Positions 1 to 64,000 are shown, counted from the first letter of the stretch. The stretch is 64,000 nucleotides of DNA from Macrostomum lignano (GCA_002269645.1 NIVC01000586.1:186001-250000), one strand, 5' to 3'. The notes: generated from the letters alone by a model not told the origin. A program made the numbers and translations.

Positions 1-150
1 CTCAGGTAACTTCCGCTACCCTCAGGTAACTTCTGCTAACCCCATTAAGTTTCAACTAACCTCAAGTACCTTCCGCTAAACTCAGCCAACGCCCAACAGT
101 TAAGAAATATCGCTAAATCCGCAGATAACGGTCACACTTGAAGAACTCAC

Positions 151-520
151 ATTTGCAGCACCTCCAGCAGCCGAATCACCAGCTGCAGCCCGCTGTCCAG
201 CTGATCAGCGCTGGCATCGGAGCAGCTGGCCATGCGGAACAGCAGCCGAGCCTGCCGCTTATCCGATGCCGGCATGTCCAAGTAGGCGTTGCCCTGGCTT
301 GAAATGCTTCTGCGCCTGCAGTTCCAAGTTTATGATAATGATGATAGTGGTGGTGGTAATGGTGACGATGATGATGATGATGTCGATGATAATGGCTATG
401 ATGGCGATGATGATGGTGGTGGTGGTGATGATTATGGTGATAATGATGGCGATGATGATGATGGTGATGATTGTGGTGATTATGATGATGATAATGGTGG
501 TGATGAAGATGGTGAGAATT

Positions 521-555
<35 letters not shown>

Positions 556-3500
556 AATAATGGTGGTGATGAAGATGGTGAGAATTATGGTGATGAAGAT
601 GATGATGATGATGATGATGATAATGGTGGTGATGAAGATGGTGAGAATTATGGTGATGATGATGATGATGGTGGTGGTGGTGATGGTGAGAATTATGGTG
701 ATGATGGCGATGATGGTGGTGGTGGTGATGGTGAGTCTTTCCTAGAAACTGACCCCTCAATTCAGCCACTCACTTGGCAGATAGATTCTGTATAGAAGCC
801 CGAGTTGGCACCAGGCCAAACAGGTTGGCCAGAGCGTCCAGATACACGACAGTCTCCACGCTGTAGCCGCACGCCAACGCCAGTACGTCGGGATCTTCTG
901 TCAACGGAGTCGAACCTAAACCCTCGGTTAGGTAGGCCAGCTTCATTGCCGGGCTCAGGGTGTTGAATACGGCCGGAGTGACCTGGAATAAAATTGAGGT
1001 CAATGACCCCATAAAATCAGGATAAAGACCCCATGAAATTAGGACAAAGACCCCATGAAATTAGGACAAAGACCCCATGAAATCAGGACAAAGACCCCAT
1101 GAAATCAGGATAAAGACCCCATGAAATTAGGACAAAGACCCCATGAAATCAGGACAAAGACCCCATGAAATCAGGACAGACACCCCATGAAATCAGGACA
1201 GATACCCCATAAAATCAGGACAAAGACCCCATGAAATCAGGACAAACACCCCATGAAATCAGGATAAAGACCCATGAAATCAGGACAAAGACCCCATGAA
1301 ATCAGGATAAAGACCCATGAAATCAGGACAAAGACCCCATGAAATCAGGATAGACCCCATAAAATCAGGACAAAGACCCCATGAAATCAGGACAAACACC
1401 CCATGAAATCAGGATAAAGACCCATGAAATCAGGACAAACACCCCATGAAATCAGGATAAAGACCCATGAAATCAGGACAAACACCCCATGAAATCAGGA
1501 CAAACACCCCATGAAATTAGGACAAACACCCCATGAAATCAGGACAAACACCCCATGAAATCAGGACAACGACCCTAATCAGTATAGATATCTTACTAAG
1601 AAAAATGGTATTAATCAACCAACTGAAAACAAAGACCGCATTAGCAATGTTAACAAACCAACCTTCATGGCAACGGCCCGAGCAAGGCTAGGGTCTGGCA
1701 GGCGGATCATTCTTAACAGCAGGCCAAGGCCGCCGGCCTCGGAATCTCTGCCGCCGTCGTCGTCGCCGCCGCCAGGCTGCTCGGCGACCAGCGCCGCCAG
1801 CCGCAGCTCCGGCAGGAAGTGCAGCTGGCCCAGCAGGCAGCGCCGTTGAATTGGCGTCAGCGCGGAGCAGCCGGCCAGACCGCCGGCCAGCTCGGCCATG
1901 GACAGCCAAACCAGCCGGCAGCAGGCCGGGCCGAGCTGCTGCCGCATCACCCACTGCCTGTCGTGCTGGATCGCCCGGGCGTCGTTGAGCAGCGCCTCGA
2001 CGGTGTCCCACATCTGAGCGTCCTCCTCGGACTCGTCGGTGGGGCCGGCCGAGCAGCCGTCGGGCCTGGCGAGCGACAGCAGGCGGCGCAGTGAGCCGAG
2101 GGAGTCGCGGCGGACCGACTGGGCTGGCGAGGCCAGCAGGCGGATGAGCGAGCCAATCACCAGGATGGGGGAGCTCGGAGCCGGCTCTGGGGCCACCTGC
2201 GGCATTTCGAGGGTGGGGAAATTCATCTCTATACAGCGATTATCGATAAACAATAACTAATTAGCTGTTATTTATTATGAATAATTGACTGACTGATATC
2301 GATTATCGATATTTGACTGGGTGATATTGATTATCGATATTTGACCGACTGATATCGGCTATCGATATTTGATCGACTGATATCGGTTATCGATATTTGA
2401 CCGACTGATATCGGTTGTCGATATTTGACCGACTGATATCGGCTATCGATATTTGATCGACTGATATCGGCTATCGATATTTGATCGACTGATATCGGCT
2501 ATCAATATTTGACCTACTGATATCGGTTGTCGATATTTGACAGACTGATATCGGCTATCGATATTTGATCGACTGATATCGGTTATCGATATTTGATCGA
2601 CTGATATCGGCTATCGATATTTGACCGACTGATATCGGTTATCGATATTTGATCGACTGATATCGGTTATCGATATTTGACCGACTGATATCGGTTGTCG
2701 ATATTTGACCGACTTATATCGGCTATCGATATTTGATCGACTGATATCGGTTATCGATATTTGATCGACTGATATTGGTTATCGATATTTGACCGACAGA
2801 TATCGGTTGTCGATATTTGACTGACAGATATCACTTATCGATAATTGATCATCTATAGTTGTTGGTATAATTAGTCATTACTGAGAGATGCCTTGCCGGT
2901 CATGTTAAGTGAAATACCACGAGCTCAGCCTGTTTCTACAATTAGTTAAAAATGAAAAGTACATTAAATTTAAGCTTAACAACCACCTACCTGAGGTTTT
3001 TGTGACTGATTGGCGTCACTTGTCGCATTGCCTGTCTCATCCGGGGCGGTTTCGGCAGATTCAGCTGCAGCTGCTGGCACAGACTCCGCAGGCAGCCCAG
3101 GAGTCTGAAACAGCTTCATCACTGCATTCTCAGCAGCTAATCTTGCCGCCAATTTCTTCTCCTTAAGTTTGTCCTCTTTCCTGCTCTCAGGTGCTTCCGT
3201 TTGATCCCCTCCATTTTTCTCGTCCATCGAAGCGTCTATATCAACTGGTTTAGTTTCCATAGCAACGCCTGCGGCGTCCTTAGCAACAAGAGAGTGATTC
3301 TCATCGAAAACAATATCGACAGCTTCAGTGCTGCGCGACACAATGTCGGGAAATTCGTTGAGAACGTTGGACTTGCAGGCCGAGCAGAGCTCCAGAAATC
3401 GCTCGGTGAACTCATCTGGCACCTGGCATTTCTGGGTCCGGCACAGCGTCGCCACCAGCAGGCAAACCTCGGCGGGGTCCCGCTTGGCTGACGACTGTAG

Positions 3501-6500
3501 GCGTGAAGGATGTTGAATATTAGTGCACTTTACCTATATAGCTATAAGCTGTAAATTTGCGGCTATAAAAGTACAGATTTGAAACTTTATAAGAGCAATC
3601 ATTGTTATGCCTGGAAAATTTGTAAAGCCGATTGGCTGACTTTATTTGTGGACTCTATATAGAATGACTAGCTGACAAAGGGGATTGAACCTCTGTTACT
3701 AAGGGGATGGAATCTCTGTTACTAAGGGGATGGAATCTCTGTTACTAAGGGGATTGAACCTCTGTTACTAAGGGGATGGAATCTCTGTTACTAAGGGGAT
3801 GGAATCTCTGTTACTAAGGGGATGGAATCTCTGTTACTAAGGGGATGGAATCTCTGTTACTAAGGGGATGGAACCTCTGTTACTAAGGGGATGGAACCTC
3901 TGTTACTAAGGGGATGGAATCTCTGTTACTAAGGGGATGGAATCTCTGTTACTAAGGGGATGGAATCTCTGTTACTAAGGGGATGGAATCTCTGTTACTA
4001 AGGGGATGGAACCTCTGTTACTAAGGGGATGGAATCTCTGTTCCTAAGGGGATGGAATCTCTTGTTACTAAGGGGATGGAATCTCTGTTACTAAGGGGAT
4101 GGAATCTCTGTTACTAAGGGGATGGAATCTCTGTTACTAAGGGGATGGAATCTTTGTTACTAAGGGGATCGAATCTTTGTTACTAAGGGGATGGAATCTC
4201 TTGTTACTAAGGGGATGGAATCTTTGTTACTAAGGGGATAGAATCTCTTGTTACTAAGGGGATGGAATCTCTTGTTACTAAGGGGATGGAATCTCTGTTA
4301 CTAAGGGGATGGAATCTCTGTTACTAAGGGGATGGAATCTCTGTTACTAAGGGGATGGAATCTCTGTTACTAAGGGGATGGAATCTCTGTTACAAAGGGG
4401 ATGGAATCTCTGTTACTAAGGGGATGGAATCTCTGTTACTAAGGGGATGGAATCTCTGTTACAAAGGGGATGGAATCTCTGTTACTAAGGGGATGGAATC
4501 TCTGTTACTAAGGGGATGGAATCTCTGTTACTAAGGGGATGGAATCTCTGTTACAAAGGGGATGGAATCTCTGTTACTAAGGGGATGGAATCTCTGTTAC
4601 TAAGGGGATGGAATCTCTGTTACTAAGGGGATGGAATCTCTGTTACTAAGGGGATGGAATCTCTTGTTACTAAGGGGATGGAATCTCTGTTACAAAGGGG
4701 ATTGAACCTCTGTTACTAAGGAGATGGAATCTCTGTTACTAAGGGGATGGAATCTCTGTTACTAAGGGGATGGAATCTCTGTTACTAAGGGGATGGAATC
4801 TCTGTTACTAAGGGGATGGAATCTCTGTTACTAAGGGGATGGAATCTCTGTTACTAAGGGGATGGAATCTCTGTCACTAAGGGGATGGAATCTCTTGTTA
4901 CTAAGGGGATGGAATCTCTGTTACTAAGGGGATGGAATCTCTGTTACTAAGGGGATGGAATCTCTGTTACTAAGGGGATGGAATCTCTTGTTACTAAGGG
5001 GATGGAATCTCTGTTACTAAGGGGATGGAATCTCTGTTACTAAGGGGATGGAATCTCTGTTACTAAGGGGATGGAATCTCTTGTTACTAAGGGGATGGAA
5101 TCTCTGTTACTAAGGGGATGGAATCTCTGTTACTAAGGGGATGGAATCTCTGTCACTAAGGGGATGGAATCTCTTGTTACTAAGGGGATGGAATCTCTGT
5201 TACTAAGGGGATGGAATCTCTGTTACTAAGGGGATGGAATCTCTGATACTAAGGGGATGGAATCTCTGTTACTAAGGGGATGGAATCTCTGTTACTAAGG
5301 GGATGGAATCTCTTGTTACTAAGGGGATGGAATCTCTTGTTACTAAGGGGATGGAATCTGTCACTAAGGGGATGGAATCTCTTGTTACTAAGGGGATGGA
5401 ATCTCTGTTACTAAGGGGAAAGAATCTCTGTTACTAAGGGGAAAGAATCGCTGTTACTAAGGGGATGGAATCTCTGTTACTAAGGGGATCGAATCTCTGT
5501 TACTAAGGGGAAAGAATCTCTGTTACTAAGGGGGTCAAATTTTTGCTACCAAAAATTTAATAATTGAAACGTTTAATGAAACTCAGCAGATCAATACATT
5601 TCTATAGATAAATTGAAACCCAGACAAAGTTACAAGCAACCAAAGCCAAATAAAAAAGTACAACAAGCCAACCTTGAGCAGCCGCTTAATCCACATGTGC
5701 AGTACGGAGCCACTCAGGCGGTGCTTCACAGCCAGCAGCTGCACAATCTGGTAGGCGGAGTGGCGGTAGCAGGCAGCCGCAGACCGCATGCCCTTCAGCA
5801 GGTAGAAATTCAAGCAGTTCACGCATTTGCTGAGCCGAACCTCATCCAGCGGCTTCATCAGCAGCCCCAGAGTCACCTGGGCGAACAGGTTGACAAACAG
5901 GCGAAGTCGGGGCTCATCCTCGGCGCCAAAGGCTTTGAAAGCCCGCTGGACGAGCTGGCAGACAAAGGCCAGCAGCGACTCGTCCCTGCCGGTCATGCGG
6001 ACCAGCTCCGCCCGGCTCAGCGGCTGCCCCTGATTGGCCAGCGGCTTCAGCCAGTGCCAGCGGCGGTTCTGCGCTGTAAACTCGAACAGCTGCAGGAACC
6101 TGCGGGATTGGCGTGGTGCGTCACGTGACTGCTGGACTCACAGCAGTGGGTGCCCCCATGTGTCTTTGGGCTGGGATCCGGCTTCCACCTTGCCTTGCCT
6201 GTGCCTTGGGCTGGGGTCCAGCCTCCCCCCCACTGTGTATTTGGGCTGGGGTCCGTCTTCCACCACTGTGCCTTGGGCTGGGGTCCGGCCTCCCTCAATG
6301 TGTCTTTGGGCTGGGGTCCGGCCTCCCACAATGTGTCTTTGGGCTGGGGTCCGGCCTCCCACAATGTGTCTTTGGGCTGGGGTCCAGCCTCCCCCCCCCC
6401 CACTGTGTCTTTGGGCTGGGGTCCGGCCTCCCACAATGTGTCTTTGGGCTGGGGTCCGTCTTCCACCACTGTGCCTTGGGCTGGGGTCCGGCCTCCCACA

Positions 6501-9500
6501 ATGTGTCTTTGGGCTGGGGTCCGTCTTCCACCACTGTGCCTTGGGCTGGGGTCCGGCCTCCCACAATGTGTCTTTGGGCTGGGGTCCAGCCTCCCACAAT
6601 GTGTCTTTGGGCTGGGGTCCAGCACCCCCCCCCACTGTGTCTTTGGGCTGGGGTCCAGCCTCCGCCCACTGTGTCTTTGGGCTGGGGTCCAGCCCCCCCC
6701 CCCCACTGTGTCTTTGGGCTGGGGTCCAGCCTCCGCCCACTGTGTCTTTGGGCTGGGGTCCGTCTTCCACCACTGTGCCTTGGGCTGGGGTCCGGCCTCC
6801 CTCAATGTGTCTTTGGGCTGGGGTCCAGCCTCCCACAATGTGTCTTTGGGCTGGGGTCCGGCCTCCCTCAATGTGTCTTTGGGCTGGGGTCCGGCCTCCC
6901 TCAATGTGTCTTTGGGCTGGGGTCCGGCCTCCCTCAATGTGTCTTTGGGCTGGGGTCCGGCCTCCCTCAATGTGTCTTTGGGCTGGGGTCCAGCCTCCGC
7001 CCACTGTGTCTTTGGGCTGGGGTCCGGCCTCCCTCAATGTGTCTTTGGGCTGGGGTCCGTCTTCCACCACTGTGCCTTGGGCTGGGGTCCGGCCTCCCTC
7101 AATGTGTCTTTGGGCTGGGGTCCAGCCTCCGCCCACTGTGTCTTTGGGCTGGGGTCCGGCCTCCCTCAATGTGTCTTTGGGCTGGGGTCCGGCCTCCCTC
7201 AATGTGTCTTTGGGCTGGGGTCCGGCCTCCCTCAATGTGTCTTTGGGCTGGGGTCCGGCCTCCCTCAATGTGTCTTTGGGCTGGGGTCCGTCTTCCACCA
7301 CTGTGTCTTTGGGCTGGGGTCCGGCCTCCCTCAATGTGTCTTTGGGCTGGGGTCCGGCCTCCCTCAATGTGTCTTTGGGCTGGGGTCCGGCCTCCCTTAA
7401 TGTGTCTTTGGGCTGGGGTCCGGCCTCCCACAATGTGTCTTTGGGCTGGGGTCCGGCCTCCCACAATGTGTCTTTGGGCTGGGGTCCAGCCCCCCCCCCA
7501 CTGTGTCTTTGGGCTGGGGTCCGGCTTCCCCCCCACTGTGTCTTTGGGCTGGGGTCCGGCTTCCACCAGTGTGTCTTTGGGCTGGGGTCCGGCTCCCCCC
7601 CCCTGTTTTTTTGGGCTGGGGTCCGGCTCCCCCCCCCCCCTGTTTTTTTGGGCTGGGGTCCGGCTTCTCCCACTGCGTGTCGCAGACAGGGCCGCCCCAG
7701 TGTCCTCAGCCAAGCCCAGACAGCAGCAGCCTACTTGGGAAACAGGTTGGTGCTGTGATAAGGCAACACGGCCTGCAGCATGGCCTCCATGTTGTACTGA
7801 TGCGTTTGGAACCGATAAACCAGCCACTCCAGCGCATCCAGGGTGATGCCGAGCAGAAGATGCTGGGAAACGCGCAGATAAAAGTGCTCGATAATTTGAT
7901 CCAGAGCTGCCTTGCTGCTGGGGGTCTGCATTGACGGCTCGAAGTTCAGTCGCTCCTCGGAGAAGAAGCAGTCTTGAAACTCTTGCAAGCTCGGGTCCAC
8001 ATTCAGCAGGTGTTGAAATGCCTTCTGAGCTGGAATTCAATCAGGAATGAGAAGCAGAAGTTTTATCTGCATGAGCCATCTGGCATGACTTCCATCTGGC
8101 ATCATTTTTATCGAAAATGATTTTTCTATCTAGCACGATTTCTATTTGGAATGATGTCCATCTGGAATGATGTCCATCTGGAATGATGTCCATCTGAAAT
8201 GATGTCCATCTGGCATGATGTCCATCTGGAATGATGTCCATCTGGAATGATGTCCATCAGGCATGATTTCCATTTGGAATTATGTCTACCTGGAATGATG
8301 TCCATCAGGCATGATTTCCATTTGGAATTATGTCTACCTGGAATGATGTCCATCTGGCATGATTTCCATTTGGAATTATGTCTACCTGGAATGATGTCCA
8401 TCAGGCATGATTTCCATTTGGAATTATGTCTACCTGGAATGATGTCCATCTGGCATGATTTCCATTTGGAATTATGTCTACCTGGAATGATGTCCATCTG
8501 GCATGATTTCCATCTGGCATGATTTCCATCTGGAATGATGTCCATCTGAAATGATGTCCATCTGGCATGATGTCCATCTGGAATGATGTCCATCTGGAAT
8601 GATGTCCATCAGGCATGATTTCCATTTGGAATTATGTCTACCTGGAATGATGTCCATCAGGCATGATTTCCATTTGGAATTATGTCTACCTGGAATGATG
8701 TCCATCTGGCATGATTTCCATTTGGAATTATGTCTACCTGGAATGATGTCCATCTGGCATGATTTCCATTTGGAATTATGTCTACCTGGAATGATGTCCA
8801 TCTGGCATGATTTCCATTTGGAATTATGTCTACCTGGAATGATGTCCATCTGGCATGATTTCCATCTGGCATGATTTCCATTTGGAATGATTTCCATGTG
8901 GAATGATGTCCATCTGGAATGATTTCCATCTGGAATGTCCATCTGGAATGATTTCCATTTGTAATTATGTCCATCTGGCATGATTTCCATTTGTAATTAT
9001 GTCCATCTGGAATGATTTCCATGTGAAATGATGTCCATCTGGAATGATTTCCATTTGGAATTATGTCTACCTGGAATGATGTCCATCTGGCATGATTTCC
9101 ATTTGGAATTATGTCTACCTGGAATGATGTCCATCAGGCATGATTTCCATTTGGAATTATGTCTACCTGGAATGATGTCCATCTGGCATGATTTCCATTT
9201 GGAATTATGTCTACCTGGAATGATGTCCATCTGGCATGATTTCCATCTGGCATGATTTCCATTTGGAATTATGTCTACCTGGAATGATGTCCATCTGGCA
9301 TGATTTCCATCTGGCATGATTTCCATTTGGAATGATGTCCATCTGGCATGATTTCCATCTGGCATGATTTCCATTTGGAATGATTTCCATGTGGAATGAT
9401 GTCCATCTGGAATGATTTCCATCTGGAATGTCCATCTGGCATGATTTCCATTTGTAATTATGTCCATCTGGAATGATTTCCATGTGAAATGATGTCCATC

Positions 9501-9828
9501 TGGAATGATTTCCATCTGGAATGATGTCCATCTGGCATGATTTCGATCTGACATGATGCCGATTCGCCATAAATTCTACCACCCAGGTAACTCCTTCCAT
9601 ATTTCTTCCACTCAGATATCTGCCGGAATTTTTTTTCTGATACACTTGGATACCATCGCAACTCCGTACTCAAGCGCACCTACCTCTTTCCAGGTGGGCA
9701 GCGGCATCGATTTTATTTAATTCTGTTGCCGAATGAATCAGTGATTTGCGTCTCCTGTAGTCTGCGCTGGCTGTCTGGCCTTCGGGCAGGCGCAGCTTGT
9801 TGAGCTGCGTTGCCAGCAGGGAAGTCAT
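151..9828 (-). CDS. HEATR1: HEAT repeat-containing protein 1 / UTP10 (U3 snoRNP, BAP28 family); 5' part, continues beyond the left edge
   Basis: Exons 9684-9828, 7735-8029, 5673-6099, 2991-3494, 1663-2196 (acceptor could instead be at 2226), 774-982, 151-315. All are GT-AG and phase-consistent. Peptides MTSLLATQLNKLRLP, RLNFEPSMQT...LEWLVYRFQTHQYNMEAMLQAVLPYHST and RRWHWLKPL match the remembered UTP10/HEATR1 N-terminus (MTSLAQQL; LEWLIHRFHIHLYN...LPYHET). Confidence 0.9.
330..735. repeat. (GAT/GGT)n low-complexity intronic repeat
   Basis: Inside a HEATR1 intron; produces spurious poly-His, poly-Asp and poly-Met ORFs. Confidence 0.9.
1010..1572. repeat. ~22-bp minisatellite GACCCCATGAAATCAGGACAAA
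   Basis: Direct tandem copies in a HEATR1 intron. Confidence 0.95.
2295..2845. repeat. 28-bp minisatellite rich in ATCGAT/GATATC palindromes
   Basis: Tandem ATCGATATTTGA(C/T)CGACTGATATCGGTT. Confidence 0.95.
3680..5535. repeat. 23-bp minisatellite GGGGATGGAATCTCTGTTACTAA
   Basis: Long homogeneous tandem array. Confidence 0.97.
6158..7670. repeat. ~33-bp GC-rich minisatellite
   Basis: TGTGTCTTTGGGCTGGGGTCCGGCCTCCCTCAA tandem array; stop-free in several frames. Confidence 0.97.
8075..9555. repeat. 16-bp minisatellite with a 48-bp higher-order unit
   Basis: ATGATGTCCATCTGGA variants recurring as a three-unit block. Confidence 0.95.
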
Positions 9829-9939
9829 GCTGCTGCTGCTGCTTCTTTTAGAAGCAGGGTCATAAGAAAACAAAATAATTATTAGAACAGAAAAACGTAC
9901 GAGACCGTACTAAACTGATTTTTATAAAGTTATTAGACA

Positions 9940-9942
9940 GCC

Positions 9943-9986
<44 letters not shown>

Positions 9987-10060
9987 GGACAGACAGAGAG
10001 ACAAACAGACAGACAAACAGACAGACGGGCAGACAGACACACACAGGCAGACAGACGGAC
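9940..10060. repeat. (ACAG)n/(CTGT)n microsatellite; similar tracts at 11400-11690, 13560-14030, 52245-52620, 61535-62055
   Basis: Direct inspection. Confidence 0.95.
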
Positions 10061-10509
10061 ATCAAAGCCGCAAGAAATATCCAAGTAGAAAAGCAGGACT
10101 AGCTATTGACAGCAGAAAAACAACAACAGGAAATCAAGCAGCTGCAAAAATTCACACTCAGTGAGCGGTGTAGTGAACTTATCAAAAGACGCATTGTATT
10201 CAGCAAGTTCACAGCAATATATGCAATGTTCCTCCAGCATACATGTGCAGCGCACTGCTAGAACTAGAATCGAATCTGGGTCCGCAGGCACAAGTAGCAA
10301 ATAAAAAGCGCACTTAGAGTTAGATAATCCGATATATAAAATTATTAAATAGAATTAACCAAATTTCGGCAATAATGAAATCCTGAATTAGGCATTTTTG
10401 GTTTAGCGCAGAATTTGGGAAGCTAAATATCACAACTAATAGGAAGTACGAGTCAGAATTGGAAATATGCAACATAGTACACATCTGTAGCTACCAATAC
10501 TTTATCAAT

Positions 10510-10810
10510 TTTCAGCTACCGATATGTAGTGTAACACACTTCTCTAGCTACCGATATGTAGTTAAGCACAATTCACTGGCCTTAACTACATACACTTCTC
10601 TAGGCTACCGATATGTAGTGTAACACACTTTTCTAGCCACCGATATGTAGTGTGACACTTCTCTAGCTACCGACATTTAGCGTAACACACGTCTCTAGCT
10701 ACCGATATGTAGTGTAACATACTTCTCTAGCCACCGATATGTAGTGAAGCACAATTCTCTAGCCACCGATATGTAGTGTAACACATTTCTCTAGCTACCG
10801 ACATGCAGAG
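10510..10810. repeat. Degenerate ~32-bp tandem repeat (ctagctaccgatatgtagtgtaacacacttct)
   Basis: Direct inspection. Confidence 0.85.
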
Positions 10811-11143
10811 TGACAGACTTCTTTAACTACTGTTGGGCATCGTAAACAGTTTTTTCGATGCAAAGCAAGAATGCGGGACAAGATCCTATCGCAGATTTCA
10901 ACTAAAGGCAAAAGTGACAGAAAAAATGAAACCTGCAAAACATCGCAAAACTGAACACACGAAAAATAAATACCAGATACTTAAACACTCGAAACACGAA
11001 CTATACAGTCAGATGCACTGTAAGACATTGGCATCATTAAAACAAAAATATTTAGGCAGCATCTCTGTTATTATGTTCTCCTAGCAACGAAAGCCCAGAT
11101 GAGGACACGCGGGTTGGGTCGGCAGTTCGCAGAGCATCAATTG

Positions 11144-14100
11144 TCAGGTGAACATGGCCTGGTGGCACATCGGACAGTCCATGCTGACGGCGATCCAGCG
11201 GCGAATGCAGGCGGAGTGGAACACATGGCGGCAGGGCGTCACCCGGCAGTCCCGGTGCTGCAGGTCGCTGTAGCAGATGGCGCACACGTCGCCCATGGAC
11301 TGCAGCAGCTCCTCGCTGGCCGGGGACAAGCTGTGCAGCCGGGCCAGCGACAGCCACCGGTTTCGGAGCGCCTGCGGACACCGGAGAGGGCAGGGACAGC
11401 TGTCTGTCTGTCTGACTGTGTCTGTGTGTCTGTGCTTGTTTGTCTGTCTGTCTGCCTGTGTCTGTCTGACTGTGTCTCTTTGTTTGTCTGTCTGTCTGTC
11501 TGTCTGTGTCTGTGTGTCTGTCTATCTGTATCTGTCTGTGTGTCTGTACTTGTCCGTCTGTCTGTCTGACTGTGTCTCTTGGTTTGTCTGTCTGACTGTG
11601 TCTCTTGGTTTGTTTGTCTGTCTGTCTGTCTTAGTGCCTTCTGTCTATCTGTCTGTCGGTCTGTTAGTCTGTTTTCCTGTCTGTCAGCCTCTAAATAAAA
11701 AATGCGTGTTTTATTGCCTGTTGTCCATCTATGTTGGTGTGAATATGGCTCTGTCGGTGTCTTACATAATGCTGTTCAACACTATACTTCTAACGTTGAA
11801 TTTAAAAGCAGCTAAAACACTGTCAGCAATTCTAGAATTTCCGTCAGTAGAACATCCGTGTCCTCAGCTACCAGCCAAGCCTCACCTGCATTCTAAGTTG
11901 GCACCTAATACATTCTAAGTTGGCACCTAATGCATTCTAAGTTGGCACCTAATACATTCTAAGTTGGCACCTAATGCATTCTAAGTTGGCACCTAATGCA
12001 TTCTTATTTGGCACCTAATGCATTCTAAGTTGGCACCTAATACATTCTAAGTTGGCACCTAATGCATTCTAAGTTGGCACCTAATGCATTCTAAGTTGGC
12101 ACCTAATGCATTCTTATTTGGCCCCTAATGCATTCTAAGTTGGCACCTAATGCATTCTAAGTTGGCACCTAATGCATTCTAATTTAGCACCTAATGCATT
12201 CTAATTTGGCACCTAATATATTCTAATTTGGCACCTAAAGCATTCTAATTTGGTACCTAATGGGTTTTTATAATTTAGGACCTAATGCATTCTAATTTAG
12301 TACCTAATATATTCTTATTTGGTACCTAATGGGTTTTCTAATTTAGCACCTAATGCATACTAATTTAGCACCTAATGCATTCTAATTTGGCACCTAATAT
12401 ATTCTTATTTGGCACCTAATGCATTCTAATTTGGCACCTAATATATTCTTATTTGGCATCTAATGCTTTTTTATTTGGCACCTAATAATACATTCTAATT
12501 TGGCACTAATGCATTCTATTTTAGCACCTAATGCAATCTAAGTTAACACCCCACTATTTCAACCTCTTCCCCAAGCCTTCCAATTTGGCTCCTACTGATT
12601 AAAAGCATTCGGAAAGCACACAGAACAAGGCACGGACACAGACCTGCTGGCACATATTGTGCACAAAGTGCAACAGAGCGGACACCATCAGGCACAGATT
12701 GCGGTACAGCCGGCTCACTCTGTCGTCGGCCGGCAAGCCGGTGATGCCAGCCTGCAGAGCCAGCAGGAAGAACAGCATAGCCGACACGGTGCCATACTGC
12801 CACTCCTCGTAGTCGTGAAGGCTGATAAACTTGGCGAAGCAGAGCACAATGAGCTGCGACAGCCAGCTGATGACGGCCGTCATGCCCAGCAGGGACAGCA
12901 GGTTCTCCGAGCCGCGGCCCAGCGTGGCCGCCTGCAGGGCGCTAATCAAAGTCGGAGACTCGCCGCCGCCAGCCTCAGCGGGTAGCAACAGCATAGTAAC
13001 CAGGTAATAGGCGGCTTTCAATAGCCAGAATACGCGAAGCAGCAGAGGAACTCGCAGCCGGGCCCAGTGCTGCTCGATGACGCCCTGTTGGACAGACAAA
13101 ATTAAATGAAAAGCGTCAGAAACGATACAGACTCATGCTTGGGCGCAACCTTGGGATTCACTCGGCCGTTTCTTTTGGCAACACACACACATGTAAGTCG
13201 CTATTGGACGGAATAGTAGTCACGTGACTGCTCTCAGCCAATAGCGACTTACATGTGTGTGTTGCCAATAGAAACGGCCGAGTGATTCCCAAGGTTACGC
13301 ATGTATGTACAGACTACTTACTAATAAGTAGGTCTACGCAAAATATTCGATGCAAATATTGATTTTTATCTGCAATTAGCGAATTCACAATCAACCATGG
13401 CCATTCCACTAACCCGGATGCGAACATGGGCCTACGCTACACGGACAGTCGGACAAACAAATAACAACTCGACAGGTGCGAATATGAGTAATGGTCTCAA
13501 TCTCAATTATCGACTCGGGTCTCGGGATTTCGAGTTCCTCGTAGGAGACAGAAATACTACATAGACAGACAGAAGACAGACATCAAGTAATCAGACACGG
13601 GCATACAGACAGACAGATGGACAAACAGACTGACAGACAGACAGATGGACAAAGAGACTAACAGACAGCCAGATGGACAAAGACTGACAGACAGATGGAC
13701 AAACAGACTGACAGACAGCCAGATAGACAAACAGACTGACAGACAGCCAGATGGACAAACAGACTGACAGACAGCCAGATGGACAAGGAGACTGACAGAC
13801 AGATGGACAGAGACTGACAGACAGATAGACAAACAGATGGACAGAGACTGACAGACAGACAGGCAAACAGACTGACAGACAGACAGATGGACAAAGAGAC
13901 TGACATACAGATGGAAAAACAGACTGACAGACAGCCAGATGGACAAGGAGACTGACAGACAGATAGACAAACAGACAGACAGACAGAGACAGACATTAAG
14001 AAATTAAGACAGACAGACAGACAAATAAAGCTACACAAATCGACTCTTGCTAAACCTTTCCGAACCCAACAAACGCGGCACTGTAGCCGCTCAGCAACAA

Positions 14101-17100
14101 ACCTCAAGGCCCAGAGCGCGAGCCTGTCTGCACAGATTTCGCACAGCTCGCACACTCTGGCCAACCAGCCGGTCAGCGTTGCCCAACAATTGGGCATTGA
14201 TGAGGCAGGCAGCTGGGCACACAGACAGCATGGGGCTGCGGCTCAGCAGGGGGTCGGGAGCGCCCACACAGGTGAATATGAGCGGCAGCTGCAGAAAGGC
14301 GAACATGACTACTCGAAGTAGCCGCTGAAGTCGGTTGGGCAAGTCGGCAAGCAGGCAGCGGGAGAGCAGCAGTGCGGTGAGCAGCTGACTGTTGCAGTAC
14401 AGCACCAGGCCGAGGGTTCCGCCCCCGCTGTGCCTGTCACCAGGCGGATCGGGCGAGCTCAGCAAGGCCGCCGCACCGGCCGCCCGAACTAGCTCACAGC
14501 TGCTCCGATAGGAATAATAAGCCATGAGCACAGACACGAGATTGGCGCACGCAGCCCGGAGATAATCCGAGTCCAGGACGGATGCTAAGCCGGCCAGAGC
14601 GATCACTGAGTGAGGATTTAGGATTAAAGACCTTTTAATATTAACATCAAGCTGTAGAATTTTGGGTCACAAAGGTTAAATAAGCTTGCTACAGTGAAGG
14701 GGTGCAGTTCACTGAAGGGCTGGAGGGGTGCAGTTCACTGAAGGACTGAAGGGGTGCAGTTCACTGAAGGGCTGGAGGGGTGCAGTTCACTGAAGGGCTG
14801 GAGGGGTGCAGTTCACTAAAGGACTGAGGTGTATACTTTATAAACTTTGAAGCTCTATGAAACAAAAGTGGCAAATATTCACCTAGTCAACTTTGCATTG
14901 CTCATGGCAACCATAAGCCCATGATATCAGCAGGATAAAATAGTAAGTAGATAGGTGGGCAACTAATATCAGCAACATGGAAAAGTCTATACACCTAGGC
15001 ATTTGGGACAATAGCAGCCTGATGGACGATTGACTTAATCAATGACTATCACCAGAGCATTTACAAAATGGATAATCATCTAGATTGCCTAAGTCTATAA
15101 GTTTTTGCAAATGATAAACTCACTCAAACTGAGTGCCTATTTGTAAAGCTTGGATAAGAATAATCTCAGTTTTTTTGAGAGAACTAGAACTAACTTTCTA
15201 AAGAGTGGACCCTAATCTGGGGTTTTTTTGTCTGAAATCCAGTTGACAATTGCCATCCTTAGTTGCCAATTGGCAACTGACCTATTTCAGTGTCCCAGTT
15301 TATAAAGTTGTTTTTGCAACAATTTTCACGCATTGACAAAAAAATAATATGCTCAAATCAGCTCAGGCTTCAGGTTTTCAGCCAAGCCAATCTTAGCAGT
15401 AATAAAATGTGACAGACTGTTTTATCATCGTCAACTGCCTTGGTTCAAGTTGGTTGCCAGATTGGCCTCTGATGCCACAAATCCAGTTGCCAATGGCTTT
15501 TTTGGGTAGCCAGTGGCTACCATATGGCCTAAAAAAACCCAGACCCTAATTATTTTAGTTATTATTTTTATTGCCATAGTGCAATGTACTTAATCATTGT
15601 TATCTACTTAATAACCATACATGCACAACTTTGGGAATCACCTGGCCATTTCTATTGGCAACACACATGTAAGTTGCTATTGGCTCAGAGCAGTCATGTG
15701 ACTACTATTCCATCCAATAGCGACTTATATGTGTGTGTTGCCAATAGAAACGGCCGAGTGAATACCAAGGTTGCGCCTAAGCATGTTAATAACTAAGACT
15801 TAAAGACCATTGGAGCCCTTTATTTCATGGATAGGAGCAGAAAGATAGATCACTAAAAATAAATATTGCCACTTTAAAAGCTTTTATAAGGGGATCTTTT
15901 TAAATCCCTTGGGTTATAGACTCAAACAACAAAGATATTTGATATGAGCTACCACACGTGTTATGAGCTATGCCTCACAATGCCTTTGCCCTGACCCCTA
16001 TACTCTCTACCTCTTCTTTATGCTGCTTGTTCATTCTAGTTTGCCCCTTTCATAAGCTGCCATTCTTCAATTTCTTCATTTTTTGTTTTCATTTTCATTG
16101 ACTAGCATCTTTTTTGTTTCTTTCTTTTTGGACTAATCCAATCAGGTCTCTTGCTACAAATGCCTTTAATTGGCAAGCCTTCCCCTTTCTTTCTCTATGG
16201 CTGTTTTGCCCTCTACAGTCTTGCATGGCTTAGCCCACCTAGCCTCTCCCCTCCTGCTCTCACTCCACTTATATGCAGTATTTATTTGCATATATGGTCT
16301 TTGCATTCCTGGCCTCTTGCCTACCCTTGCATATATTGGCCTCTTGCTTTCCCTACTTTATGCTACTAATCTAGTTTGTTATAAACATCAAGAAGTAAAA
16401 TATTCAACAAAAAGACAAGGCAAAGTCAGCCTATATAAGTATAGCTAATGATCCTTCTTAGTAGGACAATGCTACTTTTCATTTGTTATCTTGTAAATTT
16501 TTTCTTTAATCTTAATATTTATTTGGATCTACAAAGTATTTATAAAGGTCTTTAAACTCATATTATCTTTGTTGCTATTGAATAGCTATCTATGTATAGC
16601 TTCTTTAGGGTACAATGTAGTCAAAATTGGCAATATTGAAAAAAACAATTATATATATTATTAATTATTCCAAAATAATGTCATGGTATTAGTCAATATA
16701 TATAAACTGCATTCAATTTAAATAAATTTGATATATAGACCTTTGAGAATGACTTTTTGACTTTGAGAATGAATAAACATTTTTGGAAAGCATATTTAGA
16801 TTTAGCATAGGAAAAATAATGCCAATGGATAGGACAAACTTGAAAGAAGTTAATCTTCTATATATCTAAATATATATCTATACCTATAAAAATAAAAACT
16901 TTGCATGTCTATGGACAATTTTGATTGCTATGGACTCCCAAACTGCTCAACCAAATGATACCAAACTTTGCAATCACCCCAAACTTACTACAGAGAATGT
17001 CTTTGGCTACCTTTAATAAATTTTCTAAACTCAAGTCTTCCTACCTAAAAGTACAAAAAAACTGCTCAAAATGCGAGATGAGAGAAAGGAGAGAGAAAGA

Positions 17101-19172
17101 AAAGAAGAGATGAGAGCAGAGACGAGGGAGAAGAGAATAGAGGGAAGAGAAGAGAAGAGAGAGAAGAGGGGAGAGAAGTGAGAAGAGGAGAGAAAACAGT
17201 AGAAAATAGAAAGAAAAGAAGAGATGAGATAAAAGAGATGAGAGAGAAGCGAGAAAAGAGAAGTGAGAAGAGATAAGAGAACAAAGATAAAAGAAGAGAA
17301 AAGAGAGTTGATAGAGCAAAGATAAGAGAGAAGAGAGATGAGGGAAGAGACGAGAGAAAAGAGGAGAGAGTAAAGAGGAAAGAACTGAAGAAATGAGAGG
17401 AGAGAGAGAGAAAAGAGGAGACAGAAGAGAAGATGGAAGTTTCAAAGATCCAAGGGACTTTAAGAGAGGCAGAGGCCAGAGTTTGCCAATACATGTTTTA
17501 GAGTCAAATAGACATTTTTTGACATCCTGCATAGCACCCCAGCCAACTATATCAATGGTTGCCTTAAATCCTAATTTTACACAAATGTAGCTCTATTTGT
17601 TTCTCTCTATCCTAATGATCAATAAGTTTTTGTGTGAATATCACTTTAGATTTTAGAATAAATATATACAAAATAGTTCTAGGGATTAGAATTCCCTGGG
17701 TTCAAATTCCACGAGTTTCAATAGCTTGTATACATATTTTTTAAAAAAGATAATATATATATTAACTTCTTTTAAGTTTGTCTTATCCATTGGCATGGTA
17801 TCAGTCCACTTTGGCAACAAACCACTTCAGCAACAACCATTTTGGTGACAAGTTGAATCAGCAACAGCCATTTTGGCAACAGCATTAATAATGCATTTAT
17901 TTCAATTTTAAAAGTAAAGTAAAATTCAAAGTCATCACAAAGCTAAAACAAAGCAGTAAGAAATAAAAAACAAATCCAGTCCTCTTTATGCTTGTTGCCT
18001 ATTCTTTTTTGTTCCCAAAAAAGTCCATTCCCACCCGTAGCCTCCTGCAATTTGTGTATAGAATGCATTGGCTGCATGTACCCACCAAACTATATTTAAT
18101 AACCATCTTAACTTTGATGCAGGTAAATTGAGGACAGTGCATATAGCCAGCAAGCTCTCTAGAGTTCTTTTTCTTGCCAGCCAGACTTCTCCACCCTCCA
18201 CTATAGCTGTATATGCTAATAATAACCACCAGCCCCCCTCCTGCCCTTGTTTTCATTTCTTGCTTACGCTGTCACTGAAATGGCTATTGCCAAAATGTTT
18301 ATTGCCTAAATTGTTTGTCGCCAAAGTGGACTATATTCACTCCTATTTTTCCTATGCTAAAGCGTAAATCTAAACATGCTTTCTAAGAAATGTTTATTCA
18401 TTCTCAAAGTCTAAGGTCTTATATTTCAAATTTATTTAAATTGAATGCAGTTTTATATCAACAGTTTAACTTTAAGCTTTAATATAAAATTACCTGATCT
18501 TCTTAGCATTTCTTATTTCAAGAAACTTTAAAAACCTATAAAATAAATTTGCTTTAATATTAGCTATATAGATAAATTACTGATAAAAGAATATTTATTA
18601 CTGAATTTGCCTAAATTGTTGCTATTTTTTAATTTATTTCTTTTGCTAATATTTTTATTGCCAAATTTGCCTATATCTAACATAATGGAAACAATCTCTA
18701 TGTTTTACTTAGCTACTTATATTATTGCAATTTATACTTTATTATCTAGCTAGATTAGTTATATTAGCTAAATAATAAATATATTATATTTAAGCTACAT
18801 AAAAATAAGCCAATAAGACTCACCAGCTGATTTGAATATAAAGCTAAACAAAGGGATGATAATAACTAAAAAGAACACTAATGACTGAGGTGGACAATCA
18901 TCTATGTTTATAGTATTCTCAAAGAATCTATCAAACAATGATAGGGTATCTTTGCCAATGTCTTTAAGCAAGCAAAGCTTATATTGCTCTCTGTTTAACT
19001 TAGAGCCATTTCCAGATAAACGATCAACAGACTGAACAGCTTCAACATGTTGCGTTCGAATGATAGAAGGGAGTTCTGTGTTCAATGTATTATCAATAAT
19101 AAAAAGAAAAGGAACACGTAATAAAACATCCAAGGTACTAGATGGAATAAGCTGAAGAAAGTCCATCTTCAT
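11144..19172 (-). CDS. TRC8-family (RNF139/RNF145) multi-pass ER RING-H2 E3 ubiquitin ligase; appears to lack the last TM segment
   Basis: Exons 18824-19172 ([20 protein letters not shown]), 14103-14605, ~12644-13084 ([12 protein letters not shown]; GMTAVIS; [14 protein letters not shown]; [18 protein letters not shown]) and 11144-11371 (RING-H2 [23 protein letters not shown]). Phases join. I cannot decide RNF139 vs RNF145 without an alignment. Confidence 0.88.
11890..12540. repeat. 22-bp minisatellite GCACCTAATGCATTCTAAGTTG
   Basis: Tandem array in the RING-ligase intron. Confidence 0.95.
13134..13307. mobile_element. Palindromic MITE with CAT...ATG ends and 8-bp TSD (P-element-like)
   Basis: Near-perfect foldback with a central GTCACGTGAC; TSD TACAGACT on both sides. 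Confidence 0.85.
14695..14830. repeat. 26-bp short tandem repeat
   Basis: GGGGTGCAGTTCACTGAAGGGCTGGA, about 5 copies. Confidence 0.9.
15217..15542. mobile_element. MITE with short CTGGG-T-run TIRs and 8-bp TSD (hAT-like)
   Basis: ACCCTAAT at 15209-15216 and 15543-15550; internal ttggcaac/gttgcca motifs. Confidence 0.7.
15616..15785. mobile_element. Second copy of the same MITE, opposite orientation
   Basis: Homologous to 13134-13307; TSD TTAATAAC on both sides. Confidence 0.85.
16697..18458. mobile_element. Foldback element with ~150-bp inverted arms around a GA-rich core; right arm interrupted
   Basis: 16697-16855 is the reverse complement of 17760-17796 plus 18344-18458; purine-rich tract at ~17075-17430. 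Confidence 0.7.
17797..18343. mobile_element. Nested TIR element (GG...CC ends) inside the foldback arm
   Basis: agtccactttggcaacaaac (17803-17822) vs gtttgtcgccaaagtggact (18313-18332); it splits the arm sequence ggcat|tattttt. Confidence 0.7.
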
Positions 19173-20117
19173 GTTATCAAAATAATAGGGTAGGCGTAGG
19201 TCTACTACTACAGTTCTTAACAAAACAACAAAACAAAGATCTAACTCAAATCAAATCCTTTCAAAACAAGACTTCGCTCTAGGTCCTACCCTGGAATATA
19301 GGCTTACCAATTTAACAGACTTAATGTATTTTAGCATGAGCGCTTATTATTAATTAATAAACTTAGCAGTAGCCTACAACACAAATAAAACAGAAACGAT
19401 CCTCCACTCCATTCATTCATTATATTAAAAGTCACAGAGCACAGAATTGTTGTCTGTTGTCAAATTGTAACAAAGCTAGAAAACAAACCTATAAAAAGTA
19501 GAACCCATTGTTTTGTTTCTTTGTAAAAAGAAACTTTAAGTGCTACTTCTTTTCTGTCAATCGTTACAAATACTTTTAAAGTACAAAAATTTGTTTAAAC
19601 CTACTTTTTTATTTTATTCAGACACTACATTTTTTAATTGTTGAAAGTACTCATTTTTTAACCTTACCTTAGCACCTACCTTAGGTGCTGCCTTACCTTA
19701 GTTTACCTTACCTTAGTTCTAAGCTCGTTTCCGTCTTTTCAAAGCCAGAACTACAAAATAAAAAATGTTCAACTTTAAGAACTTTGTAACACTATTTTAA
19801 TCATAAGTCTGAGCAGAATTCTAGTAGGCCTACATTTCCCAGAATCCCAGCGAATTGCTTCTGCGTTAGGTCAAAGCAATTTTGCATTGGAATTTCAATT
19901 CAAGTCAATTTATTCTTTCTTCAAAAAGATAGCATAGTTTAGACAGTGTCGCACTGTATAAAGAATCAGAAGTGCATTGTTTTTTCGAAATAAATAATTA
20001 AAACTTTAGTACTAGTGTGTTTTTTAAAAGCGAATCTATTTAAACTGATGATTTTATTGTGTCACCTGTGTTAGGTAATTGTGATTGTGATGTGAAGTGA
20101 TAGGCTTAGTTTGGAAT

Positions 20118-20245
20118 CATGCTTGGGTGTAACCTTGGGATTCACCTAGCCATTTCAATTGAGAGCATAGGGCCTACACATGTAAGTCGTAATTGGATTG
20201 AATAATATTCTTGTGACTGCTCACTGCTCTTAGTCTCAGCCAAAA
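20118..20245. mobile_element. Degenerate partial third copy of the same MITE
   Basis: catgcttgggtgtaaccttgggattcac...cacatgtaagtcg; right end lost. Confidence 0.6.
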
Positions 20246-21799
20246 GTCTTAGCCAAAAGTGTTTCTAGATTCTAGGGTTCTCTTTTTTGCCAGAGACAAG
20301 GTGCAAAATTGCACCCTATGCTCATTTTCATAGTGCAATTTTAAGGCTCAAAGTGCAATTTCTCTTTTTTCTTATTTTAAGGCAGTGCAAATGCAAATGA
20401 AGGCATAGCATAGTTCTAGTTTAGGGGCCTACTTCGTGATATTATTTTGCCTTTTGCTAAATTATTTCACCCTGTTTTTGTCATTTTCCAGGTTTGGCTC
20501 AAGTGTCACAAGTCAGTCAGTCAGTTGAAGTTGCCAAGTCATTTAAACAGAATAATACACGGAAGTCCAGTAAAGCACAGTGCCAAATGCATTGTTAGGG
20601 TACAGGCGGCGCCAGATATATTCTTCAAGATGACTCTAGAAGAATGCATCGCTTGTACCGTGCATTGCGCGCAGCCACGCAGGTGCCTCTTGGCAAGGGC
20701 CCAGGTGCGACCAGGTCCACCTAGCTCTATTGGGTATTCAATGTCGGGGTAGCTAGGCAGCTGGCCATTGTATAGATTAAGCTGAAAGGGTTGTGGTTTT
20801 GGTACAAATGTAGAATATGCTAGGCCTATGTAAATGCAAAAAAGCACATAAAAATAATATTGCAAAGTAAACTAGAACTATGCCCAAATGAAGCTTTAAT
20901 AGAAAAAATAGGTTATGAAACCGCACCTAAACTGCACCTACATTTCAATTTCAGGTTCCATTTTTTTTTTAATTTAGGGTGCATACACACACTGCACAAA
21001 AAATAAACTCAGTTTGTTTCAATTATTATTATTTTCTATTAGGATTTAGGTATCTTATAAAAAATTGACATAAAGAAATAATTAAGCTAAAGATATAGTA
21101 AGTCAAAAAAGAATATCCAATTTTTATTTGAAGTCTTGAAGCATATATATGCTTGACTTTTGATACATAGTATGCAATATATTTATAGCACATATACATA
21201 GTTTATTCACAATCTAGAATAGGCTGCACTATGTTACTTTTGTTTATATGGCTACTAGTCAAACTGGCGATAATCATATTGGCAAAGACATTTAGCAATT
21301 GACTAGCCATTTAGCCCCCCGCTGGGGGGTTTTAAAATGACACCAAATGGTTTTTATTTTGGGCCAACAGTAACCATTAATTTCCATTTCCATTAATTAA
21401 AAATTACCCTTTCTCATTTTGAAAAAAAAATAAATTGCCATGAGTCAAAACTTTCACTAGAAAAAATGTTTCCTTCATCAGCCCAAAACCCTTTTTCAAT
21501 CAGCAAATAGTGCTTATCCTTTCAAGCACAAACTCTTAGAGCATATCGTCATTGGCCTAGGCATATTCTGGTCCGCAGCAGGAGCTCAATATGCCAATCC
21601 CTGACGGCCTTTGACACCCCTCTTTATTAGCCTAACTCAAAGAATCAAACTTTTAATAAATACCCTGGTATTTCCTATCAGCAGAATTCAGCATCACTTG
21701 TGTGTACTATTTTATTATCTGAATTAAATGAGCTACTTAAGCCGTACTACTTGACAATCTAACAATCGCTCAACAACCTAACCCCCTCCCCCCAACTAT

Positions 21800-23600
21800 T
21801 CAGCCATTCCGCATGAGCCTTGATATCTCAACAATTCAGCCATCCCCATGAGCCTTGACATCTCAGCAATTCCCCCAGTAGGCCTTGACGTCCCAGAAAT
21901 TCCCTCAGTAAGCATCGACATCGCAGCAATTCCCAAGTAAGCCTTGACATCTACGCAATTTTCCCAGGCCAGTAAGCCTTGACATCTCAGCAATTCCCCG
22001 AATAAGCCTTTAAATGTCAGTAATTCCCTCAGTAAGCCTTGACATCTCAGCAATTCCCCCAGTAAGCCTTGACATCTTAGCAATTCCCCCAGTAAGCCTT
22101 GACATCTCAGCAATTACCCCAGTAAGTCTTGACATCTTAGCAATTCCCATGAGCCTTGAAATCTCAGAAATTACCCCAAAAAACCCATGACATCTCAGCA
22201 ATTCAACCAATAAGCCTTGCCATCTCAGCAATTCCTGAGATGTCTCCACCTGAAATTATCCCTTCCAATCCCAAAAAAGACTTCAGTCATACTCTAGCGG
22301 CCTAGAATTGTCCCCACAGCAAACAATATTTACTTAGCAGTAGTCCACAATAGCCCACAGTTACCACCTCAGCAGTTTGCAGCTATACGCTCATAAGTCT
22401 GGAGCAAAGATCATATCATTGTTTCTGAATATGGTCTGGAGGAACTCCATCTGCACATCCCACATCTTTACATCTATGATATGATCCTCCAGAGGATATG
22501 ATCTATATGTCTAGAGGAACTACCTTAGCAGTTTGCAGTTTGTCCCCTTTGCAGTCTGCAATGATCCTTTTGACAATCTGCAGTTCTTCTGTCGGCCGGC
22601 TCCTCAGTTTCCTGCTTAGAAAACTGCAATGATATTTTCAACAATAAAAATTTCCTAACAATTTAGTACGGTTCACTAATCAATTTTCGATACATATCCG
22701 CAGTGTTTTGCACAAATCAGCATTAAGCAATACCTTCATTCCTAAATAGCAAGCATCTCCCACAAGTAAGCAATCTCAGCACTTCCCCCTTATAAGCCTT
22801 TGAAACCTCAATTCAAGCAATTCTTCCAGTAAGCCATGGAATATCAGCAATTTCCCATGGGCCTTGAAATCTCAGAAATTGCCCCAAAAAGCCATGACAT
22901 CTCAGCAATTCCTGAGATATGCCCACAACAACCTGAAGTTATCCATTCTAATCCCACAAAACAGACTACAGTCATTATCTTAGCAGCCTGGAGTTATCCC
23001 ATTGCAGTCTATAACTTTCATTAACATAAGCATTTATCCCCTCAGCAGCCCAAAACTGTCCCGTCAGCAAACCACAATAATCCACTCAGCAGTCCACAGT
23101 AATCCGCTAAACAACCTGAACTTAATTACTTAAACTGTATAGTTTTGAAACTGATGTCTTGCTATCCTATCTTCTCTGAGAGTTGTCTTGCTCAGAAGTC
23201 TACGAATCTTCCAAGCAGCCCCCTTCAGCAGTTTTAGCTATAGGCTTGTAAGTCGGGAGGAACTACCTCAGCAGTTTTCAGCTATAGGCTTGTAAGTCGA
23301 GAAAAACTACCTCAGCAGTTTTCAGTGTGTCCCCTTTTAGCAGTTTTCAGTTTGTCCCCTTTGCAGTCTGCATTAATGACCCTTTCGCCAATCTGCAGTT
23401 CCCCTCAGCAGTTTGCAGTTCTCCTCTCGGCCGGCTCCTCAGTATACTCAGCAAACTGAAAAATAAAGGATCCTTTCAAGAATCTAAATTTTTTCTCAGC
23501 ATTTATTACGGTTCACTAATAAATTTTCCATACATATCGGCAGTTTTTTTTCACAAATCAGCCTTCATTTTAACAAAAAAATTAGCAGCTTAGCAATTTG
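21800..23600. repeat. Degenerate ~28-bp repeat plus an old ~0.7-kb tandem duplication
   Basis: aagccttgacatctcagcaattcccc units; ~22240-22740 resembles ~22905-23590. Confidence 0.7.
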
Positions 23601-23792
23601 ATACTTTCATGGAGCTAGGCAATACCCATTGATGCAATGAGTAATACTCGAAGCAGTTTTTTACAAATCAGATTTGCTTAGTAAATTAGCAAAAATTATT
23701 CATTAGGTGTGCCTTACAAATTCAACAAAAATATTCCTATTAGTTGAGCCCGAAGCTATATATAAATGAATAAATTAATTTAATTTTAATCA

Positions 23793-23876
23793 TCCGCCAA
23801 GGAGGCAGACTCGAACCTTGGACCTTATGCCTAGCCTAAACCTAGTCCTAGTGCCTACACTGCGGCTATTCCGCCT
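23793..23876 (-). mobile_element. tRNA-derived SINE-like head
   Basis: Minus strand has an A-box-like TAGCCGCAGTG and a B-box GGTTCGAGTC; no convincing cloverleaf. Confidence 0.4.
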
Positions 23877-24572
23877 ACTGATGGGAGGACGCAAAAATCA
23901 GCCATATATGCTTCGGCACTGCAGTCAAATACATAGCAGTGATAGGCTGCTTAGTGTGCACAGGTTGTGTGCAGGCAGAGCCAATGCACAATTAAGTGAA
24001 ATCTATAAATAGCAATTGTCTATGTAGTCAGCCAGAGCAAAATGTACACACGCCGCCACTGAGCATTATTTTCCTCTCCCTTATTGCAGCCAGTATTGGG
24101 GCGTACACAGTGAACAGAGAAAAGTTGTGGCACAATCTTAATTGGAATTGCTATTCAGTTAGTCAAGATGTTGACCTTTTCTTGCCTCCCATTGAAAGCA
24201 TTGGGAAAACTTGTTTTTCGAATATTTAACCATCTTCTTATTCAAATTCTTCAATGCAATTATATCCACACAATCTCACAATAATTTGCAATTGAATAAA
24301 GCAAGTTTGAAAAAAATCAGTTCAGGCATTCAGGCTGTAGACTGGAATACCGGTCAGACAGATCTTAGAGATTTAGTATATTGTGATAATGTGATTTTGC
24401 ATTATAGATTTTATATATTTCAAATATAAACAAAACTTTATATGAATACAATTTCAAATTTTATATGTAAATAATTCATTTTCAGATGGCTAATATCTTT
24501 TCTAATAAAAATGGTATATAAAGGCTACATTTCTAACATAATTTAAAGTTTTATCAAACATTTTAATGTAAT

Positions 24573-25358
24573 GGCTCATTCCATATAAGCATGGTCGTAA
24601 CATGACAGGTTATTTTTACTTATAAAATGAAATCTAATAATAGAATATACTAAACCAATATTTTAAATGAAAGATTATTTTGTCTAGAATATATTTATAG
24701 AGTTTCATATAGATATCATCATTAGTATAGATGCTATTAAACCTTAAATGACACTTATGGTCGTAACGACAGGATTTTTGACATATAGAAACTAAAAGGT
24801 AAAAGTCTTATAACATTTTTCATTTTTGATATTTTGCAATACATTTTTAAAATTTGACTAAGAACATCTTTAGAAATCATACTCTTTTATTAGAATATAT
24901 AAACTCAAAAGGCAACAAAGATAAAAAAAAAAGGCAGCCTTATGGTTGTAACATTATGGTCGTAACATATTTTTTTCTGTCAATTCAGCAACTTTGAGGT
25001 ACTAATACATTAAAAATATAATAGATTATTTGGTCACCAATGCTTTTATCTGATGATGCAAGTACTATACTTTTATCTATAGTTTGTTTCAACCTTCAAA
25101 AGCTTTCTATTTGTTTTTAAAAGGTACAAAATCTTAATGATGTCTTTTGCTTCGAAAAATGTCCAAATTTTTACAAAAATGACTTTTTGCCAATTGATTA
25201 CATACTAATCCAACATTTTACCATTCCTTTTTTCTTAGATTGTATATATTGCACAATATAAACATTTGGTAAAAAAAATAGGCTAATTAGGCAATGGCAA
25301 GCAAAAATATTGACTTTTTTCTATTTTCCAAATATGTCCATCTTATATGGAATGAGCC
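24573..25358. mobile_element. Non-autonomous DNA transposon, 17-bp TIR GGCTCATTCCATATAAG, TAAT TSD
   Basis: Perfect TIRs, TAAT on both flanks, repeated internal atggtcgtaac motif. Confidence 0.8.
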
Positions 25359-25964
25359 TAATAATGTATGTATGGCATTTAGTGAAAATAATAAAGAATG
25401 CATCAATCTAATATAGTTTGCTATTTTTAAAGCGATATCATTATAAGAAAACAAGTTATAAACTATGCATTTTGAACCAACCCATAGTTTTTTAATCTAA
25501 CCCAATTCCAATTTTTTATCTTTAAAACTATTTTTTGTATACTCTATTAAAATAAATAGTATTAAATATTAATACTTAATAACAATAATAACAATTATTA
25601 GTAATTATAATAATCAAAGCTTTCTAATGTTTAACTGCCAATAGCCAATTGATATATATATCAAATATATCAAATTAAACAGTCAACATATATATGTATA
25701 GCCTCTTACAAGACCTTGTTGCCAGATTGACTGTTGCTATTTTGACTGTTGCCAGATTGATTAGACACCATTTGTATAAACTCAAAAAGAAAAAATCAAT
25801 AAATCATATTTAAAATTATAAAAAATTAATGTTTATAAAATAGGAAAATTTATATAACAAAGTTTTAAATATGTATTTTACCAATTGTTTTGCAAATATA
25901 TTATAAATATATAAAGGATAAAAAAGAGCTATATAAAGCTGTATAAAAATATTATAATTTTAAT

Positions 25965-27342
25965 ATAGCATTTCCCAGTCAATTTGGTCCTAGAATCACT
26001 TAATTTAATCCATAAAAGAGAAACCTAATTCATTCTGCCATCACTGAAGATATGTCTATGGCCAAATATGCTGTTTTGTTCCACTCAATGTAATCCTGGA
26101 GGCACTAATTTTGCGTATATATTTTAAAAGCTCTTACTTTTACTCTTACTTACCATTGGCATGAGTCATTGGTGGAGATGGAACATTTAGGTTGACTTTG
26201 ACTCTCAGAAGCGCCAGCTGCTGCTTGATTGTGGCTTTTAAACAGCTATGAGCAGATTCCACTATGTTAAAAAATGGCAAGTAGGGTGGAAGCACTACAA
26301 CCTACCAATTGTGCTGGAACATTGCTGGAATTTTAACCCCATTGTAAAATCTGGCCCCATCCATTACAATGTAGAACTGCTACTAGTGACGTACATCATG
26401 GTGAGCACTAACATTCGCATCTTTGCAAGATATCAATTGATGCAGTCCTGAAACTTTTGAGCAATCATTGTCTCAGCAATAATCTCATGGTGCAGTAGGT
26501 CAGGGTATGGGATATAGCTTGAAAAATGTTCACTTGGACACCACATTGTGTATGAACAACTTGGCACACTTGTTGACCCCGTCAGCTATGGCCTTGACCA
26601 CGTGGCGTCCACAGATTAAAACCTGTTTCATTGACTTAAATCAAATGGCAATCAGCTGGTAGACCTAGCAGCCATTTGTCATGCTCATGTCTCCTTGCAA
26701 TGTTTTTGGGGCTGTTCCTGGCTGCTCGCATATCTGTGTCCCTTACCAAGCACTTCATTGTAAACAATTGCTTGTCAAGCTTCCAAGCAATGGTACTTTT
26801 GCTAACTTCCATTCCATGAGATTGTTAAAGATCATGTTGCATTTGACTCAGCATTAAAAGTAGATTTTCTTCCAACATTTGCAACAGCCTGTTTTTGTGT
26901 ATCTCTCCCAGTTATTCATATTGCAAGCCACCTCTGAGAAGAAAATCTTGGTGGCCAGTGGTTTCGTATCACCTTCTTATTGAGTATACCATTTAAATTT
27001 TCATGTTTAGCCACTGAGAAATTGACAATAAAGTCTCTCCACACTTAAGAGCTTTCACAAGGAGACGGTACCTCTCATTGTTGACTTTTGCATATGGTCT
27101 GCACCCCTAATTTCCTTCTCTGTCAGCATTGACAAAGCTGGTGCTACTTTCCAAGTCATCATTCTTGCTTAATAATGGCTTTTAAAATAATTATACAAAA
27201 TTAGTGCCCCTAGGATTAAATTGAATAGAATGAAACAGCATATTTGGCCATAGACATATCTCTAGTGACAGCAGAATGAATTAGAATTCTGTCTGGCAGA
27301 TTAAATTGAATGATTCTAGAACCAAATTGACTAGGAAATATT
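25965..27342 (-). mobile_element. Decayed Tc1/IS630-family transposon with ~170-190-bp TIRs
   Basis: Inverted arms at ~25965-26130 and ~27180-27342. Minus strand reads FYIVMDGARFY..(stop)VVVLPPYLPFFNIVESAHSCLKATIK (~26230-26380), matching the DNARFH/LPPYSP-N-IE DDE motifs; stop codons present. Confidence 0.8.
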
Positions 27343-27947
27343 ATAATTTATATAAAAATTTGTGTCAATGCTAGAGTAAGTTAGAGCTAGGAGATTTCAA
27401 ACTCACTGCTAGCATAGCTTGTACATTCATATAGTAGTGTATTTTGTCTAGTATACTTGGCGCACAATTGAAAATATTTTTCAGTAACTTCTAGTGTATA
27501 CATTATATGATCTTGACTATAGATGCACAAGTATATGTGCATATGTGTATTCCCTCTAGGAAAAATTTTATGAGGCAATGCTAAGTTAGTAGTTAGCAAT
27601 TACTAACTTTGCAGCAGCAGCTAACCAACAAGTAGGAAGTTTTGGTTTCATGTCTAAGCTGCTAAATAATAACTATTAGTTAATAGTAAGGTTGTGCCAC
27701 CAAAACATCTATGTGATAAGAATGTAGGCTCTCTCAAGGCAAGTAGGAAAATACTAAATATTAAGCAGCTTTTTGTGGCTTTGAATTAAAATGGCCTCCA
27801 TTAAACACAAGAAACTTTTCTGTCCCTAATGGGAGCTCACAAGTCAATGTTTGCAAGTTTTTCTGATGTTTCTAAGGCAAAGAGTAAGAAAAGAAAGGTG
27901 TGAGAGAAGATTAGATTTGCTATGGAGTCGAATGGACTGAGCAATTC

Positions 27948-28075
27948 AGTGTTTGCTCATGGGAAATCAGGTTTCTACTTCTTAGGGCATTGTATTCCAA
28001 CTGTAGGCCAATACAATCTACTAGAAAATTAAATGTTTCTGGGTTCATTTAGAAGTATTGATTAAAGTCATTACT
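27948..28075 (-). pseudogene. Degenerate PIF/Harbinger transposase N-terminal fragment
   Basis: DFNQYF*MNPETFNFLVDCIGLQLEYNALRSRNLISHEQTL resembles the Harbinger F..yFRM...F..L...R..IS.E..L segment; no TIRs found. Confidence 0.5.
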
Positions 28076-28857
28076 AGCATTATAATTTATGTGATCTTTG
28101 AACTCTCTTGGCCAACAATTTTCAACCAGGATATCAGCTTATTGAAGCTTGTCAAATAGTGGAATCTCCATTCTTAGCTGCCTCTTGAGGATACTAAACT
28201 TTACCAGTTAAACTTGTTGTCCTTTTAGGCTTTAGCTGAACTGCTAAGGTCATGAAACTGCAAACTAGTGCAAACTTTTGACCATAGACATTGCTCAGAA
28301 ACCCCTTATCCAACTAATATGCTTATGAAGCCAAAAGTTAGTGTAGTAGACTGATAAAAATTAGAATGCAACTACTAGACTCAAGAAACCAAAGGATGCC
28401 TGCAAACTATATATAATTAAAATGTTTTGAGGCAAACTGATCCCTAATTTCTTCCTAGACAATGGCTATAAAATCTGATGGTTACACTATTATAATGCTA
28501 GAACTATTTTGTTTCCCTGAAAAATATAATTTAACAAAGAATTAATAATGGTTATACTTTAAATTTGTTTTGGAATTTCCAAAAAGTACTATATTACTCG
28601 TAATATTTTACCAATTACAAAAGAACAATTAACTTTTTATTGCTCCAAGCATGCATAAAGGATAATATATAAATACTCATTTCTTTGTTTAAAAAATATT
28701 TGAGCTCCAAAAATAAGAAAAGCACTACTACTACTTCCAGCACTACTGCTCTCATTTCATTCGGTCTCGCTTGGCAAGAGCAGCTGTCTAACCAGTCTGT
28801 GAAGCAGAAAAAAACAAAAGTCCAGCTAGCATATTTTCAATTGTACTTTATTACACA

Positions 28858-31800
28858 ATGGCCTGCGACCTGCTAATGCCATCATCGCAAGGCGGAGCCA
28901 ACAATCCAGCCTTCTCGCCGCTGACCCTGTTCGAGTGCACCATCACCAACGCACAGATGCTCATCGACTCCATGGCCGACCGGGACCTGATGCAGGCCCT
29001 GAAGATCGCCGGCGGCCTCCACACCCACATTGTCGGCGTCATCGAGCCGCGCTACGATCGCGTCTGTCAGCGTAGCGACGAGCACGAAGCCTGCTGCCAG
29101 GCGGCTGCCGCGGCTGCAACATCAGCAACGCTGACTCCTTCCAAGTCAGCTGGCGCCGCCAACTCGGCCAGTTTCGGAGCCAATGGCAGCGGCGCCGATT
29201 TGAAATCTGCCGTAGCTGCCGCCGCCGCCGCGGCCGGCCTGAAGTCCGAGTCTACCGGCTCTGTGGCAGCTGGCGGCGTCAAGTCCGAGCTGCTGGACCC
29301 TGACGCGTTCCCCGAGGAAGACGAAGAGGACTGTCTGATCCTGGAGGAGGACTGCTCCTTCCCCGCCGCTGCTGCCGCAATGTCGCCGTCGGCCTCCAGC
29401 TCCGCCAGCCGAAAGCGCCACCGCCCGTTGTCGCCCTCGTCAAGTCTGCAGATGCCGGGCGGAGCCAGCGCGGGTTTTCCTGGCAGCGCCCAGCAACTGG
29501 CCGAGTGCAAAAATGCGCTCAGGATGGCCTATAAAAATATTAAAGGCAACGGGCCGCACCTGTTTGACTTTGCGCTGTCGTGAGTTGCTCTGCAATTCTT
29601 GCATCCCTTGTAGAGGGATTCGGTGGGGTATGCGCGGGTGAGGGATTCAGTGGGGTATGAGCGGGTGAGGGATTCAGTGGGGTATGAGCGGGTGAGGGAT
29701 TCAGTGGGGTATGAGCGGGTGAGGGATTCAGTGGGGTATGAGCGGGTGAGGGATTCAGTGGGGTATGAGCGTGTGAGGGATTCAGTGGGGTATGAGCGTG
29801 TGAGGGATTCAGTGGGGTATGAGCGGGTGAGGGATTCAGTGGGGTATGAGCGTGTGAGGGATTCGGTGGGGTATGAGCGTGTGAGGGATTCAGTGGGGTA
29901 TGAGCAGCACAGTGAGGGATTCAGTGGGGTATGAGCGGGTGAGGGATTCAGTGGGGTATGAGCGGGTGAGGGATTCAGTGGGGTATGAGCGTGTGAGGGA
30001 TTCAGTGGGGTATGAGCGTGTGAGGGATTCAGTGGGGTATGAGCGTGTGAGGGATTCAGTGGGGTATGAGCGTGTGAGGGATTCAGTGGGGTATGAGCGT
30101 GTGAGGGATTCAGTGGGGTATGAGCGTGTGAGGGATTCAGTGGGGTATGAGCGGGTGAGGGATTCAGTGGGGTATGAGCGTGTGAGGGATTCAGTGGGGT
30201 ATGAGCGTGTGAGGGATTCAGTGGGGTATGAGCGTGTGAGGGATTCAGTGGGGTATGAGCGGGTGAGGGATTCAGTGGGGTTGGGTATGAGCGGGTGAAG
30301 GATTCAGTGGCGTATAAGCGTGTGAGGGATTCAGTGGGGTATGAGCGTGTGAGGGATTCAGTGGGGTATGAGCGTGTGAGGGATTCAGTGGGGTATGAGT
30401 GTGTGAGGGATTCAGTGGGGTATGAGCGTGTGAGGGATTCAGTGGGGTATGAGCGTGTGAGGGATTCAGTGGGGTATGAGCGGGTGAAGGATTCAGTGGC
30501 GTATAAGCGGGTGAGGGATTCAGTGGGGTATGAGCGGGTGAGGGATTCGGTGGGGTATGAGCGGGTGAGGAATTCGGTGGGGTATGAGCGGCACAGTGAG
30601 GGATCCATTGGGGTCTGAGCAGCACAATGAGGGATTCAGTGGGATATGAGCAGCACAGTGAAGGATTCAGTGGGATATGAGCAGCACAGTGAGGGATTCA
30701 GTGGGGTATGAGCAGCACAATGAGGGATTCAGTGGGGTATGAGCAACACAGTGAGGGATTCAGGGGTCTGAGCAGCACAGTGAGGGATTCAGTGGGGTAT
30801 GAGCAGCACAGTGAGGAATTCAGTGGGGTATGAGCAGCACAGTGAGGGATTCAGTGGGGTATGAGCAGCACAGTGAGGGATTCAGTGGGGTATAAGCAGC
30901 ACAGTGAGGGATTCAGTGGGGTATGAGCAGCACAGTGAGGGATTCAGTGGGGTATGAGCAGCACAGTGAGGGATTCAGTGGGGTGGTGAGGCAGTGCAAG
31001 AACCCAACCAATCGCATTACATTTCATTACAATTTCACCAACCAATCGCAACGCCGCCGCAGCTTCCACGACCCGTCCAATCAGAGAGTATCCGAGCAGA
31101 TTATCGCTACGGCCCGCCAGCAGCTGAGCCACCTGCGCCTGCCTAACGATGTCTGGTGGAGTGAGTTGGTTATTTAATAATTTAAACAAATGCATAAGTG
31201 ACTACTCGCAACCAGTTAAAGTAATAGCATTAGCAAATGTATTAAGTGAATATTGATGTCGGCCCTCTCCTTGCATTTGGTGACTTCGCACCGTGATCCA
31301 GTTTGATTGCCAGCTACAATAAGAGTTTTCATATCTTACCTGAGTATGGCTAGTAGCTAGTTTGTTTCCCATGGGACGGCAGCGCAACTGTCCCGTCATT
31401 AATTGATTCCGCCTCTATGAATTCATAATTAACTAATTATCTATGCTCTTCTTAACTGTTAGCAGTACAGTATGCATTTCAGTTTGTTGATTTTGCTTCC
31501 CACTACCTGAGGTGCAGGTTTTATTGGTTATTTAAACCGACTGCAGGGTCGCGTGCTGATTATTGATACAAGCTGTGCAATTAGTTGTACTTTTATTGCT
31601 GATCAGCTGCGTGCTGCCGTTCAACTGAAACTTTGTTTAGGCCAAGCCGGCAACCTGTGTAAGCGAATCAAAATCGAGCTGAACAATAACAAGCGGCGCA
31701 ATCGGCAGTTTCGCTGCAGGCAGAAGGTTGTTCTCCAACTGATTATTCTATTGGCTACCTAGCTAGCGAATCCCTACCAGCTGCAATGCTGAGCAGCCAG

Positions 31801-34800
31801 CCTCCCACATCCCCTAATGAGCCAGCCTCCCACATCCTTAATGAGCCAGTCTACCTCACCCCCTAATGAGCAGCCATCCTCCCACATCCCTAATGAACCA
31901 GTCTCCCTCACCCCCTAATAAGCAGCCAGCCTACCATATCCCCTAATGAGCCAGCCTCCCACATCCCTTAATGAGCAGCCAGCCTCCAACACCCCATAAT
32001 GAGCAGCCAGCCTCCCACACTCCCTAATGATCCAGCCTCCCACATCCCTTAATGAGCAGCCAGCCTCCCACACTCCATAATGAGCCAGCCTCCCACACCC
32101 CCTAATGAGCAGCCAGCCTCCCACACCCCCTAATGAGCAGCCAGCCTCCCACACCCCCTAATGAGCAGTCAGCCTCCCACACCCCCTAATGAGCAGCTAG
32201 CCTCCCACACTCCATAATGAGCCAGCCTCCCACACCCCCTAATGAGCAGCCAGCCTCCCACATCCCTAATGAGCAGCCATTGAGTCTTGTCTTCTTAGCT
32301 TAGTTTATTGTGGCAGTGATAACAATCGGGAAAAGTTCTCAATGCCCTTATGAAGTGAAGCGGATCAAACTGCGGTGAAGCGGTGAAGTCTCGGGCAGTT
32401 GCTTGCTCAGCTCCGACAGTCATACCGCAGAGCCAATCAAATGCGTTTTTTAGAATCGCTCAACAGCAGCGGCGTGTTCGGTCAGGCGAGGCACAATTAC
32501 TTAGCCAAATTTCGAATGCTTAAAATTAAACGGAAAAGCAACGTAGGTTTATTTGAGACTGTGTTCTCACTGAGCTGCGTGTGTCTGCAAACTCTGTTAG
32601 GTCATGGTTATAACTAGGGGGACAGGCAAATAAACTGACTTGCTGTGCCAGCGCTGTTAACCTGTAACCAAGTGTTAACCCGTAAACAGAGAAAGGCATG
32701 CCACTCGCCTTGCAGACAATAAAGCTGCTCGAGCATTTTATGCCGAGGAGAAAAATCGCGTGCTCACTCGAGTCCGAATGCGCCGCGTTGCCGGGCAGAA
32801 GTCTGTAAGGAGTCGCATCTGCCTTCCCTTCCCATCTTGTTTTTCTGAGTTGCAGTTTTGTCGCTTCTAATAGTTGCTTAATCAGCTGTTGCCACGGGCG
32901 TCTGGAGTTCCCGCTGGACTGGACTGGGGCGAGCATGGGGGGGGTAGTCAAATTGGGTATATATTCAAAAGGTGTTCATGACGACGCTCAAAGATCCCAG
33001 TGTCCAGTCCAGATAAGCTCCAGTGGTCCCTGGCCCATTCACCCATTGTTCATCCTGTTAATCGTTGTTATACGCTTTTATAAAAATTCGTAGCGATTCG
33101 GTGGCAAAGAGTTGGCCCATATCGACTAGAGTGCAGCTAGGCAGTATCTATGCAATAATAGCACACTGGATTGGACCGCTTACTGACCTTATTGCAGAGC
33201 ACTGCTTCCCCAGCGTGTACGATGAGTTAACCAAATATGACAAGCATAGGGAGCGAATGAAGCACAGAATGCGAGCTCGCAGGCTTATGAACAGCGTACG
33301 TATTATAAATAGCTATAACTATTTGGCAGTGCAAGCCTGCTTGTTTCATAAATCACTGCCTAATCACGCATCAAACGCAAGGTCCGCGGCTAACACTTCC
33401 CATGGTTTCTTAGCGCAATCTTAATCCTCTTTGGGGTTGGGGATTTCTTTTTAAACTGTTTCAGGCCTGTCCAGTGCTGCGTTTGCTGATCTGCAGCACA
33501 GCATATTGGAGAAGCGGCACTATACTAAGCATTCTGTGCGGAAATTCCGCAGCAAACTCAAGGTAAACACTGCCCTGGTCCGGATTGGGTCTTTGATATT
33601 AGCTTTTGCTTCTGCAGTCCAGTGTGTTCACCGTGTGTTCCGTGTTTGTTCTGGGCTATTAAAAGAGCAAGCTTTAATAGCCAAGATCTGGTCTGACAGT
33701 CGAATCCCACTGTCAAGTCCCAATCCCATAGTCAGAAGTCCCAATCCCGCAGTCAGAAGTCCCAATCCCATAGTCAGAAGTCCCAATCCCACAGTCAAAA
33801 GTCCCAATCTCACAGTGGGAAGTCACAATCTCACAGTCAGAAGTCACAATCTCACAGTCGTAAGTCACAATCCCACAGTCAAAAGTGACAATCCCACTGT
33901 CAGAAGTCTCAATCTCGCAGTCAGAAATCCCAATCCCGCACTCAGAAGTCCCAATCCCACAGTCAAAAGTCCCAATCTCACAGTGGGAAGTCACAATCTC
34001 ACAGTCAGAAGTCACAATCCCACAGTCGTAAGTCACAATCCCACAGTCAAAAGTAACAATCCCACTGTCAGAAGTCTCAATCTCGCAGTCAGAAATCCCA
34101 ATCCCGCACTCAGAAGTCCCAATCCCACAGTCAGAAGTCACAATCTCACAGTCGTAAGTCACAATCCCACAGTCAGAAGTCCCAATCTCACAGTGGGAAG
34201 TCCCAATCCCACAGTCAGAAGTCCCAATCTCACAGTCAGAAGTCCTAATCCCGCAGTTAGAAGTCCCAATCCCACATTCAAATCCCAAGCCCATAGTCAG
34301 AAGTCACAATCACACAGTCAGAAGTCACAATCACACAGTAGGAAATCACAATCCCGCAGTCAGAAGTCCCAATCACACAGTCGGAAATCACAATCCCGCA
34401 GTCAAAAGTCCTAGCCCTGCTAATTTCAAATTAATCTCTACTGACTAATCCCTATTAAATTTATTCTGATAAATTGATAGGTTGCATGCCTGTTGGAGGT
34501 GCATAGCAACCCGGTAACGATGGTAACAAATTTCACGCAGCATCAAAAGCAAGGCCCGGCCGCCCCAGTTTAGCCAGCTCCGTTAGAGATTGAATCCAGT
34601 GTTTCAGGACCGCCCGGCAGTAACACCTGCGCCGTGCGCTGCATTGCAGGCTGCGCTGAGGAATTGTGGCTGCTATTGAAGAAAGCTGTGGCGCACAAGC
34701 GCGAAAGAGACGTCTTCTATCAGCGCAAGGGGCGCCTGAAAAATAAAGTAAAACCATGCAGTCTATGCTCATTTGCTTACTTTTTCCACCGGGTTTTATC

Positions 34801-35603
34801 CTTTGTTGTGAATTAACCAATTGGGTCGGTAAGACGCATATAGGCTTTTAGGAAGTAAGTGCTAATCAGGGACTTTTCTGCTCTCATTTATACGACTGAC
34901 ATGATGCCTCATCTTTAAAATTGATTGGGCTGCGTGATATTACACCTCGCTGCCTCCCGATTTCCATCTCCCATTTCCAACCTCCATCTCCCCCTCCCAG
35001 CCTCCCTCTCTACCCCCTCCCAGCCTCTCTCTCTACCCCCTCCCAACCTCCCTCTATCTCCCGCTCCCAACCTCCATCTCTACCCCCCTCCGAACCTCCC
35101 TCTCCATCTCCTCTTTTCAATCTACCTTCATCTCCCCCTCCCGACCTCCCTCTCCATCTCCCTCTCCCGACCTACCTCTCCGTGTCCCACACGCCACATA
35201 CAGCTCCTGTTTTCTGACCCATCAGAAACTGGCCAGACGGCAGAAGAGCTTCGAACTGCTAGCAACCAGTTTATCCACCGACAAGTTCGACAAGTACCGC
35301 ATCATTTTGTCCCGGGACTACACTTCGTCTGACGAGGAAGCCGATGTTGGCAGCGGCGGTGCCAGCGCGAGCGGCGATGACGGAGGAGGCGGCGGAGGCG
35401 TCCTTCGAGTCCGCGAGCTGCCCTGGGAATCTGCGGAGCTGCGCGAGATGAAGCAGCAGCTGGACTCGATCTATCTGGAGAATTGCGCAACTCAGAAGCA
35501 GGCGCAGCAGTTGCGCAGCACAGTGCGCGACTCCGGCTGCGTCAGCGGCAGGACTCCACCTGCCAACTGCCCGTCCTGGGCGCTGTCTAATGAGTACCGC
35601 TAA
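28858..35603 (+). CDS. C14orf93/DUF4616-like putative DNA-binding protein, paralog A, with an array of alternative third exons
   Basis: Exons 28858-29579 (phase 2), 31063-31160 (phase 1), one variable exon, then 35226-35603; ~427 aa. Motifs AYKNIKGNGPHLFDFALSFHDPSNQRV, KLARR, YTSSDEE, VRELPWES..L...LD and P..PSWA resemble the C14orf93-like family (from memory; no search run). The exon structure is mirrored by paralog B. Confidence 0.8.
29600..30985. repeat. 27-bp minisatellite in gene A intron 1
   Basis: GGGATTCAGTGGGGTATGAGCGTGTGA. Confidence 0.97.
31259..31310 (+). promoter_or_regulatory. Candidate intronic docking region for the gene A exon cluster
   Basis: Partial complements lie upstream of the variable exons: 32364-32372 and 32381-32390; 32667-32675; 32944-32957 (14 nt, fully paired if G-U is allowed); 33369-33382; 34541-34554. 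Confidence 0.45.
31641..31726 (+). CDS. Gene A variable exon A1 (86 nt, phase 1-0): SQAGNLCKRIKIELNNNKRRNRQFRCRQK
   Basis: tttag acceptor, weak GTTGTT donor, open frame, basic helix. Confidence 0.65.
31790..32280. repeat. ~29-bp C-rich minisatellite between exons A1 and A2
   Basis: ctaatgagcagccagcctcccacacccc. Confidence 0.93.
32454..32542 (+). CDS. Gene A variable exon A2 (89 nt): KSLNSSGVFGQARHNYLAKFRMLKIKRKSN
   Basis: tttttag acceptor, GTAGGT donor, phase 1-0, no stop. Confidence 0.72.
32716..32804 (+). CDS. Gene A variable exon A3 (89 nt): NNKAARAFYAEEKNRVLTRVRMRRVAGQKS
   Basis: ccttgcag acceptor, GTAAGG donor, phase 1-0, no stop. Confidence 0.75.
33198..33295 (+). CDS. Gene A variable exon A4 (98 nt): KHCFPSVYDELTKYDKHRERMKHRMRARRLMNS
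   Basis: attgcag acceptor, GTACGT donor, phase 1-0, no stop. Confidence 0.72.
33465..33562 (+). CDS. Gene A variable exon A5 (98 nt): SLSSAAFADLQHSILEKRHYTKHSVRKFRSKLK
   Basis: gtttcag acceptor, GTAAAC donor, phase 1-0, no stop. Confidence 0.72.
33715..34410. repeat. 21-bp minisatellite between exons A5 and A6
   Basis: cacagtcagaagtcccaatcc. Confidence 0.93.
34650..34747 (+). CDS. Gene A variable exon A6 (98 nt): SCAEELWLLLKKAVAHKRERDVFYQRKGRLKNK
   Basis: attgcag acceptor, GTAAAA donor, phase 1-0, no stop. Confidence 0.7.
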
Positions 35604-35749
35604 TGCTTGCCAGACTGATTAGGTGGCGAGCTGGTTGATTCGCGAACTATAGGGTTACTCGCGCCGTTTACCCAACTAACTGACGAATTTAGGGCCAACC
35701 ATTCTTTACTGCAATTGTTTCTGACACCCAGTTTTGTTCGTGTTCTCTT

Positions 35750-36020
35750 CCATCCATGGGATACCCGCCACACCTGGTCTCTCCCATCCATGGGATACCG
35801 CCACACCTGGTCTCCCCCATCCATGGGATACCGCCACACCTGGTTTCCCCCAGCCATGGGGTACCCGGCACACCTGGTCTCTCCCATCCATGGGGTACCC
35901 GCCACACCTGGTTTCCCCCAGCCATGGGGTACCCGGCACACCTGGTCTCTCCCATCCATGGGGTACCCGGCACACCTGGTCTCTCACATCCATGGGGAAC
36001 CCGGCACACCTGGTCTCTCA
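35750..36020. repeat. ~33-bp minisatellite downstream of gene A
   Basis: ccatggggtacccggcacacctggtctctcccat-type units. Confidence 0.9.
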
Positions 36021-36609
36021 CATCGAGTTCGTCATGCTGTCAATGTTGACTTTTCGAATCAAAATTTGAATAGCTCTCCAATGCTGGCACAGAGGCTCCA
36101 TGCGATTTCAATACCTGGGGAAAAGTATTTGCTGCATTTAAGCTTCAATATTTGCACTGCGAGTAGTTGCGCAATGCGTCTCTTATCTATAATATTTTAC
36201 TTGTTGCTGCTATCCCAGTCAGTAAATATTATTGCAATTAGCGAACTTTCATAAACCCCACATTGTCACATGTCTCTGTTCACTTGTTAATCTGTAATAA
36301 GTTTGCCTGTATTCTGTTTTCATGTGTTTATTATTTTTTGCTGTTGTTTAACTGCCCCCAGTCATTTCCGCAGCTTTGCTTTTGCGTTAACACACTGTCT
36401 CGTTCTGTACATGCTATAAAATACGATAATTACATAACAATATGATAATAATTAATTTATTTGCTAAAGAATTTTTCATTCTTTTTCAGTTGTTGCCGAT
36501 TAATTATCGGAAAATGCAGTTGTATTACTGTTCTGAAGCTTTGCTCATGTAGTGAAATAGACCAGGCTTTATTATTATAGCATAGTGTAATTCATAGTGC
36601 ATGTTTAGT

Positions 36610-37275
36610 TCCTGGGATTCCCCTCCAGCACCCATCCCCCTGACTGCCTACCCCACAGCGTACATTGAATGTCTGGGATTCCCCTCCAGCACCCACCCCT
36701 CACTGCCTACCCCACTGCGTACATTGAGGGCCTGAGATTCCCCTCCAGCACCCACCCCTCACTGCCTACTCCACTGCGTACATTGAGTGTCTGAGATCCC
36801 CCTCAAGCACCCACCCCTCACTGCCTACCCCACTGCGTACATTGAATGTCTGGAATTCCTCTCCAGCACCCACCCCTCACTGCCTACCCCACTGCGTACA
36901 TTTAATGTCTGGAATTCCTCTCCAGCACCCACCCCTCACTGCCTACCCCACTGCGTACATTGAATGTCTGGAATTCCTCTCCAGCACCCACCCCTCACTG
37001 CCTACCCCACTGCGTACATTAAATGTCTGGAATTCCTCTCCAGCACCCACCCCTCACTGCCTACCCCACTGCGTACATTGAATGTCTGGAATTCCTCTCC
37101 AGCACCCACCCCTCACTGCCTACCCCACTGCGTACATTGAATGTCTGGAATTCCTCTCCAGCACCCACCCCTCACTGCCTACCCCACTGCGTACATTAAA
37201 TGTCTGGAATTCCTCTCCAGCACCCACCCCTCACTGCCTAACCCACTGCGTACATTAAATGTCTGGGATTCCCTT
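36610..37275. repeat. 59-bp minisatellite upstream of gene B
   Basis: aatgtctggaattcctctccagcacccacccctcactgcctaccccactgcgtacatt units. Confidence 0.93.
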
Positions 37276-37335
37276 CTAGCGCAATGAGTCAAGTCTGCAA
37301 TTACGCTTTTGCATGTAGCCTTTCACCACCAAACA

Positions 37336-40300
37336 ATGACGGACATTCTGCCTAGCCACTCCATCACCGGGGGCGTTTTTTCACCCCTGACCCTGTTCGA
37401 GTCCACCATCACCAACGCGCAGATGCTGGTGGAGTCCATGGCCGAGCGGGAGCTGTTCTCCGCCCTGCGCATCATCGGCGGCCTGCACAGCCACGTTGTC
37501 CAGGTCATGGAGCCGCGCTACGGCCGCCTGTGTGAGCGCAGCGACCACCTCGCCGAGCTGGAGGCTGCCGGCCTGGATCAAAGCCACGGCTCCGCTGCCG
37601 AGGCTGCCGAAGCCACTTCATCCTCGTCGGCTGCTGCCGCTTCTAGCAGACGCTTCGCTAAGGAGGAGAAACTGCTAGGCGACACCGACACGGAGCAGCA
37701 GTGCACCTCCGTGCTGCGCTCCGCCCTTGGCACCATCAAGGTATTTCCTATTCACCGCGTTGTGATGTCGGCGCCTTTCCTATTATATTTGATGTCGCGG
37801 ACTTTCCCATCTCCTCTGATGTCGCCGACTTTCCCATCTCCTCTGATGTCGCCGACTTTCCCATCTCTGATGTCGCCGCCTTTCCCATCTTTTTTTATGT
37901 CGCCGCCTTTCCCCACTCCTTTGATGTCGCCGCCTTTCCCCACTCCTTTGATGTCGCCGCCTTTCCCGTCTCTTTGATGTCGCCGTCATTCTCTTCTCTT
38001 CTCTTCTGGTGCTCAACAGATGGAGAACTTTGACGCGGCCGGCGCTTCCGCCCTGCCATCCGCCGCTAACGCAAACTTCGGCGAACAGCTGGAGCCGCCG
38101 GAGATCTTGGAAGAGGACGCCGATGATGAAGACGAGGATGACGATTGCGTCATCACCGACTACTTCGACGACAGCAGCTTTGGCGCTAGCGGCATCGGCG
38201 CCTTCGGTGGCGTCGGCCCGTCGCCCGCCAAAATGCCGCGACTCGGCGGGGTCGGCGGCGGCGCAGGCGACAGCTCGATGCCGGCCGAGTGCAAGACCAT
38301 CATGCGCCGGGCTTACAAAGCTCTCAAGGGCAACGGGCCGCATCTGTTTGACTTCAGCCTGCCGTGAGTCTCCTTAGCTGGCACGCCGGTTACCAGTCCC
38401 GGCCTCAGTCTGGAAACGCCTCTAGAAATCTTCGACTTTACATCAGCCAAAATGCAAACCCTGGTTAGGCTACCCTGAACAAACCCTGAGCCACCCCTGA
38501 ACAAACCCTGAGCCACCCCTGAACTCAAGTCTGAGCCATTCCCTGAACTCAACCCTGAGCCACCCCTTGAACTCAACCCTGAGCCACCCCCTGAACTTAA
38601 CCCTGAGCCACCCCCTGAGCTCAATCCTGAGCCACCCCCTGAACTCAACTCTGAGCCACCCCCTGAACTCAACTCTGAGCCACCCCCTGAACTCAACTCT
38701 GAGCCACCCCCTGAACTCAAATCTGAGCCACCCCCTGAACTCAACTCTGAGCCACCCCCTGATCTCAACCCTGAGCCAGCCCCTGAACTCAACCCTGAGC
38801 CACCCTTGAACTCAACCCTGAGCCAGCCCTGATCTCTGTGGACTCAAGAGCGCCGCCTCCCCCACCGCCGGCCCCACAGCTTCTCTTCGGAGCACAACCA
38901 GCGAGTTGCCACCCGCGTCACCGCCAAAGCCAAGGAGATGGCCCAGGGCAAGGGCTGGCCCGAGGACATTTGGCTGAGTGAGAAACAGTGCCGCTTTTTG
39001 TGCATTTAGATATAAAGTTTGATAAGTTGATAAATGATGTGTAGAATACAACTCTTAATTAAGATTACACTGCGTATGAAGTAGTTAATAGAATAGATTA
39101 ATCGTAAAATCTTATCTTAGTTATATTCTATTAATACTACTCGCACAGACTAGCCAAGTAGTATCTATAGGCTGCGCTAATTTGCTAATTTTACCTGCCC
39201 TCAAGTCTGGAAACGTCGCAAGTAATTTGGGTACAAGAAATATTTAATAACTAATTTTAATCTCCTTTCAACTTGGGCTGCTTCTAATAGGTTCATGTCT
39301 GACTATTTGAGACACAATCAGAGACTTAATTATGCATTAATTATCTAATTAATTATTTGCATTATTTCTATTGCCGAACTGCCTACAGTTAGCAGGTGGT
39401 AAAGCGATGTAATGCTACTGAGACTGTTGCCTATTCGACGTTTCTTATTGGCCATTTAGAATGAGTTTTGAATAAAGCTGAACTGCTCAACTCACACTTA
39501 GAACTGCCCTACGGCTCAAGGCTAGTCTACCTGTACCTGGATTTTCGGCAAAAGATGAGGTTTAAGCATCGATGCGTTGTAAGCTTTGCTGGTCATCTCT
39601 GTTTCTATCGGTTTTTTGTGTCACACCAGCCTCCACTGTCCTGCTTGCGATGTTCGCCCAGACTCGCGTCTTTATAACAGGCTTTGCTCAAAACAGTTTT
39701 GCCAATATGTTTCTGGCCTCCAATTTGCCCAGGGCTGCCCAAAGAGTCCAGAGTAAATCGGATTCACTGCACCTATGGAGCCCGTCTGCGCGCCAAGCAC
39801 AGGCAGATTGTGAGTTCCCTCCCCCTGTGCCCTCCCCTGTACCTTGATGAGCCGCCTCTCCCCCTGTGCCTTTGATGAGCCGCCTCTCCCCTTGTGCCTT
39901 TGATAAGCCGCCTCCCTCCCCCTGTGCCTTTGATAAGCCGCCTCCCTCCCCCTGAGCCTTTGATGAGCCGCCTCTCCCCATGTGCCTTTGATCAGCCGCC
40001 TCTGCCCCTGTGCCTTTGATGAGCGGCCTCCCTTCCCCTGAGCCTTTGATAAGCCGCCTCTCCCCTGAGCCTTTGATGAGCCGCCTCTCCCCTTGTGCCT
40101 TTGATAAGCCGCCTCCCTCCCCTGAGCCTTTGATAAGCCGCCTCTCCCCTTGTGCCTTTGATAAGCCGCCTCCCTCCCCCTGAGCCTTTGATGAGCCGCC
40201 TCTCCCCCATGTGCCTTTGATCAGCCGCCTCTGCCCCTGTGCCTTTGATGAGCGGCCTCCCTTCCCCTGAGCCTTTGATAAGCCGCCTCTCCCCTGAGCC

Positions 40301-43300
40301 TTTGATGAGCCGCCTCTCCCCTTGTGCCTTTGATAAGCCGCCTCCCTCCCCCTGTGCCTTTGATAAGCCGCCTCCCTCCCCCTGAGCCTTTGATGAGCCG
40401 CCTCTCCCCACGTGCCTTTGATCAGCCGCCTCTGCCCCTGTGCCTTTGATGAGCGGCCTCCCTTCCCCTGAGCCTTTGATAAGCCGCCTCTCCCCTGAGC
40501 CTTTGATGAACCGCCTCTCCCCTTGTGCCTTTGATAAGCCGCCTCCCTCCCCTGTGCCTTTGATAAGCCGCCTCCCTCCCCCTGAGCCTTTGATGAGCCG
40601 CCTCTCCCCCATGTGCCTTTGATCAGCCGCCTCTGCCCCTGTGCCTTTGATGAGCGGCCTCCCTTCCCCTGAGCCTTTGATAAGCCGCCTCTCCCCTGAG
40701 CCTTTGATGAGCCGCCTCTCCCCTTGTGCCTTTGATAAGCCGCCTCCCTCCCCCTGTGCCTTTGATAAGCCGCCTCTCCCCTTGTGCCTTTGATAAGCCG
40801 CCTCCCTCCCCCTGAGCCTTTGATAAGCCGCCTCTCCCCTTGTGCCTTTGATGAGCCGCCTCTCCCCTTGTGCCTTTGATAAGCCGCCTCCCTCCCCTGA
40901 GCCTTTGATAAGCCGCCTCTCCCCTTGTGCCTTTGATCAGCCGCCTCTCCCCCTGTGCCTTTGATAAGCCGCCTCCCTCCCCCCTGAGCCTTTGATGTCC
41001 GCCTGTCTTTGCGCTGGGTTAAGCAAGTCAGTGATAAATAAGTCTACAATTTTACAATCAATTCGACGTTTCCCGTCTGGACAGTTGGCTAAAAACTCTC
41101 GCCTATAAGTGCACCCAGAGTCTGAGGCGATTTTCCCGCAGGACTGCCGAAAGTCGGCCGCCTGTCCGAGATTTTCTTTGTTTTCAGAAGTCAAATCCGA
41201 AACAAGCTGCGACTCGTTGTACGCAATTGTCACAGTTCCGCACTTTCTCTGTTGTGTTGGGAATTTTTCTGTCAAAAATTTTCTACGATGCATATCGGCG
41301 TTTCCTGACTAAAGTTGAGCAGATTTGGCTTTGCGTAGCAAATTTCTACCAAAGTCGCTATCGTCTACTCACGCCAGTCAGTAGTGTATTGAGGAGTGCT
41401 CGGCTCACTTTTTACATCTATTTTTAGATCTGCCTTCCAGCGGCAAAATCAGGAAGATGTTCACCGATTTTAGGCAGAAGATGCGCGCTAGGCTGGTGCT
41501 TGGCGTGCGTGCCCGATTTTCTCTGTTTAGGTTTTTATTTAATTTTTTGACGTTTCCCGGCTGCCTGTAAGCTCACTGCTGTGTGAGGCTTGTGCTTGCT
41601 AACACTTGACCTGACTGCCCCGCTGTTGCAGGGCTGCCACACACCGGCCGGCCGACCGCCATATTCAACGATTTTAGAAAGAAAATGCGCACCAGGTTTC
41701 GAATGGATGTTAGTGATAATTGCTTTAGGTGTTTCTATGGGGCTCTGCGAATTCCGCTTCAGTGCTGAGACGTTTCCCGACAATGGCCGGGTGCTGCAAT
41801 TGTGCGAACCCCCCTGTGTCCGTCACGCCACCGACTGCCGCTTGCAGATCTGCCGCCCAAGGCCCGCCTGCTCGCCATTTTTGGCGACTTTAAAAAGAAA
41901 AGGCGATTCAAGTCCCGCTCTGATGTCAGTGCAGCTGGGTGGCTTTTCGCCTCATCTGTGTTGTCTGTTTTCCCCCATTTTTGCTTGCACTGCCTTGGCT
42001 GGGTAGGCAGGGTAGCTAGATTGGTAGACAGACAAATTGATTGATTGACAGACAGGCAGGCAGGCAAACAAACACTAAGATAGGCAAACAGACAGACACA
42101 GATACGCTAGCAGACCAACGCAATTGCGCGGTGCACCGTGGGGGGGGGGTGAGGCTGTACATTGCTGGCACTGTTGGGCCAGCCGCCCTTACTCGCTGTA
42201 ACTTATCGCTCAGCCTGTTACAATGCCAGACGCAATGCCAGACGTTTCCTGACAACTCAGACTGTGAATTGTACAGCACACAGAATTGCCAGCAAACAGT
42301 TCCCCATCGCGCGCGTTGCAGAGCTGCCCATGAACAGCCGATTGATCTGCATATTCGCCGACTTTAGAAAGAAGATGCGCAACAGATTTCGTTCAGATGT
42401 TGGTCCGGGTTCAAAACTCGATTTCAGAGCTTTCAGGCTGCGATATGAAAATATTTGTTACATGCTATTGGAACTACTGTACTGACTGCTGATCAGTAGT
42501 CAATGCCATCATGATGTGAAAAATGTTTTCCTCTCTGATTTGCTTCTGTTTAAACTGTACTGAGCTGTCGAAAAGCCACTGCATGACCTGAGCTATGACT
42601 GAAAAGCCACTGCATGACCTGATCTATGACTGAAAAGCCACTGCATGACCTGATCTATGACTGAAAAGCCACTGCATGACCTGATCTATGACTGAAAAGC
42701 CACTGCATGAGATCTGAGCTATGACTGAAAAGCCACTGCATGAGATCTGAGCTATGACTGAAAAGCCACCACTCTATGACCTGAGCTATGACTGAAAAGC
42801 CACCACTCTATGACCTGAGCTATGACTGAAAAGCCACCACTCTATGACATGAGCTGTGACTGAAAAGCCACCACTCTATGACCTGAGCTATGACTGAAAA
42901 GCCACTGTATGAAGGCTATGACTGAAATGAATCTCAAAGCAGCCAGCTCTCGCAGTCTTGCCTCGCTTCCCCCGAACTTGCAGAAGCTGAACCGCCGTCA
43001 GAAAAGTTTCGAACTCGTGGCCACCAGCCTGACCTCTGACGAGCTGGAGAAGTTCCGCGTGATCCTCACCAGGGAGTACACCAGCTCGGATGAGGAGTGC
43101 GGCTCCGGCGGCGCCGACCAGCTGCGGGTCCGCGAGCTGTCCTGGGAGTCCGACGAGGTGAAGCGGCTGAAGCGGCAGCTGGACCAGGTGTACGCGGACA
43201 ACTGCGCCACCACCAAGCAGAAGCAGCAGCTGGCCAGGTGCATCCGCGACCCCGTCCGATCGCGGTCGCAGCGGCCGCCGCCCGAGGCTGCGCCAAGCTG

Positions 43301-43373
43301 GGCTTTGAAGGCGCCGCTGCAGAAGAACCGGCCGGGAGACGGCGCTCCGCCGCCCGCCTCCGGCACCGCCTGA
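37336..43373 (+). CDS. C14orf93/DUF4616-like putative DNA-binding protein, paralog B, with seven alternative 77-nt exons
   Basis: Exons 37336-37740, 38020-38363, 38880-38977 (98 nt, same length as in gene A), one 77-nt variable exon, then 42984-43373; ~437 aa. Shares FSPLTLFE-TITNAQML, KGNGPHLFDF, KL-RRQKSFEL, YTSSDEE, LRVREL-WES and PSWAL with gene A. Confidence 0.82.
37780..37990. repeat. ~27-bp minisatellite filling gene B intron 1
   Basis: tgatgtcgccgcctttccc units. Confidence 0.88.
38470..38830. repeat. 24-bp minisatellite in gene B intron 2
   Basis: gagccaccccctgaactcaactct. Confidence 0.92.
39205..39222 (+). promoter_or_regulatory. Docking site GTCTGGAAACGTCGCAAG for the gene B mutually exclusive exon cluster
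   Basis: Its reverse complement (CTTGCGACGTTTCCAGAC) is partly matched upstream of all seven variable exons: 39436-39444, 39644-39663, 41064-41073, 41296-41309, 41549-41557, 41767-41781, 42241-42253. Confidence 0.75.
39502..39578 (+). CDS. Gene B variable exon B1 (77 nt): KLPYGSRLVYLYLDFRQKMRFKHRCV
   Basis: cttag acceptor, GTAAGC donor, phase 1-0. Confidence 0.82.
39733..39809 (+). CDS. Gene B variable exon B2 (77 nt): RLPKESRVNRIHCTYGARLRAKHRQI
   Basis: cccag acceptor, GTGAGT donor, phase 1-0. Confidence 0.8.
39830..40995. repeat. ~28-30-bp minisatellite between exons B2 and B3
   Basis: gcctttgataagccgcctctccccttgt variants. Confidence 0.95.
41142..41218 (+). CDS. Gene B variable exon B3 (77 nt): RLPKVGRLSEIFFVFRSQIRNKLRLV
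   Basis: ttttcccgcag acceptor, GTACGC donor, phase 1-0. Confidence 0.8.
41428..41504 (+). CDS. Gene B variable exon B4 (77 nt): NLPSSGKIRKMFTDFRQKMRARLVLG
   Basis: tttttag acceptor, GTGCGT donor, phase 1-0. Confidence 0.82.
41632..41708 (+). CDS. Gene B variable exon B5 (77 nt): RLPHTGRPTAIFNDFRKKMRTRFRMD
   Basis: gttgcag acceptor, GTTAGT donor, phase 1-0. Confidence 0.82.
41848..41924 (+). CDS. Gene B variable exon B6 (77 nt): NLPPKARLLAIFGDFKKKRRFKSRSD
   Basis: cttgcag acceptor, GTCAGT donor, phase 1-0. Confidence 0.82.
42322..42398 (+). CDS. Gene B variable exon B7 (77 nt): KLPMNSRLICIFADFRKKMRNRFRSD
   Basis: gttgcag acceptor, GTTGGT donor, phase 1-0. Confidence 0.82.
42570..42925. repeat. 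~30-bp minisatellite before the last exon of gene B
   Basis: ctatgactgaaaagccactgcatgacctgag. Confidence 0.92.
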
Positions 43374-43419
43374 CCGCCTTCGCGAGTTACTCCTGCTTGA
43401 CCTGACTTCATCTGCCCTT

Positions 43420-43760
43420 CTCCGTTATCCGCTCCCATACGCCCTTACCCTCCGTTATTCGCCCGTCCATTCGCCCTTACCCTCCGTTATCCGCCCCCTC
43501 ATCCGCCCTTACCCTCCGTTATTCGCCCCTCCAGCCGCCCTTATTTTCCGTTATCCGCCACCTCATCCGCCCTTTCTCTACGTTATCCGCCCCCACCCGC
43601 CCTTACCCTCCGTTATCCGCCCCCTCATCCGCCCTTACCCTCCGTTATTCGCCCCCTCATCCGCCCTTACCCTCCGTTATTCGCCCCTCCAGCCGCCCTT
43701 TCTCTTTATCCGCCCCCTTTCTTGCCCTTGCTCTCACAGTCCCTGTTATCCGCCCCGCCT
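43420..43760. repeat. C-rich degenerate repeat in the gene B 3' region
   Basis: ccgcccttaccctccgttat units. Confidence 0.85.
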
Positions 43761-44284
43761 CCGCTCAGTCGCAGTTCGCAAGCGCGGACCAGTATTCGAA
43801 CCCGGGGCAACGAGTTATTGAACTGTTATTAAAAGCCGCTCTGTGCCCTCCTGTTTGCGCGTCTGCAATCCCCTGTGCCGCTGTTCAATGTACATTGACT
43901 TGTGTTTTATTGAATATTTTCTGTTCGTGGCAGACTTTGCATTTTTATTTTTGTAAACTATTTGAGTATCAATATATTTGCTTTGTCAATCACCCATCAA
44001 TTAGCATGGACTGTTTTATTTTTCATTAATATACACCCGCGTTTAATCACAATGTCCAGGCTCTGTTGAACTGCAATTGAATGTCTTTAACCAGGCAAAT
44101 ACAGAACCGCCAACGCATTAACAACTGCTTATTCAATTATCAATTGCTGTTGCGAAATGATCGAATTCTTATCGATAAATATCTTGATAAGCTGGCTGCT
44201 TTATTTTGAAAATAGATTTTTGCAATTGCATTATCAAAAATATCAGTTTAGTTTGTGGACCCTGAAATAATTGGGAATCACCAA

Positions 44285-45850
44285 AGTGAGATCTGCAATC
44301 GTGGTGGATCCTCTAAGTGAGACCTGCAATCATGGGGGGGATCCTCACAGTGAGATCTGAAATCACGGGGGATCCTCACAGTGAGATCTGCAACCATGGG
44401 GGATCCCTAATGTGAGAGCTGCAACCATGAGGGGATCCTCACAGTGAGATCTGCATCCATGAGGGGATCCTCACAGTGAGATCTGCAACCATGAGGGGAT
44501 CCTCACAGTGAGATCTGCAATCATGGGGGATCGAAGTGAGATCTGCAATCATGGGGGATCGAAGTGAGATCTGCAATCATGGGGGATCCCCAAAGTGAGA
44601 TCTGCATCCATGAGGGGATCCTCACAGTGAGATCTGCAATCATGGGGGATCCCCAAAGTGAGATCTGCATCCATGAGGGGATCCTCACAGTGAGATCTGC
44701 AATCATGGGGGATCGAAGTGAGATCTGCAATCATGGGGGATCGAAGTGAGATCTGCAATCATGGGGGATCCCCAAAGTGAGATCTGCATCCATGAGGGGA
44801 TCCTCACAGTGAGATCTGCAATCATGGGGGATCCCCAAAGTGAGATCTGCAATCATGGGGGATCCTCACAGTGAGATCTGCAATCATGGGGGATCCTCAC
44901 AGTGAGATCTGCAATCATGGGGGATCCTCACAGTGAGATCTGCAATCATGGGGGATCCTCACAGTGAGATCTGCAATCATGAGGGATCCTCACAGTGAGA
45001 TCTGCAATCATGGGGGATCCTCACAGTGAGATCTGCAATCACGGGGGGATCCCCAAAGTGAGATCTGCAACCATGGGGGGATCCTCACAGTGAGATCTGC
45101 AATCACGGGGGGATCCTCATAGTGAGATCTGCAATCACGGGGGATCCTCGAAGTGAGATCTGCAATCACGGGGGATCCTCGAAGTGAGATCTGCAATCAT
45201 GGGGGGATTCTTTAAGTAAGATCTGCAATCATGGGGGGATCCTCACAGTAAGATCTGCAACCATGGGGGGATCCTCACAGTGAGATCTGCAATCACGGGG
45301 GGATCCTCATAGTGAGATCTGCAATCACGGGGGATCCTCGAAGTGAGATCTGCAATCACGGGGGATCCTCACAGTGAGATCTGCAACCATGGGGGGATCC
45401 TCACAGTGAGATCTGCAATCATGGGGGATCCCCAAAGTGAGATCTGCATCCATGGGGGGATCCTCACAGTGAGATCTGCAATCATGGGGGATCCTCACAG
45501 TGAGATCTGCAACCATGGGGGGATCCTCACAGTGAGATCTGCAATCACGGGGGATCCTCGAAGTGAGATCTGCAATCATGGGGGATCCTCACAGTAAGAT
45601 CTGCAACCATGGGGGGATCCTCACAGTGAGATCTGCATCCATGGGGGGATCCTCACAGTGAGATCTGCAATCATGGGGGATCCTCACAGTGAGATCTGCA
45701 ATCACGGGGGGATCCTCATAGTGAGATCTGCAATCACGGCGGATCCTCACAGTGAGATCTGCAATCACGGCGGATCCTCACAGTGAGATCTGCAATCACG
45801 GGGGATCCCCAGAGTAAAATCTACAATCATGGGGGATCCCAAAGTGAGAT
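44285..45850. repeat. ~31-bp minisatellite
   Basis: gagatctgcaatcatgggggatcctcacagt. Confidence 0.96.
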
Positions 45851-46327
45851 CTTTCGGCCTCATCAATCGTCATTGGACATTCGAACTTCTGAGAACATTG
45901 AGAAGTCAGTCCTACGTTACACAATTTTAAGCGGCCCACATACAGGTTAGACGCCCCAAAGACTGTTTGCGAGCTTTGTTTGTCCAATGCTGTTTATTTA
46001 ACTTTCTTCGCGCGGACTGCGAGCCCAGAGCGCTGAGTTGCGCTGCTGGGTAACTGCTGAGATGAATTTTGGCTTTGCTTGCTCACGGCTCAGCAGCGCT
46101 CAGCTTCTGCATGCGATGCAGAAGGCAAATATAATTTCTTAATTCATAGCAGCAGAGAATTGAGTACAAGCTCGAGATTTGAGCCGAGCAAATTCAAGTG
46201 TCTTCGGTGTTGCCGAGCCCCATGGCAACCTCGGAATACACAATTCGGAGTTTGAGTTTGAGTTGAAAAATACTGCGCACTGCACGGCAGCGACGGCAGA
46301 GCAGAGAAGCAGAGCAGAAGCAGCAAG

Positions 46328-47200
46328 ATGCCGATCTCTTCCGGAGCGGGTGGCAAGCCCAACTCCTACTTCAATCCCGGCAACGCCCTCTCCCGTCGGC
46401 CCTCGGTCAGCAGCGCCGCCAACAGCGGCAACTACGGCGGTGGCGGCAGTCCCGGCTATTACTACGGCAGCTACGGCGGCGAGCCCGTTGCTATGGCAAC
46501 AGGCGCGGCCGCTACGCCCAGGGGAGTTCAGGTGGGTCCGTATGATTATGGCTAATAGGCCTGCATGTGCTCCGCTGTGGCGGGATCCCGGATCACTCGT
46601 GCCATACCGGCACTCTATTCGTCACTCCATGGCACTCCAACTTCACACCCCGAATCCCAGGTTGTGGACATTTCCAGCGGCCGGGTCCCCCAGAACGCGC
46701 AGGCCTCGGTGACCCGTGACGCCCCGGCCGGCCGGCGCTGCTGCCCCTGCCCGGCCCGCGGGCGGCCGGAGATGAAGATGCCGGCCATGCCGAAGAGCAA
46801 AATGGCCACCGCGGGCGGCGCCGTCACCCGGCACGGCTGCTGCATCTTCCTGATCGGCCTGCTGGCCCTGGCCATCGCCGCCGGCCTCATCGCCGGCCTG
46901 TACTTCCTGTGCACCGGCCTCAGCGGCATCCGGTCCGACAGGGGCGCCTTCTACCTCATCCCGGGCAGGCGGCCCGGCGACCTCATGTGGGTCATCTACG
47001 GCACCCTGCAGGAGTGCGAACCCGTGACCACCAGCTCGTCCACCACCAGCACCACCACCACCACGAGCACCACCACCACCGCCACCACCGCGGCCACCAG
47101 CGGGACCACCGAGTCAACGACTCCTACCACCACGGCTGCGGCCACCACCTCGGGCACCACTCTAATCTCCTGCGCCAGCACCACCTACCGATACCAGCAG
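46328..47200 (+). CDS. Unknown type II membrane protein: Gly/Tyr-rich cytosolic N-terminus, Cys-flanked TM helix, Thr-rich mucin-like stalk
   Basis: Exons 46328-46531 and 46661-47200 (GT-AG, phase 0, GC3-rich). TM segment GCCIFLIGLLALAIAAGLIAGLYFLC. A possible terminal exon at 47819-47950 is uncertain. Confidence 0.65.
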
Positions 47201-47274
47201 GTGAGATTGATGTGTTTCAGGTGTGCAATTCAAATTGGAGGGATAGGATATGGTAAGATACATAAAAGGCATAT

Positions 47275-47625
47275 AATTATCAGGTGAAAATGGAGTGGGG
47301 TGGTTGGCTTATAGTTATCAGGTGAGAATGGAGCTTTGGGGTTGTTGGCTCTTAATTATCAGGTGAGAATGGAGTGGGGTGGTTGGCTTTAATTATCAGG
47401 TGAGAATGGAGTGGGGTGGTTGGCTTGAATTATCAGGTGAGAATGGAGTGGGGTGGTTGGCTTTAATTATCAGGTGAGAATGGAGTGGGGTGGTTGGCTT
47501 GAATTATCAGGTGAGAATGGAGTGGGGTGTTTGGCTTTAATTATCAGGTGAGAATGGAGTGGGGTGGTTGGCCCTTAATTATCAGGTGAGAATGGAGTGG
47601 GGTGGTTGGCTTATAATTATCTGGT
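47275..47625. repeat. ~38-bp minisatellite containing CAG|GTGAGA
   Basis: attatcaggtgagaatggagtggggtggttggc units. Confidence 0.93.
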
Positions 47626-48991
47626 GAAATTGTCATCAGGTGTTTATGGCTTCACGCGCAGTAACTGATAATTAAAAGCAAACCTTCCCTGTTTCATTCT
47701 CACCTGCAAATATCTGGTAAATGGAAAGTGTGAGGCTTCTGTTATCGCTAATTGTACCTACCTCATATAGTCAAAGCTTCCATTCAGATAATATTAGATT
47801 TTGGCACACCACACGCAGGTAACACTGGCAGGTGGCAGGTCCGGACCCGATCCGATCTTTGTTGCGGCCTCCGCCGCTGCGGCCATCGTCCGTCAGCTGC
47901 TGATGATGCCGAGCCTGCCAGCCGGATTCTGGGGTCACGTGACAGGCTGATGCTGAAAATTGGCTGGTAGAGGCGACGGGCCAGCAGCATGGAACTGAAG
48001 TTTTTCTTGCAGCGAGCCGCAGAATTTAATCGATGCTCAAACCGCACTACTGTCTTAAGTAGAGTAGCCAGCTTCCTCTTAAAAAAATTTTCTTCTATAA
48101 AACAAAAATCCGGTATGTATCGAAAAGATAGTAAGCCTGTCTTTTCAAAAAATGCTTAAATTTTTTACCGCTATTTCTGTGCAGTCCATTTTCTGAAATC
48201 TGAAATAAAGCCCAACTATATCAGATATTTACAGTGCTCTGTGTACTTTAAGTGTTCTTTGGCTATCAACGTTGCAAAAATAAAGCTTATCCAGAGCTAT
48301 TATTTACTAAAAATGTTAATCTTTTATAAAATAAATACGCAGCTTTTCAGATTTTATAGTTAAAAAGGCACACAGACAGACAGAAAAACAGTCAGTCAGA
48401 AAGAGAGACACTGGGACATTAAAAGACTGGGGGCATTAAGAGACTGGAGCATCAAGACACAGAGACATTAAGACACTGAGACATTTAAGACACTGATACA
48501 TTTAGACACTAGGAAATTTAAGACAATGAGACATTTAAGACAATGGGACATTAATTAGACACTGGGACATTAAGACACTGGGACATTAAGACACTGGGAC
48601 ATTAAGACACTGGGAAATAAGGACACTAAGACATAAAGAAACTGGGACATTTAAGACAATGGAACATTTATTAAAAACTGGGACATTTAAGACACTGGGA
48701 CATTTAAGACAATGGGACATTAATTAGACACTGGGACATTTAGGACAATGGAACATTAATTAAAAACTGGGACATTTATGACAATGGGACTTTAGCGACT
48801 CGCAAAATGAAATGGCGCGAGAGAAAGTAAACTTTTATTTTTCACAATCGCATATAAATACTGCGCGACAGAGAGGCATGGGGAGGTGCGCATAGTCCGT
48901 GCCAGACCCTGCGGCTTAGCGCGCCGGCCGTCTGGGTGCACCCACCCCCCGGGCAGGGTGAGTCAGGCCGATTGAGTGCAGGTGCACTGCC

Positions 48992-49777
48992 GGCCAGGCG
49001 GGCCGAGAAGTCCTGGATGTGCGGCACTGGGTAGCGGTCGGGCACCGTGGCGTCGTTGAGCCGCCTGAAGTCGCCGCAGGGCCGCCACCCGCCCGAGGCC
49101 TTGGGCACCATGTGCAGCGGCGAGGACCACGGGCTGTTGGACCGGCGCGCGATGCCGAGCTGCTCCAGGAGCCGGAACTCCTCCTTGGCCACCGCCAGCT
49201 TGTCCGGCGGCAGGCGGCGAGGGCGGGCGTGGACCGGCGGGCCCTGAGTCGGGATGTGGTGCTCGACCCCGTGGCGCGGCTCCGCTCGCTGGAAGCTGGG
49301 CTCGGTGAGGGCGGGGAACTCGGCCAGCAGCTGGCTGTACGGGTCCGCAGCGGCGGCTGCGGCGAGCTGCAGTCCGGGCCCCGTGCCGTCCAGCAGGTGC
49401 ACGCTGGCGAATGAGCGGGCGTCCAGGAGTCGCCGGTGCGGCAGATCCACCAGCAAGCCGTGGTGTCGCAGGAAGTCGGCGCCGATCAGCGGGCGGGAGA
49501 CCTCGGCCAGGATGAACGGCCACGAGCAGCGCCGGATTCCGAGGTCGAGCGTGAGCTGGCGGGTGCCGAAGGTGCGAATGAGGCTGCCGTTGGCTGCAAA
49601 GAGCGGCGGGCCGGGCGTGTGCAGGCGAGCATCCGAGCCATCGACGGGGAAAATGCTGACCTCGGCGCCGGTGTCGACCAGGAAGCGCCGGCCCGTCTGC
49701 ACATCGGGGATGAGGAGCAGGCTGCTGCTGTTGCCGGCCGCCGAGCTGTTCACTGACGGCCGGCCTGCCCGTTTCCC
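48992..49777 (-). pseudogene. pol: Gypsy pol 5' fragment (aspartic protease plus N-terminal RT), reached by a -1 frameshift; truncated
   Basis: [10 protein letters not shown] protease; [25 protein letters not shown] start; slippery heptamer GGGAAAC at 49771-49777; fused directly to LTR sequence at ~48991. Confidence 0.9.
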
Positions 49778-50448
49778 TGGAAGCTGCATGGAGATTCGCA
49801 GCGGCGTGCCTTGGCTCCGAAACGGCGATGGAAGTAGCACAGGCCGTCGTCAGGGTGATGTTGTTGCTGCTTAGACGGCCGACTGCCGCCCCGACGGGTC
49901 GCCGAAACCACCGGCTGGGTGGGCTCCGCTGCCGGCTGCTGGACGGAGGCCGCGGCGAGCTGCGGCCGGCTGGCCCACAGCTTGTCGGCGAGCTGCGCTG
50001 CTTCCCGCGGGTCGCTGAAGTCGGCGGTCGCCATTGCCATTCTGACCTCAGCGGGCAGCTGCTGGCGGAACAACTCTTCGAAGAGCAGGCAGGGCCGGTG
50101 GTCGCCAAGCAGGGCGAGCATCTCGTCCATCAACTCCGTGGGACGCCTGTCGCCGAGGCCGGACATGTTGAGCAGGCGGCTGGCCCGCTGTTGTCGGGAC
50201 AGCTCGAAGGTGCCGAGCAGTCGCTCCTTCAGCCTCTTGTACTTTTCTTCCCTCGGCGGATTCTCCAGCGCGTCGATGAGCCGCTCGGCGGTCTGCTGAT
50301 CGAGCGCCGCGATGACGTGGCTGTACTTCGTGTCGTCATCGGAGATCTTCCGCAGAGCGAATTGAGCTTCGGCCTGAACAAACCAAATACGAGGTTGAGA
50401 TGCCCAAAACGTGGGCAGTTTGAGTGCAACGGCTGACTCCGTAGTCAT
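49750..50448 (-). CDS. gag: Gypsy gag (capsid-like)
   Basis: [21 protein letters not shown]...[11 protein letters not shown]...[16 protein letters not shown], with a C-terminal CYFH..FG..AR.C..PC zinc-knuckle-like motif. Confidence 0.9.
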
Positions 50449-51859
50449 TCCTCAGCTACGGCTGGGGTTGTCGGGCTCACCAATTTAGCGACTCGCAAAA
50501 TGAAATGGCGCGAGAGAAAGTAAACTTTTATTTTTCACAATCGCATATAAATACTGCGCGACAGAGAGGCATGGGGAGGTGCGCATAGTCCGTGCCAGAC
50601 CCTGCGGCTTAGCGCGCCGGCCGTCTGGGTGCACCCACCCCCCGGGCAGGGTGAGTCAGGCCGATTGAGTGCAGGTGCACTGCCCGCGCCTACAGCGGGC
50701 TGGTCTGGCCGCCACAGGACAGTAATTAGACACTGAGAATTAAGACCCTGGGACATAAGGACACTGGGACATTAAGACACTGGGACATTAAGACACTGGG
50801 AGATTTAAGACACTGGGACTTTAAGACACTGAGAGATTTAGGACACTGGGGCATTTAAGACAATGGGGCATTTAAGACAATGGGGCATTTAAGACAATGG
50901 GGCATTTAAGACAATGGGGCATTTAAGACAATGGGCATTTAAGACAATGGGGCATTTAAGACAATGGGGCATTTAAGACAATGGGGCATTTAAGACAATG
51001 GGGCATTTAAGACAATGGGGCATTTAAGACAATGGGGCATTTAAGACAATGGGGCATTTAAGACAATGGGGCATTTAAGACAATGGGGTATTTAAGACAA
51101 TGGGGCATTTAAGACAATGGGGCATTTAAGACAATGGGGCATTTAAGACACTGGGCCGCGTGTCTAATTAATGTCTGAAGTGTCTTAATGTTTCTGTGTC
51201 TTAATTCCTCCGTGTCTAATTAACACGACATGAAGACACTGGGACATTTAAGACAATGGAACATTAATTAAAAACTGGGACATTTAAGACAATGGGACAG
51301 TAATTAGACACTGAGAATTAAGACCCTGGGACATAAGGACACTGGGACATTAAGACACTGGGAGATTTAAGACACTGGGACTTTAAGACACTGAGAGATT
51401 TAGGACACTGGGGCATTTAAGACAATGGGGCATTTAAGACAATGGGGCATTTAAGACAATGGGGCATTTATGACAATGGGGCATTTAAGACAATGGGACA
51501 TTTAAGACACTGGGCCGCGTGTCTAATTAATGTCCCAGTGTCTTAATGTTTCTGTGTCTTAATTTCTCCGTGTCTAATTAACACGACATGAAGACACTGG
51601 GACATTTAGGACAATAGATCATTGAGACATTCAGATATAAAGATATTAACACACTGGGACATCAAGACGATCAAGATGAGGTTTTTACTGAAAGCATAAA
51701 AGGAAACGGTATATTAGAAACAACTGTAATCGAATAATTAAATCTCTCTTCAGAGTCATCGCGAATTCGTCTACTTACAGTAGAAAACAAAGAAAATAAA
51801 CGCCTAAATCTACACTGCAAGCTTTAGCTTAATAATCCGCTGCAAAAAGTAAAAAACTT

Positions 51860-52342
51860 CTATTTAAGGACGATTTCATAGACTGAGTTCACCCCCTCGC
51901 CGCCGCAGATCTCCTCGGCGTAGCCGCGGCAGTTCTGGTCACAGCTGGACTCGTCCACAGAGCCGTACCTGCCGTAGGAATCGCCGCAGAAGCAGCTGCC
52001 GCCGCCCTGCAGACCAAAGTACCGGTTGCCCGAGCCGCGGCACAGGGTGTCGCACAACTTCCGGTTGACCCGACCGGTGCCCAGGCCGTCACCGCCAGCC
52101 AGCCGTTCGAGATCCGGGCTGCCCTCTTTGTCCTGGTAGCAGCCGATGTAGCGCGGCTTCAGCGCCTCGGGGCTCGCTGACAATTTTTGGGGAGTCAGGG
52201 GTCAGGGACAGCCTCCGGGTTTGGAGCTTCAGATGCTCAGATTCGGACAGACAGACAGACAGACAGACAGGCAGACAGGCAGACAGACAGACAGACAGAC
52301 AGACACACAGACAGAGACAGGCAGACAGACAGACAGACAGGC

Positions 52343-52387
<45 letters not shown>

Positions 52388-52390
52388 CAC

Positions 52391-52427
<37 letters not shown>

Positions 52428-52731
52428 GACAGGCAGACAGACAGACAGGCAGACAGACAGGCAGGCAAACAGACAGACAGGCGGGCACAGACAGACAGGC
52501 AGACAGACACACAAACAGACAGGCAGAAAGGCAGGCAGACAGACAGGCAGACAGACAGACAGACACAGACAGGCAGACAGGTAGGTAGGTAGGCAGGCAC
52601 TGTAGGCTAGACAGACAGGCAACTGCATGCACGGCAGACTTACATTTGCATGCGGCGATTTCTGAGCAGGAGCAGCAGAAGCAGACCAGTAAAAGGATAA
52701 GATTTCCGGATGCGGGCTTCATTGTGTTCAC
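51860..52731 (-). CDS. Small secreted single-WSC-domain protein
   Basis: Exon 52644-52731 (signal-peptide-like) and exon 51860-52176 (YIGCYQD...C..LC....YFGLQGG..CFCG......C...C.G...E.CGG...NSVY); phase 1 join. Confidence 0.85.
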
Positions 52732-52959
52732 AAGCGGGACAGGGTGGTGTCTAACCAGTCTGGGCTGCCGGAACAGCCGCTGTTGTCAAGCCATGCAAGG
52801 TATGCTGCGCTGTGTGGCATGAGGAAGCTGCCTTCACAGACGGACCATAGACTGGCGAGCCGCAGCTAAAAATAGCCCAGCGTACGCCAGCACGTGAGCA
52901 GACGCTGGGCCTAAGCTAGATTTTGATTGATGATAAAGTTGGTGTCGGTGTCAGCTGAG

Positions 52960-54545
52960 GCGCCACATCTGGTGTCAGCTAGGGCGCCAAATTTTGAGTT
53001 AGTGTCAGCTAGGGCGCCACTTTAGTGTCAGCTAGGGCACCATGTTTAGAGTCAGCTAAGAAACCTCATTTAGTGTCAACTAGGGCGCCATGACTCGGTG
53101 TCAACTAGGGCGCCATGACTCGGTGTCAACTAGGGCGCCATGACTCGGTGTCAACTAGGGCGCCATGATTCGGTGTCAACTAGGGCGCCATGACTCGGTG
53201 TCAACTAGGGCGCCATGACTCGGTGTCAACTAGGGCGCCATGACTCGGTGTCAACTAGGGCGCCATGACTCGGTGTCAACTAGGGTGCTAAATTTAGAGT
53301 CAGAGTTAGCTAGAGCGCCACATTTAGTGTCAGCCAGGGCACCACATTTATTGTCAGCCAGGGCGCCACATTTAGTGTCAGCTAGGGCGCCACATTTAGT
53401 GTCAGCTAGGGCACCACATTTAGTGTCAGCTAGGGCGCCACATTTAGTGTCAGCTAGGGCGCCACATTTAGTGTCAGCTAGGGCACCACATTTAGTGTCA
53501 GCTAGGGCACCACATTTAGTGTCAGCTAGGGCACCACATTTAGTGTCAGCTAGGGCGCCACATTTAGTGTCAGCTAGGGCACCACATTTAGTGTCAGCTA
53601 GGGCACCACATTTAGTGTCAGCTAGGGCGCCACATTTAGTGTCAGCTAGGGCGCCACATTTAGTGTCGGCTAGGGCGCCACATTTAGTGTCAGCTAGGGC
53701 ACCACATTTAGTGTCAGCTAGGGCACCACATTTAGTGTCAGCTAGGGCGCCACATTTAGTGTCAGCTAGGGCACCACATTTAGTGTCAGCTAGGGCGCCA
53801 CATTCAGTATCACCTAGGGTGCCATATTAAGTGTGAGCCAGAAAACCACATTTAGTGTCAGCTAGGGCGCCACATTTAGTGTCAGCTAGGGCACCACATT
53901 TAGTGTCAGCTAGGGCACCACATTTAGTGTCAGCTAGGGCACCACATTTAGTGTCAGCTAGGGCACCACATTTAGTGTCAGCTAGGGCACCACATTTAGT
54001 GTCAGCTAGGGCACCACATTTAGTGTCAGCTAGGGCGCCACATTTAGTGTCAGCTAGGGCGCCACATTTAGTGTCAGCTAGGGCACCACATTTAGTGTCA
54101 GCTAGGGCACCACATTTAGTGTCAGCTAGGGCGCCACATTTAGTGTCAGCTAGGGCGCCACATTTAGTGTCAGCTAGGGCACCACATTTAGTGTCAGCTA
54201 GGGCGCCACATTTAGTGTCAGCTAGGGCGCCACATTTAGTGTCAGCTAGGGCGCCACATTCAGTATCACCTAGGGTGCCATATTAAGTGTGAGCCAGAAA
54301 ACCACATTTAGTGTCAGCTAGGGCGCCACATTTAGTGTCAGCTAGGGCGCCACATTTAGTGTCAGCTAGGGCGCCACATTTAGTGTCAGCTAGGGCGCCA
54401 CATTTAGTGTCAGCTAGGGCGCCACATTCAGTATCACCTAGGGTGCCATATTAAGTGTGAGCCAGAAAACCACATTTAGTGTCAGCTAGGGCGCCACATT
54501 TAGTGTCAGCTAGGGCGCCACATTTAGTGTCAGCTAGGGCGCCAA
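52960..54545. repeat. 24-25-bp minisatellite arrays
   Basis: gtgtcagctagggcgccacattta and gtcaactagggcgccatgactcggt. Confidence 0.96.
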
Positions 54546-55294
54546 AAGGGCGCACCTAAATTCCATGCCAATAAAGAGTTGAAAGTCGGCACCATCAAAA
54601 AGGTTTAATTACTCTTATTAAAAGCCAGTGAGCGGCAAGCAGTCTGCGGACACTCCAGTCTGATGCAGAGATTTTATTTACAATCGTGAGCACCTGTCAA
54701 AGTGCAAAGGCGCTGCAGATGCGAATACAGGCAATTAAAAAAACACACGGGCTTCAATTACAAAAGTAGATTAGTAATGCAGCAGCGAAGCCCGCCGCTC
54801 TGCAGCTTCTATTGCTCAATAAAGTACAATAAAAATGTTCGCATTAATCCATATTGTACAATCGCCGAATACTACTCTCAGTAGCTAATCAATGCCTGCA
54901 ACCAGTTAAAAAAATTTGCCTCGTTGATCAGGTCGGGTCAATAAATAAAAAACACGCACAAATTTTACAAGCTGGAAAATGCACGGAGAAGCACATTGTG
55001 TGTGTGTGTGAGACGCGAGTTAAAATTGATTGTACAGCCACAGGCACACAGGCGCATGCACACTAGTGTAGGATTATAGCACCTTATAGCTAGCTATACT
55101 GAGATCTCCGAGACCGGAAAAACAGGATTATTATCAAATAAAATAGCAATCAATAAACACGATGGGCTGAACTGGATTGGCATCGGATAAAATTTTGGCC
55201 AGTTCCTATGCGGTAAAATTGAATGTTTTACTGCCCTTCACAGCTTCCCGAGTGAACAGGAAGTCACTTACAGATTCAGGAATGAGTAAGATTT

Positions 55295-56410
55295 GACTGA
55301 AGGCTTCCGGAGTGAATTAGGAGTCACTATCAGGTTCCGGAGTGAATTAGGAGTGCCTATCAGGTTCCGGAGTGAATTAGGAGTCACTATCAGGTTCCGG
55401 AGTGAATTAGGAGTCACTATCAGGTTCCGGAGTGAATTAGGGGTCACTATCAGGTTCCGGAGTGAATTAGGAGTCACTATCAGGTTCCGGAGTGAATTAG
55501 GAGTGCCTATCAGGTTCCGGAGTGAATTAGGAGTCACTATCAGGTTCCGGAGTGAATTAGGAGTCACTATCAGGTTCCGGAGTGAATTAGGAGTCACTAT
55601 CAGGTTCCGGAGTGAATTATGAGCCACTATCAGGTTTTGGAGTGAATTGGGAGTCACTATCAGGTTCCGGAGTGAATTAGGAGTCACTATCAGGTTCCGG
55701 AGTGAATTAGGAGTCACTATCAGGTTCCGGAGTGAATTAGGAGTCACTATCAGGTTCCGGAGTGAATTAGGAGTCACTATCAGGTTCCGGAGTGAATTAG
55801 GAGTCACTATCAGGTTCCGGAGTGAATTAGGAGTCACTATCAGGTTCCGGAGTGAATTAGGAGTCACTATCAGGTTCCGGAGTGAATTAGGAGTCACTAT
55901 CAGGTTCCGGAGTGAATTAGGAGTCACTATCAGGTTCCGGAGTGAATTAGGAGTCACTATCAGGTTCCGGAGTGAATTAGGAGTCACTATCAGGTTCCGG
56001 AGTGAATTAGGAGTGCCTATCAGGTTCCGGAGTGAATTAGGAGTCACTATCAGGTTCCGGAGTGAATTAGGAGTCACTATCAGGTTCCGGAGTGAATTAG
56101 GAGTCACTATCAGGTTCCGGAGTGAATTAGGAGTCACTATCAGGTTCCGGAGTGAATTAGGAGTCACTATCAGGTTCCGGAGTGAATTATGAGCCACTAT
56201 CAGGTTCCGGAGTGAATCGGGAGTCACTATCAGGTTCCGGAGTGAATTATGAGCCACTATCAGGTTCCGGAGTGAATCGGGAGTCACTATCAGGTTCCGG
56301 AGTGAATTGGGAGTGACTATCAGGTTCCGGAGTGAATTAGGAGTCACTATCAGGTTCCGGAGTGAATTATGAGCCACTATCAGGTTCCGGAGTGAATCGG
56401 GAGTGACTGA
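55295..56410. repeat. 30-bp minisatellite downstream of the PTEN stop codon
   Basis: caggttccggagtgaattaggagtcactat, highly homogeneous. Confidence 0.97.
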
Positions 56411-56508
56411 AAGAGACAGTTCACAATTGAAAAGGCAGTCTGATTAGACAGCAAAACAGGAAGCAGGCAACCAGCCGCTATTTGGCGAGCACCCAGACGT
56501 CCTCCGGG

Positions 56509-59500
56509 CTACAGCGCTGTCGTGACAATCTCTGCCGTCTCCTCCTCCGGCACCGACTGGTGGAGCGCAGCTGCTGGCACCGGGGAGGGGGAGTTGGAGG
56601 CCCGGCAGTGATGTCGGTGGCCGTGCCGATGCCGCTGCTGTTGGGGTCGGGGTGCCGAGGCGGTAACTGTCGCGGCGGGAGAGCCGTTCACCCGTGCGGG
56701 CGCGGGAGAGTCGCCGAAGGAGGCGGAAGGTGCGGCGGCCGGCACGTAGGGGAACTCGCAGCAGTCGGAGTCGTCCGTGATGGACGAGCAGGACGAGGAC
56801 GAGGAGGCCGAAGATGCAACGGAGGCGGTGGCGACCGCCCCGGAGACGCCGTCGACAAATTCGATGCAAGTCGGCAGCGCAGAGTACACGGTGATCTGCG
56901 ATAAGCAGGGGTGGGCGGGGCTGGTATTAGATGATTAGCACACACGGATTAGATGATTAGCACACACTGATTAGATGATTAGCACACACTGATTATATGA
57001 TTAGCACACTGATTAGATGATTAGCACACACGGATTAGATGATTAGCACACACGGATTAGATGATTAGCACACTGATTAGATGATTAGCACACACTGATT
57101 AGGTGATTAGCACACTGATTAGATTATTAGCACACACTGATTAGATGATTAGCACACTGATTAGATGATTAGCACACACTGATTAGATGATTAGCACACT
57201 GATTAGATGATTAGCACACACTGATTCGATGGTTAGCATACTGATTTGATGATTAGCAAACTGCTTAGATGATTAGCATACTGATTAGATGATTAGCACA
57301 CACTGATTAGATGATTAGCACACTGATTAGATGATTAGCACACACTGATTAGATTATTAGCACACTGATTAGATGATTAGCACACACTGATTAGATGATT
57401 AGCACACTGATTAGATGATTAGCACACACTGATTAGATGATTAGCACACTGATTAGATGATTAGCACACACTGATTAGATGATTAGCACACACTGATTAG
57501 ATAATTTGAACACACTGATTAGATTATTAGCACACACTGATTAGATGATTAGCACACTGATTAGATGATTAGCACACACTAATTAGATGATTAGCACACA
57601 CTGATTAGATAATTAAAACACACTGATTAGATAATTTGAACACACTGATTAGATGATTAGCACACACTGATTAGATGATTAGCACACTGATTAGATGATT
57701 AGCACACACTGATTAGATGATTAGCACACTGATTAGATGATTAGCACACACTGATTGGATGATTAGCACACACTGATTAGATGATTAGCACACTGATTAG
57801 ATGATTAGCACACACTGATTAGGTGATTAGCACACTGATTAGATTATTAGCACACACTGATTAGATGATTAGCACACTGATTAGATGATTAGCACACACT
57901 GATTAGATGATTAGCACACTGATTAGATGATTAGCACACACTGATTCGATGGTTAGCATACTGATTTGATGATTAGCAAACTGCTTAGATGATTAGCACA
58001 CTGATTAGATGATTAGCACACACTGATTCGATGGTTAGCATACTGATTTGATGATTAGCAAACTGCTTAGATGATTAGCATACTGATTAGATGATTAGCA
58101 CACACTGATTAGATGATTAGCACACTGATTAGATGATTAGCACACACTGATTAGATTATTAGCACACTGATTAGATGATTAGCACACACTGATTAGATGA
58201 TTAGCACACTGATTAGATGATTAGCACACACTGATTAGATGATTAGCACACACTGATTAGATAATTTGAACACACTGATTAGATGATTAGCACACACTGA
58301 TTAGATGATTAGCACACTGATTAGATGATTAGCACACACTAATTAGATGATTAGCACACACTGATTAGATAATTAAAACACACTGATTAGATAATTTGAA
58401 CACACTGATTAGATGATTAGCACACACTGATTAGATGATTAGCACACTGATTAGATGATTAGCACACACTGATTATATGATTAGCACACTGATTAGATGA
58501 TTAGCACACACGGATTAGATGATTAGCACACACGGATTAGATGATTAGCACACTGATTAGATGATTAGCACATGGATCAGAGATTATGATAGATACATTT
58601 AGAATCGATCAGAGAGCTCACAGCGAACCCCTCGGGAAACACCCGGTGCTGAGTGTCCTTGCACGCCCTGTCAAGCTCTCCTTTCGTCAGCGTGACGCAC
58701 AGGCCGGCCCGGTCCGGACACCTGAGGGCTCCGGGCGTGTCCGGCGGCTGGTTGACAACAAAGAAAGTGTTGAGCCAGCAGTGGAACAGCTTGTCCAGCC
58801 TGGCCAGCAGCTTGCCTCGGTTGTAGAATACGAGTTTAAAGTCGCCGCAGACTGGGATGGGCGCTGGCGGCCGGATGCAGAACCCCAGGCTGGACTGGGC
58901 GCGCCGGGGCTCCCCGCACTCCGCCTCGCCAATTGTGACGTACTTGCTCTTGCCGTCCTGCTCGGGGGGGGGGGCTTACTGAGTGAGTTGGCTGGGCTGG
59001 AGCAGGTCAGGCTTAAAACGAGTTAGGTGACAAATGCCTTAATAGGTCAGACACAAAGACACTGACGCAGGTCAGACACTGATGCAGGTCAGACAGACAC
59101 TGATGCAGGTCAGACAGACACTGATGCAGGTCAGACAGACACTGATGCAGGTCAGACAGACACTGATGCAGGTCAGACAGACACTGATGCAGGTCAGACA
59201 GACACTGATGCAGGTCAGACAGACACTGATGCAGGTCAGACAGACACTGATGCAGGTCAGACAGACACTGATGCAGGTCAGACAGACACTGATGCAGGTC
59301 AGACAGACACTGATGCAGGTCAGACAGACACTGATGCAGGTCAGACAGACACTGATGCAGGTCAGACAGACACTGATGCAGGTCAGACAGACACTGATGC
59401 AGGTCAGACAGACACTGATGCAGGTCAGACAGACACTGATCCAGGTCAGACAGACACTGATAAGCCAAGAACAAATCATTAAACGGGGCAGGAAGCACGG

Positions 59501-61823
59501 GCAGAGCAGCTCACAGCGCTTACCTGGCAGTTGGCCATCTGCCTGCACTTGAACAGCATGCAGCAGCCCGACTGGATGGCTGGCAAGCCGTTTTCGACCA
59601 GAACGGAGGTGAGCAGCAGGCGACACGGCTTCAGGCTCAGCTGCTTGTGCAGCATGTGGGCGTAGTAGAACACGTACCGGCGCTGGGAGGGGATCGTCAC
59701 ACCCTGAGGATGGCATTGGGGGTATGAGTCACACCCTGAGGATGGCATTGGGGGCATGAGTCACACCCTGAGGATGGCATTGGGGGCATGAGTCACACCT
59801 TGAGGATGGCATTGGGGGCATGAGTCACACCTTGAGGATGGCATTGGGGGCATGAGTCACACCTTGAGGATGGCATTGGGGGCATGAGTCACACCCTGAG
59901 GATGGCATTGGGGGCATGAGTCACACCCTGAGGATGGCATTAGGGCATGAGTCACACCCTGAAGATGGCATTAGGGCATGAGTCACACCTTGAGGATGGC
60001 ATTGGGGGCATGAGTCACACCCTGAGGATGGCATTGGGGCATGAGTCACACCCTGAGGATTGCATTGGGGGCATGAGTCACACCTTGAGGATGGCATTGG
60101 GGGCATGAGTCACACCTTGAGGATGGCATTGGGGGCATGAGTCACACCTTGAGGATGGCATTGGGGGCATACATGCGCAACAGTCGGCCGAGTCGGCCGA
60201 TCCGGCCGACTGATTTGGCAGCCAACCAAGGAAGTCGCAAAAATGCCCACCCGAAATACCCCCGTAGTAGTACTAAGTAGCTGACGAGGCATTTTTGCCT
60301 GATAAGACAGTCATAGTTACTCCCGCCGTTTACCCAAAGTTGCGTTAATTTTGCTTTAGGGTTTTTTTACATGTAAGTCGCATTTTTAGCCAAAAACTAC
60401 GTCGCATTTTTGTTAAAACTAAGTCGCACGGCCGACCGAATTTTGGACGTTGCACATGTATGATTGGGGGCATGAGTCACACCCTGAAGATGGCATTAGG
60501 GCATGAGTCACACCTTGAGGATGGCATTGGGGGCATGAGTCACTCTAAGTGTTGCATTGGAGCTATTATCACACTCTGACCCACCTTTTTATCGTGGGTC
60601 CGCTTCTCCCCATAGAGCTGCATGACCTCCTCCGCTGTTAAAAACTTCGGTTGCTGGCCGTGCAACCCGTGAAAGCTTTCGAACAGCAGATAGCAGCAGA
60701 CCATGGCTCCCGTGCGGCCCTGGCGTGCCAATGGTGACAGAAATTATTTATAAACTGGGCAGGTTTGCACCAAAAGTTAAAATGTTGCTGCTCTATTCGT
60801 ATAAAATCTAACACTACTGCTGAATCTCATCCTTGAGTTTCAAATCTCACCATTGAATAACAAATCTCACCATTGATATCAAATCTCATCATTTAATATC
60901 AAATCTCACCATTGAATAACAAATCTCACCATTGATATCAAATCTCACCAGTGAATACCAAATCTCACCCTTGAGTTTCAAATCTCACCATTGAATAACA
61001 AATCTCACCATTGAATATCAAATCTCACCATTGAATATCAAGTCTTATCATTTAATATCAAATCTCACCACTAGTATGAAATCTCAGCCTTGAATATCAA
61101 ATTTGAACTGTATGTATCAAATCTGACTGTTGGACACCAAATCTCACCCTTACGAACCAAATCTCACTCTTAAATATCAAATCTGACTCTTAGATATGAA
61201 TTTTCACACTTGTGTATCAAGTCTCTACCTGAGGTTTAGCAATTATCTAAGTGCACCCTACCCCAGTCCCATTTCAACTCGAGTCCCAAAGGCTCACTTT
61301 TCCCGCCTTGCAATGAATCGCAGCCACATAATCCGTGCCCTTCTTCAGCCAATTGTAAACGGATTCGCAGAAGCTGGGAATGATGTGAATAGGCGGCGGA
61401 TTGTGATCCCGCATGGGGAACTGCTCCACCCGGCCTTGAAACTTCGCCGAATCGTAAGTTCGCTCCACGCATCTGGAGGGGCGGAAAGTGGCGGCGAATG
61501 CCTGTACGAGTACACTACTTTGCTGTCTCAATATGTCTGTCTGTGTCTTTCTGTCTGTCTGTCTGTCTGTCTTGGTTTCTGTCTGTCTGTCTGTCTGTCT
61601 GCCTGCCTGCCTGCCTGTGTCTTTCTGTCTGTCTGTCTGTCTGTCTGTCTTGGTGCCTGTCTGTCTGCCTGCCTGCCTGCCTGTGTCTGTCTGTCTGTCT
61701 GTCTGTCTGTCTTGGTTTCTGTCTGTCTGTCTGTCTGTCTGCCTGCCTGCCTGCCTGTGTCTTTCTGTCTGTCTGTCTGTCTGTCTGTCTTGGTGCCTGT
61801 CTGTCTGCCTGCCTGCCTGCCTG

Positions 61824-61872
<49 letters not shown>

Positions 61873-61933
61873 TTGTATCTGTCTGTCTGTCTGTCTGTCT
61901 GTCTGTATGTCTGTCTGTCTGTCTATCTGTGTA

Positions 61934-61965
<32 letters not shown>

Positions 61966-62391
61966 CTGTCTGTCTGTCTGTTTGTCTGTCTGCTGTCTGT
62001 CTGTCTGTCTGTCTGTCTGCCTGTCTGTCTGTCTTATTGTCTGTCTGTCCGTCTGTACAACAGCCCCTAGTTACGGGAGTAACTCACAGATTATATACGC
62101 AGTACTTCTTGGCGTGCCTCTCCTCCAGAAGTCTGAAGTGCAGAAACCAGTGCAGATAAATTAAACATTTATACAGGTGGTCTAAATTCAGGGCACTGAT
62201 TGCACAAGTTTCGAATTGGTAACGGACCTGACAACTTCATCAATATTGTTCCGAAATAGCCGCTCCAGAGTGTCGGCGGGGACGCCCATCGCGATGATTT
62301 GCGGAGTGATGTAGGACAGGTCCAAGTTGAAGTCGTCCTCTGTGAACCGCTTCTTCTTCTTAGAAACCATCTGGCGCAGAGCTCTGGCCAT
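56509..62391 (-). CDS. PTEN: Phosphatidylinositol 3,4,5-trisphosphate 3-phosphatase PTEN
   Basis: Exons 62228-62391, 62088-62132, 61298-61472, 60585-60719, 59524-59703, 58622-58957, 56509-56895, all phase-consistent. Intact HCKAGKGRTG P-loop, DLDL-like [17 protein letters not shown], and C2 motifs PVCGDFK and FHCWLNTFF. Confidence 0.95.
56925..58575. repeat. 19/21-bp minisatellite in the last PTEN intron
   Basis: gattagatgattagcac(ac)act. Confidence 0.96.
59045..59465. repeat. 21-bp minisatellite in a PTEN intron
   Basis: gatgcaggtcagacagacact. Confidence 0.96.
59705..60545. repeat. 32-bp minisatellite built from the PTEN 3' splice junction
   Basis: On the minus strand the unit reads atgcccccaatgccatcctcag|ggtgtgactc, matching the real acceptor cctcag|GGTGTGACG at 59703. 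Confidence 0.93.
60168..60462. mobile_element. MITE with CATACATG(C/T)GCAAC TIRs and 8-bp TSD, inserted in the PTEN intronic minisatellite
   Basis: TIRs at both ends; TSD ATTGGGGG at 60160-60167 and 60463-60470. Confidence 0.85.
60820..61190. repeat. Degenerate ~20-21-bp repeat in a PTEN intron
   Basis: aaatctcaccattgaatatc units. Confidence 0.85.
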
Positions 62392-64000
62392 GGCGAGCCC
62401 TCAGGTTGGAGAACAGTCTGGTTCGCAGCCTTGCTACTGGACTCGCCAATGCAAGGGCTGGCAGGAGTCAAGGTGGGAACGCTGTACATGTACTGTTGCT
62501 ATGCGAACAGACAAAATTATATACTATTTTATATATTTAGTACAATAAGCAAACAAACTTAATATGCTTATAGTTTCCACCTTGATTGAGTTATAAATAT
62601 ACTTGTGGTTTATTTCTCTCTGAACTATTCAATTGATAATACCAAGTTGTTGCAGTGCTAATAGTTTTTATCTTACTATTAAGCCACCAAAGCTGTAACA
62701 AATGTGTTCATTCTGCCTTCTAAAATAATCCTCCAATTATCACCAAGCTAAAATACAAATAGGGTCTCAATTTATACATTTACTTCTACAAATAAACTAT
62801 AAAATGTATCTTAATACATTTCTAGTAGTAGTTCTAATATATTCTAGTATGAGCCATCTTATTAGTACATATAGAATTTATAATCTTGCTTGGGCATTAT
62901 TGAAATTATTATCTCATGGCATTATTCTTAATAATTATATTTCTTTGTATGGACTTTGTTGAACTCTCTCTCTCTTTCTATGTGTGTGTGTGTAAATCTC
63001 TTCAAATTATTCTAGAATTCTCTTACTCAGAATAAACTATACTATAGGCCTAACTATAAATAACTTGTTTCAACCCCAAGGTTAACTAGGCCCTAGGCAA
63101 GTTTGCAATTTGAACTAGCAAATGACTGAAGAGTTTAAAACCCAAGGGCCTACTTAAGGTTTTATCAAAGTTAAGTTAATTAATCAAAATATGCTCTTGT
63201 TTATAGCCATTTCCCTAATTTATTTATAACAAAAAATAATTCATTGATATATTTGGCATATAAAAACAAAAACTATAGTCTAGTGTCTGTTTTGCACAAT
63301 TTCAAGAATTCAACTTGATTAAAATGAAATTCTATAATTGATTACCATTGCATCATAACATTAGGACTTTTATATTCAAACAAAAATAAGTCAATAAATA
63401 AAGTGTAAGCCTAAGTTGGCCATACACCAAGATGGCCACAATATTGAATCTCTATTATATCTATTCTCTTTCTACTATTAATTAGCAATATAACGGCTAT
63501 TGTTATATTAATTAATTGTTTAATCAATCATATTAATAAATACTAATGCAATTTTATTTATTAGAGGCAGGGGGTTGTGTGCACCCTAGTGCACTTTAGG
63601 CAACATAGGCACACAACCAGCGAGAGGCATTACTGCCCATTCCGCCGACTCCCCTGAGCAGGCATACAAGCGCGCAGATATGTACGCAGGCACACACTCA
63701 CACAGGAGTGTACAGCGGCCCTAACTTTATCAATTGTTAGGCATGTACACTTCACTGTGCCTTGGGGGGGGGGTTTTAATTGCACGAGCAGAGCCAAGCC
63801 GAGATTCCAATTCAGCCCCAAATTAATGTGACTGCACTTGGAATCGAGCCTGGGTTGCTGGCACACCAGAGCAGCTGTGCTACTGCTGGGCTACGGCCCC
63901 CCCCCCTATACTGATGCAATAATTAGAAATTAACTAGCAATCTTCGCCCCCCGTTGGGGGACATCTGGATAGAATCTCTGTTCTCTACAAGTAACAAAAA

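Follow-up and report, generated by a model that had tools for sequence, protein, structure and literature searches.

Interchangeable helix exons in two tandem genes of the flatworm Macrostomum lignano, with exon choice in one of them probably guided by RNA pairing

Two tandem genes with arrays of alternative exons

The window analyzed here, a 64-kb stretch of the Macrostomum lignano genome, contains two tandem paralogous genes on the + strand (Table 1), each with an array of in-phase alternative exons, 6 in gene 1 and 7 in gene 2, located between constant exon B and the last exon. The residues at the junction between the first coding exon and exon B of gene 1 are AYKNIKGNGPHLFDFAL/S/FHDPSNQRVSEQII, and those at the junction preceding exon B of gene 2 are AYKALKGNGPHLFDFSL/P/FSSEHNQRVATRV; the last exons contain the motifs KLARRQKSF...YTSSDEE...LPWESAEL...QLD...PSWAL and KLNRRQKSF...YTSSDEE...LSWESDEV...QLD...PSWAL, respectively. 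The alternative exons were delineated by scanning for AG...GT segments open in the required frame and retaining the basic candidates, which yielded exactly 6 in gene 1 (one of 86 nt, two of 89 nt and three of 98 nt) and 7 in gene 2 (77 nt each). An earlier note on this DNA had proposed constant exons combined with 13 interchangeable ones, an organization that is borne out by the frame scan and by the presence of the motifs it quoted.

All 13 variable exons have AG/GT boundaries and a length of 3n + 2. Exon B, whose donor is GTGAGT or GTGAGA, stops after a single codon base (phase 1), and the last exon begins in phase 0. Each of the 13 splice forms that include a single variable exon is an intact ORF (427-437 aa, no stop), and skipping the variable exon or including two results in a frameshift: because every copy is 3n + 2 nt long, the frame of the conserved C-terminal half is then lost. 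Tandem exons of the same phase and of similar length and sequence with intact splice sites, as observed here, are a feature of mutually exclusive clusters. That only single inclusion keeps the frame lends indirect support to mutual exclusivity, and probably, exactly one array exon is included in each mature mRNA.

The complete gene models of paralogues (P0004, P0005, P0007, P0009, P0011, P0012 and P0015/P0019) hold one variable exon each, and P0015 and P0019, two annotated models of one gene, differ solely in the variable exon chosen. At the locus itself, P0001 and P0014 are truncated at the array, and P0002 and P0003 fuse two variable exons out of frame; being truncated or out of frame there, these four models neither prove nor disprove exclusivity, and the annotation of this locus needs repair.

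The variable exons of gene 2 are 40-70% identical in DNA, with flanks at the random level (18-40%, ungapped). Those of gene 1 differ in length and can barely be aligned with each other, so that the use of all six is less certain. Strict in-phase basic AG..GT ORFs number 4 per 4 kb in gene 1, compared with 0-3 per frame and strand in 48 kb from elsewhere in the window.

Table 1. Exons and putative regulatory elements of the two genes (positions counted from the first nucleotide of the window)
Feature	Positions	Strand	Description
Gene 1 first coding exon	28858..29579	+	FSPLTLFECT N-terminal domain, low-complexity stretch, ...AYKNIKGNGPHLFDFAL + 2 nt of Ser codon; donor TC/GTGAGT; identical to P0014 (BOX15_Mlig028241g1)
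Gene 1 constant exon B	31063..31160	+	FHDPSNQRVSEQIIATARQQLSHLRLPNDVWW + 1 nt; phase 1 end; donor GTGAGT
Gene 1 variable exon v1	31641..31726	+	86 nt, SQAGNLCKRIKIELNNNKRRNRQFRCRQK; weak donor gttgtt, alternative donor 31729; weak orthologue in L005, 11978-12063; contained in gene model P0014
Gene 1 variable exon v2	32454..32542	+	89 nt, KSLNSSGVFGQARHNYLAKFRMLKIKRKSN
Gene 1 variable exon v3	32716..32804	+	89 nt, NNKAARAFYAEEKNRVLTRVRMRRVAGQKS
Gene 1 variable exon v4	33198..33295	+	98 nt, KHCFPSVYDELTKYDKHRERMKHRMRARRLMNS
Gene 1 variable exon v5	33465..33562	+	98 nt, SLSSAAFADLQHSILEKRHYTKHSVRKFRSKLK
Gene 1 variable exon v6	34650..34747	+	98 nt, SCAEELWLLLKKAVAHKRERDVFYQRKGRLKNK
Gene 1 last coding exon	35226..35603	+	KLARRQKSFELL...YTSSDEE...LRVRELPWES...PSWALSNEYR, stop
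Gene 2 coding exon 1	37336..37740	+	MTDILPSH..FSPLTLFEST...GTIK; P0001 100% identical
Gene 2 coding exon 2	38020..38363	+	MENFDAAG...AYKALKGNGPHLFDFSL + 2 nt; donor CC/GTGAGT
Gene 2 constant exon B	38880..38977	+	FSSEHNQRVATRVTAKAKEMAQGKGWPEDIWL + 1 nt; phase 1 end
Putative docking site	39207..39223	+	CTGGAAACGTCGCAAGT, 17 nt, in gene 2 intron after exon B
Putative selector for v1	39434..39445	+	TTCGACGTTTCT; complementary to docking site, 56 nt upstream of exon
Gene 2 variable exon v1	39502..39578	+	77 nt, KLPYGSRLVYLYLDFRQKMRFKHRCV; orthologues L005 27421, L007 16142
Putative selector for v2	39641..39654	+	CTGCTTGCGATGTT; 13 contiguous pairs (G-U included) with 3' half of docking site
Gene 2 variable exon v2	39733..39809	+	77 nt, RLPKESRVNRIHCTYGARLRAKHRQI; orthologues L005 27666 (used in P0004), L007 16410
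Putative selector for v3	41064..41075	+	CGACGTTTCCCG
Gene 2 variable exon v3	41142..41218	+	77 nt, RLPKVGRLSEIFFVFRSQIRNKLRLV
Putative selector for v4	41296..41310	+	CGGCGTTTCCTGACT
Gene 2 variable exon v4	41428..41504	+	77 nt, NLPSSGKIRKMFTDFRQKMRARLVLG; in gene model P0002
Putative selector for v5	41548..41562	+	TGACGTTTCCCGGCT
Gene 2 variable exon v5	41632..41708	+	77 nt, RLPHTGRPTAIFNDFRKKMRTRFRMD; in gene model P0002
Putative selector for v6	41769..41781	+	GACGTTTCCCGAC
Gene 2 variable exon v6	41848..41924	+	77 nt, NLPPKARLLAIFGDFKKKRRFKSRSD
Putative selector for v7	42241..42253	+	GACGTTTCCTGAC
Gene 2 variable exon v7	42322..42398	+	77 nt, KLPMNSRLICIFADFRKKMRNRFRSD
Gene 2 last coding exon	42984..43373	+	KLNRRQKSFELV...YTSSDEE...LRVRELSWES...PSWALKAP..., stop

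A metazoan protein family remotely related to C14orf93

Pfam scans of the single-exon ORFs, the spliced proteins, the paralogues and 31 invertebrate members of the family detected no meaningful domain. The suggestion that the protein is C14orf93/DUF4616-like stands as remote homology, not as a direct match to the Pfam model: PF15394, which is present in all real C14orf93 proteins examined, was not detected by hmmscan (E<=10 or E<=1) in the spliced window proteins, 7 paralogues or the 31 invertebrate members. In profile-profile comparison with hhalign, A6 (53 sequences, a gene 2 paralogue first) matched A5 (16 C14orf93 proteins) with a probability of 95.45% and an E-value of 1.6e-8 over 174 columns, and A4 matched A5 with a probability of 95.06% and an E-value of 3.4e-8; a small, mostly Macrostomum profile alone reached only 4.6%. 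Judging from these profile matches, the C-terminal domain is remotely homologous to vertebrate C14orf93 (RTFC, DUF4616). The match with C14orf93 (RTFC, 4931414P19Rik) is collinear, with about 175 columns common to both, and spans the N..V helix, the YF..+R basic helix, KL.RR, the acidic SDEE cluster, the L.W/F....L..LD segment and the terminal S.R.P motif; the N-terminal halves differ, and C14orf93 is not known to have an exon array. In mouse, C14orf93 is a nuclear protein that is also secreted as a microglia chemoattractant and contains basic clusters predicted to be bipartite nuclear localization signals (NLSs); nuclear localization and secretion, not DNA binding, have been reported (PMC10163356). 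C14orf93/RTFC has also been linked to thyroid differentiation (PMC5322522).

At E<=1e-3, the family includes 966 representative proteins and, by this search, is metazoan-wide and unannotated, all the named members (from Patiria, Lingula, Potamilus, Branchiostoma and Ptychodera) being labelled “uncharacterized” or “hypothetical”. Lingula and Ptychodera share the exon boundaries, but have a single helix exon. A homologue in locus L004 lies 5 kb from a Harbinger-type transposase, and another one adjoins a Transposase_21 gene. Nevertheless, a transposon origin of the family was dropped because the Lingula gene is multi-exonic and located among ordinary host genes, so that there is no consistent link to transposons.

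Location of the swapped segment in a long basic helix

Two AlphaFold models (pLDDT 91.1 and 90.8; pTM 0.75-0.78) place the variable exon where the earlier note had expected it, in the basic helix just before KLxRR. In the gene-2-type model, it forms the first 20 residues of helix 68-102, and in the gene-1-type model, it lies wholly within helix 57-109, so that the helix holding the swapped segment consists of 35-53 residues and is continuous into the next exon. Within the swapped exon, the conserved hydrophobic positions (8, 11, 12, 15, 19 and 23) show heptad-like spacing, and the basic residues at positions 16, 20, 22 and 24 form a conserved stripe that continues into KLNRRQK, with variable positions in between. 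This periodicity of the sequence suggests that the variable face of the helix is exposed; swapping it may alter what the domain binds.

The swapped helix might be a protein-protein interface, that is, a stalk for dimerization or partner selection, or else a nuclear import signal, with isoforms that differ in their partners or localization. We regard this as possible although, on balance, unlikely. The gene-1-type exon is embedded in a single 53-residue helix, a typical arrangement for stalks or coiled coils, the hydrophobic spacing is heptad-like, and mouse C14orf93, nuclear and also secreted, has predicted bipartite NLSs (PMC10163356). However, a plain NLS would require neither helical periodicity, nor strict length, nor metazoan-wide conservation, and the pTM values indicate a helix packed in one compact domain rather than one protruding freely.

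The earlier note itself had favored a Myb/SANT-like DNA-binding fold, with the swapped exon as the recognition helix and 13 isoforms reading 13 DNA sequences, for example, minisatellites or transposons. A conserved basic stripe interspersed with variable positions is indeed the pattern that would arise if phosphate contacts were kept while base contacts varied, the mouse homologue localizes to the nucleus and contains basic stretches predicted to be NLS-like (PMC10163356), and an N-terminal coiled coil, as in many dimeric DNA binders, is present in other family members. The proposed fold was not borne out, however. Pfam scans of more than 40 members yielded no match to the Myb, SANT, MADF or Myb_DNA-bind profiles, a sequence-profile search of the PDB found no relevant relative, and Foldseek comparison of the two confident models with the PDB retrieved no helix-turn-helix, Myb, SANT or homeodomain chain (E-values no better than 4.5 for one model and 3.0 for the other, TM < 0.3); Foldseek searches against viral structures likewise found nothing. 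Moreover, a continuous helix of this length does not correspond to the third helix of a three-helix bundle, which is short, and the connection to minisatellites is pure speculation. Altogether, we consider this reading improbable.

Paralogues and selection on the variable exons

Further exons of exactly 77 nt are present in two paralogous loci, at least 10 in L005 and 5 in L007, and share the pattern xLP...R..IF..F+...+.+.+ with those of gene 2. Among the 22 exons of gene 2, L005 and L007, there are zero indels, the scaffold residues are kept in every copy, and the flanks are unalignable. The exons have evolved under selection, with pN < pS in all ten pairs tested and dN/dS of 0.13-0.74 in eight of these (dS is saturated in the other two). 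In several pairs, L5_v1/v2 and W_v2/L5_v7 among them, third codon positions account for a disproportionate part of the changes; no such bias was observed in W_v5/W_v7. Across the paralogues, the number of variable exon copies per gene is 1, 2, 3, 5, 6, 7 or at least 10.

It is highly improbable that most of the variable exons are merely decaying duplicates in a repeat-prone genome, with one functional exon per gene and an array that has no role: the introns are full of minisatellites and local duplication is rampant, a 25-codon frame is open by chance with a probability of ~30%, the gene 2 region contains five 77-nt AG..GT segments that are open but spurious, weak donors (gttggt, gttgtt) occur at some exons and the gene 1 exons align poorly, but the 77-nt length maintained across three diverged paralogues amid randomized flanks, the excess of pS over pN together with the third-position bias, the invariable retention of scaffold residues, the copies' own selectors kept at a constrained distance (see below) and the use of different copies in P0003, P0002, P0004, P0005, P0015 and P0019 all argue against such decay.

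A putative docking site and selectors in gene 2

The intron that follows exon B of gene 2 contains a 17-nt core, CTGGAAACGTCGCAAGT, that occurs only once in the window and is identical in gene 2, L005 and L007, forming an invariant island within otherwise diverged introns. A single conserved intronic docking site adjoining the cluster is a feature of Dscam exon 6. Segments complementary to this site, which are candidate selectors, were found about 55-120 nt upstream of the respective exons. In gene 2, all 7 exons have one, with runs of 9-13 contiguous pairs; over the three loci, about 18 of the 22 exons do, the longest run being 17 pairs, and the remaining 4 lack a convincing selector. A consensus derived from 19 selectors, TTGCGACGTTTCCAG, matches the docking site in reverse complement.

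With at most one mismatch, CGACGTTTCC occurs 7 times in the window, compared with 1.39 expected, a count not attained in any of 100 shuffles. Every one of these matches falls inside the gene 2 array: one, in reverse orientation, is in the intron after exon B, and 6 forward ones lie 56-117 nt upstream of v1 and v3-v7. The v2 selector pairs with the docking site's other half. Thus, gene 2, but not gene 1, appears to possess another feature of Dscam exon 6, a selector for each variable exon, with the selectors overlapping on the docking site. We relied on strict runs and on the CGACGTTTCC shuffle test; pair counts that allowed one mismatch in the pairing analysis were set aside given their inflated null. 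RNAduplex runs on whole introns were uninformative, the duplexes being long, full of loops and poor in z-score, and were replaced by k-mer enrichment and ungapped complementarity.

Exon choice in gene 2 seems to be steered by RNA base pairing of the Dscam kind. Compensatory covariation is absent because the docking site is invariant, and the docking sequence could conceivably be a protein-binding motif instead. In gene 1 and its paralogues, no docking/selector device was detected above noise in searches for 10-12-mers common to three gene-1-type paralogues, for k-mers enriched beside exons, and for 8-9-mer complementarity, including G-U pairs, in four docking/selector geometries; the gene 2 system was recovered as a positive control.

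A model of helix exchange

Taken together, we consider it likely that these two tandem M. lignano paralogues carry duplicated helix exons of which one is spliced in, with the choice in gene 2 made by RNA pairing. Most of the animals checked have one small exon for the start of the long basic helix of the C-terminal domain. In Macrostomum, tandem duplication of this exon would have left 6 copies in gene 1, 7 in gene 2 and from 1 to at least 10 in the paralogues examined, of which exactly one would enter each mRNA. For gene 2 and the two paralogues closest to it, competing RNA base pairing with the one docking site after the constant exon would determine the choice; docking/selector pairing would loop out the upstream copies and activate the exon behind the paired selector, as in the Dscam exon 6 model. 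The outcome would be 13 proteins (7 + 6) with a common scaffold that differ in one helix face while keeping the hydrophobic and basic positions. As a tentative best guess, the ligand could be a nucleic acid or a chromatin partner in the nucleus. A bolder scenario, which we deem rather implausible, is a flatworm-specific expansion that converted an ancient nuclear domain, common to human C14orf93, into a diversified recognition system, where a Dscam-like, possibly stochastic RNA-pairing switch picks one helix per transcript and several paralogous genes together provide dozens of proteins differing in nucleic-acid (DNA or RNA) specificity, for instance, for repeat or transposon surveillance.

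Comparison with known systems

The proposed arrangement in gene 2 resembles exon 6 of Drosophila Dscam1 in the Graveley model (PMC6071210). Both include tandem alternative exons of similar length, one conserved docking site in the intron that follows the constitutive exon ahead of the array, and, upstream of each variant, a selector complementary to overlapping parts of the docking site, such that only one pairing can form at a time (PMC6071210). The two systems differ in host (a flatworm as opposed to an arthropod), in the number of exons (5 to at least 10, compared to 48 in Dscam1 exon 6) and in the product, here an intracellular, probably nuclear protein rather than a cell-surface receptor. 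Furthermore, the 3n + 2 length makes frame incompatibility a second safeguard, whereas the Dscam exon 6 variants keep the frame. Small clusters of duplicated exons selected through competing RNA structures are also found among the mutually exclusive exons of insect 14-3-3zeta, Mhc, MRP1 and srp; the docking site is downstream of the cluster in 14-3-3zeta, Mhc and MRP1 (PMC6071210), but upstream in gene 2, as in Dscam exon 6.

In the literature searched, we found no description of a docking/selector mechanism in flatworms. Gene 2 would provide a compact flatworm example, in which 3.5 kb accommodate 7 exons and the docking site, 17 nt long, is invariant, and paralogues with different copy numbers could help to study how such systems arise by tandem exon duplication. 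Because M. lignano is open to transgenesis, it would offer a second, independent system for testing the RNA-competition model. The analysis also defines a large unannotated metazoan family (966 representative clusters) tied to human C14orf93/RTFC, in which one helix is singled out as a likely functionally important and diversifiable surface.

In srp, the exchange affects a segment of a transcription factor that binds DNA. Drosophila lola and mod(mdg4), to which the earlier note had likened this locus, combine a constant N-terminal part with many alternative modules, producing related nuclear proteins. In these two genes, however, whole C-terminal domains are swapped via alternative 3' exons or trans-splicing, whereas here, the exchanged unit is an internal 26-33-residue piece of a helix within a single domain, supplied by what are probably mutually exclusive cassette exons.

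Two tandem genes with 13 alternative exons

The feature consists of two tandem paralogous genes on the plus strand, each with a constant exon B, a series of variable exons and a last exon. The observation in the earlier note of two genes with 13 variable exons is confirmed, and all the peptide motifs quoted there were found in the window. The final codon of exon B is split after its first base and the last exon begins at a codon boundary, which requires any intervening exon to have a length of 3n+2 nt and a specific open frame. A search for K/R-rich AG...GT segments with these two properties yielded six candidate variable exons in gene 1 and seven in gene 2. All 13 predicted mRNAs that include a single variable exon have intact open reading frames, of 427-437 residues. 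Skipping the variable exon causes a frameshift with a stop within ~20 codons of the last exon, and inclusion of two exons (77+77 nt) shifts the frame too; with gene 2 v5 as the second exon, the stop, read directly from the sequence, falls at the third codon of the last exon. Any two gene 2 exons share 40-70% identity, and the 77-nt flanks on either side are at the random level. In gene 1, 4 kb contain 4 strict candidates, compared with 0-3 in each frame of each strand for 48 kb of the remaining window; the proposed usage of the gene 1 exons follows from sequence logic.

Features of the two genes in the window
Feature	Position	Strand	Length or remark
Gene 1 exon A	28858-29579	+	
Gene 1 constant exon B	31063-31160	+	
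Gene 1 v1	start 31641	+	86 nt
Gene 1 v2	start 32454	+	89 nt
Gene 1 v3	start 32716	+	89 nt
Gene 1 v4	start 33198	+	98 nt
Gene 1 v5	start 33465	+	98 nt
Gene 1 v6	start 34650	+	98 nt
Gene 1 last exon	35226-35603	+	
Gene 2 exon 1	37336-37740	+	
Gene 2 exon 2	38020-38363	+	
Gene 2 constant exon B	38880-38977	+	
Docking core	39207-39223	+	17 nt; CTGGAAACGTCGCAAGT
CGACGTTTCC match in docking site	39209-39218	-	
Gene 2 v1	start 39502	+	77 nt
v2 selector	39641-39654	+	pairs with the docking site's 3' half over 13 contiguous positions, G-U included
Gene 2 v2	start 39733	+	77 nt
Gene 2 v3	start 41142	+	77 nt
Gene 2 v4	start 41428	+	77 nt
Gene 2 v5	start 41632	+	77 nt
Gene 2 v6	start 41848	+	77 nt
Gene 2 v7	start 42322	+	77 nt
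Gene 2 last exon	42984-43373	+	
Large intronic minisatellites	29613-30984, 33703-34411, 36612-37272, 39832-41004, 42570-42927		introns of both genes

The introns of both genes are packed with minisatellites. A 1.2-kb array with a 201/430-nt period lies between gene 2 v2 and v3 with its selector, and a 34-mer array immediately precedes the gene 2 last exon. Elsewhere in the window (48842-50448, minus strand), overlapping long ORFs with an aspartic protease motif and a reverse transcriptase-like stretch look like a fragment of an LTR-type retrotransposon split across several reading frames.

A protein search with one spliced product returned 15 matches, all from M. lignano, a free-living flatworm. 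Among the public models, P0001 (BOX15_Mlig032950g2) is a partial gene 2 model with 100% identity, and P0014 (BOX15_Mlig028241g1) is identical to the start of gene 1. The models covering the two genes (28858-31760 and 37309-39010) are wrong at the array: P0001 and P0014 continue past v1 or exon B into the following intron and terminate there, and P0002 and P0003 fuse two variable exons out of frame, P0003 containing the out-of-frame reading of v5 described above. The cluster is incorrectly annotated. UniProt gives these models several evidently spurious names, Exocyst subunit, Sec8 and Rab-GAP among them.

Paralogous arrays and selection on the variable exons

Three further M. lignano loci (L005, L006 and L007) were used for comparison. 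At two of these, L005 (10001-29395) and L007 (1206-18047), a gene-1-like and a gene-2-like gene again stand in tandem. The pair is present at two or more other places in the genome, in keeping with the genome duplication known for M. lignano; L006 (10001-23246) carries two adjacent family genes of a more distant type. The gene-2-like arrays consist of exons of exactly 77 nt, at least 10 in L005, where the locus ends before the last exon, and 5 in L007. Candidate variable exons number 1, 2, 3 and 3 in the gene-1-like and more distant paralogues. Variable exon counts range widely from copy to copy (1, 2, 3, 3, 5, 6, 7 and at least 10). Each complete annotated paralogue protein contains one variable exon, and P0015 and P0019, two models of one gene, differ solely in the variable exon used.

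The 22 exons of 77 nt in window gene 2, L005 and L007 align with zero indels. Positions L2, P3, R7, I/L8, I/L/M11, F12, F15, R/K16, R20, K/R22 and R/K24 are kept, and positions 4, 5, 9, 10, 13, 14, 17, 21, 25 and 26 are highly variable. Non-synonymous differences were fewer than synonymous ones in all 10 exon pairs tested, with dN/dS of 0.13-0.74 in the eight pairs for which dS was computable; in several pairs, the differences cluster at third codon positions, a bias not seen between v5 and v7 of window gene 2. Gene 2 v1 is orthologous to the exons at 27421 in L005 and 16142 in L007, and v2 to those at 27666 and 16410, respectively, and window v3-v7 and L005 v1-v3 are local duplicates. These arrays therefore evolve by birth and death.

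Structure and relationships of the encoded domain

The earlier note interpreted the array as an exchange of basic helices in a C14orf93/DUF4616-like domain of a Myb/SANT-like fold, an interpretation that is partly supported: the helix swap and the C14orf93 relationship hold, the Myb/SANT-like fold is not supported. AlphaFold2 models were built with family alignments for two paralogues, P0004 (gene-2 type) and P0009 (gene-1 type). In the P0004 domain, which is 78% identical to that of gene 2 (mean pLDDT 91.1, pTM 0.75), the variable exon (residues 62-87) begins as a loop of lower confidence (pLDDT ~68) and then supplies the first 20 residues of helix 68-102, which runs on into KLNRRQKSFELVA. 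In the P0009 domain (pLDDT 90.8, pTM 0.78), the 33 residues of the variable exon lie wholly within one helix, residues 57-109. The swapped segment is part of the basic helix that leads into KLxRR, as proposed. Foldseek comparison of both models with the PDB found nothing similar (best E-values 4.5 and 3.0, TM <0.3) and listed no Myb, SANT or homeodomain chains, viral models gave nothing, and a sequence profile search of the PDB was empty; the Myb/SANT-like assignment is therefore unsupported.

No Pfam family was matched by the spliced window proteins or their paralogues. A profile of the C-terminal half finds relatives beyond flatworms: an exhaustive HMMER search yielded 966 representative proteins at E<=1e-3 and 335 at E<=1e-10, with many matches spanning the whole 205-position profile. 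The named members, from starfish, brachiopod, mussel, amphioxus and acorn worm, are all "uncharacterized" or "hypothetical", and Pfam domains were found in none of 31 family members from other animals. For comparison, we retrieved and aligned genuine C14orf93 proteins, all with PF15394. An invariant-rich alignment of 31 invertebrate members matched this set with 95.1% probability (E 3.4e-8, 179 columns), and a 53-member domain alignment with the gene 2 paralogue first reached 95.4% (E 1.6e-8, 174 columns), the two sets aligning collinearly all the way from the first helix through the S.R.P motif at the end; a small, mostly Macrostomum profile on its own gave 4.6%. "C14orf93-like" is therefore correct as a statement of remote homology, without membership in the Pfam family.

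In the brachiopod Lingula (L008, 14079-14213) and the hemichordate Ptychodera (L009, 14773-14883), a separate helix exon with the same boundaries and intron positions is present in one copy; it encodes AACRVYYRSLRDD... or ACLRYFKSKRDD..., and the last exon opens with KLSRR or KRWRR. It follows that the intron-exon structure is ancient and that the duplication is lineage-specific; the exon array is a Macrostomum innovation on an ancient exon. Every Macrostomum paralogue has an N-terminal motif, FSPLTLFE[CS]TITNAQML..SMA.R(D/E)L...L+I (28915-29080 and 37381-37545), where members from other phyla have a coiled-coil region; this motif might serve in dimerisation. Transposase genes are found close to two homologues from outside the flatworms (L004, 3400-5100; L009, 1-9541), THAP and DDE_Tnp_4 in one case and Transposase_21 in the other. 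The Lingula homologue sits amid ordinary genes, and the family shows no consistent association with transposons.

Possible function of the helix swap

The predicted swap exchanges one face of a long helix. All variants retain the hydrophobic helix positions, presumably packed against the domain, together with a basic stripe at i, i+4 and i+8 that extends into KLxRRQK. Such a stripe, conserved amid variable neighbours, is consistent with a nucleic-acid-binding helix of variable specificity, and equally with a partner-binding stalk or, in part, an import signal. Experimental data on a relative come solely from the reports on C14orf93 (PMC10163356; PMC5322522). The mouse protein has predicted bipartite NLSs and is nuclear and also secreted, InterPro and HHpred having provided no functional clue (PMC10163356), and a role in thyroid differentiation was reported (PMC5322522). 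Putative DNA recognition by the swapped helix is thus a reasonable guess. The link to minisatellite recognition that had been proposed finds no support.

A putative docking site and selectors in the gene 2 arrays

In the 150 nt preceding each variable exon, a search for enriched k-mers identified the word GACGTTTCC in four of the seven window gene 2 exons and the 8-mer core GACGTTTC in five, with related words in L005 and L007. The reverse complement of the upstream word occurs once per gene in gene 2, L005 and L007, in the intron right after constant exon B. Across both strands of the whole 64-kb window, CGACGTTTCC with at most one mismatch was observed 7 times against 1.39 expected, a number reached in none of 100 shuffles. 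All seven matches are inside the gene 2 array: one is in the docking site, and the other six, on the plus strand, precede v1 and v3-v7 by 56-117 nt. The docking core is unique in the window and forms an invariant island in the introns of the three paralogues, which have otherwise diverged; the consensus of 19 aligned selectors, TTGCGACGTTTCCAG, is the reverse complement of the docking site. Contiguous complementarity amounts to 9-13 bp in the window, 8-16 bp in L005 and 5-17 bp in L007, and a convincing selector is present at ~18 of the 22 exons of the three loci. Given that all selectors overlap on one docking site, only one pairing can form at a time.

Minisatellites stretch the distance between docking site and selector to ~2-3 kb for gene 2 v3-v7. 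The gene 2 intron between the LFDFSLP exon and constant exon B contains the docking motif a second time, in the imperfect form AGTCTGGAAACGCC (38407-38420). This copy has no counterpart at that place in L005 or L007 and might represent a relic, a decoy or a balancer element. In gene 1 and its paralogues, the same tests as used for gene 2 found no such device, and the frame rule is the sole evident safeguard.

In the literature searched, we found no report of a flatworm docking/selector system or of these clusters. The predicted docking/selector architecture of the Dscam exon 6 type, conserved in three paralogous flatworm genes, is the most solid new result of this analysis. In the Dscam exon 6 cluster, the docking site is downstream of the constitutive exon and the selectors are upstream of each variant (PMC6071210), the same geometry as in gene 2.
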